Shown here: piece by piece, positions 1 through 64,000 of the stretch
Layout of the letters: each line of letters opens with the position of its first letter
How positions within the stretch are numbered: the stretch's first letter is position 1
IMG/VR virus record: IMGVR_UViG_2900261899_000001
Span: 41,248 to 105,247 of that record
DNA: 64,000 nt
DNA from: a virus
Lineage: Duplodnaviria; Caudoviricetes
Reading direction: 5' to 3' (one strand)
Translations under genes and position numbers: made by a program
The notes under the pieces: generated by a model
Databases searched by the model: none
Seen by the model: only the letters and a program-made list of their open reading frames with translations
Told to the model about the DNA's origin: nothing

Positions 1-216
1 CTCCTCGACGACGCCACCGCCCTCCGCCTTGTCGCGGACGGCCGCAAGATCCCGAGGTCGAAGTTCACCTGCCTCGTGAAGCGCGGGCTGATCCGCCTGC
101 GCGGGCACGGTGCCAAGACGCGGCCGGTGCTCACCGGCTCCGGCGAGGCAGCGCTCCGCACGGTCCGCCGCGCGGCGCGCCGGGCTCGGCCCGACGCCCA
201 CGCCCACCATCCCTGA
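1..216 (+). CDS. Partial hypothetical protein (5' truncated)
   Basis: Open frame from base 1 (LLDDATALRLVADGRK...LVKRGLI) to TGA at 214-216. Confidence 0.5.
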   Translation, partial: LLDDATALRLVADGRKIPRSKFTCLVKRGLIRLRGHGAKTRPVLTGSGEAALRTVRRAARRARPDAHAHHP

Positions 217-256
217 TCCTGCTCAAGGGCCACGCCCTGCTCTCGTGGAGTCCATC

Positions 257-400
257 ATGTTTTCGATCCTCGCCACCCTGCCCGCCACCACCGCGATCGC
301 CGTCACCCTCCTGGGACCGCCGGTCCTGGTCCTCGTGACCGTCTTCGGTCTCAGCGAGGGTGTGCGGGTCGTGCGCTTTGCTCGGGCTCGGGGGCGCTGA
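257..400 (+). CDS. Small membrane protein
   Basis: GGAG RBS before ATG 257; hydrophobic stretch. Confidence 0.55.
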   Translation: MFSILATLPATTAIAVTLLGPPVLVLVTVFGLSEGVRVVRFARARGR

Positions 401-402
401 TC

Positions 403-687
403 ATGGCCGGCCACCCCCCAACCGCCATCGACGTCCGTGTCGGCCGCCGCCTCGCCGAGGCCCGAAAGGCCGCCGGCCTGTCCTGCAAGGAGATCGGCGC
501 CGTGCTCGGCATCAGCGCCTCCCTGTTCTGGCGGTATGAAACCGGCCAGCGACGCATCAGCGTCGGCCACATGCAGATGGTGGCCGACCTCCTCTACCTG
601 CCGGTCACGACGTTCTTCGACCCGCCCGCCCCGGCCGGCGTCGAGCCGCCCTCCCCTGCCCTCTCCACCGATGCCGCGGGGATCTGA
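403..687 (+). CDS. XRE-family HTH regulator
   Basis: IDVRVGRRLAEARKAAGLS...LGIS...YETGQRRIS motif. Confidence 0.85.
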   Translation: MAGHPPTAIDVRVGRRLAEARKAAGLSCKEIGAVLGISASLFWRYETGQRRISVGHMQMVADLLYLPVTTFFDPPAPAGVEPPSPALSTDAAGI

Positions 688-689
688 TC

Positions 690-983
690 ATGGGCATCCG
701 TCGCTCATCAAGATCGATCGAGGTCTTCGTCAATGTCGGGGATGTACTCGGCGAACTGACCGACGAGGAACTAGTCGAGGAACTGAAGTCACGGCGGATC
801 GACGACCCGAACTTGCTGGGTTGCGATCGGTCAGATGCCGAACACGCGATCGACCTTATGCGGTCGCGACACTTCAAGGATGCGCTCACGCTCTTGGAGC
901 GCGCCCTCTACCCGAAATTTCAGTCTCGTGACGCATGCGCAAGCGCCATCGCCGAGATCCGCTTGAGGGCGTCACACCGATGA
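690..983 (+). CDS. Hypothetical phage protein
   Basis: Tightly packed ORF in early operon. Confidence 0.6.
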   Translation: MGIRRSSRSIEVFVNVGDVLGELTDEELVEELKSRRIDDPNLLGCDRSDAEHAIDLMRSRHFKDALTLLERALYPKFQSRDACASAIAEIRLRASHR

Positions 984-1234
984 GCCGTCGCAGCGCCCTC
1001 TCCCACCGAGCTGTCGCCGACCTTCTTGTCGACGCAGGCTTCACGGACCGCCTGCCCGCCGACGATCTCGGCATGGCGCACCTGATCTGCCGGGCGGTCG
1101 ACCGCACCGAGCACAAGCTCGGTCAGGTCCCCGGCACGCCCGACGACTTCGACGAGATACGGTTCGAGCACCGGCTGCTGGTCGGGGCCCGCGAGGCCGC
1201 GCCGGTCCGCACCATCCATGCGGGGGTGCACTGA
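980..1234 (+). CDS. Hypothetical phage protein
   Basis: ATGA overlap with upstream stop. Confidence 0.55.
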   Translation: MSRRSALSHRAVADLLVDAGFTDRLPADDLGMAHLICRAVDRTEHKLGQVPGTPDDFDEIRFEHRLLVGAREAAPVRTIHAGVH

Positions 1235-1236
1235 CC

Positions 1237-1392
1237 ATGGCCGCGATGAACCCCGCCGCCGCGGTCGTCTGGGTGATCCTGCTGGGTCTGCCCATCGGCT
1301 TCGCGTTCCTGGCGCTGTCGCGCCTGAGCTCACCGCCCGCGGCCACCGGGGGCGATCTCGACACCAACGAACAGCGGGGGCCGCGCTCATGA
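1237..1392 (+). CDS. Small membrane peptide
   Basis: MAAMNPAAAVVWVILLGLPIGFAFLAL; stop overlaps next ATG (ATGA). Confidence 0.5.
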   Translation: MAAMNPAAAVVWVILLGLPIGFAFLALSRLSSPPAATGGDLDTNEQRGPRS

Positions 1393-2699
1393 AGATCTTT
1401 CGCCTCGAAGCCGAGAACGTGAAGCGGCTCAAGGCCGTCTCCATCACGCCCGACGGCAATCTCGTGGAGATCACGGGCCGTAACGGCCAAGGCAAGTCGT
1501 CGGTCCTCGACGCGATCTGGTGGGCGTTGTCCGGAACGAAGCCGATTCAGGCCGTGCCGATCCGGAAGGGTCAGGATGAGGCCCGCATCCGGCTCGACCT
1601 CGGCGAGATCCGGGTCACCCGCACCTTCAAGAAGCGCGATGGCGCCGAGTTCACCACGGCGGTGGTCGTCGAGAACGCAGACGGCGCGCGCTTCGCCCGT
1701 CCGCAGGAGCTTCTCGACAAGCTGCTCGGCCAGTTGTCGTTCGATCCGCTTGCCTTCACCCGCATGGACGGCCGGCAGCAGCTCGACGCGATGAAGCGTT
1801 TCGTGCCGGGCTTCGACTTCGCCGGCACGGAGAAGGCGAACAAGGACGATTTCGCCGGGCGGACCGAGGTGAACCGTTCTGCGAAAGCGCTGCGCGCTCA
1901 AGCCGACGGCATCACGGTCCCGTCCGGCACGCCCGAGGCCCGCATCGACACCGCCGCGCTCGTCGCGGAGATGGAACAGGCCGGCGAGCACAACACCGAC
2001 ATCGAACGGCGGCGTGGCCGGCGTGAGCAGGCCGAGCGTGCCATCGAGGCCTATGCCGAGACCGCCGCGGGGAGCCGCAACCGGGCCGCCGCGTTGCGGA
2101 AGGAAGCGGACGAAGCCGAGGCTCGTGCCGACCGCGACGATGCCGAGGCCGGGCGGATCCGGGCAAGCCTCGCTGAGGCCTCTGCCCTGCCCGATCCCAT
2201 CGACACCTCGGCGCTGCGCCAGCGCATCGCCGCCGCCGGCGAGACCAACGCCGCCGTGGCGCGCCGCGAGGAGCGTGACCGGATCGACGCCCGCGCCAAG
2301 GAGGCCGAGGCGAAAGCGGCCGCGCTCACCAAGGCCATCGAGGGCCGCGTCGCCGGTATGCGCTCCGCCATCGCCCAAGCCGACCTGCCGGTACCGGGCA
2401 TTGCCTTCGGTGACGACGAGATCCTGCTGAACGGCGTGCCGTTCGATCAGGCCTCGTCCGCTGAGCAGCTGCGCACCTCCGTCGCGATCGCCATGGCGGC
2501 CAATCCGAAGCTGCGCGTGATCCGCGTCCAGGACGGGTCGCTGCTCGATGCCGAAGCGATGGCGATCCTCGGCGAGATGGCCGACGCGGCCGACTGCCAG
2601 GTCTGGGTCGAGTGTGTGCAGTCGGGCCGCTCGACCGCGATCGTCATCGAGGACGGCGAAGTCCTCGGCGCAACCGCCACCCCCATCGCCGCGGAGTAG
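1389..2699 (+). CDS. SMC/Rad50-like AAA ATPase with coiled coil
   Basis: MKIFRLEAENVKRL, Walker A GRNGQGKSS, central coiled coil, SSAEQ signature, degenerate Walker B/D-loop VQDGSLLD. Confidence 0.85.
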   Translation: MKIFRLEAENVKRLKAVSITPDGNLVEITGRNGQGKSSVLDAIWWALSGTKPIQAVPIRKGQDEARIRLDLGEIRVTRTFKKRDGAEFTTAVVVENADGARFARPQELLDKLLGQLSFDPLAFTRMDGRQQLDAMKRFVPGFDFAGTEKANKDDFAGRTEVNRSAKALRAQADGITVPSGTPEARIDTAALVAEMEQAGEHNTDIERRRGRREQAERAIEAYAETAAGSRNRAAALRKEADEAEARADRDDAEAGRIRASLAEASALPDPIDTSALRQRIAAAGETNAAVARREERDRIDARAKEAEAKAAALTKAIEGRVAGMRSAIAQADLPVPGIAFGDDEILLNGVPFDQASSAEQLRTSVAIAMAANPKLRVIRVQDGSLLDAEAMAILGEMADAADCQVWVECVQSGRSTAIVIEDGEVLGATATPIAAE

Positions 2700-2704
2700 C
2701 CCCC

Positions 2705-3646
2705 ATGAAGATCGAACGCATTCCCTACACCACGCGCGATGCCTGGCTTGCCGGCCGCGCGAAGGACATCACCGCCTCGGTCGCCGGCGCGGTGCTCGGC
2801 GCCCACGAATACACAACCGCCTTCGAACTCTGGGCGCTGAAAAGTGGTCTCCTGTCGGAGGATCCGACCGAGACGCCGGCGATGCGCCGCGGCCGCCTCC
2901 TCGAGGACGACGCCCTGCAGATGCTGGCCGAGGATCGCCCGACCTGGACGGTCGAGCCGGGCGGCAACGTCTACCTGCGGGCGCCGGACTTTCGCATCGG
3001 CGCGACCCCGGACGCCTACGCCGTGGATCCGAACCGACCAGGCCGTGGCGTCGTGCAGGTCAAGACCGTCTCCGATCTGATCTTCCGCAAGAAGTGGAAG
3101 GATGACGACGGGTCCCTGAACCTGCCGGTCTGGATCGCCTGCCAAGCCATCGTCGAGGCGAAGCTCACCGGGGCATCCTGGGCCTGTGTCGTGCTGATGG
3201 TCGTCGGCCACGGCCTCGACCTCCACGTGATCGACATCCCGCTTCACGCCGGAATCTGGGACCGCCTCGTCGATGAGGCCGCGGCTTTCTGGGCTCGTGT
3301 CGACAGCGGCGAGGCGCCCCCCGCCGACTACGCTCGCGACGGCGACACCATCGCCGATCTCTGGCCGCCGGATGCGACCCGCGAGGTCCTCGATCTGTCC
3401 GGCGACAACCTCATCCCGATGCTCGTCGACGAACTCGACGACGCCAAGGGCCGCATCAATCTCGACGAGACCCGCGTCAAAGAGATCAAGGCCGAACTCG
3501 TCGAGAAGCTCGCCGGCGCCACCGTCGGCCGCCTCGCCGACGGCCGCGAGATCACCCGCACGATCCAGCGGCGCGGCGAATTCACGGTCAAGGCGACCAG
3601 CTTCCCCGTCCTGAAAATCCGCGCACCGCGAAAGGCCGCAGCATGA
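2705..3646 (+). CDS. YqaJ-like viral recombination exonuclease
   Basis: WL..R...ITAS, RGRLLED, GATPD, QVKT motifs; upstream of RecT. Confidence 0.85.
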   Translation: MKIERIPYTTRDAWLAGRAKDITASVAGAVLGAHEYTTAFELWALKSGLLSEDPTETPAMRRGRLLEDDALQMLAEDRPTWTVEPGGNVYLRAPDFRIGATPDAYAVDPNRPGRGVVQVKTVSDLIFRKKWKDDDGSLNLPVWIACQAIVEAKLTGASWACVVLMVVGHGLDLHVIDIPLHAGIWDRLVDEAAAFWARVDSGEAPPADYARDGDTIADLWPPDATREVLDLSGDNLIPMLVDELDDAKGRINLDETRVKEIKAELVEKLAGATVGRLADGREITRTIQRRGEFTVKATSFPVLKIRAPRKAAA

Positions 3647-4608
3647 GCCACGCTCTCGAACTCACCCAAACCGAACGCAAGATCGCGGAACGCATCGATC
3701 CGTCCTCGATGGACGGGCTGACGGTTTCGTCGTCCGCCGGCGGCATCGTGTTCGCCAACGCCGCCGAGGTCATGAACTACGCGAAGATGATGGCCGTCGC
3801 GAATAGTGGCGTCCGTAAGCACCTCCGCGGAAACGTTGGCGCCTGCCTCGCGATCGTGACCCAGGCCGTCGAGTGGGGCATGTCGGCCTACGCGGTGGCG
3901 AACAAGAGCTACTTCTTCAACGACCAGATCGCCTTCGAGTCTCAGCTCGTCCAGGCCGTGATCCTGAAGCGGGCGCCGATCAAGGGCCGGATCAAGTTCG
4001 AATTCACTGGCGAGGGCGAGAAGCGCAAGTGCCGGGCCTGGGCGCGCCTTGCCGACGATCCCGAAGAGATCGCCGAGTACATCTCGCCCGAGTTCGGCAA
4101 GATCACCCCGAAGAACTCGCCGCTTTGGAAGTCCGACCCGGATCAGCAGCACTGCTATTATGCCGGTCGCGCCCTGTGCCGCCGCCATTTCCCCGACGTG
4201 CTGCTCGGCGTCTACGGCGAGGACGAACTGACCCCTCCTCCGCCCGGGCCGGACAACGCGCGCGACGTCACGCCCGCGAAGGGGTTGAACGCGAAGCTCG
4301 ATGCCCTCGCCGCCCGGCCGAAGTCGCAGATCGATCACGCCGAGGATGCCGAGTTCAGCGAGGCGTTCACCGGTGGCGACCATGAGACCGGCGCCAACGA
4401 GACGGTACCCGAGTCGGACGGAGGCGGTGACGATCCGGCCCCCGACATCGATCCGCAGAGCGCCGCCTACAAGCTCGGCCACGACGGCGGGATGAAAGGC
4501 TTTCGGAAAGGGCTGACGGCCGCGATCAAGGAAGATCCGGCGCAGTTGGCGAACTACGAAGCCGGGTATTCGGCCGCCCTGCATGAAAAGAACCGGGAGG
4601 ACGACTGA
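3643..4608 (+). CDS. recT: RecT-family single-strand annealing protein
   Basis: QAVEWGMSAYAVANK, SPLWKSDPDQQ..Y..R..R.FPDVLLGVY motifs. Confidence 0.8.
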   Translation: MSHALELTQTERKIAERIDPSSMDGLTVSSSAGGIVFANAAEVMNYAKMMAVANSGVRKHLRGNVGACLAIVTQAVEWGMSAYAVANKSYFFNDQIAFESQLVQAVILKRAPIKGRIKFEFTGEGEKRKCRAWARLADDPEEIAEYISPEFGKITPKNSPLWKSDPDQQHCYYAGRALCRRHFPDVLLGVYGEDELTPPPPGPDNARDVTPAKGLNAKLDALAARPKSQIDHAEDAEFSEAFTGGDHETGANETVPESDGGGDDPAPDIDPQSAAYKLGHDGGMKGFRKGLTAAIKEDPAQLANYEAGYSAALHEKNREDD

Positions 4609-5057
4609 TGTCGGTCTCCCCGGACCCCAAGACCAGCGCCGCCGCCGCCGTGGACAAGCTGCCTATCGTCATCACGCGCGATGATGGCCGGTACTTCGCG
4701 ATCGAGGCCGCAGGGCGCCGTGCTGTCGGTCTCGGCTTCGACGAGATGCTCGGCGCCGTGGTCGGGCTCGCGCACCCCGAACTCACGACGGTGCCCGCGT
4801 ACATGCGGGGTGCCGGATCTCTCGCCGTCGCGAAGGATGCGCCCTCAGCCACGATCACGATCCCGCTCGCTCTCGCGGAGAGCATTTCGGCGGAGATGGC
4901 CGACCTGCTCTGCTGGTGCCGCGGCTTCGTCACTGCTCTTCCCGACAATGCCGATCGTCACCCGATGGGGCTCGACCTGACCCGTGAAATGCGGATCAGG
5001 CTCGATGTGGCGATCGCGGCGGCGAAGGGCATCGAACCGCAGGAATTCCCCTTCTGA
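4608..5057 (+). CDS. Hypothetical protein
   Basis: Translationally coupled ORF. Confidence 0.6.
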   Translation: MSVSPDPKTSAAAAVDKLPIVITRDDGRYFAIEAAGRRAVGLGFDEMLGAVVGLAHPELTTVPAYMRGAGSLAVAKDAPSATITIPLALAESISAEMADLLCWCRGFVTALPDNADRHPMGLDLTREMRIRLDVAIAAAKGIEPQEFPF

Positions 5058-5293
5058 TGTCGATCCCCGCTCGCGCGGCCGAGCAGGCCGTCACCGTCAG
5101 TGTCGCTCGCTGCCCGTGCGGGCTCTGCGACCACGTCATCGGCCTGCTGCACGACGAGACCGGCGAGGTTTTCGCCGAATTCTCCCTCGCGCCGGATGCG
5201 GCCCGCGGCTTCATCGCCGACGTCCAGACGGTTCTGGACGCCCTGCCCCCCGTCGGAAGCCTCACCGGCATCCGCTGCGAGGGCACGGCCTGA
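5057..5293 (+). CDS. Small Cys-rich hypothetical protein
   Basis: CPCGLCDH motif; coupled start. Confidence 0.55.
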   Translation: MSIPARAAEQAVTVSVARCPCGLCDHVIGLLHDETGEVFAEFSLAPDAARGFIADVQTVLDALPPVGSLTGIRCEGTA

Positions 5294-5332
5294 ACGACCT
5301 TCCCCTCCCCTCCTGACCCACGGTCACCGCTC

Positions 5333-5815
5333 ATGGCGCCCCCGATCCTGACCTCATCCTCCACCGTCTGCCGCGGCCAGATCCAGGCCCGCGAATACGG
5401 CTCCGAAGCCGAGATGCGGTCCTCCTATGCCGCGATCCAGAAACGCATGATGGCGCCCTCGCCACCGCCTTGCCCTCGGCCGGCACCGCGTGCCCCATCC
5501 GGCGCGCCGGCATGCTCCTGGGATGCCCAGGTCGTCGCCACGCTCGGCGCCGACCGGATCTACCGGGAGCCCCGGCGCATCATCGCCCGCATCGCCGAGG
5601 CGCACGGAGTGACCTCGGCCGACATCACCGGGCCGAGCCGTAAGACCCTCCACTTCAAGGCCCGTCTCGCCGCGATCGCAGAGGTGCTCGACCTCAACCC
5701 GCGGCTGTCGATTCCGCAGCTCGGCAAGATCTTCGGGGGGCGGGACAGCACGACGATCCGCAACGCCTTCCGGCACCTCGGACACGAGCCGCAGCCCGTG
5801 GGGGCCCGCCAGTGA
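5333..5815 (+). CDS. DnaA C-terminal-like HTH protein
   Basis: IAEAHGVT..DI.G.SR......AR...SIPQLGKIFGGRDSTTI resembles the DnaA domain IV signature. Confidence 0.75.
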   Translation: MAPPILTSSSTVCRGQIQAREYGSEAEMRSSYAAIQKRMMAPSPPPCPRPAPRAPSGAPACSWDAQVVATLGADRIYREPRRIIARIAEAHGVTSADITGPSRKTLHFKARLAAIAEVLDLNPRLSIPQLGKIFGGRDSTTIRNAFRHLGHEPQPVGARQ

Positions 5816-6378
5816 ACCTCACGGTGCGCACTGCATTCCCCGCCTCGGCAATACCGATGCCGCCGGGCCTCGACCGACCGTTCGCCGGCAAGACCGGGGT
5901 CATCGCCGACCGCCTCGTTGCGGCCGAGGGCAACGCCGTTCCGGCCGGCGTGCTGGCGGAGACGGCATTCGGTGCGGACAACCTCCGCTGCCGGCAGTCC
6001 CTGCGCGGGGCCGTCCAGACGCTCCGCAAGGCGTTGGCGCGCACCGGATCGGACGACCGGATCATCGAGACCGGCCGGGGGCCGACGCTGACCTATGCGT
6101 GGGTGCGGTCGACGCCGAAACCCGAGATAGAACCCGTCGCACCACCCGCCGCCATGCCGGTGCACGCCTCGAACCCGCGCGCGATCACCCTGGCGCCATG
6201 CGGCTACGCGGCGTGGTCGTATGTGCCTGGCACGAACATCCGCGGGCCGGTTCAGGTGATCCGCCGGCACGGCGAGGACGAGGAGCGCCGGCTGACGCAA
6301 CTCGACATCGCGAACGGCCGGCCGACGACGGAGCACGCGCGGTTTGCGACCGAGGATGACGATGGGGGCGAGGCTTGA
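5812..6378 (+). CDS. Winged-helix (OmpR C-terminal-like) protein
   Basis: VQTLRKAL......IIETGRG motif. Confidence 0.5.
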   Translation: MNLTVRTAFPASAIPMPPGLDRPFAGKTGVIADRLVAAEGNAVPAGVLAETAFGADNLRCRQSLRGAVQTLRKALARTGSDDRIIETGRGPTLTYAWVRSTPKPEIEPVAPPAAMPVHASNPRAITLAPCGYAAWSYVPGTNIRGPVQVIRRHGEDEERRLTQLDIANGRPTTEHARFATEDDDGGEA

Positions 6379-6866
6379 GCGCGCCCGAGATCATCGATCG
6401 GCGGCTCGACCGGCCTAAGGACGTGAAGGCTTTCCGGCGCTGGCTCGCCCGGAACGGTGCCGAGATGCTCGACCCAACGAACGCGTACGAGGTGGTTCGA
6501 TTCCGGGGCACGGCGGGGCTGTCGATCGTCTACGCGAATGGCAGCGGACGGTCCCACGCGCTGACCGGTCAGGCCGAGGACGCTTGGACGGCCTTCTGCG
6601 ACGGGCGGTCGCTCGACCTCGCGCCGCAGGCGGCCTGGATCGACGATCCCGATCAGCGTCCCGCTGCGATGTCAGATGCGGACCTGATCGAACAGGCCGG
6701 TCGCATGCCCATCACCATCGCGTTCCTGATGGAGCACGACGCCTTGCCGATGCGGGAGGCGTCCCAGCGCCTCTTCGGACTCGAACGTAGCGGCCGACTG
6801 GTTCGCTCCGGCGGCCGGCCCGGCACGGCCCTGACGTGGAACGTCGCTGCCGAGGTGCGGGCATGA
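6375..6866 (+). CDS. Hypothetical phage protein
   Basis: WL..NGAE.L.PTN.YEVVRF; coupled. Confidence 0.6.
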   Translation: MSAPEIIDRRLDRPKDVKAFRRWLARNGAEMLDPTNAYEVVRFRGTAGLSIVYANGSGRSHALTGQAEDAWTAFCDGRSLDLAPQAAWIDDPDQRPAAMSDADLIEQAGRMPITIAFLMEHDALPMREASQRLFGLERSGRLVRSGGRPGTALTWNVAAEVRA

Positions 6867-7339
6867 TCCGCCACGAGGACGTCATTACTCGCGAGATGGT
6901 TAGATCTGAGCCAAATACCTTGTTCGTATTTGGCGATAACCTGCAGCGTCGTGGGCGAGGCGGTCAAGCTAAAGAGATGCGCGGCGAACCGAACGCCGTT
7001 GGCATCCCTACGAAGCGATGGCCGAGCCGAAACATCAACGCATACTTCTCCGATGCGGATTTTGCAGAGGTGAAGGCCGCAGCATCGCCTGATCTCCAAA
7101 GATTGGCCGATCATCTGCGCGCGGGCGGCACCATCGTCTGGCCTTATGCCGGCATCGGCACCGGTCGGGCCGAACTCAAGGAGCGAGCGCCCCACGTCTG
7201 GTTTTGGCTGTTCCGCGCCAAGCATCGCCTTCTGCAGATCGTAGCGGAGCGCGAGGGCCATGCAGTTTGCTCGCTCGAATCCGCCCTTGGGGCCGAGGAT
7301 TACGCGCGGTTCGTAGCGATGGGGGCCGGTCATGCCTGA
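6863..7339 (+). CDS. Conserved phage protein (FVFGDN...G.GGQA family, possibly macrodomain-like)
   Basis: LFVFGDNLQRRGRGGQA, GIPTK, GIGTGRA motifs. Confidence 0.6.
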   Translation: MIRHEDVITREMVRSEPNTLFVFGDNLQRRGRGGQAKEMRGEPNAVGIPTKRWPSRNINAYFSDADFAEVKAAASPDLQRLADHLRAGGTIVWPYAGIGTGRAELKERAPHVWFWLFRAKHRLLQIVAEREGHAVCSLESALGAEDYARFVAMGAGHA

Positions 7340-7363
7340 TACGCTTGACCGAGGTGCACCGGT

Positions 7364-7894
7364 ATGACGGCACCCATCTGCCCGACCTGTGCGACAGCGG
7401 CCGTCCTGACCACCGGCGCCGCTGTCTACCCGAACCGTCCCGATCTGGCCGCGAAGCCGATCTGGCGATGCGAGGGCTGCGGCGCCTATGTTGCCTGCCA
7501 TCCCGACACGACCGTTCCGCTCGGCACGCCGGCCGATGCCGCGACACGCGCGGCTCGGATGAACCTGCACCAGAAGCGTCTCGATCCACTGTGGAAGGAG
7601 GCTTGGCGCGAGCCGGCCTATGCCAAGAACGGCTGCGGGCCGAAGACGCGCCGGAGCATCCAGAAGGCCGCCCGCGAGCGTGTCTATGCCTACCTCGCGG
7701 GCCGGATGCGGCTGACGCCGGCCGAGTGCCACACCGGCCTGTTCACACGCGAGCAGTGCCGCGTCGCCTGGGGCGTCCTGTCGGCAACCTCCTACGCGGA
7801 GATCCGCACCTGGGCTCGGGCCCTGAACCCGAAGCCGCGCCGCGAGCGCAAAGCCCCCTCCCCTTCTTCCGACATCCAGCGGATTGCCCGGTGA
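7364..7894 (+). CDS. DUF3268-like zinc-finger protein
   Basis: CPTC...WRCEGCGAYVACHP..PLGTPA...CH.G.F motif. Confidence 0.75.
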   Translation: MTAPICPTCATAAVLTTGAAVYPNRPDLAAKPIWRCEGCGAYVACHPDTTVPLGTPADAATRAARMNLHQKRLDPLWKEAWREPAYAKNGCGPKTRRSIQKAARERVYAYLAGRMRLTPAECHTGLFTREQCRVAWGVLSATSYAEIRTWARALNPKPRRERKAPSPSSDIQRIAR

Positions 7895-9996
7895 TCCAGA
7901 CCCCTATCATCGATTCCCTCGCTGGGCCCGGCGGGCGCCGCGCAGCGCCCAGACGCAAGCTCCTCGTCGCCGACCTCCTCTGCGGAGCCGGCGGATCCTC
8001 AACCGGCTGCCAGCGTGCGCTGGCCGAGCTCGGGCTCGAAATGGACCTCGTCGCGGTCAATCACTGGCCGACCGCCATCGCGACGCACGAGAAGAACCAC
8101 CCGACCGCCCGGCACTACGTCCAGGACATCGCGACGGTGCGCCCGCACTTGCTGGTGCCGGAGGGCTACCTCGACCTGCTGATGGCCTCGCCAACCTGCA
8201 CGCACCATTCGGTGGCGCGCGGCGGCAAGCCGACCTCGGACCAGCAGCGTAGCGATCCCTGGCACATCATCACCTGGCTCACCGAGCTGCGGGTGAAGCG
8301 CCTCATCATCGAGAACGTGTGGGAGTTCGTCGGCTGGGGCCCGATCGACCACCGCACCGGCAAGCCCGTCGCCTCGCGCAAGGGCGAATACTTCCGCGCC
8401 TGGATCGACACAATCAAGCGGCTTGGCTTCCAGCCAGAGTGGCGCAAGCTCAACGCGGCCGACTTCGGCGACGCCACGACGCGATCGCGCTTCATCCTGA
8501 TGGCGCGCTCGGACCGCAAGCGACTGGTCTGGCCGGTCGCGACGCACCGCCGCCGTGACGGCACCATCGACCTGTTCTCAGGCGCGAAGCCGTGGCGCCC
8601 GGCCCGCGAGATCATCGACTGGTCGATCACCGGCCGATCGATCTTCGATCGGAAGAAGGCCCTAGCCCCGAAGACGCTCGCACGCATCTACGCTGGCGCC
8701 GTGAAGTTCCGCTGGCCGGAGCCGTTCTTGGTAATCCTGCGCAATCACATGGCGGCGCAGGGCATGGATGGGCCGCTGCCGGCGATCACCGCTGGCGGGA
8801 CGCATATCGGCCTCGCGCAGCCGATGCTGATCAAGCAGAACTTCCGGCGTGACGTGCAGGGCGTGGATGAGCCGGCACCAACGGTCATGACGCAGGCGCG
8901 GATAGGTGTCGCCGAGCCCGTCATCGTGAATATGAAGGGGCAGTCGCTGGCGGATGGCGTTGGCCTACCGCTCCCGACGCAGACGGCTCATGCCGCGCAT
9001 ATCTACCTCGCAGAGCCGTTCGTGATGGCCCCGGGAAGCACCGGCGCGCCGCGCGCTACCGAGTCCCCCCTTCCAACGATCACCACCGGGGGTGCTGAGT
9101 CCGAAGACCCGGGGTGCGCACGGCCCATGCCGGTCGAGCCGTTCGTCGTCTCGGCCGCCCACGGCGTCGATGCGTCCGAGGCGGACCCGCACAGCCGTCG
9201 CACGAAGAGCGTCGACGAGCCGATTGGCACCGTGCACGCCGGCGGGGGCAACTTCGGTGTCGTCGAACCCTTCGTTTTCTCGCGCCACGCCGAGGGCGCG
9301 CCGCGATCGATCGACGAACCGACGCCGACCCAGGTCGCCAAGCACTCGCACGTCCTGATCTCGCCCTATTACGGCTCCGGCTCGGGCGAGACCTGCACCG
9401 AGGCAGAAGTTCCGCTGCCGACAGTTACTTCAAAGGGCCGGTTCGGCATGGTCGTGCCGGTGACCCAGTCGAACGGTGGCGCGCTCGCGAGAGACGTCGC
9501 CGAGCCGGTGCCGACGATGACTACGGCCAAGGGCGGCGAATTCGCTGTCGTCATGCCCATCACACATCACGACAGCAGCTACCGTGTACGCGACGCCGCG
9601 ATCGACCCTTTGCCGACGGTCACCGGCGCGAACCGGGGCGAGCTCGCCTTCATCGCCGCGCATTTCGGCGAGCGCGATGGTCAGGCGCCGCGCACCCACG
9701 ACATCGAGGAGCCTGCGCCGACACTCTGCGCCACTGGCCGCGTGAACCTCGTCCGGGGCACCGACCGCTACGACATCCTCTTCCGGATGCTGGAGCCGCA
9801 CGAACTGGCGGCTGCCATGGGCTTCAACGAGGGCGAGGCCCGCTACGAGTTCACCGGGACGAAGACGGAGCAGATCAAGCAGATCGGAAACGCTGTCTCG
9901 GTCGCGAAGATGAAGGCCTGCGTCAGCGCCATCATGGCCGACGCGGCCCCAGTCCGGCGCGACGATGCGCCCGTCATTCTGATCGCGGCTGAGTAA
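7891..9996 (+). CDS. C5 DNA cytosine methyltransferase with long repetitive variable region
   Basis: DLLCGAGG (motif I), SPTC, IENV, R.RF, QIGNAV; GTG start overlapping upstream stop. Confidence 0.9.
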   Translation: MIQTPIIDSLAGPGGRRAAPRRKLLVADLLCGAGGSSTGCQRALAELGLEMDLVAVNHWPTAIATHEKNHPTARHYVQDIATVRPHLLVPEGYLDLLMASPTCTHHSVARGGKPTSDQQRSDPWHIITWLTELRVKRLIIENVWEFVGWGPIDHRTGKPVASRKGEYFRAWIDTIKRLGFQPEWRKLNAADFGDATTRSRFILMARSDRKRLVWPVATHRRRDGTIDLFSGAKPWRPAREIIDWSITGRSIFDRKKALAPKTLARIYAGAVKFRWPEPFLVILRNHMAAQGMDGPLPAITAGGTHIGLAQPMLIKQNFRRDVQGVDEPAPTVMTQARIGVAEPVIVNMKGQSLADGVGLPLPTQTAHAAHIYLAEPFVMAPGSTGAPRATESPLPTITTGGAESEDPGCARPMPVEPFVVSAAHGVDASEADPHSRRTKSVDEPIGTVHAGGGNFGVVEPFVFSRHAEGAPRSIDEPTPTQVAKHSHVLISPYYGSGSGETCTEAEVPLPTVTSKGRFGMVVPVTQSNGGALARDVAEPVPTMTTAKGGEFAVVMPITHHDSSYRVRDAAIDPLPTVTGANRGELAFIAAHFGERDGQAPRTHDIEEPAPTLCATGRVNLVRGTDRYDILFRMLEPHELAAAMGFNEGEARYEFTGTKTEQIKQIGNAVSVAKMKACVSAIMADAAPVRRDDAPVILIAAE

Positions 9997-10000
9997 GGCG

Positions 10001-10891
10001 ATGTCCGACTTCACGCGCGGATCTTGGGCCGGTGGGCTCGCGGAATGGATCGATGGCGACACCGTCTTCCTGTCGGTCGCCTTCACATGGAAGCTCGATG
10101 ACGCCTACCAGCGGGCGATCTTCTGGAAGGCGCAAGGCTACAGGGTTCGCGCGGGCGGACCGGGGATCTTCACGCGCAAGCACTACCTCGCCGACGTCGC
10201 CGAGATCGGCGGAAGCGCCCCTGATGCCGTGATCCGTCACAACCCGATGGCGACGGTCGCCAGCCGGGGTTGCTCGGTCGGCTGCTGGTTCTGCATCGTC
10301 CCAAAGATGGAGGGGCGCACCTACACCGAACTCCCGGATTTTCCGGTGCGGCCGGTGCTCTGCGACAACAATCTCTCCGACCTGTCACGCGAGTACCAGG
10401 AGCACATCGTGTCCCGGTACCGCGCAACGGGCGTGCCTCTCCTCGATGCGAACAGCGGTTTCGAGCCGCGCACCTTCGACGACGAGGTCTACCGGCGCTG
10501 GCAGCCGATCCTGCGCGGCCCATGGCGGTTCGGCTTCGATGAGGCGACCGAGGGTGCCGATGTCGAGCGGGCTTTCCGTCTGCTGAGAGATGTCTCGTCG
10601 CGTCGGAAGCAAGTCTACACGATGATCGGCCATGAGCCGTTTGCCGTGTGCATGGAGCGGATCCGGCGCGTGATCGCATGGGGCGGGGAGCCGTACGCCC
10701 AGCCGTTCATGAAGCTCAACGCGCTCGAGAAGCGTCCGCACGTCCGGCACGACTGGACACCGCGCCTGCTGAGCGACGTGGCCCGCTGGGTGAACCGACG
10801 CGGGTGGAAGTCCGGCGACTTCGACACGTACCGTCGCTCCGCTCGCAATCGGCACCCGGCCCAGGCCGACCAATTGGAGCTCGCCGCCTGA
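10001..10891 (+). CDS. Radical SAM protein
   Basis: SRGCSVGCWFCIVP (CxxxCxxC), DNN. Confidence 0.85.
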   Translation: MSDFTRGSWAGGLAEWIDGDTVFLSVAFTWKLDDAYQRAIFWKAQGYRVRAGGPGIFTRKHYLADVAEIGGSAPDAVIRHNPMATVASRGCSVGCWFCIVPKMEGRTYTELPDFPVRPVLCDNNLSDLSREYQEHIVSRYRATGVPLLDANSGFEPRTFDDEVYRRWQPILRGPWRFGFDEATEGADVERAFRLLRDVSSRRKQVYTMIGHEPFAVCMERIRRVIAWGGEPYAQPFMKLNALEKRPHVRHDWTPRLLSDVARWVNRRGWKSGDFDTYRRSARNRHPAQADQLELAA

Positions 10892-11622
10892 TGACCGACC
10901 GACCCATGATCTTCTCCGCACCGATGGTGCGCGCTTTGCTCGAAGGGCGGAAGTCGCAGACGCGGCGGCTGCTGAAGGGTGGCGTGCCCGAGGCGCCGGG
11001 GATGGGCGTCCACCCGAGCCACGTTGCCAATCGCCCGGCACCGTACCTCGACGCCTATTGCAGCGAGCGCAAGTCCGTCGCGAACCCGCGGGGCATGTCG
11101 ACCCTATGGTGCTGGTGGACGCGCGACGACCGGATGGGGCGGGACTTCCGGGTGGCCTACAAGCCGGGCGACCGGCTCTGGGTCCGCGAGAACTGCCGGG
11201 CTGAAGAATTGCCGGAAGGCCAAGACGGTGTCCGGTTTCGGGCTGACGACACCTTCGTCAACATCGCAGCGAACCGTGACGCGGCCGACGCCTGGCTCGC
11301 GCTCTTCTACTATCGCGGGCGAGGCAAAGCCGGGATCGGTAATCCGGTCCCTTCAATCCACATGCCGCGCTGGGCCTCGCGCCTCACGCTTCTCGTCACC
11401 GACGTGAAGGTCGAGCGGCTTCAGGACATCAGCGAGGCGGACGCCCAAGCCGAGGGCGCGGTGGGCATGCCGACCTGGGGTAGCCACCGCAACGGCTTCA
11501 ACGCGATCTGGCTCGACATCCACGGTGCCGAATCCTGGAACGCGAACCCATGGATCGTGGGCGTTTCGTTCGAAGTGGTCCGCGCGAACATCGATGCGCT
11601 TCCGGCAGCGAGGGCGGCATGA
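10891..11622 (+). CDS. ASCH/PUA-like phage protein
   Basis: PMIFSAPMVRALLEGRKSQTRR, GDRLWVRE, PSIHMPRWASR, ERLQDISE.DA.AEG, W.ANPW. Confidence 0.75.
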   Translation: MTDRPMIFSAPMVRALLEGRKSQTRRLLKGGVPEAPGMGVHPSHVANRPAPYLDAYCSERKSVANPRGMSTLWCWWTRDDRMGRDFRVAYKPGDRLWVRENCRAEELPEGQDGVRFRADDTFVNIAANRDAADAWLALFYYRGRGKAGIGNPVPSIHMPRWASRLTLLVTDVKVERLQDISEADAQAEGAVGMPTWGSHRNGFNAIWLDIHGAESWNANPWIVGVSFEVVRANIDALPAARAA

Positions 11623-12107
11623 CGCGCTGCTACGCCGCCGACACGTCAGTCCCGATGGACCGCAGCATTTCGGAGATCCGCACGACGGTGCGCCGCTACG
11701 GGGCGACTGAGTTCGCGCACATGGAGAGCGACGACCAGGCTGCGATCACCTTCACGATGAAGGGCCGGCGCATACTATTCCGGCTGGCCATGCCGGACCG
11801 CAAGAGCCGCGAGTTCACGCACACCGAGGCAAAGCGCCAGGCGCGCAGTGCCACGGCCGCCGAGGCCGCCTGGGAGCAAGCCTGCCGATCTCGGTGGCGG
11901 GCTCTCGCGCTCGTCATCAAAGCAAAGCTGGAGGCGGTCGAAGTCGGAATCGTGGTGTTTGAAGATGAGTTTTTAGCGAACACTGTCCCCCCAGGGGCCT
12001 CGGTCACCTTCGGCGAAACCGTGCGCGAGAGCATGCGGATCGCCCACGAGACCCGCGAACTGACGCCGCTCCTCCCGCACATCAGAGGGGGGGACCCTCG
12101 TGGTTGA
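11619..12107 (+). CDS. Conserved hypothetical phage protein
   Basis: YA..TSV...S..EI, WRAL.L.IKAKLEAVE.GI..FE.EFLA. Confidence 0.65.
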   Translation: MTRCYAADTSVPMDRSISEIRTTVRRYGATEFAHMESDDQAAITFTMKGRRILFRLAMPDRKSREFTHTEAKRQARSATAAEAAWEQACRSRWRALALVIKAKLEAVEVGIVVFEDEFLANTVPPGASVTFGETVRESMRIAHETRELTPLLPHIRGGDPRG

Positions 12108-12678
12108 CTTAAAAGGCAACACGACCGCCCGTCCTGTGATCCAAGGATCCGCGGAATTCTCCGACTGCGGCTTCTACCGTCATCGGCTCGACCGGTGGTG
12201 GGGCGAGGCCCCGCGCGCCCTTGTGATCGGCGCGAACCCGAGCCGCGCCGGCGCCGACGATAACGACCCGACGATCTGCCGGCTGATCGCGCTGCTGTCC
12301 TGGCGGACCGACATCGGCGGGTTCACGATGATGAACGCCGACGACTTCATCGCGACCGACCCGGCCGATCATGTCCGCTGGCGCGACGGCCTCGACATCA
12401 CGGCGCTGAAGTTCGTGCGGGGGCAGAACCTGCAGCGCATCCGCGATGTGTCGACCACGGCGGCCGTTCGCATCGTTGCCTTCGGCAACCTGCTGACGCC
12501 CGGTCTCCACCGCGACCGCGTACTGGCCGCCCTCAGTCTCGACGGCCGACACCCCCTGTTCGCCTTCGGTCTGACCGACAGTGGGGCACCGAAGCATCCG
12601 CTGGCGCGCGGTCACCACCGGATCCCGAACGACGCGCCGCTGATCGAATGGCGGCCGGCCTTGAGGAGCGCGGCATGA
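12100..12678 (+). CDS. DUF1643 family protein
   Basis: S.CG.YR..L.R.W, NPS.A....DPT, G.PKHPL. Confidence 0.8.
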   Translation: MVDLKGNTTARPVIQGSAEFSDCGFYRHRLDRWWGEAPRALVIGANPSRAGADDNDPTICRLIALLSWRTDIGGFTMMNADDFIATDPADHVRWRDGLDITALKFVRGQNLQRIRDVSTTAAVRIVAFGNLLTPGLHRDRVLAALSLDGRHPLFAFGLTDSGAPKHPLARGHHRIPNDAPLIEWRPALRSAA

Positions 12679-12956
12679 GCGAGACCCCTGCCCTCACCCG
12701 CGTGTTCCTCACGCTGCCCGACGTTCTCGAAACCGGCATCGTCGAGATCGAGGTGGAGATCGTCAGCGCCGAGGTGATCCGTCGGAGCGACGGCTTCTTG
12801 CTCGGCGGCTTCGGCGTCACCTGGCATCGCCATCGGGCCAGCGCCTGGCGTCGTGCTGGCGAGATCCGGCGCGCGCGCGTCGAAAGCCTCCTGACCGAGA
12901 TCGATCGCGTCAACGCCCTCGACTTCGGGGCCAGCAGCGGAGGCTTCCGTGGCTGA
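12675..12956 (+). CDS. Hypothetical protein
   Basis: ATGA coupling with RBS GAGGAG. Confidence 0.55.
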   Translation: MSETPALTRVFLTLPDVLETGIVEIEVEIVSAEVIRRSDGFLLGGFGVTWHRHRASAWRRAGEIRRARVESLLTEIDRVNALDFGASSGGFRG

Positions 12957-12995
12957 AGTGCGCCCTGCCCTGCCTTGTCACCCGGAGCACCTTCG

Positions 12996-13301
12996 ATGAC
13001 GGCCCCGTCGCTGATCACCGCTGCCCGCAACGCGCCTGACGCCCGTGACCGCATCCTCGAAATGGCGGTCCTGATGCAGGAGCACCGTTTCGGCCCCGAG
13101 GGCGGCTGCACCGACCATCACCTCGAGGTCGCCGGGTTCACGCGAGCCGAAATCGAGGTCTACGCGAACTCCGCCCGCGCGGTGCTGGCGCGCCGGCCGT
13201 CTGAGTTGCGCACCACGCGGCCCGGCCGCGTCACGGGACGCACGCTGGCAAAGCGCGCCGAAGCGATCCGGGCTCGGATCAAGGGAGGCGGCCGTGGCTG
13301 A
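12996..13301 (+). CDS. Hypothetical protein
   Basis: GGAG RBS; in operon. Confidence 0.55.
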   Translation: MTAPSLITAARNAPDARDRILEMAVLMQEHRFGPEGGCTDHHLEVAGFTRAEIEVYANSARAVLARRPSELRTTRPGRVTGRTLAKRAEAIRARIKGGGRG

Positions 13302-14274
13302 GACTACAGGCATCTCGTGGTGCGACCGGACGTGGTCGCCTTGGATCGGTTGCACCAAGATCAGCCCGGCGTGCGACGGCTGCTATGCCGCGCACCTGAT
13401 GGACACCCGGATGGGTCGCGTCGAGTGGGGCCCGCATGGTGTCCGGCAGCGGACCAGCGAGACCTACTGGCGCAACCTTGGAAAGTGGGATCGGGAGGCG
13501 AAGGCTGCCGGCAGGATCATCACCGTGTTCCCGTCGCTCTGCGACCCATGGGACAACGCGGCCGACCCAGGTATCCGGCGCGAGTGGTTCGCCGTCATGC
13601 GCGAGACGCCGAGCCTGATGCACCTGCTGCTTTCGAAGCGACCGCAGAACGCGGTCGCCATGGCGCGGGCTGCCGGCGGATTGCCGAAGAACGCAGCGCT
13701 TGGCGCGACTTGTGAAAATCAGGAGGTAGCGAACCGGAACGTACGCCACCTGCTCGACGCCGCACGCGAACTCTACCCGGCCTTCACCTTCGTCTCGGCC
13801 GAGCCGCTGCTCGGGCCGATTGACTTCACCCGGATCGACTACGGCACCATTCGCGGCCACACGGTCATTCGCGATGCCCTGAAGGCATCCGACATCGAAC
13901 GTATCGATTGGGTAATCACGGGTGGAGAAACGGGTCAGGGCCAGCACAAAGCTAGACCGTCCCATCCGGATTGGTTTCGATTGATCCAGGAACAGTGCAC
14001 TGCCGCTGGCGTCCCCTACCACCATAAGCAGAACGGCGAATGGTCCACCACGCATCCGAATTGGCCGCGCGCCCACCCGACCGTCATGGCGAACGACGGT
14101 ACGCTCTACCGGCCCGAGGACCTCGCCTACCCTGACGGTCCTCGATACGGCGAGGCCATTCGCGCGAACCACGACAAGGCGCACCTGACCAACATCTACC
14201 GCGTCGGCAAGAAGCTCTCTGGCCGGCTCTTGGACGGCGTCGAGTACAACGGCATGCCGGAGTTACGGCCATGA
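13294..14274 (+). CDS. DUF5131 (phage Gp37/Gp68) radical-SAM-like protein
   Basis: I.W.D.TW.PW.GCTKISP.CD.CYA, LLSKRP, FVSAEPLLG, DWVITGGE.G. Confidence 0.85.
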   Translation: MAETTGISWCDRTWSPWIGCTKISPACDGCYAAHLMDTRMGRVEWGPHGVRQRTSETYWRNLGKWDREAKAAGRIITVFPSLCDPWDNAADPGIRREWFAVMRETPSLMHLLLSKRPQNAVAMARAAGGLPKNAALGATCENQEVANRNVRHLLDAARELYPAFTFVSAEPLLGPIDFTRIDYGTIRGHTVIRDALKASDIERIDWVITGGETGQGQHKARPSHPDWFRLIQEQCTAAGVPYHHKQNGEWSTTHPNWPRAHPTVMANDGTLYRPEDLAYPDGPRYGEAIRANHDKAHLTNIYRVGKKLSGRLLDGVEYNGMPELRP

Positions 14275-14663
14275 ACATTACGGTCCCCTGCCCTCGCTGC
14301 TCCGGCACCGGGTACGACACGTTCGAGGACCGGCACGCTGAGACCAATCACGACGTCTGCAAGGCGTGCGGCGGCGAGGGCGTGATCCCGGCACGGACAG
14401 GCGAGACGCGGGAGGCGTCAGCCGTGCCGGAGGGTGGGCTAGCGCCCTCGCGACGGGATTGTGTGCTCGCGATCGCCGACGGCGAGGTGATCGGCGCGGG
14501 GCCAGTCAACGAAGCCGGCTCCTGGTTCGCCCAGGAGCCCGCGGTGACGGAGGTCGTGCGCATGCCCGCCGAGGCTGCCGGCCGATTCCTATTCCGAGCA
14601 TGGCCCGGCCGAGCGGCTGCGCTGAACATCCTCGGCGAGACTGGCTCCGCCGTGGCGCTGTAG
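14271..14663 (+). CDS. Protein with DnaJ-type zinc finger
   Basis: CPRCSGTG...CKACGGEG. Confidence 0.55.
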   Translation: MNITVPCPRCSGTGYDTFEDRHAETNHDVCKACGGEGVIPARTGETREASAVPEGGLAPSRRDCVLAIADGEVIGAGPVNEAGSWFAQEPAVTEVVRMPAEAAGRFLFRAWPGRAAALNILGETGSAVAL

Positions 14664-14672
14664 GATCATCGA

Positions 14673-15221
14673 ATGGCGAAGATCATCGAACTGAAGCAAT
14701 TCCGCCGCGGTAGCGTCCGGTGCCCGGCGATCGGGCTCGTGTTCCCGCAATTGTACCGCCGGCGTGGGGTGAACTGGACCTATCCGCCCGGCAAGGACGA
14801 TAGCAATTTCGAAGAGCTCATTCCGGGCATTCATCCTGATATCAATTACACCCTGACCACCGAGGATGATGGCACCGTCGCCAATCCCGAGTGGGATCCC
14901 ATCGAGCATCCCTCGCCCGAGTACGAGACCGGGTGGATCATCGTCCGGCATCACCAATCCCATGCCCACGTCGAAGGCTATCTGGATGGGTATGGCGACA
15001 TGGTCGCCACGGACCGTCTCGGCAGAATGGTGTTCGAGACATCGACTGGTCTTTTCACGGTTCTGCAGCGTGATCCTCTCCCGGGACAACCGCAACCGCT
15101 CATCGCGTACGCGACGAAGGTCCCCCATCCGATGGTCGGGGAAGATCACTGGTACAAGGTGCTCGGCATCGATGGCGTCGAGCATGAGTCGAGCGTGCTC
15201 TTGCCGGACATCATGTTCTGA
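14673..15221 (+). CDS. Hypothetical protein
   Basis: AGGA RBS; ORF fills gap before repA. Confidence 0.55.
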   Translation: MAKIIELKQFRRGSVRCPAIGLVFPQLYRRRGVNWTYPPGKDDSNFEELIPGIHPDINYTLTTEDDGTVANPEWDPIEHPSPEYETGWIIVRHHQSHAHVEGYLDGYGDMVATDRLGRMVFETSTGLFTVLQRDPLPGQPQPLIAYATKVPHPMVGEDHWYKVLGIDGVEHESSVLLPDIMF

Positions 15222-15348
15222 CCGGCGAGGACGCCGGACGAGCGGCTCTTGCTTTTGACTCGACACCCTTCCCCGAATCGGCGTTCTTGCTTAACGCTTA
15301 AAGTTTCTCGGTCCGATTGGCCGATTTTCTGAAAACGTGTTCGGGGCA

Positions 15349-16569
15349 ATGAACCAACGTGCGGTCGTAGTACCACCCACGGAACGGGCGATCGAGGCGC
15401 CAGGCGCCCTCATCGGCCACGACGCTGCGACTCTGCGTAATCGGCTGCAGTCGATCAGCTCCGGCCTGTTTCCACCGGACGCCGCGAAGACGCTTCGGCG
15501 GTTCGCGGCAAGCGAGGCGGCCAAGATCCTCGGGGTGACGGTTCAGCGGCTCAGCCAGCTGGAGGGCGACGAGGCCGTTCCGGACCCGGAGGTTTCGAAC
15601 ACGGGTCGGCGCTCCTACAGCCTCGATGACATCCATGCGATCCGGCTGCACCTAGACAAGGTGACGAAGACCGACCGGCGGTACGATCCCCGCCGCGAGG
15701 ACGGCGAGCACCTTCAGGTCATCTCGGTCGTCAACTTCAAGGGCGGGTCCGGCAAGACCACCACGGCGGCGCATCTCGCGCAGTCGCTGGCGCTGCGCGG
15801 CTACCGGGTGCTGGCGATCGATCTCGACCCGCAGGCCAGCCTGTCCGCGCTGCTTGGCGTGCAGCCCGAGATCGACGTCGCGCCGAACCAGACGCTCTAC
15901 GCCGCCATCCGCTACGACGACGACCGCCGGGCGTTGAGCGAGGTGATCCGCAGGACCTACTTCGCCGGTCTGGATCTGGTCCCGGCCAACCTCGAACTGC
16001 AGGACTTCGAATTCGACACGCCGCGGGCTTTGACCAGCCGGCAGCCGGGCGAACCGCTGTTCTTCGAGCGGATGGCGCGGGTGCTGGACGAGGTCGAGGC
16101 CGAGTACGACGTCGTGGTCGTCGATTGCCCGCCGCAGCTCGGCTACCTGACGCTCTCCGCGCTCAGCGCCGCGACCGCACTCCTGGTCACGGTCCACCCG
16201 CAGATGCTGGACGTCGCCTCGATGAGCCAGTTCCTGGCGATGGTCGAGGACCTGCTGTCCGTCATCTCGGAGCAGGGCGCCACACTGAGCTACGATTGGA
16301 TCAGCTACCTGATCACGCGCTACGAGCCCCAGGACGGCCCGCAGACGCAGGTCGTCGGCATGCTCCGCGACCTGTTCGGCGATCGCGTCCTGACGAGCCC
16401 GATGTTGAAGTCGTCAGCTGTGTCCGATGCCGGGCTCTCGAAGCAGACCCTCTACGAAATGGGACGCGCCGGGGTGACGCGCTCGACCTATGACCGTGCC
16501 CTCGAGGCGGTCGATCTGGTCAACAGCGAGATTGAAGCCAAGATGCAGCGCGGTTGGGGCCGGGCATGA
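15349..16569 (+). CDS. repA: Plasmid partition ATPase RepA (ParA family)
   Basis: N-terminal HTH, NFKGGSGKTT, DLDPQAS, DCPPQLG, HPQMLDVASM. Confidence 0.95.
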   Translation: MNQRAVVVPPTERAIEAPGALIGHDAATLRNRLQSISSGLFPPDAAKTLRRFAASEAAKILGVTVQRLSQLEGDEAVPDPEVSNTGRRSYSLDDIHAIRLHLDKVTKTDRRYDPRREDGEHLQVISVVNFKGGSGKTTTAAHLAQSLALRGYRVLAIDLDPQASLSALLGVQPEIDVAPNQTLYAAIRYDDDRRALSEVIRRTYFAGLDLVPANLELQDFEFDTPRALTSRQPGEPLFFERMARVLDEVEAEYDVVVVDCPPQLGYLTLSALSAATALLVTVHPQMLDVASMSQFLAMVEDLLSVISEQGATLSYDWISYLITRYEPQDGPQTQVVGMLRDLFGDRVLTSPMLKSSAVSDAGLSKQTLYEMGRAGVTRSTYDRALEAVDLVNSEIEAKMQRGWGRA

Positions 16570-17666
16570 GCAGAAAGGCGAACCTCAGCGCCCTGCTCGC
16601 CGGCAAGACTGCGCCTGCCCCAGGGCCGCAGACGGACGCGCCGGCGGGGAACTTGGCAGCTGCCAAGATCACCCCTGCCCCCACTGACAAGCCCGACTTG
16701 GCAGCTGCCAAGAAAGCGCCGCCGGACTGGTCGGCGCGGCCTCGAAGCGGCGCGATCCGCGGCATGGAAGCGACGCTTCGGACGCTGGCAGACGGACCAG
16801 GGCGGCCCGAGGACGGCACGTCGGTCGTCGAACTGGATCCGACCCTGCTCGACCCGTCCATGGTCGTCGACCGCGTTGCCGATCCCGGTGATCCGTCTTT
16901 CGCGGCGCTCGTCGACAGCATGCGTGATGGCGGACAGCAGGTCCCGATCCTGGTGCGCCGACATCCGCAGAGCACCGGCCGGTTCCAGATCGCCTATGGG
17001 CACCGTCGCTGGCGCGCCGCAGCCGAACTCGGCCGGCCGGTTCGGGCCCTCATCAAGCCCCTGACGGACGATGAACTCGTCGTCGCGCAAGGCAAGGAAA
17101 ACCTCGAACGGCGTGACCTCAGCTATATCGAGCGGGCACTGTTCGCCGCCCGCATGGAAGCCCAGGGGTTCAAGCGCGAGACGATCTGGTCCGCGATGGG
17201 GACCGTCGAGTCGGAGATCAGCCGGTACGTCGCGATCGTCGCCAACGTGCCCGAGCATCTCATCGCGGCGATCGGGCCGGCCCCGAAAATCGGGCGCCCG
17301 CGCTGGGTGGCTTTCAGCGATCGGTTGAGGGCGGTGGGCGCTGGTCTTGCCGAAGCCGCCGTGGCTGAGCCCGGTTTCGCAGAGAAGGCGACCGACGACC
17401 GGTTCGCCGCCGTGTTCGCGGCGCTGACCGCGAAGCCGGCAGCGAAGGCACAGAGGCCGCAAGTCTGGAAGGACCCCAGAGGTCGCAAGGTCGCGCGCGT
17501 CGAGCGCAGCGGCGGCCGCTTCATTCTGTCGATCGATGAGACGCTGGCGCCCAGACTTGGGCCCGCTCTGTTCGAACGGCTTCCCGAGATCCTGGCCGCC
17601 CTTGAGGCCGGCGAGGACGAACCCGTTCCGCAACGCGAACCGAAAGGAGACCGACCCCCGGAATAA
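16566..17666 (+). CDS. repB: Plasmid partition protein RepB (ParB family)
   Basis: GQQVPILVR, YGHRR, QGKENLERRDLSYIERA, IGPAPKIGRPRW. Confidence 0.95.
   Translation: MSRKANLSALLAGKTAPAPGPQTDAPAGNLAAAKITPAPTDKPDLAAAKKAPPDWSARPRSGAIRGMEATLRTLADGPGRPEDGTSVVELDPTLLDPSMVVDRVADPGDPSFAALVDSMRDGGQQVPILVRRHPQSTGRFQIAYGHRRWRAAAELGRPVRALIKPLTDDELVVAQGKENLERRDLSYIERALFAARMEAQGFKRETIWSAMGTVESEISRYVAIVANVPEHLIAAIGPAPKIGRPRWVAFSDRLRAVGAGLAEAAVAEPGFAEKATDDRFAAVFAALTAKPAAKAQRPQVWKDPRGRKVARVERSGGRFILSIDETLAPRLGPALFERLPEILAALEAGEDEPVPQREPKGDRPPE
16652..16712. promoter_or_regulatory. Two parS-like palindromes inside repB
   Basis: Identical 16-bp perfect palindrome CTTGGCAGCTGCCAAG at 16652-16667 and 16697-16712, resembling repABC parS sites. 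Confidence 0.7.
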
Positions 17667-17752
17667 GAAAAGGCCCCCCGAACCGCGTCCGGAAGGCCCT
17701 CTCTATTAGTCCTGGCAGACGTAGAGAATCATACCTCCCGGCACATCGTCAA
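17666..17752 (-). ncRNA. repABC counter-transcribed RNA (ctRNA) with its promoter
   Basis: repB-repC intergenic; minus-strand TTGACG...GATTCT promoter (17752-17725), then stem-loop and T-rich tail ending near 17666. Confidence 0.75.
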
Positions 17753-17812
17753 GCGATTTGACGCCGACCCGTTTCGGCGAACGCCCGATCTTTGCCCGGC
17801 TTCGGCCACGCC

Positions 17813-19087
17813 ATGATCGATCATTTCACGACGCCCTTTGGGCGGCGATCGCTGACGGCTGCGCAGATCCAAGCGCAGGCGAAGGCAGCCGCATGCCCGC
17901 CCGAGACCACCGCCGACAAATGGGCAGTGGTCCGCCACGTCTCGACGGCCCGCTGCGAACTGGGGTTGGCCGATCGCGCCATCGCGATCCTCTCGGCCCT
18001 GGTGAGCTTCCATCCGGAGACCAACCTCCAAGCCGGGGAGGGGGCACAACTCGTCGTCTTCCCGTCCAATGCGCAGATCCGGCTGCGCGCCCACGGCATC
18101 GCTGAGACGACCCTGCGGTACCACCTCGGGGCGCTCGTCGAGGCCGGCATCCTCATTCGCCGCGATAGCCCGAACGGGAAACGCTACGCCCGGAAAGGAC
18201 AGGGCGGCGAGATCGCTGAAGCCTTCGGCTTCGACCTGACGCCGCTGGTGGCGCGTGCCGCCGAGTTCGCGGCAATTGCCGACCGGATCGCGGCGGCCGA
18301 ACGCGCCGAGCGCCTGGCCAAGGAGCGGGTGAGTCTGAAGCGGCGCGATCTCCGCAAGCTGATCGAATGGGCGGCCGAGGCCGGCGCTGCTGGTCCGTGG
18401 GGAGCCCTGTCCCGGCAGCTTGAGGATCTGATCGACGGCTTTCCGCGCCGCCCGTCCGGCGAGGCCCTGGCGACGATGGATGCCGCGCTCGGCTCGCTCC
18501 TGACCGAAGCCCACAAGCATCTGGATGTCGTTGCGGAATCCACGATTCACGATGGCAATGCCAGCGAAACACGACGGCACCATCATAATTCAAAACCAGA
18601 GACCGTTAGAATCGAACATACAAACGGCGGGAGCCCAGAAGAACCGGTGGCGCCACAGGACCGAGAGGGCAGGGCCGGGTCGACGTACCCGTTGCCCATG
18701 GTGATCGAGGCCTGCCCCGACATCGTCGACTATGCTCGGGGTGGCGTCAGGACGTGGGGCGACTTGATCGATGCTGCCGAGCTCGTCCGCGGCATGCTCG
18801 GGATCAGCCCAACCGCCTGGCGCGAGGCTCGCGACGCAATGGGACCGGAAACGGCGGCCGTAACGGTGGCGGCGATCCTGCAGCGGGCCGAGCACATCCG
18901 AAGCCCAGGCGGCTACTTGCGGTCTCTGGTCGAACGAAAGCGGGGAGGGCTGTTCAGCCTGGGACCGGTCCTGCAGGCGCTGCTGCGAGCCCGCGATCCG
19001 GCGACGATGCACGCGGGGAGGGATAAGTTCGGCGTTCCGCGGCCGTCAGGGGTGCCCAGCATGGCCCCGCGCAGGGCAGGCGGGTAG
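17813..19087 (+). CDS. repC: Replication initiator RepC
   Basis: TTPFGRR, VVFPSNAQ, RRDSPNGKRYARK, AFGFDLTPL, CPDI.DY, SPGGYLRSL. Confidence 0.95.
   Translation: MIDHFTTPFGRRSLTAAQIQAQAKAAACPPETTADKWAVVRHVSTARCELGLADRAIAILSALVSFHPETNLQAGEGAQLVVFPSNAQIRLRAHGIAETTLRYHLGALVEAGILIRRDSPNGKRYARKGQGGEIAEAFGFDLTPLVARAAEFAAIADRIAAAERAERLAKERVSLKRRDLRKLIEWAAEAGAAGPWGALSRQLEDLIDGFPRRPSGEALATMDAALGSLLTEAHKHLDVVAESTIHDGNASETRRHHHNSKPETVRIEHTNGGSPEEPVAPQDREGRAGSTYPLPMVIEACPDIVDYARGGVRTWGDLIDAAELVRGMLGISPTAWREARDAMGPETAAVTVAAILQRAEHIRSPGGYLRSLVERKRGGLFSLGPVLQALLRARDPATMHAGRDKFGVPRPSGVPSMAPRRAGG
18530..18625. other. Probable oriV inside repC
   Basis: Locally A-rich stretch with three GANTC sites; repABC origins lie within repC. 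Confidence 0.45.
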
Positions 19088-19131
19088 GTTTTCGTCACGG
19101 GCAACGCCCGGCTCTGAAGGAGACCTGACCC

Positions 19132-20190
19132 ATGGCCGATATGCACCGCAAGCTCGACATCAACCTGTACGACACGCACATCGGCATCTGGCAGGACGAT
19201 GCGAACGATCCTTCGTTCCAGAAAGAGATCTTCGGACCGCTCATCCGCCTGCTGCACGATCACGGCTGGGTCGTCCGAGCCGACGGTCTGACGCGCTACC
19301 GGTCCCTGCGGCCAAACTATCGCCTCGGATGGCGTGGCGACTTGCGGGTCGCGATCCAAATCAGTGGGCGTTGCATTGAATTGGTTTTCTGGTCGGGGCT
19401 CGCCGAGCCGAGCAATCCGAACGGCCTCCGGTACGACTTCGACAAACGGAAGCGTGCCCCGTACCTCGACCGGGTCCGCATTGATCTGGAAACCCGGCGC
19501 ATCCTCACATGGCTGCGCCAGCGCGCGGCGCTCACGATCTCGCCGCCGCGTCACGTCCCATGCGGGATCGGTTTTGGTGAGATGAGCGCCGACACTTACA
19601 TTGATCGATCGATCCGCTCATCCGGCCACTACGTGCCGGAACTCGGGCGCGCACGCTTCTACAACGAGCCGCGCGAGCAGACGTCCGGGGACCGCCGGCA
19701 GCTCTCGCACGACTCCACCGTGTGGTTCCGCGACCGGAAAGGCCGCGTCCTGCGCGGGCGCGCCTTCTATAGCCTGGGTCAGAATTGGCTCGTCGCGGCG
19801 GGTCGCTGGGGCGTCTACCACGTCCAGCATTGGGATCTGTTCGTGGCGCCACCCGCGGACCTTCGCGGCAAGAGCAATGCGCGCGCGCGCCGCTCCCGCC
19901 TCGAGGGCGAGTTGACGAGGGCCTTGCGGCGCGACGACTACCGCCGCGCCGAGGTGCTGAAGCAGATCCTGTTCGGTAATGCCCCGATCTACCGGATCTG
20001 GTCGCGGAAGAACGACTGCTACTACGCGCCGAATTCGAGCGGCTACACGAGCGACGCCTTAGGCGCCGGCCGGTACATGCGCGACGAGGCTGAGAGCGAG
20101 GTCCGTCGTGTCCCGCACATCCTCAGTTTGGTAACGCCGGATGGGCGACACCTCCGGGCGGAAGAACTCGATCAGGCGAAGGCCGCATGA
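19132..20190 (+). CDS. Hypothetical protein
   Basis: 352 aa ORF with AAGGAG RBS. Confidence 0.7.
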   Translation: MADMHRKLDINLYDTHIGIWQDDANDPSFQKEIFGPLIRLLHDHGWVVRADGLTRYRSLRPNYRLGWRGDLRVAIQISGRCIELVFWSGLAEPSNPNGLRYDFDKRKRAPYLDRVRIDLETRRILTWLRQRAALTISPPRHVPCGIGFGEMSADTYIDRSIRSSGHYVPELGRARFYNEPREQTSGDRRQLSHDSTVWFRDRKGRVLRGRAFYSLGQNWLVAAGRWGVYHVQHWDLFVAPPADLRGKSNARARRSRLEGELTRALRRDDYRRAEVLKQILFGNAPIYRIWSRKNDCYYAPNSSGYTSDALGAGRYMRDEAESEVRRVPHILSLVTPDGRHLRAEELDQAKAA

Positions 20191-20510
20191 CACCGGAAGA
20201 AATGACGGCCGCGCGCCATGCGCTCAGCAAGCTCTGGGGGCTCGGCCGTCTGCTGACCTACGGCGAGATGGCGCACATCCTCCGGCTCCGGCCGGAGAAC
20301 GGGTCCGACACCGTCACCAAGTGGGAATCCGGGAGGTCGCCGATCAGCGGGCCGGTCTCGGTCGCGGTCGAGATGATGCTGGCCGGCGCGATCCCGCCGA
20401 CGAAAGATGAGGCGCTGGCGCTGACCCATGCGCGCACCAGCCCGCGGGGGCCGTTGGGAGAGAACGCAGTGGGGTGGAAGAAGGGGCAGCGAGGAAAGCA
20501 CGATGAATGA
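20187..20510 (+). CDS. HTH protein
   Basis: MTPEEM..AR..L...EMA..L......V.KWESGR.PI. Confidence 0.7.
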   Translation: MTPEEMTAARHALSKLWGLGRLLTYGEMAHILRLRPENGSDTVTKWESGRSPISGPVSVAVEMMLAGAIPPTKDEALALTHARTSPRGPLGENAVGWKKGQRGKHDE

Positions 20511-21096
20511 CGGGGAGGCTCCTCAACCCGAAGACCGGATTGAAAACCATCGACCGTATCAATATCTCGCGGCATACGTGAAGTTACGCAACGACATCAG
20601 CGAAATATGGTATGACAAGTCCGCAGACGCACTAAAACACTCTGTTGAGTTTAGTAAGCTCATAATCACCAACCTTCAGATCATCAATGCAGGCGGTCTT
20701 CTGGCGGTGCCAACCGTATCGGCAAGCGTTCTTGGGCTGACCGGACTGAATCATACTGAAAGGTTGTTATACCTTGGTCTTCCGATGGCTGTTTTTGCCC
20801 TTGGGCTCCTGCTCGCTACCCTATGCTCCTACTTTACATACCGGAACTATCTCGCGCACGCGCACACAGCGGATGCCCAGGCATGGAGATCGACTCTTGA
20901 AGTAGAGAATGCGCTGCCGAACCTTGCACTTGATCGAATAGAGCAGACAATCAGAAACTTGGAGGAGATTGACAAGCTACAGCTGGGGAATCTGGCTGCT
21001 GTTCAAAATAATTACATCCGCGTCTTGGTCTGTGGGTGGCTATCGGTCACTTGCTTTGTAGCTGCTTGCATTATTCTGGCTTTGTTTTCAAAATAG
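20503..21096 (+). CDS. Low-GC membrane protein (moron)
   Basis: About three hydrophobic segments; visibly lower GC than flanks. Confidence 0.65.
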   Translation: MNDGEAPQPEDRIENHRPYQYLAAYVKLRNDISEIWYDKSADALKHSVEFSKLIITNLQIINAGGLLAVPTVSASVLGLTGLNHTERLLYLGLPMAVFALGLLLATLCSYFTYRNYLAHAHTADAQAWRSTLEVENALPNLALDRIEQTIRNLEEIDKLQLGNLAAVQNNYIRVLVCGWLSVTCFVAACIILALFSK

Positions 21097-21107
21097 GAAT
21101 CTCAGCA

Positions 21108-21308
21108 ATGCGCGATGACGCGGAGCAGGCAATTAACCGTGCCGAAGCCGTCTTCGTACTGATTGATCCGGCCTATGCCGGCCGCCTCCGTTACGTTGAA
21201 ATCACCAAGGAGACCGCACTTCGCCTCGTCCTGGCGGATGCGCCCGGACGGGAGCTCCGACTGGATTGGGCCGACACGGCTCTGTATCTGTTGCCGCCTC
21301 TGGGCTGA
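21108..21308 (+). CDS. Small hypothetical protein
   Basis: AGGA RBS, ATG 21108. Confidence 0.45.
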   Translation: MRDDAEQAINRAEAVFVLIDPAYAGRLRYVEITKETALRLVLADAPGRELRLDWADTALYLLPPLG

Positions 21309-21316
21309 CGCGGCGC

Positions 21317-21772
21317 TCAGCGCCTCCCCCGGACAAGCGGCCTGTGCAGCCGTAGCGACGTAGTGACGACGCCCCAGATTTCGGCTTCGGCGATGTCCTC
21401 GATCGGTGTCGCCGGCAGATCTGGGCTGTCGAAGGACAGAAGCGCCCGGTTGCCTTTCAGGCGATAGCGTTTCAGCGAAGCGGTCCCGTCTATGATCGCG
21501 AGCACGATGTCGTCGTGCGCCGGGGTGACGCTGCGATCGACCACGACGATGTCTCCATCGTGGATGCCGGCGCGGATGACCGACGAGCCCGATACGCGCC
21601 ATAGGAAGGTCGCCGGCGGATTCGGCACCAGCCAGCGCGGCAACCCAAGCGCCTCCTCCATGAAGTCGTCGGCCGGGGACGGAAACCCGGCGCACACGGC
21701 CGGCCCCATGAGGGGCACCTCGATCGTTCCGAGGCTGTCCACGGGTAGTTCGTCGTACGTGACGAGATGCAC
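21317..21772 (-). CDS. umuD: UmuD/LexA-type S24 peptidase
   Basis: V.AGFPSPADDF, ATFL.RVSGSS...AGIHDGD.VVVDRS, LKR; probable GTG start at 21772. Confidence 0.8.
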   Translation of the reverse strand: MHLVTYDELPVDSLGTIEVPLMGPAVCAGFPSPADDFMEEALGLPRWLVPNPPATFLWRVSGSSVIRAGIHDGDIVVVDRSVTPAHDDIVLAIIDGTASLKRYRLKGNRALLSFDSPDLPATPIEDIAEAEIWGVVTTSLRLHRPLVRGRR

Positions 21773-21793
21773 CTTGTTCTCCCTCGCAGACAG

Positions 21794-21808
21794 GAACACA
21801 ACGGGAAC
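21794..21808. promoter_or_regulatory. Alphaproteobacterial LexA (SOS) box
   Basis: GAAC-ACAACGG-GAAC (GAAC-N7-GAAC) just upstream of the umuD-like gene. Confidence 0.75.
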
Positions 21809-21871
21809 AAGCAGCCGGCGGTTCAATGGTCAAGGCGGCCTTTGGGCAGCCTGTGGAAAGCGGGGACGACG

Positions 21872-22126
21872 ATGGCGATCAAGACCACCCACCTCGTGCA
21901 GAGCTTCGTGATCAAGCGGAAGCGACTGGTGCCCGGCGACCAGCAGCTGGCGCCGACCGAAAGCGGGGCGCTGAAACGCGCCGAGGCCATGGCCGGGCGG
22001 ATACCGGGAACGGCCGCGATCCGGATCATGGCCGACGATGAAACCGGCGAGTTGGAGAGCGCGACGATCCTCGGTCAGTTCGGCCAGGTGCCGGACGACT
22101 TCGCCGAGCAGCTTCAAGGCGGCTGA
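21872..22126 (+). CDS. Small conserved hypothetical protein
   Basis: GGGGA RBS; divergent from umuD; followed by hairpin. Confidence 0.65.
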   Translation: MAIKTTHLVQSFVIKRKRLVPGDQQLAPTESGALKRAEAMAGRIPGTAAIRIMADDETGELESATILGQFGQVPDDFAEQLQGG

Positions 22127-22415
22127 GATAGCTCGGCCCCGCCGCCCGATCTGATCACGGGCTGGCGGGGGAGCGCTTGAATCTCACCAGCGGGTTGGGC
22201 CGATACGCAACATGGCCCGGAGAGCATAAGGCCGGCGGCCGGTTAGCCCGGGATCAACGGTGCCGCCTCAAGCATGTGTCGGTCTGAGACGACCCGAGGC
22301 GTCGGCTGCTTGAGGCCGGCGTGTGGATAGCGGGGATTGCGGGCAAACCTCTGCGTGCCGTGAACCCAACTTCATCCATCCAACGTTGAGCACCCTGATC
22401 GTTCGAGGCCCACCG

Positions 22416-22589
22416 ATGTTCGAGTTCTGGGAAAACGCGCCGGGCTGCTGGCGCTGGGCCTTCGTCTTCCGGGGCGAACAATTGGCGCGCGCCGAGGAAG
22501 ACTACACGAGCCGGGGCAAGGCCGCGGCTGCTGCGGAGGTCTTCGCACGAGACGTCGATCGTGCTCGGAAGCGAATGGACGTTCGCTAG
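22416..22589 (+). CDS. YegP/DUF1508-like small protein
   Basis: FE.W....G.WRW.....G..LA..E.Y motif. Confidence 0.6.
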   Translation: MFEFWENAPGCWRWAFVFRGEQLARAEEDYTSRGKAAAAAEVFARDVDRARKRMDVR

Positions 22590-22603
22590 GTCCAGGAACG
22601 CCA

Positions 22604-22638
22604 AAAGCGCCCGCCACCTCGAAAGGCAGCGGGCGCTA
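22604..22638. terminator. Hairpin terminator between convergent early and late arms
   Basis: AAAAGCGCCCGC...GCGGGCGCT. Confidence 0.55.
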
Positions 22639-22711
22639 TCGCATCGTGACGGCGGAGATCGGACTTACGGCGGCGGCCGGCTCCCAGCCTCGACGCGAGG
22701 GCATTGCGAAA

Positions 22712-23359
22712 TCAGCCCGGAGGCTGGCCGCGTCCTGTGTCGAGAGCGTCGATCCGGTGCTGCTGGCGATCGTTGAAAGCCCGGATGTGCTCATCGACGG
22801 AACCGCGAAGCATGCCGACGACCCGGTCCTGGGCCTCGAAGCGGCCGGTCAGCTCCGAGCGGGAGACGACGTTGTCCTCGAGGCGCTTCAGATCGGCGGC
22901 GAGCTGGTCGTTCCGCTTCTCGGCCCGCGCCTCGACCCGAGCGATGCGATCCCGCTGAAAGTCGTAGTCCCGCTCTTGGGCCCGCCAATGCAGTTCGTGC
23001 TCGGCACGAGTGACCTGGGTCGCCGCAACCTGCTCGGTCCGCTTATCGGCCCTATCCTGCATGACCTGAAGGGCGGTCTTCAGATCGGACATGCCGGAGG
23101 TGAGCGGCCAGAAGGCCAACCCACCGACGACGGTAAGGACCGTTATACCGACGCCGACAGCTGACCAGATCACACCCCAGGGCGTCTGGCCCCGGCGATC
23201 GAGCTTGTCGCTCAAGCCAGTGACGGCCGAGGCGACGCTCTGCAGGGTGCCGACAATGCCCTCGACCCGTGTTTCCAGCGCCGAGAGGCGGGAGTCGGAA
23301 GTCGGCTGCATCTGTTGCTGCTGCATCTGCTGAGGATGCTGGAAGGACTGCTGGGTCAT
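22712..23359 (-). CDS. Membrane-anchored coiled-coil protein (lysis region)
   Basis: TM segment WGVIWSAVGVGITVLTVVGGLAFW flanked by coiled coils. Confidence 0.65.
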   Translation of the reverse strand: MTQQSFQHPQQMQQQQMQPTSDSRLSALETRVEGIVGTLQSVASAVTGLSDKLDRRGQTPWGVIWSAVGVGITVLTVVGGLAFWPLTSGMSDLKTALQVMQDRADKRTEQVAATQVTRAEHELHWRAQERDYDFQRDRIARVEARAEKRNDQLAADLKRLEDNVVSRSELTGRFEAQDRVVGMLRGSVDEHIRAFNDRQQHRIDALDTGRGQPPG

Positions 23360-23487
23360 GTCATTGAGCCCCCACGGGCAAAAAGACCCCCCGGCCAATG
23401 ACCGGAGGGTGCGCGCCGATGTTTCGGTCGAGCGGGTGCGGAATTCTCGCGAAACCTTCGCGGGAGTTGTGACGGCGGTCGCGCCGG

Positions 23488-23895
23488 TTATCTCGTGAAG
23501 ATCTTGCGGACGGTGCCGGCGATACCCGTCACACCGATCACGGCCATGACGATCGCCCATTCCATCTTGTCGTAGGGCTCGGGCAGAGCGGCCACACGCC
23601 AATGGAACAGGAAGGTCGAGTCGAGCACGATCGCGCCGAAGTGCAGCATGCACAGCGCGAAGGCGAAGGGGATCATCCATGCGGTCCACGGCGAGAGGTG
23701 CTGGGCCGCCCGCTCGGCCGCGATCACCTTCCGCTCCTCGACGTAGGCCGTGAGCTGCGCCTGGGCGACCGTCGTATCACCGGTGACGTTCTGGCCGTTC
23801 GTCAGAACGCTGTTGTCGGACCGCTTGCCGAGGTAGTCGAACAGCTTCCCGATGACGCCGGGAAGGCCAAGCACGAGCGACGCGAAGAAGCCCAT
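23488..23895 (-). CDS. Holin-like membrane protein
   Basis: Three hydrophobic segments; downstream of endolysin. Confidence 0.65.
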   Translation of the reverse strand: MGFFASLVLGLPGVIGKLFDYLGKRSDNSVLTNGQNVTGDTTVAQAQLTAYVEERKVIAAERAAQHLSPWTAWMIPFAFALCMLHFGAIVLDSTFLFHWRVAALPEPYDKMEWAIVMAVIGVTGIAGTVRKIFTR

Positions 23896-24140
23896 CAGCG
23901 TGGTCCTTCGCCGGGTCCGGCCGGCCGCGCCGCATCGCGGATGCTCTTCAGCACCGGCGGCAGCGCCAGGCGCGCAAGGGTCAACACCGCGCCGATCTTC
24001 ACCCCGTACTCGGGCGGCAGAATCAGCGACCAGTCGAAGCCGACCACCGCGTTGAGGATGTCCGGCAGCGAGAACAGAAGGGCGAGCAGGTAAATCCGCA
24101 CGCCGACGAGGCGCGCGTTGATGCGCTGGACCATGTTCAT
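23895..24140 (-). CDS. Small two-TM protein (holin/antiholin candidate)
   Basis: Hydrophobic; coupled to endolysin. Confidence 0.55.
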   Translation of the reverse strand: MNMVQRINARLVGVRIYLLALLFSLPDILNAVVGFDWSLILPPEYGVKIGAVLTLARLALPPVLKSIRDAARPAGPGEGPR

Positions 24141-24141
24141 G

Positions 24142-24942
24142 TCAGACGTCCTTTCGCGACAGGGCGGCGTGGAGACGCGACCAGAAGCCGGGCGCGTTGT
24201 CGTTGGAGGCCGGCGGCTCGACATCGGCCTTCGCGACCACCGGCACGGTCACGGGCTTTCCGAGAGCTCCAGGAAGACGCGCGGCGGTCAGCGGCATGCC
24301 GCCGGCGACGAGCGCGGCCTCGATCGTCACGGCGTAGCCCGCGATCAGCGCGGCCTTGTCCGTGCCGTTCACGGTGCGGCGGGCGCCGACGTAGTCGCAG
24401 CGTGAGCCCGCGATGAAGTCCTCGAGAGCTCTGCCGGTGAAGTCGCCCTTCAGCGACAGGCCGCGCGTCACGCCCTCGATCAGGATCTGCGCGGACACGT
24501 CGGGCAGGAGCGCCAGGTCGGGATTGCCGGCGAGGTCGAGCCCGAGGAGCGCACCCATCTTGCGATAGTTGTCCTCGTGCGTGAGCTGCACGTCGCCGCG
24601 GCCGTAAAAGGAGCGCCCGGCGGCGTTCGGCAGCGCGTAGTTCCGGCTGATCCGTCCCGACGCGAGCAGCCGCGCGACGGCGGCGCGCGCGCTGGCATCT
24701 GAGACGGCGAAACCCTCGCGCACCGGCAGCATGCGCCGGCCGGTCTCGTGGAAGCTCGTCGCCAGGATGTAGGCGAGGTGGCGCCGGTCGAGGATCAGCG
24801 CGTGGAGGAAGAAGGCATCGAGCAGCCGGTTCACGCCGTCGACCTGCGACTGGGCCAGCGCGCCGAACAGCGGACGGACGCCGTCGAAAAACTTGCCGCG
24901 ATCGAGGCGCGCGAAAGCGCCCGCGTCGGTGGACGTCGCCAT
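24142..24942 (-). CDS. GH19-like endolysin
   Basis: LAYILATSFHET, FYGRGDVQLTH..NY, ARRTVNGTDKA. Confidence 0.85.
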   Translation of the reverse strand: MATSTDAGAFARLDRGKFFDGVRPLFGALAQSQVDGVNRLLDAFFLHALILDRRHLAYILATSFHETGRRMLPVREGFAVSDASARAAVARLLASGRISRNYALPNAAGRSFYGRGDVQLTHEDNYRKMGALLGLDLAGNPDLALLPDVSAQILIEGVTRGLSLKGDFTGRALEDFIAGSRCDYVGARRTVNGTDKAALIAGYAVTIEAALVAGGMPLTAARLPGALGKPVTVPVVAKADVEPPASNDNAPGFWSRLHAALSRKDV

Positions 24943-25052
24943 GGTGGTCTCCGATTGTCGGGTGGGCCAGTTTTGATCGCGGGCGGGCGATCTGATCCAA
25001 TGCGCTGAAAATAACGTTTCAGATCAGAAGCTTAGCGATTGACCGAAGTGGT

Positions 25053-25547
25053 CTATTTTTGACGGGATTTTGATCGGTTGGCCCGGTAAGTCCCGAACAC
25101 CCGGTCCCAGGCCGTCGTGACGACGCCGAAATTCGCCTCGACGCCGCAGTGATGCGCGGCGTGGCGCAGCTTCAGCGCGTAGAGCGGATGCCCCGGCGCG
25201 ATGGTCCAGTGATGCACGGCGTGGTGGACCGTGATGTAGCCGAGGTAGCCGAGCGCGAAGCCGGCCAAAATCCCGGCCGGGAGGACGAGGGCGAGCCCAG
25301 CGAAGACCGCCAGCGAGTGCCAGGACGTCACGCCGGTGCGGCCGCACGGCTTGGCGTGGTGCGCGTCGTGCGCAGCCCGGAAGCCCGGCACGCGGTGGAA
25401 CAGCACCCGGTGGATCGCGTACTCGGCGAGCGTCCAGGTGAAGAGGCCGGACACAATGCCGACGAGACCGGCATCACCGAGAACGATGAGCAGCAGGGCT
25501 AGGACCGGCATCGTGACGAAGTCGGCATAGTAGGCCAGGCGCGACAT
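25053..25547 (-). CDS. Fatty acid hydroxylase / sterol desaturase family protein
   Basis: EYAIHRVLFH, H.AHH, Y..VHHAVHH, H..HH, NFGV.T..WDRVFGT. Confidence 0.85.
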   Translation of the reverse strand: MSRLAYYADFVTMPVLALLLIVLGDAGLVGIVSGLFTWTLAEYAIHRVLFHRVPGFRAAHDAHHAKPCGRTGVTSWHSLAVFAGLALVLPAGILAGFALGYLGYITVHHAVHHWTIAPGHPLYALKLRHAAHHCGVEANFGVVTTAWDRVFGTYRANRSKSRQK

Positions 25548-25600
25548 ACGCTTACTCCTGTCGCACCGGCGCCCAATGGTCGGGCCCCGGTGCGGGTGGC

Positions 25601-25765
25601 TCAAAACACTTTCGCCAAGATCACGGCGGCGACGATCGCCACGATGGCCGTTACGGTCGCGAAGCGGGGGTGGGCGGCGACCTGGGCGACAAGCGCGCGC
25701 AGGCCAGATTTGGCGGCGGTACCTGCGCCGGCGGCGGCCTCGGTCTCGATGGTTTTGAGGTCCAT
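25601..25765 (-). CDS. Small membrane protein
   Basis: AAGGAG RBS; C-terminal TM (FATVTAIVAIVAAVILAKVF). Confidence 0.55.
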   Translation of the reverse strand: MDLKTIETEAAAGAGTAAKSGLRALVAQVAAHPRFATVTAIVAIVAAVILAKVF

Positions 25766-25844
25766 GCTGGTTCTCCTTCAGGGGGCTTACGGCTGCGGGA
25801 GCGCCAGATGACGTATCCCGCGCCGATCTTTGGATTCCTGGGGC

Positions 25845-26189
25845 TCAGCCGCCGTGCGCTAAGCCGACGCGACAGACGCCGGCGCAGCCGATCGCCCGCG
25901 CCGCCCCGGCCGAGAGATCGATCGCGCGTCCCTTCACGAAGGGACCGCGATCGTTGATCCGCACCAGCACCGAGCGGCCGGTGGCTTCGTTCGTCACGCG
26001 TATCCGGGTGCCGAACGGCAGTGTCTTGTGCGCGGCGGTGAGGGCGTTCTGGTCGAACCGCTCGCCGTTGGCAGTCTTCCGGCCGTGGAAGCCGGGTCCG
26101 TACCAAGAGGCGATGTCGGCGTGAGCGGGCGCGACGCTGAGCAGGGCGCAGACGATCGCGGCCCGCAGCGCGAGGCGCTGCAGGAGCAT
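25845..26189 (-). CDS. rlpA: RlpA-like (DPBB) lytic transglycosylase with signal peptide
   Basis: [49 protein letters not shown]. Confidence 0.9.
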
Positions 26190-26223
26190 CGGGGATCTCC
26201 GATTTCAGTTGAGGGGAGGGGCC

Positions 26224-26607
26224 TCAGGGGCCGATCGCGAGAACGCTGACGGTCAGGCCGGCGCCGGCACGTTTCTCGGGCATGCCGCCGATCGCGATGG
26301 TGTTGGGCAGGTTCACGAAACCGGATGCCGCAACGAGGGTCCGGCCGGTAGTGATCGCGACGGCCGAGTTTGCAATCGTCGTGTCGGCCGACAGCGCCGA
26401 AGCGAGGATCTTGGGAACCGCCGTGAACCCGGCCTGCGACAGGTCCACCGACCAGGCGCCGGTGGACGTGGTGCTCGCTTCGCCAATCCAGAGCTTGCAG
26501 GCCGCAACGACGCCCGAGGCGCCGTAGGCGGGGATTGGGATCGTGTCACCGGCCGGCATCTCGGCGAGGCCGGTGGCCAAGAGGGCGACCGGCTTGCGCT
26601 GTGCCAT
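26224..26607 (-). CDS. Hypothetical virion-associated protein
   Basis: In late operon. Confidence 0.55.
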   Translation of the reverse strand: MAQRKPVALLATGLAEMPAGDTIPIPAYGASGVVAACKLWIGEASTTSTGAWSVDLSQAGFTAVPKILASALSADTTIANSAVAITTGRTLVAASGFVNLPNTIAIGGMPEKRAGAGLTVSVLAIGP

Positions 26608-26618
26608 GGCCGTCGACC

Positions 26619-27137
26619 TCAATTCCGGGAGACAGGCTCGCCGCGGGTGAACTGGAGCGTGTTGGCGTCGAGCACCTTGCCGACCTTCTGCCAGGTCTGA
26701 CCGGCTGTCGCGGCCCCGGCTGTGGCGACCGCGCCGGGCGTCGAGGGCGACAGGAATGCGTCGCCGACGGTCAGGCCGGTGAAGCCGGGCACGACGCCGC
26801 TGCCGAGATAGACGCGGGCGGTGCCGTTGGCCGCAACCGGTCCGAGAACGTAGCCGTCAGCCGGCTTGCCCTGCGTCGAGCCGTCGGCGTTGCGTGCCGT
26901 CGCGGCGCCGCTGTTGGCATAGACGTTCACGAGGCACGGACCGGCCAGCGCCTCGGAGGCCGGCATGTCCTTGATGTCCGCCGCGACGCCGGGCGGCATC
27001 ATGGTCGGATCCCAGGTGCCGGTCGTCGGATCGAGGGCGGGGATCTTACCGGCATTGGCTGCGCCGCCGGTGGTGACGGGAACGGCCTCGGCGAGTGACG
27101 TAGCGCCCTGCACAAGGAAACGCTGGACAGCGGCCAT
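26619..27137 (-). CDS. Putative structural (capsid cement/decoration-like) protein
   Basis: AGKIPALD, ASEAL, ADG......ADGYV, FLS.STPG. Confidence 0.55.
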   Translation of the reverse strand: MAAVQRFLVQGATSLAEAVPVTTGGAANAGKIPALDPTTGTWDPTMMPPGVAADIKDMPASEALAGPCLVNVYANSGAATARNADGSTQGKPADGYVLGPVAANGTARVYLGSGVVPGFTGLTVGDAFLSPSTPGAVATAGAATAGQTWQKVGKVLDANTLQFTRGEPVSRN

Positions 27138-27150
27138 GAATAGCTCCGGA

Positions 27151-27753
27151 TCAGGATGCGAGGATGACGGCGGGGCCGAGCGCCAGGATCAGGCGGCTCG
27201 GTGTCACGAAGGTGCCGACAGGGAACCGGAACCCGGCCTCCGGCGGGATTTGCACGAGCGTCCCGGCCGGCCCGAGAAAGGCCGGCCCAGGCGCGTAATT
27301 CCACGACGGCTCCTCGACGGGGCCGCAGGTCAGGACGTCGACGGTGGCATCGGCGAGGGCGGCGCCGAGCGTGAGGCCGAGGACGCTGTCGGCTTGTCTC
27401 GGGTCGTCGCAGGACGCGAGCGCGACGCGCCCGGACCCGGTTCTTCGCACGAGGCGGTGGCCGCCGAGATCGCCGTCGGCGATCAGGGCTTCGACCGGCG
27501 AGCCAACGGGGCGCCGGGCGAGCGTGGCCGCGAGATAGCCGAGGCAGTCTGCGGCCGTGGCATAGGCCTGCTCGTCGAGGCCAGTGATCAGCCCGTAGGG
27601 CGCGCAGACGATCACCTCTCCGGTGGTCGCGCGAGCAATACTGATCTGGCCATCGACGCGCAGGCTCGCGATCAGCTCTCGCGCCTGAAAGATGCTGGTG
27701 TCGCCGCTGATCCGGACGCCCCCGAGCGCCGCGTCGTAACCGACCGCGATCAT
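27151..27753 (-). CDS. Putative structural protein
   Basis: ATGA coupling; DLGGHRLV, G.VEEPSWN..PGP.FLG..G.L.Q.PP. Confidence 0.55.
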   Translation of the reverse strand: MIAVGYDAALGGVRISGDTSIFQARELIASLRVDGQISIARATTGEVIVCAPYGLITGLDEQAYATAADCLGYLAATLARRPVGSPVEALIADGDLGGHRLVRRTGSGRVALASCDDPRQADSVLGLTLGAALADATVDVLTCGPVEEPSWNYAPGPAFLGPAGTLVQIPPEAGFRFPVGTFVTPSRLILALGPAVILAS

Positions 27754-28469
27754 GTCGAGGATCCCACGAACGTGCTCTCGGGATAGACCAGGACCGAGCG
27801 TTTCAGGATGTGGATCGGCACGGTCGAGGTCAGGAACAGGGCCGCCCCGTTCGCCATCACCTTGTCGAGCGTCTGAAACTCGACCACCAGCGTGACCCGT
27901 TCGGGATCGGGGTCGCCGGCGTCCTTGAACAGGTCGGCCGTGTCGGTCGCCAGAGGCGGCGTCGAACCGGGAACGACACCGGCATCCACGTCGAGGAGGA
28001 TCGTGCCGTTGGCCTGCATCGAGCGGACCAGCAGGTTCACCTGGATCTTGAAGCGGTCGGCGAAGGCGCGGCCCCTGACACGGGCGCCGTCCCACAGCGT
28101 GAGGCCCGCAAACGGGGGGTTGAGATACAGCGAACTCAGGGCCGGATCGGGCGTGAAGGCGATCGGCGTGCGGGTCCGCTGCGCGAGGAGGTCCCCCGGT
28201 TCGCGCACCGTTCGGCTGTAGCCGACCTGACCGCCGCCGATCGGACCGGGCGGGCCTTGCGGTCCATCCCGGCCCGGTGGCCCCTGAAACAAGGCTCGCT
28301 CAGCTTCGCTCAAGCCGCGCGCGGGAGACGGCGGAGGCGCCCGCCGCGCCCACGCCGGCACGTTTCCAGAGGTCGCACCCGGAACCGGCCGCACCGGCGA
28401 CGCCGGCTGCCCGAAGGGTGGCGCGGACACCGCGGCACCCAAGCCAAACGATCGGGGATCGGGCATCAC
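27750..28469 (-). CDS. Protein with short collagen-like repeat
   Basis: QGPPGRDGPQGPPGP. Confidence 0.6.
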   Translation of the reverse strand: MMPDPRSFGLGAAVSAPPFGQPASPVRPVPGATSGNVPAWARRAPPPSPARGLSEAERALFQGPPGRDGPQGPPGPIGGGQVGYSRTVREPGDLLAQRTRTPIAFTPDPALSSLYLNPPFAGLTLWDGARVRGRAFADRFKIQVNLLVRSMQANGTILLDVDAGVVPGSTPPLATDTADLFKDAGDPDPERVTLVVEFQTLDKVMANGAALFLTSTVPIHILKRSVLVYPESTFVGSST

Positions 28470-28708
28470 GGCCTCGGGTGACGGTGGCGACGATTGGAGG
28501 GGCCCAGTCCTTCAGCCGCCTACCGCGACCGAGGGAGGGGGATTAGACTTGGCCAGTCGTCTCGCTCGGTTGCCCGCCTTGCGGGGTGACGGCGGGTCGG
28601 GATCGTCAAATCGACGATCCCGACCCGCTTGGCCTTACGCCGGCGTGGCCAGCAGGAGGGCGGGGAGCGCTGGGCGCATCATTGATAGGCCGCCTCTGGA
28701 CACAATCG

Positions 28709-30640
28709 TCAGCCGCCCGCCGTGAGAGTAAGCGATTTCAGCGTCCCGCCATCGTTATAGTAAAACTTCACCGTCCCGGTGGATGTATTCTTCCAGAGCA
28801 AGAACTGGCCTGCCGGGATGAAGCCGGCGGTCGCGTCTGATCCGAGCCGGAACGATCCGAACCGTGGTCCCCACGCGCCTTTGCCGACATATTCGACCGT
28901 GACGTCGATGTCCGTGCTGTCGCTCGGCGCGAACGTGATAGCGTTGCCGGCAATGGCCCCTTTCAGCGTCATGAAGTTGGCCATGCTCGCGACAGGCAAG
29001 ACGCTAAGCGCCCCAAGGCCGTTGGTCGCCTTTCCGACTTTTACCGAGCCGAGAAGCGGGTCCAGCGCCTCCGATCCGGAGAAGCGCGTCGCCTGCAACA
29101 CGGGCACCTCGATCGCCGCGATCCCGAGGGCGTTCATGTGGTTGAGGGTGTTGCCACCGCCGGCCGTCGTGTTGGTATAGGTCTCGAAGTCCGTAACCGT
29201 CGGCGTGTAGGTTCGCGAAACGCCGAGGGTCGCAGATGCCACCGTCGTGCTGACGCCAGCCACGTTCGAGCCGACACCAGCAATCGACGGGGTGAATGGC
29301 CCGCCGAACAGGGGGACCAGTTCGCTGTAGACCTGAACCCCGTTCCACAGCACGGTCAGAACGCCCGCTTTGACCTGCACCTCCAGCGCAAGATCGCCCG
29401 CGCCAGAGGCAGGCACACCGCCGACGATGAAGCCGGCGTAGCTGCGCCCTGTGCCTTCGTAGACCTGGAGCGTGAGGTTGCCGCTGCCGCTGTCCTTGCC
29501 CAGGACGAGGATGTTGTCGGACCTGTTACCGATCTGAACCGTGAGGTTGGTCAGGTTCGACCATAGGCTCGACCCCTGACCGGGGAATGTCGCCTTGAGA
29601 TCATAATCGCCATCGGTCTTGCCGAGCGTAACGGGCAAGGACAGTCCAGCAACACCAACCACGGATTGCTGCATGCGCTGGTCGACCGGGTCGACACCGT
29701 CGCGCATCAGGCGCTGCCAACGGTTGAAGTCGATCAGGCCGAGCCCCTTGGCGCGGGCATAGGTGCGCAGGAAGCCGGCCGCGACGTAGCGGGGCTCCTG
29801 ACCAAGCGGGTAGCCACCAAAAGAGCCAACCGGGTCATAGGCGGTCTGCTTGTTGGTGATCAGCACGACGTCCGGAACTTTCGTCCACCCGGCGATCGTG
29901 TCGAGCACGGTGTGGAAGGCGTCGAGATTGATCGGCGTGGCGTCGGGGTTCATTCCGAAGTTGAGGAACAGCAGATCGGGGCTTTGAGCCTGGACGAGGC
30001 TAAGCCAGTTCGCCGAGGTTGGCGTGTACCAGGACGGGAAGTTGGACGTCGCCGCACCGGCAGCGGAAGTCCAGGTCTGCGACGCCACGGCCCGGTTGAC
30101 GAAACTGATGCTCTTGCCGGGGTTGTCCGCCTTGATCCTGCGGATGATCGTCGGCCACATGTACTCCGTCGTCGCGATCTCGTCGGCGGTGTCGGTGCTC
30201 GTCGAGTCGCCCATGATGACGACTTTGGCCGAGCCGGCAGCCAGAGCCTTTGCGAACTGCTTGAGATGCTGGCTCGGGATCAGGTCGGTGCTAGGCGGCG
30301 GTGTCGTTCCGCCCGTTAGCGGCGTGACTTGCCTGTAGCTGGCTCCGGTCAGCCGGCCTTCGCCCACGAGGATCGTGCGCGACAAGCCTTTGCCACCCTG
30401 ACCGATCGCGGGCGCGTAGTACAAGCCCGGCGGGAAATAGAGGTAACGGTAGCCGTTGGCTGCGGCATAGGCATCGGCCGAGACCAGCGCCGCGCTGTCG
30501 TCGGTCGCGCCGTCGCCCTTGGCCCCTCGGTCTTTGACGTTCAACCAGTCAGATGCACGAACGACACTGCTACGAGCAGTGTTGCCGTTGCCGGCGACAA
30601 AAGGTGTTTGAGATCCGAACGGCGGAAGGCTTGAACCCAT
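28709..30640 (-). CDS. Tail-associated SGNH/GDSL esterase with pectate-lyase-like N-terminus
   Basis: NVKDRGAKGDGATDD, VIMGDSTS, NFGMN, NHMNALG. Confidence 0.7.
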   Translation of the reverse strand: MGSSLPPFGSQTPFVAGNGNTARSSVVRASDWLNVKDRGAKGDGATDDSAALVSADAYAAANGYRYLYFPPGLYYAPAIGQGGKGLSRTILVGEGRLTGASYRQVTPLTGGTTPPPSTDLIPSQHLKQFAKALAAGSAKVVIMGDSTSTDTADEIATTEYMWPTIIRRIKADNPGKSISFVNRAVASQTWTSAAGAATSNFPSWYTPTSANWLSLVQAQSPDLLFLNFGMNPDATPINLDAFHTVLDTIAGWTKVPDVVLITNKQTAYDPVGSFGGYPLGQEPRYVAAGFLRTYARAKGLGLIDFNRWQRLMRDGVDPVDQRMQQSVVGVAGLSLPVTLGKTDGDYDLKATFPGQGSSLWSNLTNLTVQIGNRSDNILVLGKDSGSGNLTLQVYEGTGRSYAGFIVGGVPASGAGDLALEVQVKAGVLTVLWNGVQVYSELVPLFGGPFTPSIAGVGSNVAGVSTTVASATLGVSRTYTPTVTDFETYTNTTAGGGNTLNHMNALGIAAIEVPVLQATRFSGSEALDPLLGSVKVGKATNGLGALSVLPVASMANFMTLKGAIAGNAITFAPSDSTDIDVTVEYVGKGAWGPRFGSFRLGSDATAGFIPAGQFLLWKNTSTGTVKFYYNDGGTLKSLTLTAGG

Positions 30641-30765
30641 AGCTCAGCCCTCCCGCGCGAAAGCGAAGGTCGTCATCGGTCGGTCTCCGGGCATGGCGAG
30701 AGAGCCCAGCGGCACGAGGCGCGGGCGGATCAGACGTTGAGGGTCAGGTCAGGCGTTGAGGGCGA

Positions 30766-32463
30766 TCAGCCCTTCAGGACGAAGACGGACGATCCGCTCG
30801 CCGAGATCGCGAAGATGTCGACGAGCGTGACGAGGCCGGTGTCCCAGCCACGGCTCCCGCCCTGGTCGCCGGCGGTCGGAGCCGCCGCGAAGGGCATCCC
30901 CGAACCGACGACGGCAGCGGCCCCGAAGCTCGCGGTGAACAGGGTGGTCCCGTTGTTCGTAATCTCGAAGAGGCGGTCGCCCGCGCTCGCGATCTTCGTC
31001 GAGGTGTTGGCAGGGAGCGCAATCGTCGACCCGGCGAGGTTCGCGGAGGGGCCAACGACCGGCAGCGGGTTGTTGGCAGGCGTCCCGACCCGGATCGACT
31101 TGTTGCCGATCGCCGCCCGCATCAGGGCCGTGACGGGGCCGTTGGTGATCGCCGTGGTGGCGCGAACCCGCACGGCCTTGAGGCCGGTGGCCGTGCCCTC
31201 ATAGATGCCGGGTGCCGTGAAGGTGGAGACGGCAGGACCACCGCCGTAGGGCAGCAGGGACATCGCGGTGGCGTCGGAATAGTCACCGAGTGCCGAGCCT
31301 TCGATGACGATCGAGCCGGTCCATGTCCCTGTCGGAAGGGCCAAAATGATCGTGTTGCGGCCGGACATCTCGACGGAGACGGTGTCGCCGACGAGCGAGA
31401 GCGCGCTCGAGGCTTCGCGCGGCGGCGTCAGGACGCTCAGCAGGCCACCCGATACAGTACCCGCCAGCGTCCCAAGGTACCCGAGCGAGCGCTTGAACAG
31501 GGCGACGAAGGAGAAGGCGCCCCCATCCGACGTCGCGGCCGTGTCGGCCTGCAGACCGAAGTTCGTGGCGAAGGGGCCGTCCGAGGACAGTACCACCGGG
31601 AGGGATTGTGCCGCCGGTTTCGTGCCGAGGGATGTGGGAAGCTGGCTTGTCGTCGCGAGCGTGCCCAGCGCCGTCAGGATGCTCGTGAGGGTCGCGGCCG
31701 CGACGTCCTGCTTGGCCGCCGTCGAAGCGCCCTGAGGCAGGCTGAGCGGCGCGGCGAGCAGCGCTCGGATCGCTTCTGCCTTGGTAGCTGTGGTGGCATC
31801 CTGGGCCGCGAGGTACTTCAGGACGGCGACGGCCGTGGCCGACGCGGCCGAACCGTCCCAGGCCGCATCGGACGCCTTGCCGAAGCTCGTCACGAACACG
31901 CCGTTCGTCGCGAAATCCACCGGCAGGCTGTTCGAGGACGGCGCCGGACCTTGGGCCGGGACCTTGCTGGCGAGCGACGCGAGGTCTGCGTTCTGCATCG
32001 TCAGCGTGCCGGAGACCGGCACCGGGTTGCCGGTGTCGTTGCTGATCTCGACCTGATTGGCGACGGTAATGTTGCCGTCGACGTGGATCGTCGCCCCGCC
32101 GACATCGACCGGGATGCGCTGGCCGGCCGGCGCGGTGACGGCCAGCGTGCCGGCGAGGAGCGCGCGGACCTGCTCGTTCTTGGCGAGCAGCGTTGCGAGG
32201 GCCGCCTCAATCCCCGCTTCGGTGGCGAGCGCCTGCAGCACGGCCAGAGCCGAAGCCTGACCCGCCGCGGTCGCGAGCCCGGCAGTCTGCGCGTCGAGGG
32301 TGACGTGCCCCGGCGTGGCCTGCGTGAACAGCGAGGCTCCGGCTTCCGTCGAGGGCACCGAGCGCGGCGCGCGGATCGGTACGCCGGACGGATCCAGCCC
32401 GAGATCCGCGTCGGCATAGATCACCGGCGCGCCGAGCGCGTTTTTGTAGACAGTCCCCGTCAT
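30766..32463 (-). CDS. Ala/Thr-rich fibre-like structural protein
   Basis: 565 aa ORF in tail cluster with internal repeats. Confidence 0.55.
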   Translation of the reverse strand: MTGTVYKNALGAPVIYADADLGLDPSGVPIRAPRSVPSTEAGASLFTQATPGHVTLDAQTAGLATAAGQASALAVLQALATEAGIEAALATLLAKNEQVRALLAGTLAVTAPAGQRIPVDVGGATIHVDGNITVANQVEISNDTGNPVPVSGTLTMQNADLASLASKVPAQGPAPSSNSLPVDFATNGVFVTSFGKASDAAWDGSAASATAVAVLKYLAAQDATTATKAEAIRALLAAPLSLPQGASTAAKQDVAAATLTSILTALGTLATTSQLPTSLGTKPAAQSLPVVLSSDGPFATNFGLQADTAATSDGGAFSFVALFKRSLGYLGTLAGTVSGGLLSVLTPPREASSALSLVGDTVSVEMSGRNTIILALPTGTWTGSIVIEGSALGDYSDATAMSLLPYGGGPAVSTFTAPGIYEGTATGLKAVRVRATTAITNGPVTALMRAAIGNKSIRVGTPANNPLPVVGPSANLAGSTIALPANTSTKIASAGDRLFEITNNGTTLFTASFGAAAVVGSGMPFAAAPTAGDQGGSRGWDTGLVTLVDIFAISASGSSVFVLKG

Positions 32464-32466
32464 GGG

Positions 32467-33063
32467 TCAGATCCGGCAGATGAGAGGGGCGAAGCCGGTC
32501 ATGGTGAACCGGTGGAAGTTGAGGTTCGGCGGCGCGAGCAGGTCGGCGTTGAGCGCCGTCACGGCGTCGATCTGAGCTTGCAGTTCGGCGACGCGTTGAT
32601 CGGTGTAGGCGGTGTCCGTCGGACCCTGCGGACCGGTGGTCAGCGCCGGCAGCACCACGCCCGAACCGGGCTGGCCGGCCACGAGGATCTGCGTGAAGGC
32701 CGCCTGCTGCCGAACCAGGGCGCTGTCGGTGGCCGGAAGAACCCGGACCGATGACCGCCCGAGCCATTCGTCGATCGTCGACCCCGTCACCGTCCGGTGA
32801 ACGTCGAACACGAGCGTCGTCGGGGTCGAAGCGAGCCAACCCCCGCGCGCCGCCTTCGGGACCGATAGGATGAGACTGTCCGTCAGCCCGTTCGTGTCCG
32901 CGATCCAGGTGATCGCACCGTTCGCACTATCGAGCGCCACGGCCTCGGGACCGCCGAAGCTGCCTGTCATCGTGGCCGTGAGCCGCGATCCCGTCAGGTT
33001 CAGGGGAACGACGAGTGGGACAATGACCCGCCAATCCGCGGTATCGAGGCATGTAGCGGGCAT
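32467..33063 (-). CDS. Fibre adaptor-like structural protein; 5' end matched by array 2
   Basis: DTADWR...PLNLTG pattern; position in tail-fibre cluster. Confidence 0.55.
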   Translation of the reverse strand: MPATCLDTADWRVIVPLVVPLNLTGSRLTATMTGSFGGPEAVALDSANGAITWIADTNGLTDSLILSVPKAARGGWLASTPTTLVFDVHRTVTGSTIDEWLGRSSVRVLPATDSALVRQQAAFTQILVAGQPGSGVVLPALTTGPQGPTDTAYTDQRVAELQAQIDAVTALNADLLAPPNLNFHRFTMTGFAPLICRI

Positions 33064-33082
33064 GGAAGACCTTCAGATCGAC

Positions 33083-33111
33083 TTGCTCCCGCAAGGGACC
33101 GGGAATACCGT
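33083..33111 (+). promoter_or_regulatory. Sigma70-like promoter of array 2
   Basis: TTGCTC-N17-TACCGT, 6 nt before the TAGC start of the array. Confidence 0.6.
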
Positions 33112-33117
33112 CGTGAC

Positions 33118-33236
33118 TAGCGCGGCATGGCACGGCACCGTTCGGCGTGGCATGGCGAGGCACGGCGCGGCGAGGCTGGGTCGGGTCTGGCGTGGCGTGG
33201 TAGGGGTGAAGAGGTCGGCGTGAGCCGGCCTTTTCC
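33118..33236 (+). ncRNA. GGY-NN pentamer array RNA 2 (candidate gapped guide RNA)
   Basis: TAGCGC, then GGCAT GGCAC GGCAC CGTTC GGCGT GGCAT GGCGA GGCAC GGCGC GGCGA GGCTG GGTCG GGTCT GGCGT GGCGT GGTAG GGGTG, then hairpin AAGAGGTCGGC-GTGA-GCCGGCCTTTT. Confidence 0.8.
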
Positions 33237-33247
33237 GCTTTTTGGAG

Positions 33248-33458
33248 CTACCGACCGTCGTCGCCCTGCCAGAGGGCCTGATCGGCCTGTGCGGGTCTGG
33301 ACATGGTGGATCTCGCATGAACGACTGCGCGGGCGCGCGGGCGAATGCACTCGATCCGAGCGCCGCTACGCCTCGGTGTTGCCGGCGCCGGGTTCGAGGA
33401 AGGACCGCGTGCCGTTGGTGACGGCCGACCGTGTGCGCGGACTGCGTTGCTTGGTCAT
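33248..33458 (-). pseudogene. Two short gene remnants
   Basis: 33458-33366 MTKQRSPRTRSAVTNGTRSFLE...* and 33304-33248 MSRPAQADQALWQGDD..*, both resembling truncated phage protein N-termini. Confidence 0.35.
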
Positions 33459-33679
33459 GGGTCGCGCCTTGGCGTCCCCACTGTCTCTGATGTGGTCGAG
33501 CGATCAGTCTTCGAATAGTTGATCGTATCAAGCAGGGCGGGCGGTGACTGATCGGGATTGGCAGTAAAGGCACGGCCCTGCGCCAAGGCCGAAGCAAGCA
33601 ACTGGATATGGATGCCACGAGGTCTTTTGAACCGTCCAGATGCTGCTATTTTTTTCTCCAAATCGTCTGACATTTTCAC
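33455..33679 (-). CDS. Small hypothetical protein
   Basis: ORF directly after tail spike; lower GC. Confidence 0.4.
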   Translation of the reverse strand: MKMSDDLEKKIAASGRFKRPRGIHIQLLASALAQGRAFTANPDQSPPALLDTINYSKTDRSTTSETVGTPRRDP

Positions 33680-33684
33680 CTATC

Positions 33685-35883
33685 TTAACCAAAATTGCGG
33701 TCAACGAATTTGTTCGTTGCGCCTGAGTTGTCGATAATACCTCCGGTGACGAGGTTTCTGGCGCTATTCTCAGTCACCCAGAAGTAATCACCGCATCCAG
33801 AGTCTAAGCGAACGCCAAATCCCTGCTTGGCCCCAGGCTGAGAGAAGTCGACGTTGAACTTGTTGCGGCTGATGTGAAAATCGGCATTGCCAGAACCGCC
33901 CACGCGAACGCCGCCGCTGCCGTTAATCGAAATATTGCAACTTTCGATGTTGAAGTTTTTGTTGTTGTTGTTGACTGCAAAGCCAATGTTTCGGCTTGCG
34001 CCAATGTCGCAGCCTATGAACTTGAGGCCGTCAGTGCTGTCCATCTGCACGGCGTTGCCGCCATGGTTCCAAGACCAGCATCCGATGTACATGCTCTGTG
34101 CGATCTGCGAGAGCAGCATCCCCTCGTGCGACGTATCCCAGAATACGTTCGCATAGCGGTTGTAGCCTGAGCACTGACCACGGGTGAGGCTCGGCGAGCC
34201 AATCGTCTTGGCATAGAGCCCGCCGATGAAATCGCCGTCGCTGAGGATGATGGCCTCGCAGGCCCCGACCTGTCGCAGAGAACCAAGGCTGAAGTCGTAA
34301 TCAATTGAGCTGATGGTGCCGACGGCGCCTGATGTGTTGCCCGTCACCGTCGTGCCAGCGGCCAGCTGGTTCGGGATCAGCATTCGGTACTGCGATCCAG
34401 TGAGCTGGATGATGTTCAAGCCCGTGTAAGGCGAGCCGGAGATCGTCAGCCCCTCGCCGGCCTGGAATGTGCCGTTGACGCTTGAGAAGTTGATGGTGTC
34501 GCAGATTGAGGCAGTAACGAACTGCGAGAGGAACACGTCGTTTGAGTTCTCGATGTAGACGGCGGTCTCTCGGCCGTCCGACACGCCGAAATCATAGCCA
34601 CGGACGCCCGCACTGTTCTTGACTGATATGCCTCGGTAGGCGGTCGAGATGTTGATGTCGTTGAAGTAGCCCGACACCTGCATGTCGAGGGCAACGCCAG
34701 CGGTCGGGCGAACCGAGAGCGACACCGGCCCCATGTCGATCCCGGAGATGCGGGAGCCGGGAACGCCGGTGGTGCGGATGAAGTTGGTGGTTCCCGTCGA
34801 CCAGCGCACGCGGGTGATCGCTCGGCCCCGGCCGACGAGGCTCTGCCCGCGGGTGGCCACCAGCGTACCGCCAGCCGCACGATACTCGCCGGCGCCCATC
34901 AGCCCGAGGCCATTGTTTACGAGGGCGTCGATCGCCTTCTGAGTGGCCGCGATGCAGTCGGTCGTCGTGTTCTTGAAGCCGTGAAACCAATCGACTTCGC
35001 AGACCGCGAGCCCAGCGATGGAGCCACCGGCCGACAGGTCGAAGATCTGATAGGCACCTGCAGTCAGACCCGCCGTGAAGGTGACCGTGACGCCGTTGTC
35101 CGGCTTCAGCATCACGCCACGCGGGAAACGATAGTGAGCCGAGAGGGTGATGTTGGACGAAATCCGGATCGTGCCGGGCTTAAGTAGCCATTCCCCGAAG
35201 CCTTGAAGCGCATCGGCGAACGAAAGATTTGCGGCATCGTCGGCCGTACCATTAGCGACCAGATTATTGAGAACAGGCGCCTTGGCGGCCAGAGACGCGG
35301 CTGTCGCCGCAGCATCGGCTGCTCCAACGTCGCTGGCGATGAGATTTATTGACGATCCGGATTTGCCATTGACCGTCGTCGGATTGCCTTGAGGCCCTTG
35401 CAGGCCCGCAGCGCCAGTGGCGCCTTGCGGTCCTTGCGCGCCCTGTGCTCCAGCCGCGCCGGCAGGCCCTCGAATTTGGCCGACGTTGTGCCAGTTGCCG
35501 CCGGGGCCGGCGTCGTTGCCGGAGGCGGTGTAGACGTAGCCGTCGCCGCTGGAATAGCCGGTCCCGTTCGACGTCATCAGGTAGACGTCGCCAAGCGTGT
35601 TGCCGGACGACGGAAGGTCCGAGGGGGTAGCCCGCGATCCTTTGATCGTCGTTCCCGCGCCTTGGTCGCCCTTCGGGCCAGGGTCGCCCTTCGGGCCAGG
35701 GTTGCCCTGCTGGCCGGGGTTGCCGCGCTCGCCACGCTCGCCCTGCAGACCGCGTTCGCCCTGGCCACCGGGCAAACCGGGGGCACCGGCGCCCCCAGGG
35801 AGGCCGCGTAGGCCCGGGGCGCCGCCGCCGAGCACGACCTGAGGCACGACGCCCGCGGAGGACGCGCCCAACACGTACGGCAT
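33685..35883 (-). CDS. Tail spike: collagen-like N-terminus plus right-handed beta-helix (pectate-lyase-like)
   Basis: (GXX)n repeats, W.NVGQIRGP, Asn/Gly-rich beta-helix C-terminus of lower GC. Confidence 0.75.
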   Translation of the reverse strand: MPYVLGASSAGVVPQVVLGGGAPGLRGLPGGAGAPGLPGGQGERGLQGERGERGNPGQQGNPGPKGDPGPKGDQGAGTTIKGSRATPSDLPSSGNTLGDVYLMTSNGTGYSSGDGYVYTASGNDAGPGGNWHNVGQIRGPAGAAGAQGAQGPQGATGAAGLQGPQGNPTTVNGKSGSSINLIASDVGAADAAATAASLAAKAPVLNNLVANGTADDAANLSFADALQGFGEWLLKPGTIRISSNITLSAHYRFPRGVMLKPDNGVTVTFTAGLTAGAYQIFDLSAGGSIAGLAVCEVDWFHGFKNTTTDCIAATQKAIDALVNNGLGLMGAGEYRAAGGTLVATRGQSLVGRGRAITRVRWSTGTTNFIRTTGVPGSRISGIDMGPVSLSVRPTAGVALDMQVSGYFNDINISTAYRGISVKNSAGVRGYDFGVSDGRETAVYIENSNDVFLSQFVTASICDTINFSSVNGTFQAGEGLTISGSPYTGLNIIQLTGSQYRMLIPNQLAAGTTVTGNTSGAVGTISSIDYDFSLGSLRQVGACEAIILSDGDFIGGLYAKTIGSPSLTRGQCSGYNRYANVFWDTSHEGMLLSQIAQSMYIGCWSWNHGGNAVQMDSTDGLKFIGCDIGASRNIGFAVNNNNKNFNIESCNISINGSGGVRVGGSGNADFHISRNKFNVDFSQPGAKQGFGVRLDSGCGDYFWVTENSARNLVTGGIIDNSGATNKFVDRNFG

Positions 35884-35998
35884 GCCGGAACTCTCGAAGA
35901 CAGGGGGAGGCGCGCGTGGAAAAGCCCGGGGCGATTGGGCCGGGACGCGCGGCTTGCGGTCGGGCAGAAGCTGGCCGTATGGACCGCCCGAGGGGCGG

Positions 35999-36658
35999 TC
36001 AGAGCAGGTAGACGACGGCCTCGACGAAGGTCAGCGGACCGTAATAAGCAACCTTGCGTCGGTCATCGCCGAACGCGAGGAGCTCGTAGACGTAGTCGCC
36101 CGGAAGCAGACGTCCTGATCCCATCGTTGTGTAGGGGACCATCAGACCGGGAGCGCCAGTTCCGTTGCCCTTCACGATGAGGGGATCGGAATTGTCCGTT
36201 GGGTCGGACAACGCCTCGAAGATCAGCCGTTGGATGGTGTCGGCGCGCCGGACCTGCAGCACATAGCTGATGCCGGTGTCGTTGATCGTCGCGGGCGTCG
36301 GCTGCACCGCGAAGGCGTCGCCAACCCTGAACGGGGTCGAGCCCGGTGTGACCGTCAGGACGAGACCGCCGGCGGAGAGTGGTGCGCCGGCGTATCCCAG
36401 AGCCGTGACGGCGCCGTTGGGATCGGTGACCGTGATGCCGACGAGATTGTCGGTCGAGGTCACCACGACGGCGTGGCCGCCCAAGGGCGTGCGGGGTTCG
36501 ACGCTCTGGACGCTGACGGACCCGTTGCCGGTGTTGCCGCTGCCGACAACGACGCCCGCGGTGCCGGCTTGATATAGCGGAAAGCTGTCCGTCCAGTCGT
36601 CGTTGAGCGCGACGCGCAGGGGCTGGTAACGCGGCTGGATCGCCAGGATGTTCGTCAC
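35999..36658 (-). CDS. Fibre adaptor-like structural protein
   Basis: NDDW, GNTGNG, F.VGD.F, GDYVYEL. Confidence 0.55.
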   Translation of the reverse strand: MTNILAIQPRYQPLRVALNDDWTDSFPLYQAGTAGVVVGSGNTGNGSVSVQSVEPRTPLGGHAVVVTSTDNLVGITVTDPNGAVTALGYAGAPLSAGGLVLTVTPGSTPFRVGDAFAVQPTPATINDTGISYVLQVRRADTIQRLIFEALSDPTDNSDPLIVKGNGTGAPGLMVPYTTMGSGRLLPGDYVYELLAFGDDRRKVAYYGPLTFVEAVVYLL

Positions 36659-36667
36659 GGACCGGCC

Positions 36668-37102
36668 TCAGGCGACGAGTTCGTTGGCCCGGATCAGCAG
36701 CGCATCGACCTGCGCCGGGCTGTAACTGCGCGCCGCGATCATCGCTTGCGTCAGCGGGTCGACGCGACGGATCTCGGTGGCCAGATCCCAGTCCTCTTGG
36801 AGGTCGGGATTGGACGCGAGCGCTGCCTTTACCGCTGGCCATTCCGGCTCCGGAAACACGGCCAGCTCCCCGGTCTCGGCCAGGGCGCGTTTCAGTCCGA
36901 GCTTCGAGGCCGAGGTCGGCACGACGACAACGACGGGCGGCGGCGGTGGGGCCGCAAAGCCGTCATCGGTCGCAAGCCAGCCGATGGCGATGTCCGCCAC
37001 GTGGGAGACGTCCCGGACGTCGAACAGGTCGTGCGGCCATGCGTCCTCGCCTTCGGACAGGGCGTGCACGATCCCGCTATTCACGAGCGCGAACAGAGCC
37101 AT
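36668..37102 (-). CDS. Tail fibre assembly-like protein
   Basis: IGW..TDDGFAAPPPP, W..ATEI.R..P; follows fibre gene. Confidence 0.6.
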   Translation of the reverse strand: MALFALVNSGIVHALSEGEDAWPHDLFDVRDVSHVADIAIGWLATDDGFAAPPPPPVVVVVPTSASKLGLKRALAETGELAVFPEPEWPAVKAALASNPDLQEDWDLATEIRRVDPLTQAMIAARSYSPAQVDALLIRANELVA

Positions 37103-37112
37103 GCTTCAATCC

Positions 37113-39062
37113 TCAGACGGTAAGGGTGACGCGGCCGGGCGAGCCGTTGCCGCCGGGATAGTTGCCCGACGAACCGTTGCCGCCGACGCCGGGGGCGGTC
37201 GACGTGTTGCCGGCCGCGCCGTAGTTGAAATTCGGGGATCCGCCGGCGCCCGGGGACGCGCCGCCGACGCCGCCGAGATAAGATGGTCCGACGGGGAGGC
37301 CGTAGCCGCCGGCATCGCCGTTGTCGTTGATGTCGCCGCCCGACGCGATGCCGCCTGCCCCGAACTGCGAGTTGTTGGCGCCGGACGTCGAGAAGTACCC
37401 ACCACCACCGCTCGTCGCTGCGCAGAGGGTCTGCCCGGCGTTGAACGTGGTACTGTTGGCATCGACAACCGATCCGCTGGCGACCGTGATCGAGGTGGTG
37501 CCCCCGGCCGCTCCGTTCTGCGGGGACGCACCACCGGCACCGCCTGCCCCTCCAGCGCCAACGACGATCGTCAAAACGGTGTCGACGACCGCTGTGGCCA
37601 CCTTCTGAGCATTGCCACCGCCGCCGCCGCCGGAACCCGCTGAGGTCGAAGCGTTGGCGCCGCCGCCGCCTCCGCCTGGACCGCGGCATTCCCGGACCAG
37701 GAACGTGCGGTTCGCTGGGATCGAGAGCGAGTAGGAGCCAGGTGTGATGTACTGCTTCGGCGAGGCGCCCGGGATCTTGAGCGTGTTGATGTAGGTGACG
37801 GTCGGACCGTTGCCGGAATTGGTCAGACGAAGCTCGGAGCCGTTGTCGGCGAGGATGATTTCGGCGTTATCCAGCCAGTCGCCGACCTGGATTGGCGTGC
37901 CGTCGAACCGCTTCACGGGGCGCGTGCCGAGGCCGTCGAGATTGGCCGTTGTGCCGCCGTTCGCCGAAGCCAGGGCCGTCGTGATCGTGTAGAGCGCCCC
38001 CTGCTCGTAGGCGGTGATGTTCGGGGCGACGTCGACGACGAGGTTGGTGGCCGTGGCGGCCCCGCCAGTCGCGACGACGCCGGTGTGGACCAGCTGCAGC
38101 GAGGGGACTGTCTGCGCGAGCTCGGATCGCGCCGCGGTCCGGAAGCGCCAGGCGCCGCTCTTGAAGACGACCTCGATGATCTCGCCCGAGATGTCGCCGG
38201 CCTTGAGCGCCGCGCCACCACGGGTGACGACGGCCGCGGCCGCATTCCCGTTCAGCGCCAGCGTCACGGCGCCCGTGTTCGTGTTCGGGCAGAACAGGCG
38301 CACCGCGAGGCCGTCGATCAGCGCGGCCGGGGCCGGGCTGACCGAGGCGGTGAGGTCGTTGGTGCCCGTGGCGACACCGTAGACCCACTTGCCCGACTGA
38401 ACGGCGGTCGGCAGGCCCGGCAGCTTCGTCGGGATGAAGGGCGCCGACGCGTGCTGGACGATGTTGCCGGCCGTGATCGTGGTCTGACCGGCGTTCAGCG
38501 TGACGATGAACAGCGGTGCCCAGCCCGCATCGGGGGAGGGCGGCTGCTGGGTGCCGGCGGTCGCGGCGATACCGGCCTTCACCTGGACGGCAGCGGCGCC
38601 GCGGCGGGCGGTGTTCTGCGCGGTGCCGGCATTGCCCGGACCGGCGAAGGGCTGCGCCGGGTTGGCGGCGTTGTAGTACGGCAGCACCTTCGCGCCGTCA
38701 TCGACGTCCTGGTACTGGACCTCGACGAGGAAGGCCTGCGAGTAGCCCGCCGTGCTCGGGGGCGCGAAGGTGAGCGCAGTGGCGTCGAGCGCCTTGCCGA
38801 TCTTCACGATCGAACGGCTGTCGGCCGCAATCGAGCCGAAGGTCGTCGCGTCGATATTCGCGGTCTGGAAGACGACGCCCGGCGACAGCGTCGCGATCAG
38901 CGAGGCCGGTGCAGTCGGGCTCAGCGAGAAGCCGTCGACGACGATGCCGGTCCCGAGAAAGGCCTGCGCGAGCAGGCCGTCGGATACCATGGCATTCTTG
39001 GCGAGCGTCAGGATGTCGGTGTCGCGCGGAAGCGCACCGGCGTAGACCAAGGGCCTATCCAT
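37113..39062 (-). CDS. Tail fibre protein with Gly-rich C-terminus
   Basis: Follows baseplate genes; NTGAVTL.LNG repeats; GGGGGG/GAGG domain. Confidence 0.75.
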   Translation of the reverse strand: MDRPLVYAGALPRDTDILTLAKNAMVSDGLLAQAFLGTGIVVDGFSLSPTAPASLIATLSPGVVFQTANIDATTFGSIAADSRSIVKIGKALDATALTFAPPSTAGYSQAFLVEVQYQDVDDGAKVLPYYNAANPAQPFAGPGNAGTAQNTARRGAAAVQVKAGIAATAGTQQPPSPDAGWAPLFIVTLNAGQTTITAGNIVQHASAPFIPTKLPGLPTAVQSGKWVYGVATGTNDLTASVSPAPAALIDGLAVRLFCPNTNTGAVTLALNGNAAAAVVTRGGAALKAGDISGEIIEVVFKSGAWRFRTAARSELAQTVPSLQLVHTGVVATGGAATATNLVVDVAPNITAYEQGALYTITTALASANGGTTANLDGLGTRPVKRFDGTPIQVGDWLDNAEIILADNGSELRLTNSGNGPTVTYINTLKIPGASPKQYITPGSYSLSIPANRTFLVRECRGPGGGGGGANASTSAGSGGGGGGNAQKVATAVVDTVLTIVVGAGGAGGAGGASPQNGAAGGTTSITVASGSVVDANSTTFNAGQTLCAATSGGGGYFSTSGANNSQFGAGGIASGGDINDNGDAGGYGLPVGPSYLGGVGGASPGAGGSPNFNYGAAGNTSTAPGVGGNGSSGNYPGGNGSPGRVTLTV

Positions 39063-39136
39063 CGCGGGACTTTCGGTCGGAGGATGTTCGGGATGCGCTG
39101 GGGCCGACCGTCAGCGGTCGGGCGAGCGGCGGCGCG

Positions 39137-39907
39137 CTAGGATTGGATCGCGGTCCAGCCGATCGTGCCGGCCGCGACAGTCGCGGCAATGGTCGCGTAG
39201 ATCTCGGCGTCCGTGACCTGCGCCTCGGACTGGCTGAGATCCGCGTAGGCGATCACGCCGACGCCGTAGCCGCCGCCCGGGCTGCCGTATCCGGAGAGCT
39301 CCGGGATGCCGGCCGTTGCCGGGCGGAAGGCGGTGATGAAGGTCTGGTAGGGGTAGGCGAGCGAGCCCCAGGCGCCGGCACCGCCCGACACCATCTGGCT
39401 CGGTGCGGGGACGACGTAGGCGAAGGTGCCGATCCCATAGGCGCTCGGGTTGTCACCGTAGCCTGAGACTGGCTGCTCGCCGGTCCCGCTGCCCGCATAG
39501 GCGATGGCGCCGATGCCGTAGCCACCGCAGTCGCCCGGATTCCAGAGTTCCTGCAGGACCGGTTCGCGGCCCGTCAGATCGACGAGCGCCCGCCGGATCG
39601 CCTCGCGCGTCGCGCGCGGCCGCAGCAGTTCGCGCAGGATGCGGGGACGAAAGGCGTCGTCGGTCTCGGCCGCACGGCGCAGGAAGCGCAGGCCGAAGAA
39701 GTCGAAGGCGATGAGGTCGAGCCAGCCGCCGGTGGCCGTGGCGATCCGCGTCTGCGCCTTGGCGTATGCGATCAGGCCATGGACGAAGGCCAGGAGCGCC
39801 GCGATGCCGCCGAGCAGACCGTCGAGGATCGGGGCCTCGTCCGGAAACCAGGGCGGCAGGAGCGTGCGCAGGCGCGCCAGCATGTCGTCCGCATCGCCAA
39901 CGGCCAT
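39137..39907 (-). CDS. Baseplate wedge protein (gpI-like)
   Basis: LLP.WF, RIATATG.WLD....FFG..R...E.D..FR.RI. Confidence 0.75.
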   Translation of the reverse strand: MAVGDADDMLARLRTLLPPWFPDEAPILDGLLGGIAALLAFVHGLIAYAKAQTRIATATGGWLDLIAFDFFGLRFLRRAAETDDAFRPRILRELLRPRATREAIRRALVDLTGREPVLQELWNPGDCGGYGIGAIAYAGSGTGEQPVSGYGDNPSAYGIGTFAYVVPAPSQMVSGGAGAWGSLAYPYQTFITAFRPATAGIPELSGYGSPGGGYGVGVIAYADLSQSEAQVTDAEIYATIAATVAAGTIGWTAIQS

Positions 39908-39911
39908 GGTC

Positions 39912-41042
39912 TTATCCGATGACGATGGTGGGCGCCTTGATCGTGACCTGGGGGGAGGGGGCGATGTCCTCCTTGGCCCCGTTGACGGTCAGGCCGGTGA
40001 CGTTCTTCACGCCGGGGGAGGCGTCGTAGGCGACCTGGACCAGCCGGGTGTAGGTCAGGCCGGCGCCGAGCCCGAGGCCGTTCACGAACGTGCTGATCGC
40101 TTTCGAGACCGCGGCCTCGACGTCGGCGAGCAGGTACCCGAACGCGGCCTCGACATGCATCTCGATGCGGACGTTGCGCACCGTCGGCGGGAACACCGCG
40201 TAGATGATGCCCGACGCTCGCACGGCGTAGATCGCCGTGGTGACGTCGGCGAGGAGGTCGTCGCCCGGTGCGCCGGTGCCGTCGTCGACGACGACGTAGA
40301 TGAAGCCGGGGTTCGGGCTGCCGTCGCGACTCTCGTTCTCGACGATCTGATACTGGATCCCGAGTTCGAGGCTCGACACCGCGAAGGCGATGGCGGGGTT
40401 TGTGGCCTTGGCCAGGGAGGCGAAGAACAGCGTCTTGCGCACCCGCAGCGCCTCGTCGGTCTCGGCGTCGGAGCCGTTCGCGAAGGCGACGAGGTTGATC
40501 ACGGTGTCGATGCCGGGCGTGGCCGACGTGATCACCGTGATGGTGTTCTTGAGGACGTTGCTCGCCGCCGACGGGATGTCGGCCTTCACCGGTACTGCGG
40601 CCTGCGCGACGCCGATCGGCACCACGTAGCCGTTCCGGGCTAGACTGAAGGACGGCACCGTGCTGTCGGCGACGACCGTGAAGGTCTGCGAGCCATCCTC
40701 GGTCTGAACGGTGGCGCCGACCGGGATCAACGCTTCGACGGTCGCTGTGAACCGCGAAAACACGACCGAGCCGCTCGACGGCGCCGCGCCGAGACGCGTC
40801 AGGCCGAAATCGTTGACCCAGGAATCGAGATCGGCGCCGCTTGAGGTCGCGGCGCGGGTCAGGGTCAGGACGTAGACAATCAGGCTTTCGAGCCAGAGCG
40901 TCAGGTCCGCGGTGGCCTCGGCCACGGCGCGCAGGACGGCGCCGACCGAGAAGTCGACGAGCGCAGTCGCGCGGCCCTGTACGCCCGCCGCGAAGTTCTC
41001 CACCAGCGTGACGAAGTTGCGGATCGGAATCGCCGCCATCAC
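39912..41042 (-). CDS. Baseplate J-like protein
   Basis: G.DLD....FGLTR, NG.D.ETDEALR.R. Confidence 0.85.
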   Translation of the reverse strand: MMAAIPIRNFVTLVENFAAGVQGRATALVDFSVGAVLRAVAEATADLTLWLESLIVYVLTLTRAATSSGADLDSWVNDFGLTRLGAAPSSGSVVFSRFTATVEALIPVGATVQTEDGSQTFTVVADSTVPSFSLARNGYVVPIGVAQAAVPVKADIPSAASNVLKNTITVITSATPGIDTVINLVAFANGSDAETDEALRVRKTLFFASLAKATNPAIAFAVSSLELGIQYQIVENESRDGSPNPGFIYVVVDDGTGAPGDDLLADVTTAIYAVRASGIIYAVFPPTVRNVRIEMHVEAAFGYLLADVEAAVSKAISTFVNGLGLGAGLTYTRLVQVAYDASPGVKNVTGLTVNGAKEDIAPSPQVTIKAPTIVIG

Positions 41043-41401
41043 GGTACCTCGAAGGACAGCGTCTGCTGCCGGCCGGTGGCGGCGTCGGCGTAGATGATCC
41101 GGACGTGGACGCCGTTCAGGATCGGCGTCACCACGATGACGGGGTCGGGGTCGCGGGCAACGGAGGCCTCGCGAAAGATTTGCGACCGGATCAGTGCTGA
41201 CAGCTCATCGGCGTCGATCAGGCCACCGACGCGAAGCTGAACGCCGGCGCCGTATCCGAGGTTCTGGATGTACGTCCCGGCCACCGTCAGCAGGCGGCGC
41301 AGGACGCGCTGGACGCCGCGCTGGGTGCCGTCGACGAGCAGCAGGTCGCCGGTCGGCCCGACGGAGAGGTCGGAGCCGATCATCAGGCTGAGATCAGGCA
41401 T
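41039..41401 (-). CDS. Baseplate gp25/gp46-like protein
   Basis: DL.VGPTGDL, QRVLRRLLT..G.YI....YGAG. Confidence 0.75.
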   Translation of the reverse strand: MPDLSLMIGSDLSVGPTGDLLLVDGTQRGVQRVLRRLLTVAGTYIQNLGYGAGVQLRVGGLIDADELSALIRSQIFREASVARDPDPVIVVTPILNGVHVRIIYADAATGRQQTLSFEVP

Positions 41402-41428
41402 AGGTCCGACCGGGTCGTGGGAAGCGGC

Positions 41429-42037
41429 TTAAGCGGTCAGGACGCCCCGGCCGCCGGAGGTGACGCCGCCGGCACCGGCGATGGTCTCGGAGGCGGTCAC
41501 GGAGCCGTCCACGGTCACCGGCCCCTTGATATTGATCCCCTTGCCCTTGAAGCTCTGCGAGCCGGCGCCGGAATCGACGGTGATGTTCTTGCCCTTGGTG
41601 TCGACGCTGACGTGGCCGTCCTTGTCGAACTTGAAGGAACCGCCGTCCTTGTGGGTGACGGTGATGCCGCCATCCTTATCGAAGAGCATCGAGCCCTTGG
41701 TGCCGTGCATCAGCAGCATCTCGCCGGCCTTCACCTTCGGCGGCTTTTGCTTGTCAGAATAGATTCGGGAAATGATGACGGGGGTGTTGTGATCGCCCTC
41801 GATGTGGGCGACGACAAATTGGTCGCCGATGTTGGGCCCTATGGCGATACCAAAACCATTCCCGATATGTGCAGATCCCAGCGGTACCCAGCCGCTCGAA
41901 TTGCCTTCCGGCATATACTTCAAAACAACCGAATGGCTGTCCTCGTTGTACGAGGTCACTTCGGCGATGCGTATCGGGGCTCGCGAGGCGTCCGCGTAGG
42001 ACGACTCACGACGGATCAGGTTCGAGAGATCCGACAT
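41429..42037 (-). CDS. Baseplate spike (gpV-like)
   Basis: SGWVPL, P.IGDQ.VV....GD OB-fold motif, beta-strand repeats. Confidence 0.8.
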   Translation of the reverse strand: MSDLSNLIRRESSYADASRAPIRIAEVTSYNEDSHSVVLKYMPEGNSSGWVPLGSAHIGNGFGIAIGPNIGDQFVVAHIEGDHNTPVIISRIYSDKQKPPKVKAGEMLLMHGTKGSMLFDKDGGITVTHKDGGSFKFDKDGHVSVDTKGKNITVDSGAGSQSFKGKGINIKGPVTVDGSVTASETIAGAGGVTSGGRGVLTA

Positions 42038-43095
42038 CAGGACATCTTCCGGTCTTTGGACGCCGCCTTCGCCGTGATCGGGCAGCGGTAGCCCTCGTCA
42101 TCGTTGATCCGGTGCTCGACGCTCTCGATGTCGTAGCGCTGGTCGAACGAGCACCCGGTACCGGACAGGTCGAGCTTCATCCGGGCGGTGATGCCGGGAT
42201 CACCGGGCACGTTGAGGCTGATCTGGCGCTCCTGCTTGGTGGCGCGCTTCAGACGCTTTTCTGCGATTCGATCCGCGCGATTCTGTTTCAGGCCCGGCGC
42301 CCGGTATTCGTAGGTGATGCCGTCGCCGTCCTTGCCGACGCCGGTGGCCGCTGCGAGGGTCTTCTTCGCCTCGATGCTCTTGCCGGTGCGGTGGTCGTGC
42401 GACTTGACCTTCACCGTCGCCTTCTGCGCGAGGTCGAGGTTGCGCTGGCCTGACAGGGTGATGAAGTCGCCGCGCGCGAAGCTCTCCGGCGTCGGCTCTT
42501 CGTAGACCACCTGCAGGATCGGCAGATCGTCTTCGCTGTCGGAGCGCAGATGCAGGGTGTCGCCCTTGACGAAGGGCACTAGGCCCTCGGCTTCGGCGAG
42601 GTAGTTGATCACGTCCCAGTCGGTGTAACCGTTCGTGGTGTGGACGTGGTCGATGTCGTACTGCCGGCCGGCCTTCAGCGTATCGCTGTCGACATCGAGC
42701 TTCAGCCCGGACCGCTTTGCAATCTCGGAGGCGATGTCGCCGGATTTCTTGTTTTTGAAGCTCTCGTTCGACTTCTTGTCGATGAGCTTTTTCGTCTTGT
42801 CGTGGCCGTTGACGTCGATCCGGCGCTCCAGCCACTTCGGGGCGACGGCGGTGACCGTGCCTTCGAAGATCGGTGCGCTGAAATCGGCACCGTCGATGCC
42901 GACGACGACCTTGATCTCGATTTCGGGCGTGTCGCACCAGTAGGCGGTGTCTCGGCCCGGTGGCAGTCCGGACATCGCCAGCGTGGCGTGGAAGGTATCG
43001 GACTTTGCCTCGCGGCCGAGATGCACCTCGATCGAGATGCACTCGACGGGAACGCCCCCGGCGAGGATGTAGCCCCGCGGGCGCCGGTCGGACAT
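42037..43095 (-). CDS. Baseplate hub (late control D-like)
   Basis: IF.G.V, G.D....L, TDW.....LA..EG, G.P.I. Confidence 0.75.
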   Translation of the reverse strand: MSDRRPRGYILAGGVPVECISIEVHLGREAKSDTFHATLAMSGLPPGRDTAYWCDTPEIEIKVVVGIDGADFSAPIFEGTVTAVAPKWLERRIDVNGHDKTKKLIDKKSNESFKNKKSGDIASEIAKRSGLKLDVDSDTLKAGRQYDIDHVHTTNGYTDWDVINYLAEAEGLVPFVKGDTLHLRSDSEDDLPILQVVYEEPTPESFARGDFITLSGQRNLDLAQKATVKVKSHDHRTGKSIEAKKTLAAATGVGKDGDGITYEYRAPGLKQNRADRIAEKRLKRATKQERQISLNVPGDPGITARMKLDLSGTGCSFDQRYDIESVEHRINDDEGYRCPITAKAASKDRKMS

Positions 43096-43099
43096 CGGT

Positions 43100-43315
43100 T
43101 CAGGCCCCGATCACGCCACTGGTCGTCTGGCCCTTCGGGGGCCGATCCGGCAGCACCAGCGTGACGACGCCGGTGAGGAAGGGGTCGCGCAGGCCGTTGA
43201 GGCGCGCGATGCGGGCCCAGAGGGTGTGGTCGCCGAGTTCGCGGGCGGCGATCTCGTACAGGTTGCCGCCGGAGACCGTGACGACACGGGCGTTGCGGCC
43301 GACCTGGATCTGCAC
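43100..43315 (-). CDS. LysM/tail X-like protein
   Basis: GNLYEIAARELGD...W.RIA.LNGL.DP. Confidence 0.75.
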   Translation of the reverse strand: MQIQVGRNARVVTVSGGNLYEIAARELGDHTLWARIARLNGLRDPFLTGVVTLVLPDRPPKGQTTSGVIGA

Positions 43316-43319
43316 CGGG

Positions 43320-44078
43320 CTACCCGATCAAGGAGAGGTTCGCGGAGAGTCGACCGACGCCGCCGCGCAGCGTGGTCAGGTTCGATTGAGCCTGGATCGC
43401 CGCGAGTGCGCCCGTGACGGAGGCCGCGAAGCCCGGCGCCAGGAGCGCGTTCGGGTCCGGCGCCGCTGCTGCGGTGATCGCGGCATCCCCGGCGGCGATC
43501 GCGGTGTCGAGCGTGGCGACAGCGACCGAGGCCGTGTCTTGCAGCGGCCCGACCCGCGACAGCGGGATGTCGGCCAGACTGCCGACTGCGTTAACTGCCG
43601 AGAACAGGCCCGACATCGCATCGCCGACGAGGCCGCCGGCCAGGGCGGCCAACGGAAGGGCCGAAGCGATGTCGGCGCCGATCAGGGAGCCGATGCTCGA
43701 TCCGATGTCCTCAGCCGCCGAACCGCCGTCGTCGACGACGTAGCAGGTAATCCGATAAGGAAGATCGAATTCGCGCTGATAGTCGGCCTCGAACTCCTCG
43801 ACGATGACCGTGAAGTAGAGGCCGCCCCACGACAGCGGGACCTGGGAGCCGCGCTTCGCCATCGCGTTGATGGCGAGCGCCCGGGCCTTGGCGTCTGCAC
43901 CGCGGAACCGGCCCTCCCACTTCGCGTCGCAGAACTCGAAGCCCATCGCGTCGGGGACGCGCTTGCCCCCGATGAGGACGTTCTTGGCGATCCGCTGCTT
44001 GCCGCCGAACGGGATCTTCGACGGGACCTCATGGCCGCGCAGCGTGATGCCGCCGATCGAAACGGTGGAACTGGCCAT
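43320..44078 (-). CDS. Tail tube initiator-like protein
   Basis: EVP..IPFGG.Q, LIGG.R..DAMG, W.G.F.G, L.W; GGAGG RBS. Confidence 0.65.
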   Translation of the reverse strand: MASSTVSIGGITLRGHEVPSKIPFGGKQRIAKNVLIGGKRVPDAMGFEFCDAKWEGRFRGADAKARALAINAMAKRGSQVPLSWGGLYFTVIVEEFEADYQREFDLPYRITCYVVDDGGSAAEDIGSSIGSLIGADIASALPLAALAGGLVGDAMSGLFSAVNAVGSLADIPLSRVGPLQDTASVAVATLDTAIAAGDAAITAAAAPDPNALLAPGFAASVTGALAAIQAQSNLTTLRGGVGRLSANLSLIG

Positions 44079-44273
44079 GGCCCCTCCCGAGGCGAGGGGT
44101 GGACGCAGAAACGGCAACGGCCCCGGCAGAAATCTGCGCGGGGCCGTTCGTAGGGTCCCTTATACGTCAAGGAACTCTTGGCGACTAGACGGAGGCGCAG
44201 CCATAACAGGCCACCGGCGCGCACATTGTAATAGCGCACGTGGTGCGCTATTTTAGGGATGGGAGGCGGGAAT

Positions 44274-44507
44274 GTGCCGACGTTAAAGCGCTTCGACCAA
44301 TTCAAGATTTGCGTCTTCGCTGACGATCATCCGCCGCCGCATTTCCATGTGATCGGGCGCGGGTTTAAGGCAACGATCTTGTTCGAGACGCTATCGCTTG
44401 ATGTCGGAGAATGCCCCCGGAAGGTGTTCGCGGAGGCGGTGACTTGGGCCGCCGTGAATCGCGAAGCCCTCGAAGAAGCTTGGAGGAACCTCAATGAGCG
44501 ATCGTGA
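44274..44507 (+). CDS. DUF4160 family protein
   Basis: MPT......I....DH.PPHFHV motif. Confidence 0.75.
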   Translation: MPTLKRFDQFKICVFADDHPPPHFHVIGRGFKATILFETLSLDVGECPRKVFAEAVTWAAVNREALEEAWRNLNERS

Positions 44508-45249
44508 CATGATCCGCGCCGGGGATCCTATTCCGTCGATCGGGGCCGTAGAGGTTGGCAACGGTCCTTACGACGTCCTTATCACCTGGGCCGATGGTCA
44601 TCGAGCCGGCCAGCAAATCCTCATCGACCTCGCCCCAGTGATCCTGACCTACAAGGTCTTCATTCCGTTGCGCGATGACCGCCGTCTTTTCGCAACCGTG
44701 CGCGTGGCCGAGTACGGCGAGGCCATCGAGTGGGGTGATAACGATGATCTGGCGGTCGCTGGGACGACGTTGGAGCGCCTTGCCAACGAAACGATGACCA
44801 ATGTCGATTTTGCAGCATTTCTGAAGCGCAACAGGCTCACACTAGATGCCGCAGCTGGGCAGCTCGGGATCGGTCGTCGTCAGGTGTCATACTACGCCAA
44901 AGGGCGGGAGATTCCGAGATATATCTCCCTCGCTTGTAAATATATCGAAGAGCGCAAAGCAGTAGATGATATAAATAATTATTTATCTGCCGGCAACACG
45001 CTTACTAAGATAGGATTGCACAACTGTGTTATAACTGACGGGAATAACAACTTCGATTGCGTGGCTCAAGCTACCGCGGCCTGGGACAGTAATGTCGTGA
45101 TTATCAAAGATGGGGGGGTGATAGAAGGCTATTATGTACCACCGGGTGAGAAACCTGAAGTGATAGTTAAAGGCGGTACGATTAAGGTAGGTTCGGGAAA
45201 TGTAACTGGCACAAGGCGTGCTAAATTAAATCTTGATAAAATTAGATAA
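44494..45249 (+). CDS. DUF2442-HTH antitoxin-like protein with AT-rich C-terminal extension
   Basis: F.PL.D..LF..V....G.AIEW, HTH LT...AA..LGI.RR.V.YY..G..IPR.I.LAC. Confidence 0.7.
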   Translation: MSDRDMIRAGDPIPSIGAVEVGNGPYDVLITWADGHRAGQQILIDLAPVILTYKVFIPLRDDRRLFATVRVAEYGEAIEWGDNDDLAVAGTTLERLANETMTNVDFAAFLKRNRLTLDAAAGQLGIGRRQVSYYAKGREIPRYISLACKYIEERKAVDDINNYLSAGNTLTKIGLHNCVITDGNNNFDCVAQATAAWDSNVVIIKDGGVIEGYYVPPGEKPEVIVKGGTIKVGSGNVTGTRRAKLNLDKIR

Positions 45250-45384
45250 TAGCCATGACCGACCGATCTCTCACCGCCGGGCACCGCGATGATATTCTTC
45301 TACGCACCTTAGACGGCGATTAGAAAAGACTGAGACATTACCCATTTGGGGTAGGATGATATACTAGATTAGGATACCTCAATC

Positions 45385-45690
45385 GTGCAGCTTACAATTG
45401 AAGTGGGCGAACTTAAGGTTCTGGCGAGCGGTGTACTGCTTGTCGATTCCGGTCGAGATGTAAAGTTTACAATTGAAGGAAATGTGTTTGAGCTTATGAT
45501 TGATAAAGATGGGCCGCCATATGAAAAGGTTGGCACAAATCATATTCGAGCCTACTTTAACACTGATAAAATGGTCAGTACTAGTTCAATGATCGGCGAT
45601 TATAATGGTAGGCCGTTAATGATCTCAATCCGTGTTCAGCAGCAAGGTACCCACATTAGGCAGGTTTTTTATACACTGGGTCATCATTAA
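45385..45690 (+). CDS. AT-rich hypothetical protein
   Basis: AGGA RBS; low GC. Confidence 0.55.
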   Translation: MQLTIEVGELKVLASGVLLVDSGRDVKFTIEGNVFELMIDKDGPPYEKVGTNHIRAYFNTDKMVSTSSMIGDYNGRPLMISIRVQQQGTHIRQVFYTLGHH

Positions 45691-45992
45691 TGGCTGTCCG
45701 TCTAGATCTTCCGCCTGACAAAACTTTGGCAACCCGTGTAATTGAAACGGAAGCCGAGCACAATACGCGAAAACTTGAGCGCGGTTTAATGGGTTTGATC
45801 TTTGGTCTCGCCACCGAAAAACCCGGAAATATCGCTGGCTTTGCGCTGATAGCTTTCTGCCTCATGTTTGCGGGGGTTTTGATTTGGGGCACCGATAGCA
45901 GCAGTCTATCAAAGAAAGACGTACTTTCGCTTATAGGTGGTTTTATCACCTTAACGCTCGGCTTCGTATTTGGTCGAACATCATCGTCTTAG
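45690..45992 (+). CDS. AT-rich two-TM membrane protein
   Basis: TAATG coupling; hydrophobic segments ending LGFVFG. Confidence 0.6.
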   Translation: MAVRLDLPPDKTLATRVIETEAEHNTRKLERGLMGLIFGLATEKPGNIAGFALIAFCLMFAGVLIWGTDSSSLSKKDVLSLIGGFITLTLGFVFGRTSSS

Positions 45993-46030
45993 ATGTGTGG
46001 TGCAACGAAGTCATGGACATGAAGAAAATG

Positions 46031-46124
46031 GAAAAGGCCGGCGCGAGCCAGCCCTTTCACCCTTGCCTCGCCTCAACAAACCCCGCCCCGCGGTACCCCG
46101 CCTTGGCCGGCCGTGCCTTAGCTA
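46031..46124 (-). ncRNA. GGY-NN pentamer array RNA 3 (candidate gapped guide RNA)
   Basis: Minus strand: TA GCTAA GGCAC GGCCG GCCAA GGCGG GGTAC CGCGG GGCGG GGTTT GTTGA GGCGA GGCAA GGGTG, then AAAGGGCTGGC-TCGC-GCCGGCCTTTTC. Confidence 0.8.
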
Positions 46125-46131
46125 GATCTCG

Positions 46132-46160
46132 AGCCTAGGATCGGTCCAGCGGCTGGGCAA
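46132..46160 (-). promoter_or_regulatory. Sigma70-like promoter of array 3
   Basis: TTGCCC-N17-TAGGCT, 7 nt before TAGC; same layout as array 2 promoter. Confidence 0.6.
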
Positions 46161-46209
46161 GACAGAGGGTGTGTTTGTCCCTCCCGGTGTACGAGAGGGA
46201 CGGCCGCCG

Positions 46210-48729
46210 TCAGGCTAGGACGCGACCGCCGTACCCTACCGGCGTTTTCAGCGTCGAATCGTCGAACGAACCGGTCCCGTTTCTCGTGTTCGCTTCGGCG
46301 ACCTGATGGTGCGTCACGGACCGACCGACCGTGCGGCCGTCGAGATGCACCGAGCTGGCAACCTGGATCGGGGCGGAACGCCCCTTGTAGATCAGGGAGC
46401 TCGATTTGCCGGGTGTCGCACCGCCACCGCCACCGCCGCCGGACGCGCCGCTTCCGAGATCGGCGCCGCCCGCCGGTTTGGCGCTTGCGCTTCCGATCGC
46501 GGCACGAGCAGCAGCCGCTACCCCGCCGATCCAACCCGCAAGCGCGTTCAGCGGGCCGCCAGCGCCTTGCGCCGCTTGCCCCGCCTTCTGAGCGCCAGAC
46601 GCAGCCTCATTGAGCGTGGAGACCGCACCAGCTGCCGTAGACGCGAGCCGCTGCTTGGCCGCTTCGATATTCTCCGTCGAAAGGCCCAGCCCTTCGGTGC
46701 CGATGTGACGCCGCGGGTTTTCACCACCGCCCGTCATGAATCCGTCGGGACCGCCGAACTCGAATGGCGTGGTACTTTTTCGGCGCTGCTCGGATAGAGT
46801 GTCGGCAAGTTTGCGAGCTGGCTCGCCTGCGATCTTATCCCACGGAAGCGTGACGGCGGCGATGGTGACAGCCGCACCGGCACCGACAGCCAGCGCTGGA
46901 AGGCTGAGCGTGCCGACGGCGGCAATAGCTAGTGCTGCAATACCCGCAGCTGCCGCACCACCGACAACAGCGGCCGTGGCGCCCATCGCCGTCTCGGCTG
47001 CGACTGGATGCTTCTCTAGTGTGTTTGCCACGCCTCCAAGCGCTGCGTTCAAGCGGTTAAGGTTGTCGACAAGGTTTGGGATTGCTGGCTCCGAGAGTGC
47101 GGTCGCCACTGCGCCGCCCTGCGATTTGGTGCCCTGCAGAGCCGCATAGGGGTCGTCGCGCCTATAGGCCGTGGTATCGCCGGAAGTCTTATCGTACCCG
47201 GCGAAGTCTTTTTCGATCTTACTTTTTTGCTGCGCCAATTCGAACAAAAATCCGTAGGCGTTCTTGTCGGTAAAAATTTTACCGAGGGTACGAAGCAGAT
47301 CGGTCTTGTCATCAGTATTGACGCCACCCGCTTTGAGCTTCGGAATGACGTTGTTGTAAAGCCATAGATCCGGGTCCTTGGCCCGGTCATAAGTTTTTCC
47401 GTCCAAGCCCACATCTGAAAATTGAGCACCCGGCTGGACTAACGTGTGTTTCTTGTTCCAAGTGACAGTTGGTTCTTGAAGAAGATTATATTTGTAGGCT
47501 TCAGTGAGCCCCGAGCCCAGCATACGCAAGCCACCGACACCCTTTGCCGCGAAGGTCGCGAACTGGGTACCGGCGCGCTGTCCAATTTCCTGCGAAAGCG
47601 CCGCGAAGGCGCCGTAGCGAAAGTGGTCGCTGGTCAGATTTAGCATCTGACCGCCGTTTTTCTGTGCGGTAAAGTAGTTCGATGGGTTGAGCTTGTCGCC
47701 GTACCAGAAGGCCAACCTCATCAGCGAGTTGGCGTGCTTCTTGACCCCCTCCGAGGTAATCTCGTTAGCTGTTTCAGCCGATTTCACGGCCGTGTAAATC
47801 TCGTTTACAGCGTTCTTAGCGCCGTGATTGCCGGCTTTGGCCTTCAGTGCCGAGAACTCTGGTAGCAATTCTGGCGCTTCGTGAATTGCTTTGTCGATGT
47901 CGCCAAGAATACCGCGGAGATCGTTGATGTGCTCGAAGATCTCGACAGGGGATAGATTAGGAAATTGTTGCGAACCCTTATATGAAAGTTCCTTGGCATG
48001 ATCGATCTGCGCTGGGCTAGCTCCGGTCTGCCGCATGCCGAGTTCAATGTGGCGCATATCGACGCCGGTCTCGATGACCTCAGAGAGCGTATGGACCCCG
48101 CCGGAGACCCCAATGACGCTTGCAAGTGCCGAGCCTTCATGGCCGACGAGACCATGCGTTCCGTGACTGCGCCGGCCATGCCCCCTGCCACGCGTGGCGC
48201 GCCCGGCACCGGTGCCAGCGCCCCCGGCCCCGCCGCCACCCCGGACGGGCGTTGGCAAGTTCACATTGCTCGCGGCTGACTGCAGGCGACGCATGGCGCC
48301 GGCCGCCGAATTGATCCGGCTCGTCCAACCCGAGATCGACTGCGTGACACCCCGCGCCGCTGAAGCGACGCCTTGGGTCTCGCGGCGCATGACGCGCATC
48401 TCGGCGATGGGCTTGCCGATGGCGCTGGCCCAGCGCTGCATTTCACGGTCCAGACCGTTGCCACCCTTCAAGCCAGACATGGCACGCGAGATCCGCGCGA
48501 CCTCGCGCTCGATCTTTTGGCCGGCGGAGGAGGACTTCGACAGTTCGCGGTTCAGTTGGCCGGCGGCGGACGCAGCGCGGTTCAGGGGCGAGACCCAGCG
48601 ACCGAACGATTTCTCAACGGATTTGGTTTTAGAGTCGACATCGCTCAGGGTCTTGAGCAGGCGCGTCATCTCGGGCACGAGATTGCCCGCGAGCGTCATG
48701 CTCGTCTGGATGCGATACACGTCGCTCAC
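46210..48729 (-). CDS. Tape measure protein
   Basis: 839 aa helical Ala/Gly-rich ORF between tail chaperone region and baseplate; C-terminal LDGR.V. Confidence 0.8.
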   Translation of the reverse strand: MSDVYRIQTSMTLAGNLVPEMTRLLKTLSDVDSKTKSVEKSFGRWVSPLNRAASAAGQLNRELSKSSSAGQKIEREVARISRAMSGLKGGNGLDREMQRWASAIGKPIAEMRVMRRETQGVASAARGVTQSISGWTSRINSAAGAMRRLQSAASNVNLPTPVRGGGGAGGAGTGAGRATRGRGHGRRSHGTHGLVGHEGSALASVIGVSGGVHTLSEVIETGVDMRHIELGMRQTGASPAQIDHAKELSYKGSQQFPNLSPVEIFEHINDLRGILGDIDKAIHEAPELLPEFSALKAKAGNHGAKNAVNEIYTAVKSAETANEITSEGVKKHANSLMRLAFWYGDKLNPSNYFTAQKNGGQMLNLTSDHFRYGAFAALSQEIGQRAGTQFATFAAKGVGGLRMLGSGLTEAYKYNLLQEPTVTWNKKHTLVQPGAQFSDVGLDGKTYDRAKDPDLWLYNNVIPKLKAGGVNTDDKTDLLRTLGKIFTDKNAYGFLFELAQQKSKIEKDFAGYDKTSGDTTAYRRDDPYAALQGTKSQGGAVATALSEPAIPNLVDNLNRLNAALGGVANTLEKHPVAAETAMGATAAVVGGAAAAGIAALAIAAVGTLSLPALAVGAGAAVTIAAVTLPWDKIAGEPARKLADTLSEQRRKSTTPFEFGGPDGFMTGGGENPRRHIGTEGLGLSTENIEAAKQRLASTAAGAVSTLNEAASGAQKAGQAAQGAGGPLNALAGWIGGVAAAARAAIGSASAKPAGGADLGSGASGGGGGGGATPGKSSSLIYKGRSAPIQVASSVHLDGRTVGRSVTHHQVAEANTRNGTGSFDDSTLKTPVGYGGRVLA

Positions 48730-48750
48730 GGCGTACCCCGGGGAGAAGTC

Positions 48751-49197
48751 ATGAAGGGGTTATGGCTCGCCGTTCTTGCGGCGATCATACTGGCGCCCCC
48801 AGCGGCCGCGCAGACCCAGCAGGGCTGGGCGCAATGCCGTACCGTTGCGGACAGCCTGGAGCGGCTGAAATGCTTCGATGGTCTTGGGCCCGCGCCGGTG
48901 GCGCAGGTGGGTGCCTACGAGAAAATGACCTTGATCGATTGGAAGACCGACAAGGCATCGCTACAAGGAAAAAAGGTCGAGGTCGAAGGTCTCGCCATGC
49001 CGTTTGCCGGCGGAGCGCTGCTGTCGATCCAAGCGGGCGATGTCAGTCCGGTCTTCCTTGATGTCGAGCGCGTGCCGCGGGATCAACGCAGGCGGCTTCT
49101 AGGCTGCTCGCCTATGTGCCGATTGTCGGTGCAGGGTAGCGGTGGCACGGTACAATATCAGCAGGGTATCATCGCCGATACTTTGAGTTTCCGCTAA
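48751..49197 (+). CDS. Exported protein (moron)
   Basis: Signal peptide MKGLWLAVLAAIILAPPAAA; C....D..ERL.CFD motif. Confidence 0.65.
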   Translation: MKGLWLAVLAAIILAPPAAAQTQQGWAQCRTVADSLERLKCFDGLGPAPVAQVGAYEKMTLIDWKTDKASLQGKKVEVEGLAMPFAGGALLSIQAGDVSPVFLDVERVPRDQRRRLLGCSPMCRLSVQGSGGTVQYQQGIIADTLSFR

Positions 49198-49274
49198 TTT
49201 ATTAGTCAGACGACTAACATTAAAGTCTTAGCGGATCACCCGATGCCCTGGCTGCGGCAATGGACGGAAATGAA

Positions 49275-49781
49275 TTATCGAGGCGGAAACAACAAAAGCG
49301 TCAAAAAGGCCGTTTTGCTATCTTCGCTAGCGGCCTCAAGCCCGGTCAACGCCGACTTTGCAATAAGAATAAAGTGCTCGACTTCTGACACAGTTAAGAC
49401 GTGTGATGGGTCATAATCGGCTAGCATACGCTGTTCATATAGGTCAATAAATGCGTCGGCGTACCCGGTTATTTGCGCATCAAATCCGCCTGCCGGCCAA
49501 TACCTGCTGTATTTCTGGCTTGGATTCTGCTTTTTTATTTCAACACAAAGAGACCTCATTTTGCCGTGATCTATTGATCTGTAAGCCAAGCTATAAAGGC
49601 TGCTGCCTCTTTTATCCTCTCCGACGGACTGGTCGGCGGCCGCCTTCAGACCGGCATGGAACACGGCATAATAGGTAGCCGATACTGCTCTACATCTGTC
49701 AGCCAAGCGCGGTCGTTCCTGCCCAGGCAGCACAGCGAGCAGGCGTTCGGCCTGCTCAACCAAATGTGCGGGTTCGATCAC
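49275..49781 (-). CDS. HEPN-domain protein
   Basis: RAVSATYYAVFHA, H, L...R..ADYD. Confidence 0.7.
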   Translation of the reverse strand: MIEPAHLVEQAERLLAVLPGQERPRLADRCRAVSATYYAVFHAGLKAAADQSVGEDKRGSSLYSLAYRSIDHGKMRSLCVEIKKQNPSQKYSRYWPAGGFDAQITGYADAFIDLYEQRMLADYDPSHVLTVSEVEHFILIAKSALTGLEAASEDSKTAFLTLLLFPPR

Positions 49782-50070
49782 GCTGAAGCTCTATCCAATC
49801 TTCCATTCGGGCAAAGCTAACTAGTGGCACACGGTCCTCACCGGCCCTGTGTAACTCGCTTTTCATCCTACTGATGATATTGAGCAGTTGTGTTCCTCCA
49901 AAGTCGTCGGCGTTTGCCTCTGGGTACACAATAGTTATTTTGAGCGCATCGGACCCATCGGATGTTTGAGCGCCCGCTATTGCTGTCGATATTGGGACAA
50001 ACTTACCCAAAACATCCCGAGATGTTTCCTTCGCCAGTCTTGATATTTCACCTAAATCTAGCCGCATCAC
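49756..50070 (-). CDS. Small partner of HEPN gene (possible degenerate nucleotidyltransferase fold)
   Basis: Overlaps HEPN start; DG.DAL.I.IV...GE.R.P...F. Confidence 0.5.
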   Translation of the reverse strand: MMRLDLGEISRLAKETSRDVLGKFVPISTAIAGAQTSDGSDALKITIVYPEANADDFGGTQLLNIISRMKSELHRAGEDRVPLVSFARMEDWIELQRDRTRTFG

Positions 50071-50078
50071 CGCATGCC

Positions 50079-50333
50079 TCAGCCCTGTATTCCCAGGACG
50101 GGCGCCTTCAGCCGGACGCCCGGCCCCCCGCCGTTCTCTGCGATGAACTCGAGCCCAGCCTCCGCAAGCGCTTTCTCAACCTTTGCCAGATTGTCGGTGA
50201 TAGCCTTGGGAACCCCCTCGCTCTCCTCCATCCGTTTGATTGTTGCGGGGGACACCCCAGAGGTATCCGCTAAATCCCTTACGGACCACCGAAGGTAGCC
50301 GCGTGCCATCCGAATCTGGGCCCCGGTGACCAT
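50079..50333 (-). CDS. XRE-family HTH regulator
   Basis: TGAQIRMAR..L.WS..DLA..SGVS..TIKR.E...LAEAG.EF..ENGGGPGVRL. Confidence 0.85.
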   Translation of the reverse strand: MVTGAQIRMARGYLRWSVRDLADTSGVSPATIKRMEESEGVPKAITDNLAKVEKALAEAGLEFIAENGGGPGVRLKAPVLGIQG

Positions 50334-50364
50334 AAAAGCTAAATGACCCATATTTGGTCTAGCG

Positions 50365-50413
50365 TGAGCTAAATTGGTTGACACGGGCGCCTCCATGAGC
50401 CAATTTAGCTCAT
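50365..50413 (+). promoter_or_regulatory. Promoter with inverted operator repeats
   Basis: TTGACA(50378)-N17-CAATTT; 13-bp inverted repeat TGAGCTAAATTGG (50365-77) / CCAATTTAGCTCA (50400-12). Confidence 0.65.
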
Positions 50414-50459
50414 GGCCGCTGCAAATGAAAGCGACCTTACCACTAAGAGGATCGCGCCG

Positions 50460-50804
50460 ATGCCCGTGAATGCAAAGATCCCCACCCCCCTGCGCGCAAA
50501 CATCATGGCCAGGGCCTGGGAGTTATTCCGCAAGCGCTACAATTACCCCCGCACCCCGTTCCGTTCGATCGGCCGCGCATGTTTCGCGTCGGCTCTAAAA
50601 GCCGCGTGGGCGGAAGCCCGTGAGACTGTTCGTCTTGTCGGTTTCGGGGCCGATGCCCTGAGGCGCTCTATCGAGGCACTTTCCTCTCCGGCTCACGCGG
50701 TAGGCCTTTCCTCAAGCTACGCGCTTGGCCCTCAGGCCGCGATGGAGCGGTATCAACAAAAGCTCGCTTTAACGGCCGCCCTGAACTTCGCGATTGCGGC
50801 TTGA
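50460..50804 (+). CDS. Hypothetical protein
   Basis: GAGGA RBS; IMARAW...R, FA.ALK.AWAEAR motif. Confidence 0.65.
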   Translation: MPVNAKIPTPLRANIMARAWELFRKRYNYPRTPFRSIGRACFASALKAAWAEARETVRLVGFGADALRRSIEALSSPAHAVGLSSSYALGPQAAMERYQQKLALTAALNFAIAA

Positions 50805-50815
50805 GGGAGGGAGCT

Positions 50816-51313
50816 ATGCAAAATCGGAGAGCAATCCTCACGGCCCTTATTGCGGTACCGCTGACTGGGCCGTTGTGTGCGGGTCAGCCTCATCTTGACG
50901 CGGCCCTGCTCGACCTCGGCAGGCGCTTCGATGCCGCCGTGGCGGCGCACAAAGCCCACGTCCGGGCCTACTTCGCGGCTGACGAGGCCCATACCCAGGC
51001 GCTCCAGGCCGCTAAGTCGGCTGGGCGGTTCAAGGGGCTCGACGCTGAAGCCTACGCAGCGCTCCACTCGCAGCTAATTGAGCCGTTCAACGCGGCGCTA
51101 GAGAGGGACGACGAACTCCACGACGCCTGCGGCAAGCTGGGCGAGCAAATCATCGCGATCCAACCCAAGACTCTGGATGGAATCGCTGTTCTTGCCCGTG
51201 TCTGCCAGTTCGAATCGCGGCAGGCCTGGGAAGCGCCGAAGAGCCGCGAGTACGATGAGGACGTCCTCGTTGCCCTCGTCGACGGCATCTTGGCCGTGGC
51301 CGCTACGGCGTGA
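50816..51313 (+). CDS. Hypothetical protein
   Basis: NRR..L, DAALL.LG, I......TLDG....AR. Confidence 0.6.
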   Translation: MQNRRAILTALIAVPLTGPLCAGQPHLDAALLDLGRRFDAAVAAHKAHVRAYFAADEAHTQALQAAKSAGRFKGLDAEAYAALHSQLIEPFNAALERDDELHDACGKLGEQIIAIQPKTLDGIAVLARVCQFESRQAWEAPKSREYDEDVLVALVDGILAVAATA

Positions 51314-51753
51314 CCTACGAGGAATACCTTGCATCCCCACGATGGGCCGAGCTGCGCCGGCTGAGGCTAGCCCTCGACGGATTCCGCTGCCGGGGCTGCG
51401 ATACCGCCGACAATCTTGAGGTTCACCACCGGCGCTACGGCACCCCGCTGGGCAGCGAGACGGTCGACGACCTGACGACGCTCTGTGGCGGCCCCGAGGG
51501 CTGCCACCACGCGATCACCACCATCATCCGCCGCCGCCTGTACGCGACCCGTCAGTATGACGTGACCGCAGTCGCTCGGCTGGCCCCCGGCAATCTGGAG
51601 AAGAACGATGTCCCAGGACTACGAGCGTTTAAGATTTCGGCTCACCGGCGTGTCGCCCCTGGTCATGCACAACGGTCGCTTGGCGAACCCGCTGGACTCG
51701 TTTGCGAAGGCGCTGAAGGCGGTCTCGGGAAAGCGCGGCAAGACGGACGCTGA
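51310..51753 (+). CDS. HNH endonuclease
   Basis: Y.EYL.SPRW...R...L..DGFRCRGC....LEVHH..Y...G.E...DL.TLC....CH. Confidence 0.8.
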   Translation: MTYEEYLASPRWAELRRLRLALDGFRCRGCDTADNLEVHHRRYGTPLGSETVDDLTTLCGGPEGCHHAITTIIRRRLYATRQYDVTAVARLAPGNLEKNDVPGLRAFKISAHRRVAPGHAQRSLGEPAGLVCEGAEGGLGKARQDGR

Positions 51754-52183
51754 CTTCGAGGAGATGGCCCGTATCGAGTTCCTGGGCGGCCTCTATGTCG
51801 GCGACGATGGTCCTTGCATCCCCGGCGAATTGATCGAAGCGGTCCTGATCGCGGCGGCCAAAAAGAACAAGCGCGGCATGCAGGCCAAGGCCGGCATCCT
51901 TTCGGACGGCAACCACCGGGTCGAGTACCACGGCCCCAGAGGGGCAGAGGAGCTGTGGGCGGACGACCGCTTCCGCCTCGTTGCCGGCGTTCGTGTCGGA
52001 CAGGCCCGTGTGATGCGGACCCGCCCGATCTTTCGGGAGTGGTCGTCAGAAATCTTCGTTGACTTCCTGCCGGGTCAATTGAACCGGGCGGACGTCGCGG
52101 GAATGGTTAGAACCGCAGGCACCATCGTCGGCATCGGCGATTGGAGGCCGCGGTTTGGAAGGTTCACAGTGGAGACGCTGTGA
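51608..52183 (+). CDS. Stand-alone RAMP/Cas7-like protein
   Basis: N-terminal strand RFRLTGVSPLVMHN, central PCIPGELIEAVLIAAA, C-terminal Gly-rich loop AGTIVGIGDWRPRFGRFTV; GGAG RBS; directly followed by pentamer array. Confidence 0.7.
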   Translation: MSQDYERLRFRLTGVSPLVMHNGRLANPLDSFAKALKAVSGKRGKTDADFEEMARIEFLGGLYVGDDGPCIPGELIEAVLIAAAKKNKRGMQAKAGILSDGNHRVEYHGPRGAEELWADDRFRLVAGVRVGQARVMRTRPIFREWSSEIFVDFLPGQLNRADVAGMVRTAGTIVGIGDWRPRFGRFTVETL

Positions 52184-52273
52184 TAGCCCGGTAGGGCAAG
52201 GCGGGTCGCGGCATGCCTCGGCAAGGCGTGGTTCGGTAGGGGTGAAAAGGGCCGGCTTTCGCCGGCCCTTTTC
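52184..52273 (+). ncRNA. GGY-NN pentamer array RNA 1 (candidate gapped guide RNA)
   Basis: TAGCCC, then GGTAG GGCAA GGCGG GTCGC GGCAT GCCTC GGCAA GGCGT GGTTC GGTAG GGGTG, then hairpin AAAAGGGCCGGC-TTTC-GCCGGCCCTTTT. Confidence 0.8.
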
Positions 52274-52277
52274 CACA

Positions 52278-52715
52278 TCAGCGGTTTGTCGCTCCGCTCA
52301 GGTGCCGGAACACGGCTTCGCCGAGGATGCGGTGAACCTCGCCCTCCTTGCGGACAGCAGCTGTCTTCAGGACCGGGCGAGGCGGGATCCCGCGGGAGGT
52401 TCCCAACTCCTGCCACGTCGCCTTCGGATCGTCGGACCCCACGGCGGCTTCGTGGTCGCTCACAACGGTGCGCGCGTAGGCATCGCGCATGGCGCCGGTT
52501 TCGAGCAGTGGGCTATCGCCCGTGGCTTTTCGAGCCACGGTCTCGCTCTGCAAGGCTGGCCACCCGGGTTGGTAGGTCCCGGGCAGCCGCTTTGCCTCAT
52601 CGAGAACGACCTCCGAAGCTTGTTCGAGCCCGCGGCGTTGAGCGGCCGGCAGGGTAGCGACGCGGCCGCGCATAAAGCCGACGAACGCACCGATCGACGA
52701 GAACGTGCGCGCCAT
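52278..52715 (-). CDS. HK97 gp10-like tail completion/morphogenesis protein
   Basis: W..L...T..RK, PLLETG.MR, A..QELGT..IPPRP.L. Confidence 0.75.
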   Translation of the reverse strand: MARTFSSIGAFVGFMRGRVATLPAAQRRGLEQASEVVLDEAKRLPGTYQPGWPALQSETVARKATGDSPLLETGAMRDAYARTVVSDHEAAVGSDDPKATWQELGTSRGIPPRPVLKTAAVRKEGEVHRILGEAVFRHLSGATNR

Positions 52716-52718
52716 CGA

Positions 52719-52900
52719 TCATCCGTCTTGCCTGCGCCAGGACCATGAGCCCCAGTCGAATTCGCCGCCCCGGTTCTTGCCGTGGGTGATGACGAGAGCT
52801 TGCCGCATCGTGCTGTCGAGGCTGAACGCCACATCGAACGGGACCCCGGCACTGACGAGCGCCATGCACTCCTGCAGCTCGGGGTCCTCGGTCAGTTTTT
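52719..52900 (-). CDS. -1 frameshift extension of tail assembly chaperone
   Basis: Open -1 frame after slippery A AAA AAC; LVSAGVPFDVAFSL...G..FDW. Confidence 0.6.
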
Positions 52901-53323
52901 TACCGCGTCCGGATCGAAGGTGTCGGGCTCGGCCGTCTTGAAGACCTTGCCCATCTCGTCGGTGAGCTCGTCCCAGTCCTCGCCAATGCGGAACACGAGA
53001 GCCTCGATCTGGCTCTGCGAGGACGGCATGGAGACCGGCTGCCGATCGATGGCGGTCACCGAGCAGGCGATCATCGCATAGTTCGCGTACAGCGCGTTCA
53101 CGACATGCTCGGAACCGATTGCCTTCGAGGCGAGCATCCGATCCAGTGGGCCGAGCTTGCGAACCGTGAAGGTTCGGCCACTCGACAGTTCGATCTCGGC
53201 AACCTTTTTCGACGGCGCCGCCGCCACGATGGTCTGAGACGGAGTCGGCGTCTGCACAGCCGGCGCCACCGGGCCGGTCTCGGGTGCCGCGGTCTCGCCG
53301 GCCTGGATGATCTTCACGCCCAT
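52892..53323 (-). CDS. Tail assembly chaperone
   Basis: Downstream of tube; ends GTA AAA AAC TGA. Confidence 0.7.
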   Translation of the reverse strand: MGVKIIQAGETAAPETGPVAPAVQTPTPSQTIVAAAPSKKVAEIELSSGRTFTVRKLGPLDRMLASKAIGSEHVVNALYANYAMIACSVTAIDRQPVSMPSSQSQIEALVFRIGEDWDELTDEMGKVFKTAEPDTFDPDAVKN

Positions 53324-53414
53324 AACTGTGTCTCAGCCTGCTTCGGTGGAGGAAAGGTGTCGACGCGCGCGTGAAACCGTCCGAGGGTCCGGTTGTCTCG
53401 GGCAAGGAATTTCG

Positions 53415-53645
53415 ATGCGGCGAATGATGTACGGCGCGCTGGCGGCGATCGCAGCGCTATGGTTGGTGGCGCCGGCGCCCGCGCAAGCGACGCCCGGCAT
53501 GCTGAATGCCCAAGGGTGCCATGGGCATCCCCGGCACTGTCACAGCCGCTCAGACTGGAGCACCAACAGCAGGGGACGACACTATGTGGCGGGGCACTTC
53601 GGCGGCGGTCATCGGCATCGTCGCCGCGGTCATCGGCGCCGGTAG
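53415..53645 (+). CDS. Small secreted His/Arg-rich protein
   Basis: Signal peptide, G.LNAQGCH....HCH, basic tail. Confidence 0.55.
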   Translation: MRRMMYGALAAIAALWLVAPAPAQATPGMLNAQGCHGHPRHCHSRSDWSTNSRGRHYVAGHFGGGHRHRRRGHRRR

Positions 53646-54279
53646 CGCCCGCGCCGAACCGATCGTCGGTCGCGCGTCGGTGATCGACGGCGACACGATC
53701 GAAATCCGGGGGCAGCGATTCCGGCTACAGGGCGTCGACACGCCCGAGAGCGCACAACTCTGCCAGGATGCCGGCGGGAAGGACTACCGCTGCGGGCAGA
53801 AGGCGTCGCTCGCCCTGGCCGACAAGATCGGCGCCGGCAACGTCTCCTGCGAACCCGTTACCACCGACCGCTACGGCCGTACTGTCGCGATCTGCTCGCT
53901 GAACGCGCTCGACCTGAACGGATGGCTCGTCGAGCAGGGGCTCGGCATGGCCTACCGGAAGTACTCGACAGCCTACGTCGGGCAGGAGGAGGCCGCGAAG
54001 GCCGCTCGGCGTGGGATCTGGCAGGGTGCGTTCACGCCGCCGTGGGACTGGCGGAAGGGCGAACGGATCGGGCCGGAGGGGCAAACTGTGCCCCCGCCCG
54101 TTCACACGGCCGGGGCCTGCGATATCAAGGGCAACATCAGTCGAGGCGGCGATCGGATCTACCACCTGCCCGGCTCGCGCAGCTACGAGAAGACGGTGAT
54201 CACAGAGTCATCGGGCGAGCGGATGTTCTGTTCCGAGGACGAAGCGAAGGCGGCCGGTTGGCGACCGCCTCGCGGTTGA
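53584..54279 (+). CDS. Thermonuclease (SNase) with C-terminal IKGNI domain
   Basis: VIDGDTI, RLQGVDTPE, DRYGR, CDIKGNI....IYH.PG...Y...FCSE.EA..AGWR. Confidence 0.85.
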   Translation: MWRGTSAAVIGIVAAVIGAGSARAEPIVGRASVIDGDTIEIRGQRFRLQGVDTPESAQLCQDAGGKDYRCGQKASLALADKIGAGNVSCEPVTTDRYGRTVAICSLNALDLNGWLVEQGLGMAYRKYSTAYVGQEEAAKAARRGIWQGAFTPPWDWRKGERIGPEGQTVPPPVHTAGACDIKGNISRGGDRIYHLPGSRSYEKTVITESSGERMFCSEDEAKAAGWRPPRG

Positions 54280-54363
54280 GTGGTGAGCGCCGTGTCTCCA
54301 GGCGCGTAGACTTTCGGCATCGGTGGATGATACCATCTGCCCGGGATCTCATCGGGGCGATCC

Positions 54364-54711
54364 GTGACCATCGAGTACGAAACCGACACCGTTCTGCCGC
54401 CGATGCACCCCGGCGAGGTGCTCCGCGAGGAGTTTCTGCTCCCGCTGCGCCTCAGTCCCTACAAGGTGGCCAAGGCCTGCGGGGTCCCGCGGACCCGGAT
54501 CGAGCGAATCGCGCGCGAGGAGATGGGCATCACGGCCGACAGCGCGCTGCGGCTCGGCCGCTACTTCAACACCAGTGCCGATCTGTGGCTCAACCTGCAG
54601 CGCAAGTTCGAGGTCGAGATGGCAAAGCGTGCCATTGGGGACGAGTTGGCCGCGATCGAGCCTCTGAAGCGCGAAGCCGACGGGTCCGATCAGCCGATCA
54701 CTGCACCTTGA
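54364..54711 (+). CDS. higA: HigA-family antitoxin
   Basis: PMHPGEVLREEFL.PL, ITAD.ALRL.RYF.TS...WLNLQ. Confidence 0.85.
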   Translation: MTIEYETDTVLPPMHPGEVLREEFLLPLRLSPYKVAKACGVPRTRIERIAREEMGITADSALRLGRYFNTSADLWLNLQRKFEVEMAKRAIGDELAAIEPLKREADGSDQPITAP

Positions 54712-55138
54712 TGCGGGTCGAGGCCGACCAGTCGAGCTTGAGCACGACGGTCTTGCCGCGCTCGGCCTTGCCGGCATCGGACAGCTTGAACGCGCAGCCG
54801 ATGTAGCGCCACTGCGTGAAGCCGCCGTTGACCTCCTGGATGGTCTCCAGGATCGTCGCCTGCCGGATCGTCTGGCCCGAATAGAAGCCGGCCTCGCGGG
54901 TGGCGATCCAGTCGTCGACGACGGAGTTCGACCGGTCGATGTCGCAGGAGCCTTCCCAGCCGTCGGGATCCTCCTCGAAGATCGGTGGCCCGTTGAGCGG
55001 GCGGGACTTCACCTGCTCGGTGCGCTGCTTCTTGTCCCAACCGGTCTTGATCGGGATCGAAAGCGGAACGCCGGTGGCAGGATCGACGATCTCGAACGCG
55101 ACGTCGTGCCCGGTGTTGAAGGTGCCGAACGAGGACAT
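54698..55138 (-). CDS. Tail tube protein
   Basis: 146 aa ORF directly after sheath; GWEG. Confidence 0.75.
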   Translation of the reverse strand: MSSFGTFNTGHDVAFEIVDPATGVPLSIPIKTGWDKKQRTEQVKSRPLNGPPIFEEDPDGWEGSCDIDRSNSVVDDWIATREAGFYSGQTIRQATILETIQEVNGGFTQWRYIGCAFKLSDAGKAERGKTVVLKLDWSASTRIKVQ

Positions 55139-55231
55139 GGATTATGGGCTCCGGACTCGGAGGTCGATCGGAAGAAGGCGGAAGGCTCGTCGGGCAGGGG
55201 AGGGCCGGCGCCGCCGTGGCGCCGGCGCCGA

Positions 55232-56800
55232 TCAGGCCGCGAGCGACGTCGTGATGACGGCGAAGTTGAAGCCGGTCGGCTGGTTCTGCGTGCGGGTGAT
55301 CTGCACGGTCTGACCGCCCTCGATGTCGATGAGGAAGTATTCGACCACCGCGAGGTAGACGACCTTCACCGCGGCCTTCAGGTAGCCGGCGGCGATGCGG
55401 TTCACGGGGTTGTTCGAAAGATCGCAGATGACCTGGAAGTCATCGATCATCTTCTCGCCCTGCAGCGAGCCGAGGAAGGCGTTCAGCGTCGCCGAAGCGC
55501 GGGCGCGGGTCGAGTCGTCGGCCTGGCGGCTCTGCAGTTCACCGACGTATTTCCCCATGCCGGCGTCGAGCGTCTTGGCGATGTAGTTCGTCAGCCGGGT
55601 GTAAGCGACCTGGTGGATGCCGACGTTCGAGGAGGTGTTGCGACCGAAGCGGTTGCCGAACACCTTGCCGGCCGGGATCGGGTTGCAGATCAGCGAGAGG
55701 CCGTTCGAGCCGAGCAACTGGAGCTCGGCGTCGGAATAGGTCGCGCCGGTCGCGGACCGCTGCGTTCCGATGATGCCCTGCATCGGCTTGTTCAGCGTGG
55801 TGAACTGGGGCGCGAGGTTGACGAGCTTTCCGAGTTCGAAAGCCTGGGGCGAGACGTAGCGGTTGAGCCCGTTGGCCTCGTCGTAGAACAGGATCCAGTC
55901 GCCGACGAGGCGCTCGAAGGCGTAAGAGTCGATGCCACCGTCGTTGCGGGCCGAGACCGCCGTGGTGAGCGACTCGCCCGGCGTGCCGACACCGATCATC
56001 AACACACCCTCGGACAGGCCGAAGGCGATCTGCGTGGCATTCGTGGTGTCGTCGGTGCAGTCGCAGAGCGCCGCCACCGAGCAGCCGACGCTGCGCAGGG
56101 CGAACATGCCGGAGCGCGGGGTCGTGTCGGTGCCGACGAGGGTCTGTGCCGTGACACCCGAGGCGCCGTCGGTGCCGCCGGCCAGCGTGACCTTGGTGTT
56201 CTGGGTCGGGGCCGTGGTGCCGACGCCGGCCGCTGCGACGACGATCTGCGAGGCGCCGCGCGAGATGCTCTGGCCGTTGTTGATGGCCGAGGCGAGGGCC
56301 GGCCAGAAGGCCGCACCGGTGGCGGGCAGGTTGTCGAAGGCCTCCGAACCCAGGAAGGGCAGGGCGACGATCGCGCGGAGCGTGCCCGGGGCCGAGCCGC
56401 TGGTGACCAGGAAGCTGATCTGGTTCCCGCCCGTGCCGGTGTAGCGCGCCGTCAGGGTCAGGCAGTTCGTCTGCACGGTGGCGGTGGCGGCGAGGTCGGT
56501 GCCGTCGGTGACGCGGACACAGGCATAGGCGCCGGCGGCACCCTGCTTGGAGCCGACCGACACGAAGGTGCCCATGTCGTACTTGCGGTTCTGGGCCGGC
56601 CCGAAGTTCGGCTTGAAGCCGGACGGATCCGAGACCAGCACCGCGCGGCCGACCGGACCCCAGATCGCGGTACCGATGAGCCCGCCGATGTTCGTCGGGA
56701 CGCCGTTCAGCAGGAGTAGCTGCGGTTCGACTATGGAAATGTACAATCCGGGCGTCACGAGCGCGGTCGTGTTGAGCTGTCCGGCCGAGAAAATCGCCAC
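55232..56800 (-). CDS. Tail sheath protein
   Basis: PGLYI, G.A.WGP, LAGGTDG, C-terminal F.V.CD.SNN. Confidence 0.9.
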   Translation of the reverse strand: MAIFSAGQLNTTALVTPGLYISIVEPQLLLLNGVPTNIGGLIGTAIWGPVGRAVLVSDPSGFKPNFGPAQNRKYDMGTFVSVGSKQGAAGAYACVRVTDGTDLAATATVQTNCLTLTARYTGTGGNQISFLVTSGSAPGTLRAIVALPFLGSEAFDNLPATGAAFWPALASAINNGQSISRGASQIVVAAAGVGTTAPTQNTKVTLAGGTDGASGVTAQTLVGTDTTPRSGMFALRSVGCSVAALCDCTDDTTNATQIAFGLSEGVLMIGVGTPGESLTTAVSARNDGGIDSYAFERLVGDWILFYDEANGLNRYVSPQAFELGKLVNLAPQFTTLNKPMQGIIGTQRSATGATYSDAELQLLGSNGLSLICNPIPAGKVFGNRFGRNTSSNVGIHQVAYTRLTNYIAKTLDAGMGKYVGELQSRQADDSTRARASATLNAFLGSLQGEKMIDDFQVICDLSNNPVNRIAAGYLKAAVKVVYLAVVEYFLIDIEGGQTVQITRTQNQPTGFNFAVITTSLAA

Positions 56801-56872
56801 GGCGCTTCTCCAAAAGAAAAAGCCCCGCTCGCGCAGGGCCTGGATACAGGGGAGGGTTAGGAGGAGCGGGGC

Positions 56873-57076
56873 TTAGGAGGCCTTCGCCGCCTTGTCGGTC
56901 TTTGTGTCGGGCGCCGGCTCGACGGAGGCGTCGGCGGCCTTCGCGGGCGCGACCTTCACGACGTGCGCAGCCTGCTCGCGGTCGGCCATGATCGCCGCGA
57001 CCTTGTTGGGATCCGAAATCCGCTGACCGGCCTCGTAGCCGGCGACCGGCGAGATGACGACGAGATCGAAGTCCAT
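56873..57076 (-). CDS. Small hypothetical protein
   Basis: GAGGA RBS; followed by hairpin terminator near 56815-56840. Confidence 0.6.
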   Translation of the reverse strand: MDFDLVVISPVAGYEAGQRISDPNKVAAIMADREQAAHVVKVAPAKAADASVEPAPDTKTDKAAKAS

Positions 57077-57087
57077 GAAGGTATCCT

Positions 57088-57978
57088 CTACCCGAGCACG
57101 AAGGTGGTCGGGTCGGTGGGCAGGGCAGGGGGGATGATGGCCGGTCGCCCGGCCGAGGCGATCAGGACCTCCGTCGCATCGACGGTCAGGTACTCGCCGA
57201 ACTCGAACCAATGGCTGATGTCGCGCCGGTAGATCCCGGCCTTCTGCTCGTTGTCGACGTCGGTAGTGTGGTCGTAACTGATCCAGGCCGCCGAGCCGTC
57301 GCAGAGCGGCAGGAAGCGATTATGACAGCCGGCAAGATCCGAGGTGTCGGCGAGCCGGGACCGCACGATGCGGCCGGCGGCCTTCCGAAGATCCGGGCTC
57401 GGCGCCCAGATCGTCGTCATGATCGCGCGCTGGGAGCGCTCGACCTCTTTCGCCAGCCGCTGGACCGAACCGACACGTGCCGTCAGCCGGTAGGCCGTGG
57501 GGATCGTAACCACCGCGCCAGCGGCCGTGGCCGGGATGTCGGCGGCTACGATGAACGCGGCGAGTGCCGTCGCAATGGTGGCCGGCGTGTCGGCCGCCTG
57601 GACCGCATAGGCGAATCCGCGATCCCGCACGGAGACCGATACGGTCTGCGGCACGGCAACGGTGCCGCCGATCGTCAGTGTGGTCTCGGTCGTCGCGACG
57701 CTCAGCGTCTGGGCCGGCGGCGAGACGCGCAGCCATTGCGGCAGCGCGCGGGTGGTGACCCGTTCGAGATTCGGCGGCGGAAACACCGAGACGTAGACGC
57801 CGCGCGCCTCGCCCGTCTTCACGCCGGCAACGACGCGGTCGAGATCGGCCGGCAGCGGCCAGCCCTTCACGATGTAGACGTCGGCATCGATGGCGGAGGC
57901 GCGGTCCGCGCCGTCCGGATAGAGCGCCGAACCGAGCAGCGCCGCGATGGCGTCGACGACGTCGGAGAGGTCCGCCAT
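57088..57978 (-). CDS. Tail terminator / neck protein
   Basis: MADLSDV, GWP....LD, YRRD; precedes sheath. Confidence 0.65.
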   Translation of the reverse strand: MADLSDVVDAIAALLGSALYPDGADRASAIDADVYIVKGWPLPADLDRVVAGVKTGEARGVYVSVFPPPNLERVTTRALPQWLRVSPPAQTLSVATTETTLTIGGTVAVPQTVSVSVRDRGFAYAVQAADTPATIATALAAFIVAADIPATAAGAVVTIPTAYRLTARVGSVQRLAKEVERSQRAIMTTIWAPSPDLRKAAGRIVRSRLADTSDLAGCHNRFLPLCDGSAAWISYDHTTDVDNEQKAGIYRRDISHWFEFGEYLTVDATEVLIASAGRPAIIPPALPTDPTTFVLG

Positions 57979-57979
57979 G

Positions 57980-58435
57980 TCAGGATGCGTCCGGTGGCGG
58001 TGCAGCTTCGATGGCAGCGAGTGCGGTGCGGACCTCGACGGCTTCGTAGACCGTGATGGCACCGCCCTCGTGAAACCAGCGCCGCTCGGCCGAGCGCTGG
58101 ATCACGGAGTCGGCTGCGGGCCAAGCGGCGATGCTGTAGGCGTGCCCGCCGGTCTCGTGGACGACGGAGACGACCCAGCCGTTCGGCAGGACCCGGGCGC
58201 CGAGGGTGACGATGGCGACCTCGCCGCGCATCTCTTCGTGGACCAGTTCGCCGGCCTGGTGTCGCCAACCATCGTCGTCCTGGATCAGAACCCGGACGAG
58301 GCCTTCGTCTTCATCGGCCGTGACGACGGCGCCCAGTCTGACGCCGTCGAGGAACACGTCGTAGCGCTCGCGCGGCTGGCCAGAGAGAATCCCGGGGCGA
58401 AAGCCGGGGTCGCCGCGATTGATCGAGATCCGCAT
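57980..58435 (-). CDS. Hypothetical protein
   Basis: VFLDG......TADEDEG.V motif. Confidence 0.55.
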   Translation of the reverse strand: MRISINRGDPGFRPGILSGQPRERYDVFLDGVRLGAVVTADEDEGLVRVLIQDDDGWRHQAGELVHEEMRGEVAIVTLGARVLPNGWVVSVVHETGGHAYSIAAWPAADSVIQRSAERRWFHEGGAITVYEAVEVRTALAAIEAAPPPDAS

Positions 58436-58438
58436 CGC

Positions 58439-58801
58439 TCAGGCCTCAAGGCGTTCGGTGCGCAGCGTGAAGCCCATGGGATGGGGGTAGCTGGCGATGA
58501 CCTGGTACCGGTTGCCGAGATCGTCGATGACGACGTCGCGGTTGACGATCGCGCCCATCGGCGGGGCAGCACGGCGCGGTATGAAGATGTCCCACACGGT
58601 CGCGCTCTGGGCGTCGGCCGGGACGTTCGCCGCCGGGCGACCGGAGGAGGTGGCATGCTGGACCGAGGCCGGCAGGCCCTGGAAGACGGTGATTTCGCCG
58701 TCCCGATCGAGACCGCCGTAGCCAGATTGCAAACCCGGCGCAGCGACGGCGTCGCCCTCGGGGCGGGTGATGGTGATCTTGCGCGGGTAGCACCAGCTCA
58801 T
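58439..58801 (-). CDS. Head-tail adaptor/stopper
   Basis: Position; W.IFIP, D...DD.G.RY.V. Confidence 0.65.
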   Translation of the reverse strand: MSWCYPRKITITRPEGDAVAAPGLQSGYGGLDRDGEITVFQGLPASVQHATSSGRPAANVPADAQSATVWDIFIPRRAAPPMGAIVNRDVVIDDLGNRYQVIASYPHPMGFTLRTERLEA

Positions 58802-58808
58802 GATGCCC

Positions 58809-59432
58809 TCACGCCGGCAGGGTGTCTTGGTACTGGGAGAGCACCGCGTAGACGCTCGGCGGCATCGGGATCGACTTGCCGCCCATCCGCACGACGCCAC
58901 CGAGCGCGGCAAAGCGTTCTTCGTGGTCGCCCGCCTTCCGGGCCACGAGATCGGCCGGCCGGTCCTGCGCCAGATACCCGGTCTTCAGCCAGTCGAGGCA
59001 GGCCATGACGAGGTCGGCCGGGATCCGCGCATAGCCCGCCGTGTAGGTCACGCTGACGTTCTGGCGCCCGCGGGGGAAGGTGTAGCCGTAGACGTCGAGG
59101 GTGCGGCGGCCGTCATGAACGTAGCCGGGTCCATGCGGGTTGGAGCGTGCCGAGACCGGACGGCCCTCGATCTCGAGCGAGGCGATCGCCGTGATCGGGA
59201 AGTTTCGCATCAGCAGCCGCGGGTTGCCGGACCCGTCATACGTCTCGGTATGCTCGGTCAGGACGAAGGAGCGTGAGCACCATGTCGCGATGCGCTCCGA
59301 AACGGCCGAGATCGCAAGCTGCAGCCCGACATCGTCGGTGCCGGCTGGGATGCCGAGATAGCCGTAGGCCACCGCAAGCGTCGTGAGGTCGGCGGGACCG
59401 GGCTCGATGGCCGGGGGCGTGGGATCGGCCAT
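58809..59432 (-). CDS. Head-tail connector (gp6-like)
   Basis: LTTL, C.R.F, YDG.G, FPRG.QNV.VTYTAGY..IP.DL. Confidence 0.8.
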   Translation of the reverse strand: MADPTPPAIEPGPADLTTLAVAYGYLGIPAGTDDVGLQLAISAVSERIATWCSRSFVLTEHTETYDGSGNPRLLMRNFPITAIASLEIEGRPVSARSNPHGPGYVHDGRRTLDVYGYTFPRGRQNVSVTYTAGYARIPADLVMACLDWLKTGYLAQDRPADLVARKAGDHEERFAALGGVVRMGGKSIPMPPSVYAVLSQYQDTLPA

Positions 59433-59444
59433 CGCGGCGTCCGT

Positions 59445-59702
59445 TTAGGCGGCGGGCGGTTCGTCGGTGGGTGCGGTTTCGCCGAGATCGACCAACCGGA
59501 AGCCGTGCGGGGCGATGGCGACGAGCACGCCGATGGGCGCGAACGTCCAGCCCTCGTCGTTTGCGGCATAGGTCACGCCGTCGACGGTCACGGAGGCGTT
59601 TGGATCGTCGTGCTCGACCGCAGCGAAGCCTTCGGGAACGACGACGGGCTCGACGTCGGCCTGGGTGGCTGCGGCGGAGCGGTTTGGATTGCGGCGGGGC
59701 AT
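59445..59702 (-). CDS. Small hypothetical head protein
   Basis: Between capsid and connector. Confidence 0.55.
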   Translation of the reverse strand: MPRRNPNRSAAATQADVEPVVVPEGFAAVEHDDPNASVTVDGVTYAANDEGWTFAPIGVLVAIAPHGFRLVDLGETAPTDEPPAA

Positions 59703-59784
59703 GCGATTCTCGCGTTGCGAGACCGGGCGGCGGATGCCGCCCGGCTCGTTGATGGAGACAGGTGATCGGGCGGCGAAGCCGCGA

Positions 59785-61314
59785 TCAGCCCTTTGCGATG
59801 TTCGTCACGATTCCCATGGCGAAGGGGGCGTACACGGCGAGGACTTCCTCGGCGTAGACACCGACCTGGCGCTGGCGGGTCGTGATCGGCCAATCGATCT
59901 CGTAGTAGTCCTGGCGGACCTTCACCTCGGCGACGTTGGGAACCTCGTTCGCCTGGTACTGGATCGGCAGGTTCTCGGCCCAGCCGATCATCGTGCCCGG
60001 GGGCAGAGCCGGGTGGATCTTCACCGGAATCTTGCTGCCGCCCTCGGTCGAGTACGGGTTGAAGTAGTACTCGATCGTGCCGCCGGCCGTGGCCTTCACA
60101 CCGCCGCTCTGCGGATCCTGCATGTAGTGCAGGAGCGGAGCGGAGCTGCCGGTCAGGACGGCGTTGGTGAGGCCGGTCGTCTCCTGGCTGTTCACGTACA
60201 GAACCGACGGGGAGACCTGGTAGGCATCCCACATGCCCTGGAGCATGGCGTCGACCTCGTTGCACGAGCCGCGGCCCGAAGAGGTCAGTTTGGTGCCGAT
60301 GCCGGCGGTGCCGGTGGCGAGCTGGTTCACATAGGCGGCACCGTTCGCACCGGCCTTGAAGGCGGTGGTCAGGAGGCCGTCGAAGGCGAGGTTCGGGTTC
60401 GCCGAGTTGTCGGCCGTGATGGCGGTCGCCGGCTGGGTGCCGGTGCGCAGCGTCGAGAGCGAGACCGAGTTGATGTAGGTGATCGCCTGCAGCACCTCGG
60501 AGCCGGACGGACCGACGAACCAAGCGTAGCCCATGGCACCCATGATCGGCGCGACGGACGCCAGGATGCTCTGGCCCGACGTCACCGCGACGCTGCCGGC
60601 GGCCGACTTGTTCGAGGAGCCGCCGTAGAGCGTGAAGGTCTTGCCGTCAGCGCCGTTGATCACCTTGGTGGTCGGAATGCCGTTGGCGATCGACGCGCCA
60701 CGGCAACCCTCGAACGAGAGGGCGACGACGATGACCGAGTAGGTCGCGGCGGCGATCGCACCGGTGCTGCCGGAGGCCGAGGCGACCGGAGCAGACGGCG
60801 TGCCGAGCTGCAGAGTCGCGTTGCCGCCGAGGAGCGCGTTCTCCTCCTTCAGCATCATCTTCTGTAGCATGCGCATGGTCATGCGCGCCTTGACGTCCTC
60901 GAAGCCGCGACCGGCGTTGATCGCCTCGAAGCTGGCGCCGTCTTCCTCGCCGATCGTTACGTAGGAGGCGGCCTTGTTCGACGTGGCGTAGCTCATCTGA
61001 CCGGAGCGCTGGCCTTCCGGCACCCAGCCCTGGGCGTCGTAGCCGGAGCCGATGATGCGATCGATCGCCTTCCAGTTGGTGGCGACGCCGATGCCGCCGC
61101 CGACGCGGGGCAGGCGGTTCCGGATCGGCGTGTTGACCGGGTAGAGGTTCTTCGCCGGGGCCTGGAGGTCGTAGGCGACGAGGCCGGTCTGCGTGGTGAT
61201 GCTCTTGGCGAGCTCGTCGTTCGACATGCCGGCGGCGGACAGGATGGAGCGGGCGATGTCCTCGCTCGGGGCCTGCAGGGCGGCCTTGATGAGATCGTCG
61301 GTGTTGGCGGTCAT
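59785..61314 (-). CDS. Major capsid protein
   Basis: Follows protease/scaffold; YDL..PAK.LYPV.TP.RN..PR, EE..LLGG, FDGL; large internal insertion. Confidence 0.8.
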   Translation of the reverse strand: MTANTDDLIKAALQAPSEDIARSILSAAGMSNDELAKSITTQTGLVAYDLQAPAKNLYPVNTPIRNRLPRVGGGIGVATNWKAIDRIIGSGYDAQGWVPEGQRSGQMSYATSNKAASYVTIGEEDGASFEAINAGRGFEDVKARMTMRMLQKMMLKEENALLGGNATLQLGTPSAPVASASGSTGAIAAATYSVIVVALSFEGCRGASIANGIPTTKVINGADGKTFTLYGGSSNKSAAGSVAVTSGQSILASVAPIMGAMGYAWFVGPSGSEVLQAITYINSVSLSTLRTGTQPATAITADNSANPNLAFDGLLTTAFKAGANGAAYVNQLATGTAGIGTKLTSSGRGSCNEVDAMLQGMWDAYQVSPSVLYVNSQETTGLTNAVLTGSSAPLLHYMQDPQSGGVKATAGGTIEYYFNPYSTEGGSKIPVKIHPALPPGTMIGWAENLPIQYQANEVPNVAEVKVRQDYYEIDWPITTRQRQVGVYAEEVLAVYAPFAMGIVTNIAKG

Positions 61315-61413
61315 GGGTCGTGCGATCCTTGTCGGCACAAAAAAACCGCCCCGAAAGGCGGCTGCGCGGTCGGCCCCGGGTGACCGGGGAGGCGGGTCAG
61401 GGTAGCGGGGCGA

Positions 61414-62871
61414 TCAGCGGCTGACGGAAATCGGCCGAGCGTGCGCTGCCTTCAGCAGGGCCAGGGTGCGGTCCTCCTCCGACATCTCGTCGAGGGCCTT
61501 CCTGACGTCTTCCGTGGACAGGCTGGGTGCCGCGGAAGCGGCAGGGCTGCCGATCACGTCCTGCTCCTTCGAGACGGGCGTGATGTCGGCCTTGGCGAAC
61601 GTCCCGGCGGTCTTCGCCGGGGCGGGCTCGGCCTCGACCTTGGCGAGGCGGGCGGTCAGACCCTCCACGGCCTTGGCGAGCGGTTCGACGCGGTCGGCGA
61701 GCTTGACGAGGGCTTCGTCGCGCTCGGCGACCTTGGCGAGCAGGGAATCGTGTTCGGCCTTGGTCAGGGCCTCGGCGTCGGCGGCCTTCGACAGCGCCTC
61801 GCTGGCCGCGGCCTTCTTGGCGGTGACCTCGGCGACGAGCTCGTCGATCTCCTCGATCGCCATCTCCTTGAAGAGGGCGGCGCCGGCGACGAGCCAGGAG
61901 CGCATCTTGGCGGGAACGGGGCTATTGTCGCCCTCGTAATCGGCCTCGCAGGCACAGGACGACACGATGGACGCGATGGACGAGATTACGTCCGAGAAGC
62001 GCTGGACCGTGTACATGCCCTTCGCCAGATCGTCGGCACCGGCGGCCTTGCTAACGCTGGCTTCGAGGGCGTCGACGGCAGCGGCGGCACGCGCGAGCGC
62101 GTCGACGGGACTGGTGGCATCCGCCTTCTCGACAACCGCGACGGTCTCGGGCCCCGTCTTGGCGACCTCGCCATCGACGGGCTTGTCCGGGGACGGAGCG
62201 TCCACCGCGCCGTCGACGGTTGGCTTGGCCACTTCGGTGACGGCGGCCACATCGGCCTTCGGCGCTTCGACCGTGGCGGTCGCGGTCTGAGCGGCCGCGG
62301 CTGCCTCGAGGGCCTTGGCGACGGCCTCGCCCGGGGATGCCGCAGGCGCGACACCGGTCTCCTTCACCGCCGCGGCGGCGTCGGGCGCAGTGTCTGCGCC
62401 AGCGGAATCCTTCATGGAATCGTCCTCTTCGTGATCGGCCTTCCAGACGTCGAAGACCGCTTCCGGATTGCACGGGCGGTCGACGAGGCTGATCTCGTTC
62501 AGGCGGATCTTGGTGATGGTTTTGCGCTTGGCGGGATCCCGGGCGAGGACCTTCCCGCCGATGGAGAAGCCCTTGTAGGTCCCGCTCTTGATCTTCAGGA
62601 TCGCGACGGGATCGACGACGGTGGCCGTGATCACGGTCCGGTCGTCGTCACCGACCTCGGCGACGTCGACGGTGCCGGCGGCCGAAAGCTGGTGCATCTC
62701 GCGCAGCGGCCCGGAGCCGTGTGCGAAGAAGTCGGGGAGGGCGTCCCGGATCGCGTCGGCGGTGATGGTTTCGCCGGCCGCGTCCGTGGCTTCGCTGGAG
62801 GCGATCCCGGTCACCGTCAGGGTGCCGTTGTCGTTCTCGTCGGCCTTCTGCAAGGACAGGAAGAAGCGCAT
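61414..62871 (-). CDS. Prohead protease fused to scaffold
   Basis: V.GIAS.E..D..GE, LREMH, GFSIGG, EISLVDRP.NPEA; Ala-rich coiled C-terminus. Confidence 0.85.
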   Translation of the reverse strand: MRFFLSLQKADENDNGTLTVTGIASSEATDAAGETITADAIRDALPDFFAHGSGPLREMHQLSAAGTVDVAEVGDDDRTVITATVVDPVAILKIKSGTYKGFSIGGKVLARDPAKRKTITKIRLNEISLVDRPCNPEAVFDVWKADHEEDDSMKDSAGADTAPDAAAAVKETGVAPAASPGEAVAKALEAAAAAQTATATVEAPKADVAAVTEVAKPTVDGAVDAPSPDKPVDGEVAKTGPETVAVVEKADATSPVDALARAAAAVDALEASVSKAAGADDLAKGMYTVQRFSDVISSIASIVSSCACEADYEGDNSPVPAKMRSWLVAGAALFKEMAIEEIDELVAEVTAKKAAASEALSKAADAEALTKAEHDSLLAKVAERDEALVKLADRVEPLAKAVEGLTARLAKVEAEPAPAKTAGTFAKADITPVSKEQDVIGSPAASAAPSLSTEDVRKALDEMSEEDRTLALLKAAHARPISVSR

Positions 62872-63995
62872 CAGGCGTCCTCGTCACCCTCAGGGGGATC
62901 GATGTCCGGGTCTTCGTCGTCGCCATTCCCAGAATCGACTTCGGGGGGCTGGGCGGCGCGCGCTGCGGCCTCGGCGCTCGCGATGACCGCGGCGTCGTTG
63001 GCTTCGATCTCGATCGCACCCTGCGCGATGTAGATCCGAGCCTTGTTGCCGCCCGGCACGGGACCTTGGCCGCGGCGCTCACGCACCTCGTCGATGGTCT
63101 CGGAGCCGTTGCGGAGGTTCTTATCGTCGATCTCGGCCTGAACCTTCGGATCGATCTCGCGAGCCGGGTTCCACTCGAATTCGAGATCGGGGTGGCCGAG
63201 GTCGTCCTGGACGACACTGTCGAGCATGCGCTTGGCCCAGAGCAGCAACGGGGCGAGCCCCTGTTCCTCGCTCTGCTCGGCGTCGTTGTCCGAGGTGGCC
63301 CGGTTGACCTGCTTCACGAACGGGGTCGGCGGCAGGCTGAAGGCGAAGCAGACGATGCGGGCGAGCCACTCGTCGAATTCGTCCTTGATCGGGGCGTCCT
63401 TGAAGGCCTGGTACTTGGTATCCTTCGGAACCCAGAGTTGCTTGGACCGCTCGCCGGTCTGTCCGCTGAGCTTGGCGTCCATCCAGGACTGCCAGTCCTT
63501 GATCTGCTCGGGCGTCCAGCCCTCGGGCGCACTCAGCAAGCCAGCCGGCGTGTTGCCCTCGGTGAAGTAGGCGAGCTGCGTGGCCTGCCGGCGCATGGCC
63601 GTCGTCAGTGTGACGACGATCTGCTCGACGGGGCTGTAGCCGTAGAGGTGGTTGGACCGCGGATTGCGCGGGGCATAGATCAGGTCGTCGCTCGTGAGGT
63701 CGGCCCACGGGACACCCTTGATGACCTGCTGGTAAGCCGGGAGCGGCATCATGGGCCGGCGGCCGCGCTCGTCGACCAGAACCTTGATCGTGCCGCCGTC
63801 GACCACGTCGAGGCCGATCAGCTCACCGCCGCGATTCCGGCGCCGCTCGATCGCTGGCGCATCAAGCACCAGCAGGTCCTCGACGAGCATGCGCATCCAG
63901 GTCGCGAACGGTGTGACACCGTCCGGCTTGCGCAACATCTTCTCGACGGCGTCGATGCGGGTGTCGCGATCATGCTGTCGGGCCCGCCCGAGCAT
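62871..63995 (-). CDS. Portal protein (start probably beyond window edge)
   Basis: YGYSPVEQI, YFTEGN.P.G, F.LPP, N.AT, TI.EVR...G..P. Confidence 0.85.
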   Translation of the reverse strand: MLGRARQHDRDTRIDAVEKMLRKPDGVTPFATWMRMLVEDLLVLDAPAIERRRNRGGELIGLDVVDGGTIKVLVDERGRRPMMPLPAYQQVIKGVPWADLTSDDLIYAPRNPRSNHLYGYSPVEQIVVTLTTAMRRQATQLAYFTEGNTPAGLLSAPEGWTPEQIKDWQSWMDAKLSGQTGERSKQLWVPKDTKYQAFKDAPIKDEFDEWLARIVCFAFSLPPTPFVKQVNRATSDNDAEQSEEQGLAPLLLWAKRMLDSVVQDDLGHPDLEFEWNPAREIDPKVQAEIDDKNLRNGSETIDEVRERRGQGPVPGGNKARIYIAQGAIEIEANDAAVIASAEAAARAAQPPEVDSGNGDDEDPDIDPPEGDEDA

Positions 63996-64000
63996 CTTGC

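What the first reader, a model, noticed from the sequence alone, without database searches (positions are those of the whole stretch)
50079..52273. Candidate RNA-guided system: HNH + stand-alone RAMP/Cas7-like protein + GGY-NN pentamer RNA
Seen: an accessory operon ends with an HNH nuclease and a 191-aa protein with RAMP-type hallmarks (N-terminal TGVSPL strand, IPG helix motif, terminal GIGDWRP.FGRF Gly-rich loop). Right after its stop codon lie about 11 pentamers with a near-constant GGY and a variable NN, closed by a hairpin. There is no cas1/cas2 or CRISPR array. Inference: the protein polymerises on the RNA, one subunit per pentamer, binding GGY and exposing NN for target pairing. From memory this resembles recently reported phage 'VIPR'-type systems; I cannot verify that here, so novelty needs checking.
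Basis: partly seen in the sequence, partly recalled or inferred. Interest (0 to 1): 0.96.

Follow-up and report, generated by a model that had tools for sequence, protein, structure and literature searches.

The report
Prophage VIPR RNA-guided system with HNH
This is a genuine member of the recently described phage VIPR family: a small Cas7-like protein that lines up on guide RNAs made of GGY-NN pentamers, here paired with an HNH nuclease gene and apparently aimed at the tail genes of rival prophages. The kind of system is already in print.

Summary

- **Protein:** the 191-aa ORF (51608-52183) matches the solved SUSP1 Vipr protein (PDB 36pp) at E 1.2e-31 over its whole length. It keeps 10 of 14 residues that the cryo-EM paper names.
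- **Guide RNA:** right after the stop codon lie 11 YNNGG pentamers, 9 canonical, and then a 13-bp hairpin. 100 shuffles never gave more than 6 units.
- **More guides:** two further arrays sit at 33121-33205(+) and 46061-46120(-). They share the same tail, so the prophage carries three guide genes.
- **Relatives:** they show the same HNH-vipr-array module.
- **Targets:** under the published 1-nt-skip rule, guide A3 matches the 3' end of tape-measure genes in two other genomes at 21/24, in frame. The prophage's own copy, about 140 nt from the guide gene, matches 19/24. A1 points to the start of a tail-region gene family at 21-27/34. A2 has no target found.
- **Not shown:** HNH action, RNA expression and RNP formation are inferred.

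Verdict: a new member of a known kind, of moderate interest.

The parts
51608..52183 (+). vipr: 191-aa Vipr (minimal RAMP/Cas7-like) protein
   Evidence: phmmer against PDB finds 36pp_D 'SUSP1 Vipr protein' at E 1.2e-31, query 8-190 against chain 4-189. BLASTP to a Felixounavirus Vipr gives 37% identity, E 4e-43. phrog_4652 at E 1e-52, with no Pfam or NCBIfam family. H21, K37, R43, E74, K85, G90, R139, D178, W179 and R180 align with SUSP1 H17, K33, R39, E71, K82, G87, R138, D177, W178 and R179.
51310..51753 (+). HNH accessory gene (vap-like), 147 aa; its last 146 nt overlap vipr out of frame
   Evidence: HNH PHROGs at E 8e-7. Weak likeness to the IscB HNH domain: PDB 9k2z E 0.01, and NF040563 E 1.1e-4, which is far below its cut-off. 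C27, C30, H39, H40, C59, C65 and H66 are invariant in 24 homologues. An upstream HNH hit was found in 55 of 80 IMG/VR loci and 7 of 9 genome loci. The overlap with vipr is at least 60 nt in 60 of 61 loci.
52187..52273 (+). vrRNA A2: 11 YNNGG units (52187-52241) plus tail hairpin (about 52244-52273)
   Evidence: 9 of 11 units are canonical. The fold gives a 13-bp stem with a 4-nt loop, z -3.3. No target at 80% or better was found.
46029..46120 (-). vrRNA A3: 12 units (46061-46120) plus tail hairpin (46031-46058); a stand-alone guide gene just downstream of the probable tape-measure gene
   Evidence: It has the same tail as A2. The guide matches tape-measure gene 3' ends in G065 and G090 at 21/24, in frame.
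33121..33236 (+). vrRNA A1: 17 units (33121-33205, 16 canonical) plus tail hairpin (33208-33235); a stand-alone guide gene between two minus-strand tail-region genes
   Evidence: It has the same tail. In all 13 homologue loci the best guide match lies at the 5' end of the 32467-33063 gene family.
46256..46290 (-). Own near-cognate site of A3, in the 3' end of the 839-aa probable tape-measure gene (46210-48729)
   Evidence: 19 of 24 NN bases match, in frame with the skip base at the wobble position. None of 200 unit-order shuffles reached this score, p 0.005, in the 10-kb neighbourhood. The gene weakly hits tape-measure PHROGs at E 1.2e-4.
33017..33066 (-). Own near-cognate site of A1, spanning the start codon of gene 32467-33063(-)
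   Evidence: 23 of 34 NN bases match, 54 nt from the A1 gene. Local shuffle p is 0.01.
50079..50396 (-). Divergent HTH (Cro/CI-like) gene with an operator-like inverted repeat at 50365-50377/50400-50412
   Evidence: HTH_31 at E 9.9e-6, 26.2 bits, just under the cut-off of 27. A 13-nt perfect inverted repeat lies around a TTGACA. Its link to the VIPR module is inferred from position only. It is not conserved in the related loci examined.
50412..51313 (+). Two upstream ORFs of the same strand (130 aa and 170 aa), function unknown
   Evidence: The 130-aa ORF has sub-threshold likeness to phrog_8305, Phage_Gp111 and the AcrIIA3 N-terminus. The 170-aa ORF has no family. Neither is conserved next to vipr in relatives.

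Best explanation
The locus is a VIPR (Viral Interference Programmable Repeat) system carried as cargo inside the tail-gene module of a myovirus-like prophage.

Shown by homology: the 191-aa protein is a Vipr, the minimal RAMP that in the solved SUSP1 complex binds one GGY-NN repeat per protomer. It hides GGY and presents NN.

Shown in sequence: three guide genes (vrRNAs A1, A2, A3) of 17, 11 and 12 pentamers each end in the same hairpin tail. One lies right behind vipr. Two are stand-alone mini-genes 5.5 and 18.5 kb away.

Inferred: Vipr filaments loaded with these RNAs recognise double-stranded DNA by the published rule, in which two paired bases alternate with one skipped base. The skipped base coincides with the codon wobble position.

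Supported for A3, suggestive for A1, open for A2: the targets are tail genes of related, competing prophages. The resident prophage's own alleles lie next to the guide genes and fall below the published 80% match threshold, so they are spared.

Inferred only: the conserved, overlapping HNH gene supplies DNA cleavage at the bound site. That would make this a target-destroying rather than a merely silencing variant.
For: Protein:
- E 1.2e-31 to PDB 36pp 'SUSP1 Vipr protein' across the full length.
- 10 of 14 named contact residues are identical.
- The G-loop residues G177, D178 and W179 are nearly invariant (90% or more) and R180 is invariant across the 39 aligned sequences.

RNA:
- Arrays of 16/17, 9/11 and 9/12 YNNGG units, against at most 6 in 100 shuffles.
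- A shared tail with 30 invariant columns of 56.
- Stable hairpins and terminator-like calls for A1 and A3.

Conservation of the module:
- All 9 full-length genome loci carry arrays downstream of vipr.
- In 70 of 80 IMG/VR loci, at least 6 of the 24 pentamers after the stop are GG-phased, against 8.7% of 1460 background windows. In 62 of 80 at least 8 are, against 0.75%.
- HNH lies upstream in 7 of 9 and in 55 of 80 loci.

Targets:
- A3 gave 2 hits at up to 3 mismatches in 146 genus genomes, with 0 control hits. Both are in frame at the homologous 3' end of tape-measure genes, 21/24.
- The own site scores 19/24, or 79%.
- A1's best match in each of 13 homologue loci lies at the same gene 5' end, 21-27 of 34.
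- There is no self-hit at 80% or better in the genome, as the preprint reports for its systems.

Context:
- Sheath, portal, baseplate and tail-fibre PHROGs flank the locus.
- No Cas1 was found in the genome.
Against: - No expression or RNP data exist. No sequencing run was listed, and the structure and complex predictors were unavailable.
- A2, the guide next to vipr, has no target. The genus search gave 2 hits at 3 mismatches against 1 control hit, and the two hits are not homologous to each other. IMG/VR seeds extended only to chance levels.
- A1 reaches at most 27/34 (79%) in any sequence examined.
- A3's evidence rests on two genomes.
- The simple scan found no sigma-70-type promoter upstream of any of the three guide genes.
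- No nuclease activity has been shown for any VIPR, either in the text read or here. The experimentally characterised VIPRs act by silencing.
- 18 of 53 HNH-bearing loci have a stop within the first 40 overlap codons, so the overlap length varies.
Confidence: 0.8

Rival explanations
1. It is a silencing-only VIPR. Vipr-vrRNA filaments merely block transcription, as shown for the SUSP1 and P. fulva systems. The HNH gene would then be a neighbouring homing-type endonuclease, or would have another role such as RNA processing or mobility of the module.
For: All experimental data in the preprints are for repression without cleavage. Free-standing HNH genes are common in phages (recalled). A1's footprint spans a start codon, a good place for a roadblock.
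Against: HNH-vipr adjacency holds across 27-65% HNH identity in 55 of 80 and 7 of 9 loci. The out-of-frame overlap is conserved, at least 60 nt in 60 of 61 loci, and alternative-frame stops are depleted 4-fold. Catalytic and zinc residues are invariant. The preprint itself lists nuclease-type vap genes for some types. A3 binds the last 80 nt of a 2.5-kb gene, a poor place to silence that gene.
Confidence: 0.12
2. The two remote guides act on the prophage itself. They would tune or hold down its own tail genes through the near-cognate sites at 33017-33066 and 46256-46290. Alternatively, they are decoy or anti-VIPR RNAs that soak up a rival's Vipr, as described for satellite solo vrRNAs.
For: Each remote guide gene lies 54-135 nt from its best own-genome match. 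Local near-cognate sites are enriched across relatives: 16 of 131 arrays at p<=0.05 against 6.6 expected. Solo vrRNAs with decoy function are in print.
Against: The own sites score 79% and 68%, below the 80% used in print. Foreign alleles score higher for both guides: 21/24 for A3, and up to 27/34 against 23/34 own for A1. All three tails are alike, so they should load the resident Vipr. The tolerance of Vipr for 5 mismatches is unknown.
Confidence: 0.07
3. The pentamer runs are chance products of G+C-rich DNA next to ordinary terminators, and the ORF is an unrelated phage protein.
For: The window is 66% G+C. A loose tail pattern hits coding DNA in 26 other genomes.
Against: Shuffles give at most 6 units. 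The family match to a solved Vipr is E 1e-31. Arrays recur behind vipr in relatives from 38-73% G+C.
Confidence: 0.01

Closest known systems
VIPR type II of Escherichia phage SUSP1 and the P. fulva prophage (bioRxiv 10.64898/2026.04.26.720920 and .720927)
   Same: It has a homologous Vipr protein with the same RNA- and DNA-contact residues. The vrRNAs are YNNGG repeats followed by an invariant 3' tail. It is phage-borne, has no cas genes, shows no self-hit at 80% or better, and its skip base falls on codon wobble positions.
   Different: Identity is only 37%. In a SUSP1-like phage (HY02) the accessory gene follows vipr and is not an HNH. Here an HNH precedes and overlaps vipr. The tail is a plain 12-13-bp hairpin, not the pseudoknot reported for the SUSP1 clade. 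The guides are scattered over 19 kb rather than clustered beside vipr. A1 has 17 units, against the 9-16 stated in print.
Nuclease-bearing VIPR types (III-V) of the same preprint
   Same: The preprint says types III-V carry predicted nucleases or helicases, and the legend of its Fig. S21 names an HNH domain among Vap proteins. It also says some types encode a single vrRNA. That fits HNH plus vipr plus one adjacent vrRNA.
   Different: The preprint describes types III and V as enriched in defence islands and serving host immunity. This module sits in a prophage tail operon, has 383 relatives on IMG/VR viral contigs, and aims at prophage tail genes. The type could not be assigned because the type tables are in supplements that were closed.
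Solo/orphan vrRNAs (bioRxiv 10.64898/2026.10.15.759431)
   Same: These are stand-alone guide genes away from vipr. Their self-match scores are lower than their non-self scores, and their targeting is wobble-aligned.
   Different: Those were described in satellites and in vipr-less SUSP1-like phages, as decoys or as guides against vipr and vrRNAs. Here the solo guides sit in a vipr-positive prophage, share its tail, and point at structural genes whose own allele is the immediate neighbour.
Class 1 CRISPR-Cas backbone (Cas7 filament on crRNA)
   Same: It has the RAMP fold family, a G-loop and thumb, and periodic base flipping, according to the preprints.
   Different: There is no Cas1, no CRISPR array, no other cas genes and no contiguous spacer. 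The period is 5 nt with 2 read bases.

Membership tests
VIPR system | Vipr protein: a small stand-alone RAMP homologue with G-loop and thumb | tested here: met
   By sequence: E 1.2e-31 to the solved SUSP1 Vipr, full length. The GDWR G-loop and the thumb R139 are conserved.
VIPR system | vrRNA gene: tandem YNNGG repeats (the preprint's search needs at least 4 units; typical 9-16) beside vipr | tested here: met
   11 units, 9 canonical, start 4 nt after the stop. Further arrays have 17 and 12 units. Shuffles give at most 6.
VIPR system | Invariant structured 3' tail after the repeat tract | tested here: met
   The three tails share 30 invariant columns of 56 and a 12-13-bp hairpin. This is a hairpin, not the SUSP1-clade pseudoknot.
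VIPR system | Minimal locus without CRISPR array or cas1/cas2, usually with one accessory (vap) gene | tested here: met
   No Cas1 (PF01867) was found in the genome, while the control genomes gave hits. No CRISPR-like repeat is in the window. The HNH gene is adjacent and this adjacency is conserved. Cas2 was not searched.
VIPR system | Targets obey the 1-nt-skip code at 80% or more NN match, with no self-target | tested here: inconclusive
   A3 meets it: 21/24 in 2 genomes, control 0. A1 peaks at 27/34, or 79%. A2 has no target found. The best self-hits are 79%, 68% and 82% of NN bases. The 82% is A2's 18/22 on contig C12, within the range of shuffled guides, 17-19.
VIPR system | vrRNA is expressed and co-purifies with Vipr as a filament RNP | not testable with these tools
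VIPR type III (nuclease vap, single vrRNA) | Position in the Vipr phylogeny and the vap cluster defined in the preprint's data S4 / Fig. 5A | not testable with these tools
Only the text and legends were seen. The architecture is compatible, but the type is not assigned.
CRISPR-Cas class 1 | CRISPR repeat-spacer array plus adaptation genes and a multi-Cas effector | tested here: not met
   None is present in the window, and no Cas1 is in the genome.

The most novel reading that the evidence does not exclude
In this HNH-bearing Vipr clade, a guide gene and the resident phage's own diverged, sub-threshold allele of the targeted gene are kept side by side as a 'weapon plus immunity' cassette. Recombination then cannot separate a guide from the allele that survives it. 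With the overlapping HNH, the system would cut rather than silence kin phages at conserved tail genes, tape-measure genes in particular. That would make it a kin-directed superinfection-exclusion device and a plausible route by which new guides arise from neighbouring genes.
Probability: 0.25. Interest if true: 0.6.

Novelty: new member of a known kind. Interest (0 to 1): 0.35.

Why it matters
As a discovery of a new kind of RNA-guided system it does not matter, because VIPR has been in print since April 2026.

As a case study it adds three testable points.

1. An HNH-coupled VIPR sits in a prophage and is common on viral contigs. The preprint ties nuclease-bearing types mainly to host defence islands.
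2. One Vipr appears to serve three guide genes scattered through the tail module. Two of them lie next to the prophage's own, mismatched copy of the gene they target in relatives. Such local near-matches are enriched across 131 arrays.
3. The HNH gene consistently overlaps the start of vipr by about 100-160 nt, which hints at coupled expression.

If the HNH cuts Vipr-bound DNA, this clade would be a compact, PAM-free, RNA-guided nuclease of about 340 aa in two proteins.

Tried and rejected

**Other closed or empty tools.**
- The look-up of sequencing runs: none was listed, and no RNA holder was listed.

**Target hunts that led nowhere.**
- A1, full pattern with up to 3 mismatches: 0 of 146 genus genomes.
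- A1, 9-unit seeds in IMG/VR: 1 and 0 stretches. The one hit extends to only 20/34.
- A1, 11-unit core: 0 in metagenome contigs and 0 in IMG/VR.
- A1, 9-unit core in metagenomes: 18 stretches, best 26/34.
- A2 in the genus: 2 hits against 1 control hit, and the two are not homologous.
- A2, two 8-unit seeds in IMG/VR: 17 and 15 stretches. The best extension is 20/22, on a 43% G+C contig, and was judged chance.

**Other negative or weak results.**
- Same-tail guide genes elsewhere in the genus: the loose tail pattern hit 26 other genomes, against 8 control hits. None has more than 4 YNNGG units in the 12 upstream.
- No covariance model was built, because the three-sequence tail alignment misplaces one gap.
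- Rfam: 0 families at gathering score. No tRNA genes.
- The search for related loci with the single protein in genome contigs gave only 1 locus. An alignment query would have been the better use of that single scan.
- The frame+1 control for the HNH overlap is confounded by G+C-rich third codon positions. It was replaced by the within-gene stop-density comparison.

**Not assigned.** The VIPR type (I-VII). The preprints' supplements, which hold the type tables, target tables and data S3/S4, were closed and may already list this locus or its clade.
Full report
**What is there.** The window is 66% G+C. Its minus strand carries a myovirus-like structural module:
- portal, 62874-63995;
- head protease/major head, 61417-62871;
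- sheath, 55235-56800;
- a baseplate wedge subunit, 39915-41042;
- tail-fibre-like genes;
- a tail-completion gene, 52278-52715.

Between the sheath side and an 839-aa probable tape-measure gene lies a plus-strand cargo block. The tape-measure gene (46210-48729) is identified only weakly, by phrog_28 at E 1.2e-4. The cargo block holds two small ORFs, an HNH ORF (51310-51753), a 191-aa ORF (51608-52183) and a pentamer array with a hairpin. A divergent HTH gene (50079-50396) precedes the block.

**Checking the observation.** After the TGA stop at 52181-52183 come 11 pentamers, at 52187-52241. Nine fit YNNGG and all 11 begin with a pyrimidine. A 13-bp stem with a 4-nt loop follows.

A scan of both strands found two more arrays: 33121-33205(+) with 16 of 17 units, and 46061-46120(-) with 9 of 12. 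All three are followed by the same tail, GTGAA then a G+C-rich hairpin then UUUUCC. The tails share 30 invariant columns of 56.

In 100 dinucleotide-preserving shuffles of the window, the best run had 3 to 6 matching units, and 6 occurred only once. Across the whole 4.64-Mb assembly, five runs reach 6 or more matching units. Three are in this window and carry the tail. One is a 7-of-10 run on contig C24 with no tail. One is a 7-of-7 run on contig C2.

**What the protein is.** Pfam and NCBIfam give nothing, and PHROGs gives phrog_4652, 'unknown function', at E 1e-52. Against PDB sequences the only hit is 36pp chain D, 'SUSP1 Vipr protein'. It scores E 1.2e-31 and 113 bits, with query 8-190 aligned to chain 4-189.

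BLASTP against the Vipr of a SUSP1-like Felixounavirus (HY02) gives 37% identity and E 4e-43. I mapped the residues that the cryo-EM preprint names through that alignment:
- H17, K33, R39, E71, K82, G87, R138, D177, W178 and R179 are identical here (H21, K37, R43, E74, K85, G90, R139, D178, W179, R180).
- M72 is L.
- C173 and T175 are V and I.
- K88 falls in a gap.

That is 10 of 14 identical. In an alignment of 39 sequences, R139, G175, R180, P181, G184 and R185 are invariant, and H21, D178 and W179 are nearly so.

The family is large. 1112 proteins score E<=0.001 among 1385 candidates, and every name shown among the 120 listed is 'hypothetical' or 'uncharacterized'. 136 phage records hold a relative, and 383 IMG/VR stretches encode one.

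It is sparse in cellular genomes. It occurs in 7 of 146 species genomes of the genus and 3 of 401 sampled in the order, both counts including this genome.

**What is known.** Four preprints cover the system.
- bioRxiv 10.64898/2026.04.26.720920. I read the whole Results, the Discussion, three Methods sections and legend passages. It defines VIPR as a Vipr protein plus vrRNAs of 9-16 YNNGG repeats with an invariant tail. DNA recognition is by NN pairs with a 1-nt skip. There are seven types, and types III-V carry predicted nucleases or helicases.
- bioRxiv .720927. I read the outline and the first of two parts of the Results. It shows one protomer per repeat.
- bioRxiv 10.64898/2026.10.15.759431. 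I read the abstract, section 8, the Discussion and one Methods section. It describes solo vrRNAs and lower self-match than non-self match.
- bioRxiv 10.64898/2026.10.21.760802, passages only. It recovers VIPR arrays, including non-canonical units, from entropy periodicity.

**Do relatives share the anatomy?** Nine full-length genome loci were examined, and all carry arrays downstream of vipr.
- In seven (L001, L003, L005-L009) an array starts within about 35 nt of the vipr stop, and an HNH lies upstream.
- In two (L004, L010) no HNH hit was found. An ORF of about 170-180 aa follows vipr, and the arrays lie about 480 nt downstream.
- A tenth locus (L011) is a 66-aa fragment without an array.

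Of the 80 best IMG/VR loci, 54 have an array of at least 5 units by the strict YNNGG rule. By a uniform looser rule, the test is GG in one phase in at least 6 of the 24 pentamers after the stop. 70 of 80 pass, against 8.7% of 1460 background windows. At 8 or more, 62 of 80 pass, against 0.75%. Ten of the 80 do not pass.

Some passing loci use ANNGG units (L028, L034, L036, L038, L054, L062). An HNH hit lies just upstream in 55 of 80.

The module moves between otherwise unrelated prophages. Against the 83%- and 80%-identical relatives in the genus, only HNH-vipr aligns at the DNA level, at 73-76%. One of them (G023) also has a remote guide gene 8.6 kb from vipr.

**The HNH.** C27, C30, H39, H40, C59, C65 and H66 are invariant in 24 sequences. 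That pattern fits a zinc-stabilised His-Me finger, an assignment I make from general knowledge. The only outside likeness is weak, to the HNH domain of IscB.

The ORF runs into vipr out of frame. It does so by at least 60 nt in 60 of 61 loci, with a median of 149 nt. A first control, the other alternative frame, is biased by G+C-rich third positions.

The fairer test compares stop density in the HNH frame within vipr itself:

| Region of vipr | Stops per codon |
|---|---|
| Codons 1-40 | 0.0104 |
| Codons 61-190 | 0.0421 |

35 of 53 loci have no stop in the first 40 codons, against 15.8 expected. The overlap therefore looks selected, but its meaning is unknown.

**Targets.** I applied the published rule of NN, skip one, on both strands. 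The own genome shows nothing beyond what shuffled guides give.

| Guide | Best own-genome score | Range in unit-order shuffles |
|---|---|---|
| A1 | 23/34 | 22-25 |
| A2 | 18/22 | 17-19 |
| A3 | 19/24 | 17-19 |

*A3.* In 146 genus genomes, A3 gave two hits at up to 3 mismatches and none for the reversed control. Both lie in frame, with the skip base at the wobble position, at the homologous last codons of tape-measure genes. Both score 21/24.

Only four other genomes in the genus have a homologue of that gene end. At the homologous site they score 21, 21 and 15, and the fourth has no such site. The prophage's own site, 46256-46290, scores 19/24 and lies about 135 nt from the A3 gene. In the targeted genomes the tape-measure gene is not followed by a guide gene. 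In G090 the next tail gene follows directly, with no inserted guide or low-G+C cargo.

*A1.* Its best own match, 23/34, spans the start codon of the neighbouring gene 32467-33063(-), 54 nt away. In all 13 loci holding a homologue of that gene, from 12 of 146 genomes, the best A1 match is at that same 5' end. Scores run from 21 to 27 of 34, and none reaches 80%.

*A2.* No target was found.

**A pattern beyond this window.** For 131 distinct arrays from the window and related loci, I compared the best 1-nt-skip match within the same locus with 200 shuffles of unit order. All pentamer arrays and tails were masked.
- 16 arrays reach p<=0.05, against 6.6 expected (binomial p 9e-4).
- 11 arrays reach p<=0.01, against 1.3 expected.

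Several of these matches lie in frame in structural or lysis genes:
- tape-measure genes in L001 and L014 (PHROG E 1.6e-23 and 1.1e-62);
- a head-tail joining gene in L070;
- an endolysin in L024.

The loci are related and short, so this is a lead, not a proof.

**Mechanism, with status.**
- Shown by sequence homology: the protein is a Vipr with the RNA-contact residues.
- Shown in sequence: three guide genes share one tail.
- Inferred from the solved homologue: filament assembly, GGY sequestration and NN read-out.
- Supported for one guide, suggestive for a second: the targets are tail genes of kin prophages, and the prophage's own alleles fall under the 80% line.
- Inferred only: HNH cleavage.
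- No evidence found: promoters of the solo guides. The consensus scan found none. By eye, A1 and A3 share CTTGC(T/C), an 18-nt spacer, TA...T and then CTAGC, which I offer as a lead.

**Verdict.** The locus is a new member of a known kind. Interest is moderate. It rests on four things: the HNH-type module in a prophage, the scattered same-tail guides placed beside their own diverged target alleles, the gene overlap, and a second, 42%-identical HNH-vipr-array module on another contig of the same genome.

Noticed in passing
own genome, contig C2:132517-133455 (outside the window; held as L005): A second HNH-vipr-array module in the same genome. Its Vipr is 42% identical, and 7 of 7 YNNGG units start about 15 nt after the stop. 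The tail is different, and the module sits next to an integrase-like ORF. Its guide (NN series TA GA CA TT TA AT) is nearly the same in the systems of two other genomes (L008, L009).
   Followed up: partly
window 51608-51753, and 60 of 61 related loci: The HNH ORF runs about 100-160 nt into vipr in another frame. HNH-frame stops are 4-fold depleted in vipr codons 1-40 compared with codons 61-190. This may reflect translational coupling. No fused form was sought with the 'longer' search.
   Followed up: partly
L028, L034, L036, L038, L054, L062 (IMG/VR): In these loci the arrays behind vipr use ANNGG units, up to 23 of 24 in L062, instead of YNNGG. Non-canonical units are mentioned in two preprints.
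   Followed up: no
L039-L041, L045, L049-L052 (IMG/VR): A conserved block of about 45 nt (ACCACTCTCGTGATAGGCACGG...GGAGTGGGA) follows the first array and precedes further pentamers. It could be a processing element such as the ribozyme-interspersed arrays named in the preprint. It was not tested against Rfam.
   Followed up: no
window 49275-50070 (-): Two overlapping small ORFs beside the VIPR block. The 168-aa one has a sub-threshold HEPN match (E 0.0035). This may be a HEPN/MNT-type toxin-antitoxin or defence pair.
   Followed up: no
window 44259-45992 (+): A low-G+C (45-58%) cargo island lies between the tape-measure gene plus A3 and the next tail gene. Its first ORF has a sub-threshold DhiT-toxin match (E 5.3e-8, 33 bits against a cut-off of 100). 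In G090 the next tail gene follows the tape-measure gene directly, with no such insertion.
   Followed up: partly
window 50365-50412: A perfect 13-nt inverted repeat, TGAGCTAAATTGG / CCAATTTAGCTCA, brackets a TTGACA between the divergent HTH gene and the plus-strand operon. It is operator-like.
   Followed up: no
window 50412-50804 (+): The 130-aa ORF has sub-threshold likeness to the N-terminus of AcrIIA3, Phage_Gp111 and phrog_8305. All are below the curated cut-offs.
   Followed up: no
window 53506-54279 (+): A plus-strand ORF with a staphylococcal-nuclease (SNase) domain (E 1.4e-14, above the cut-off) and an N-terminal signal-like segment lies inside the tail module. An HTH ORF follows at 54364-54711.
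   Followed up: no
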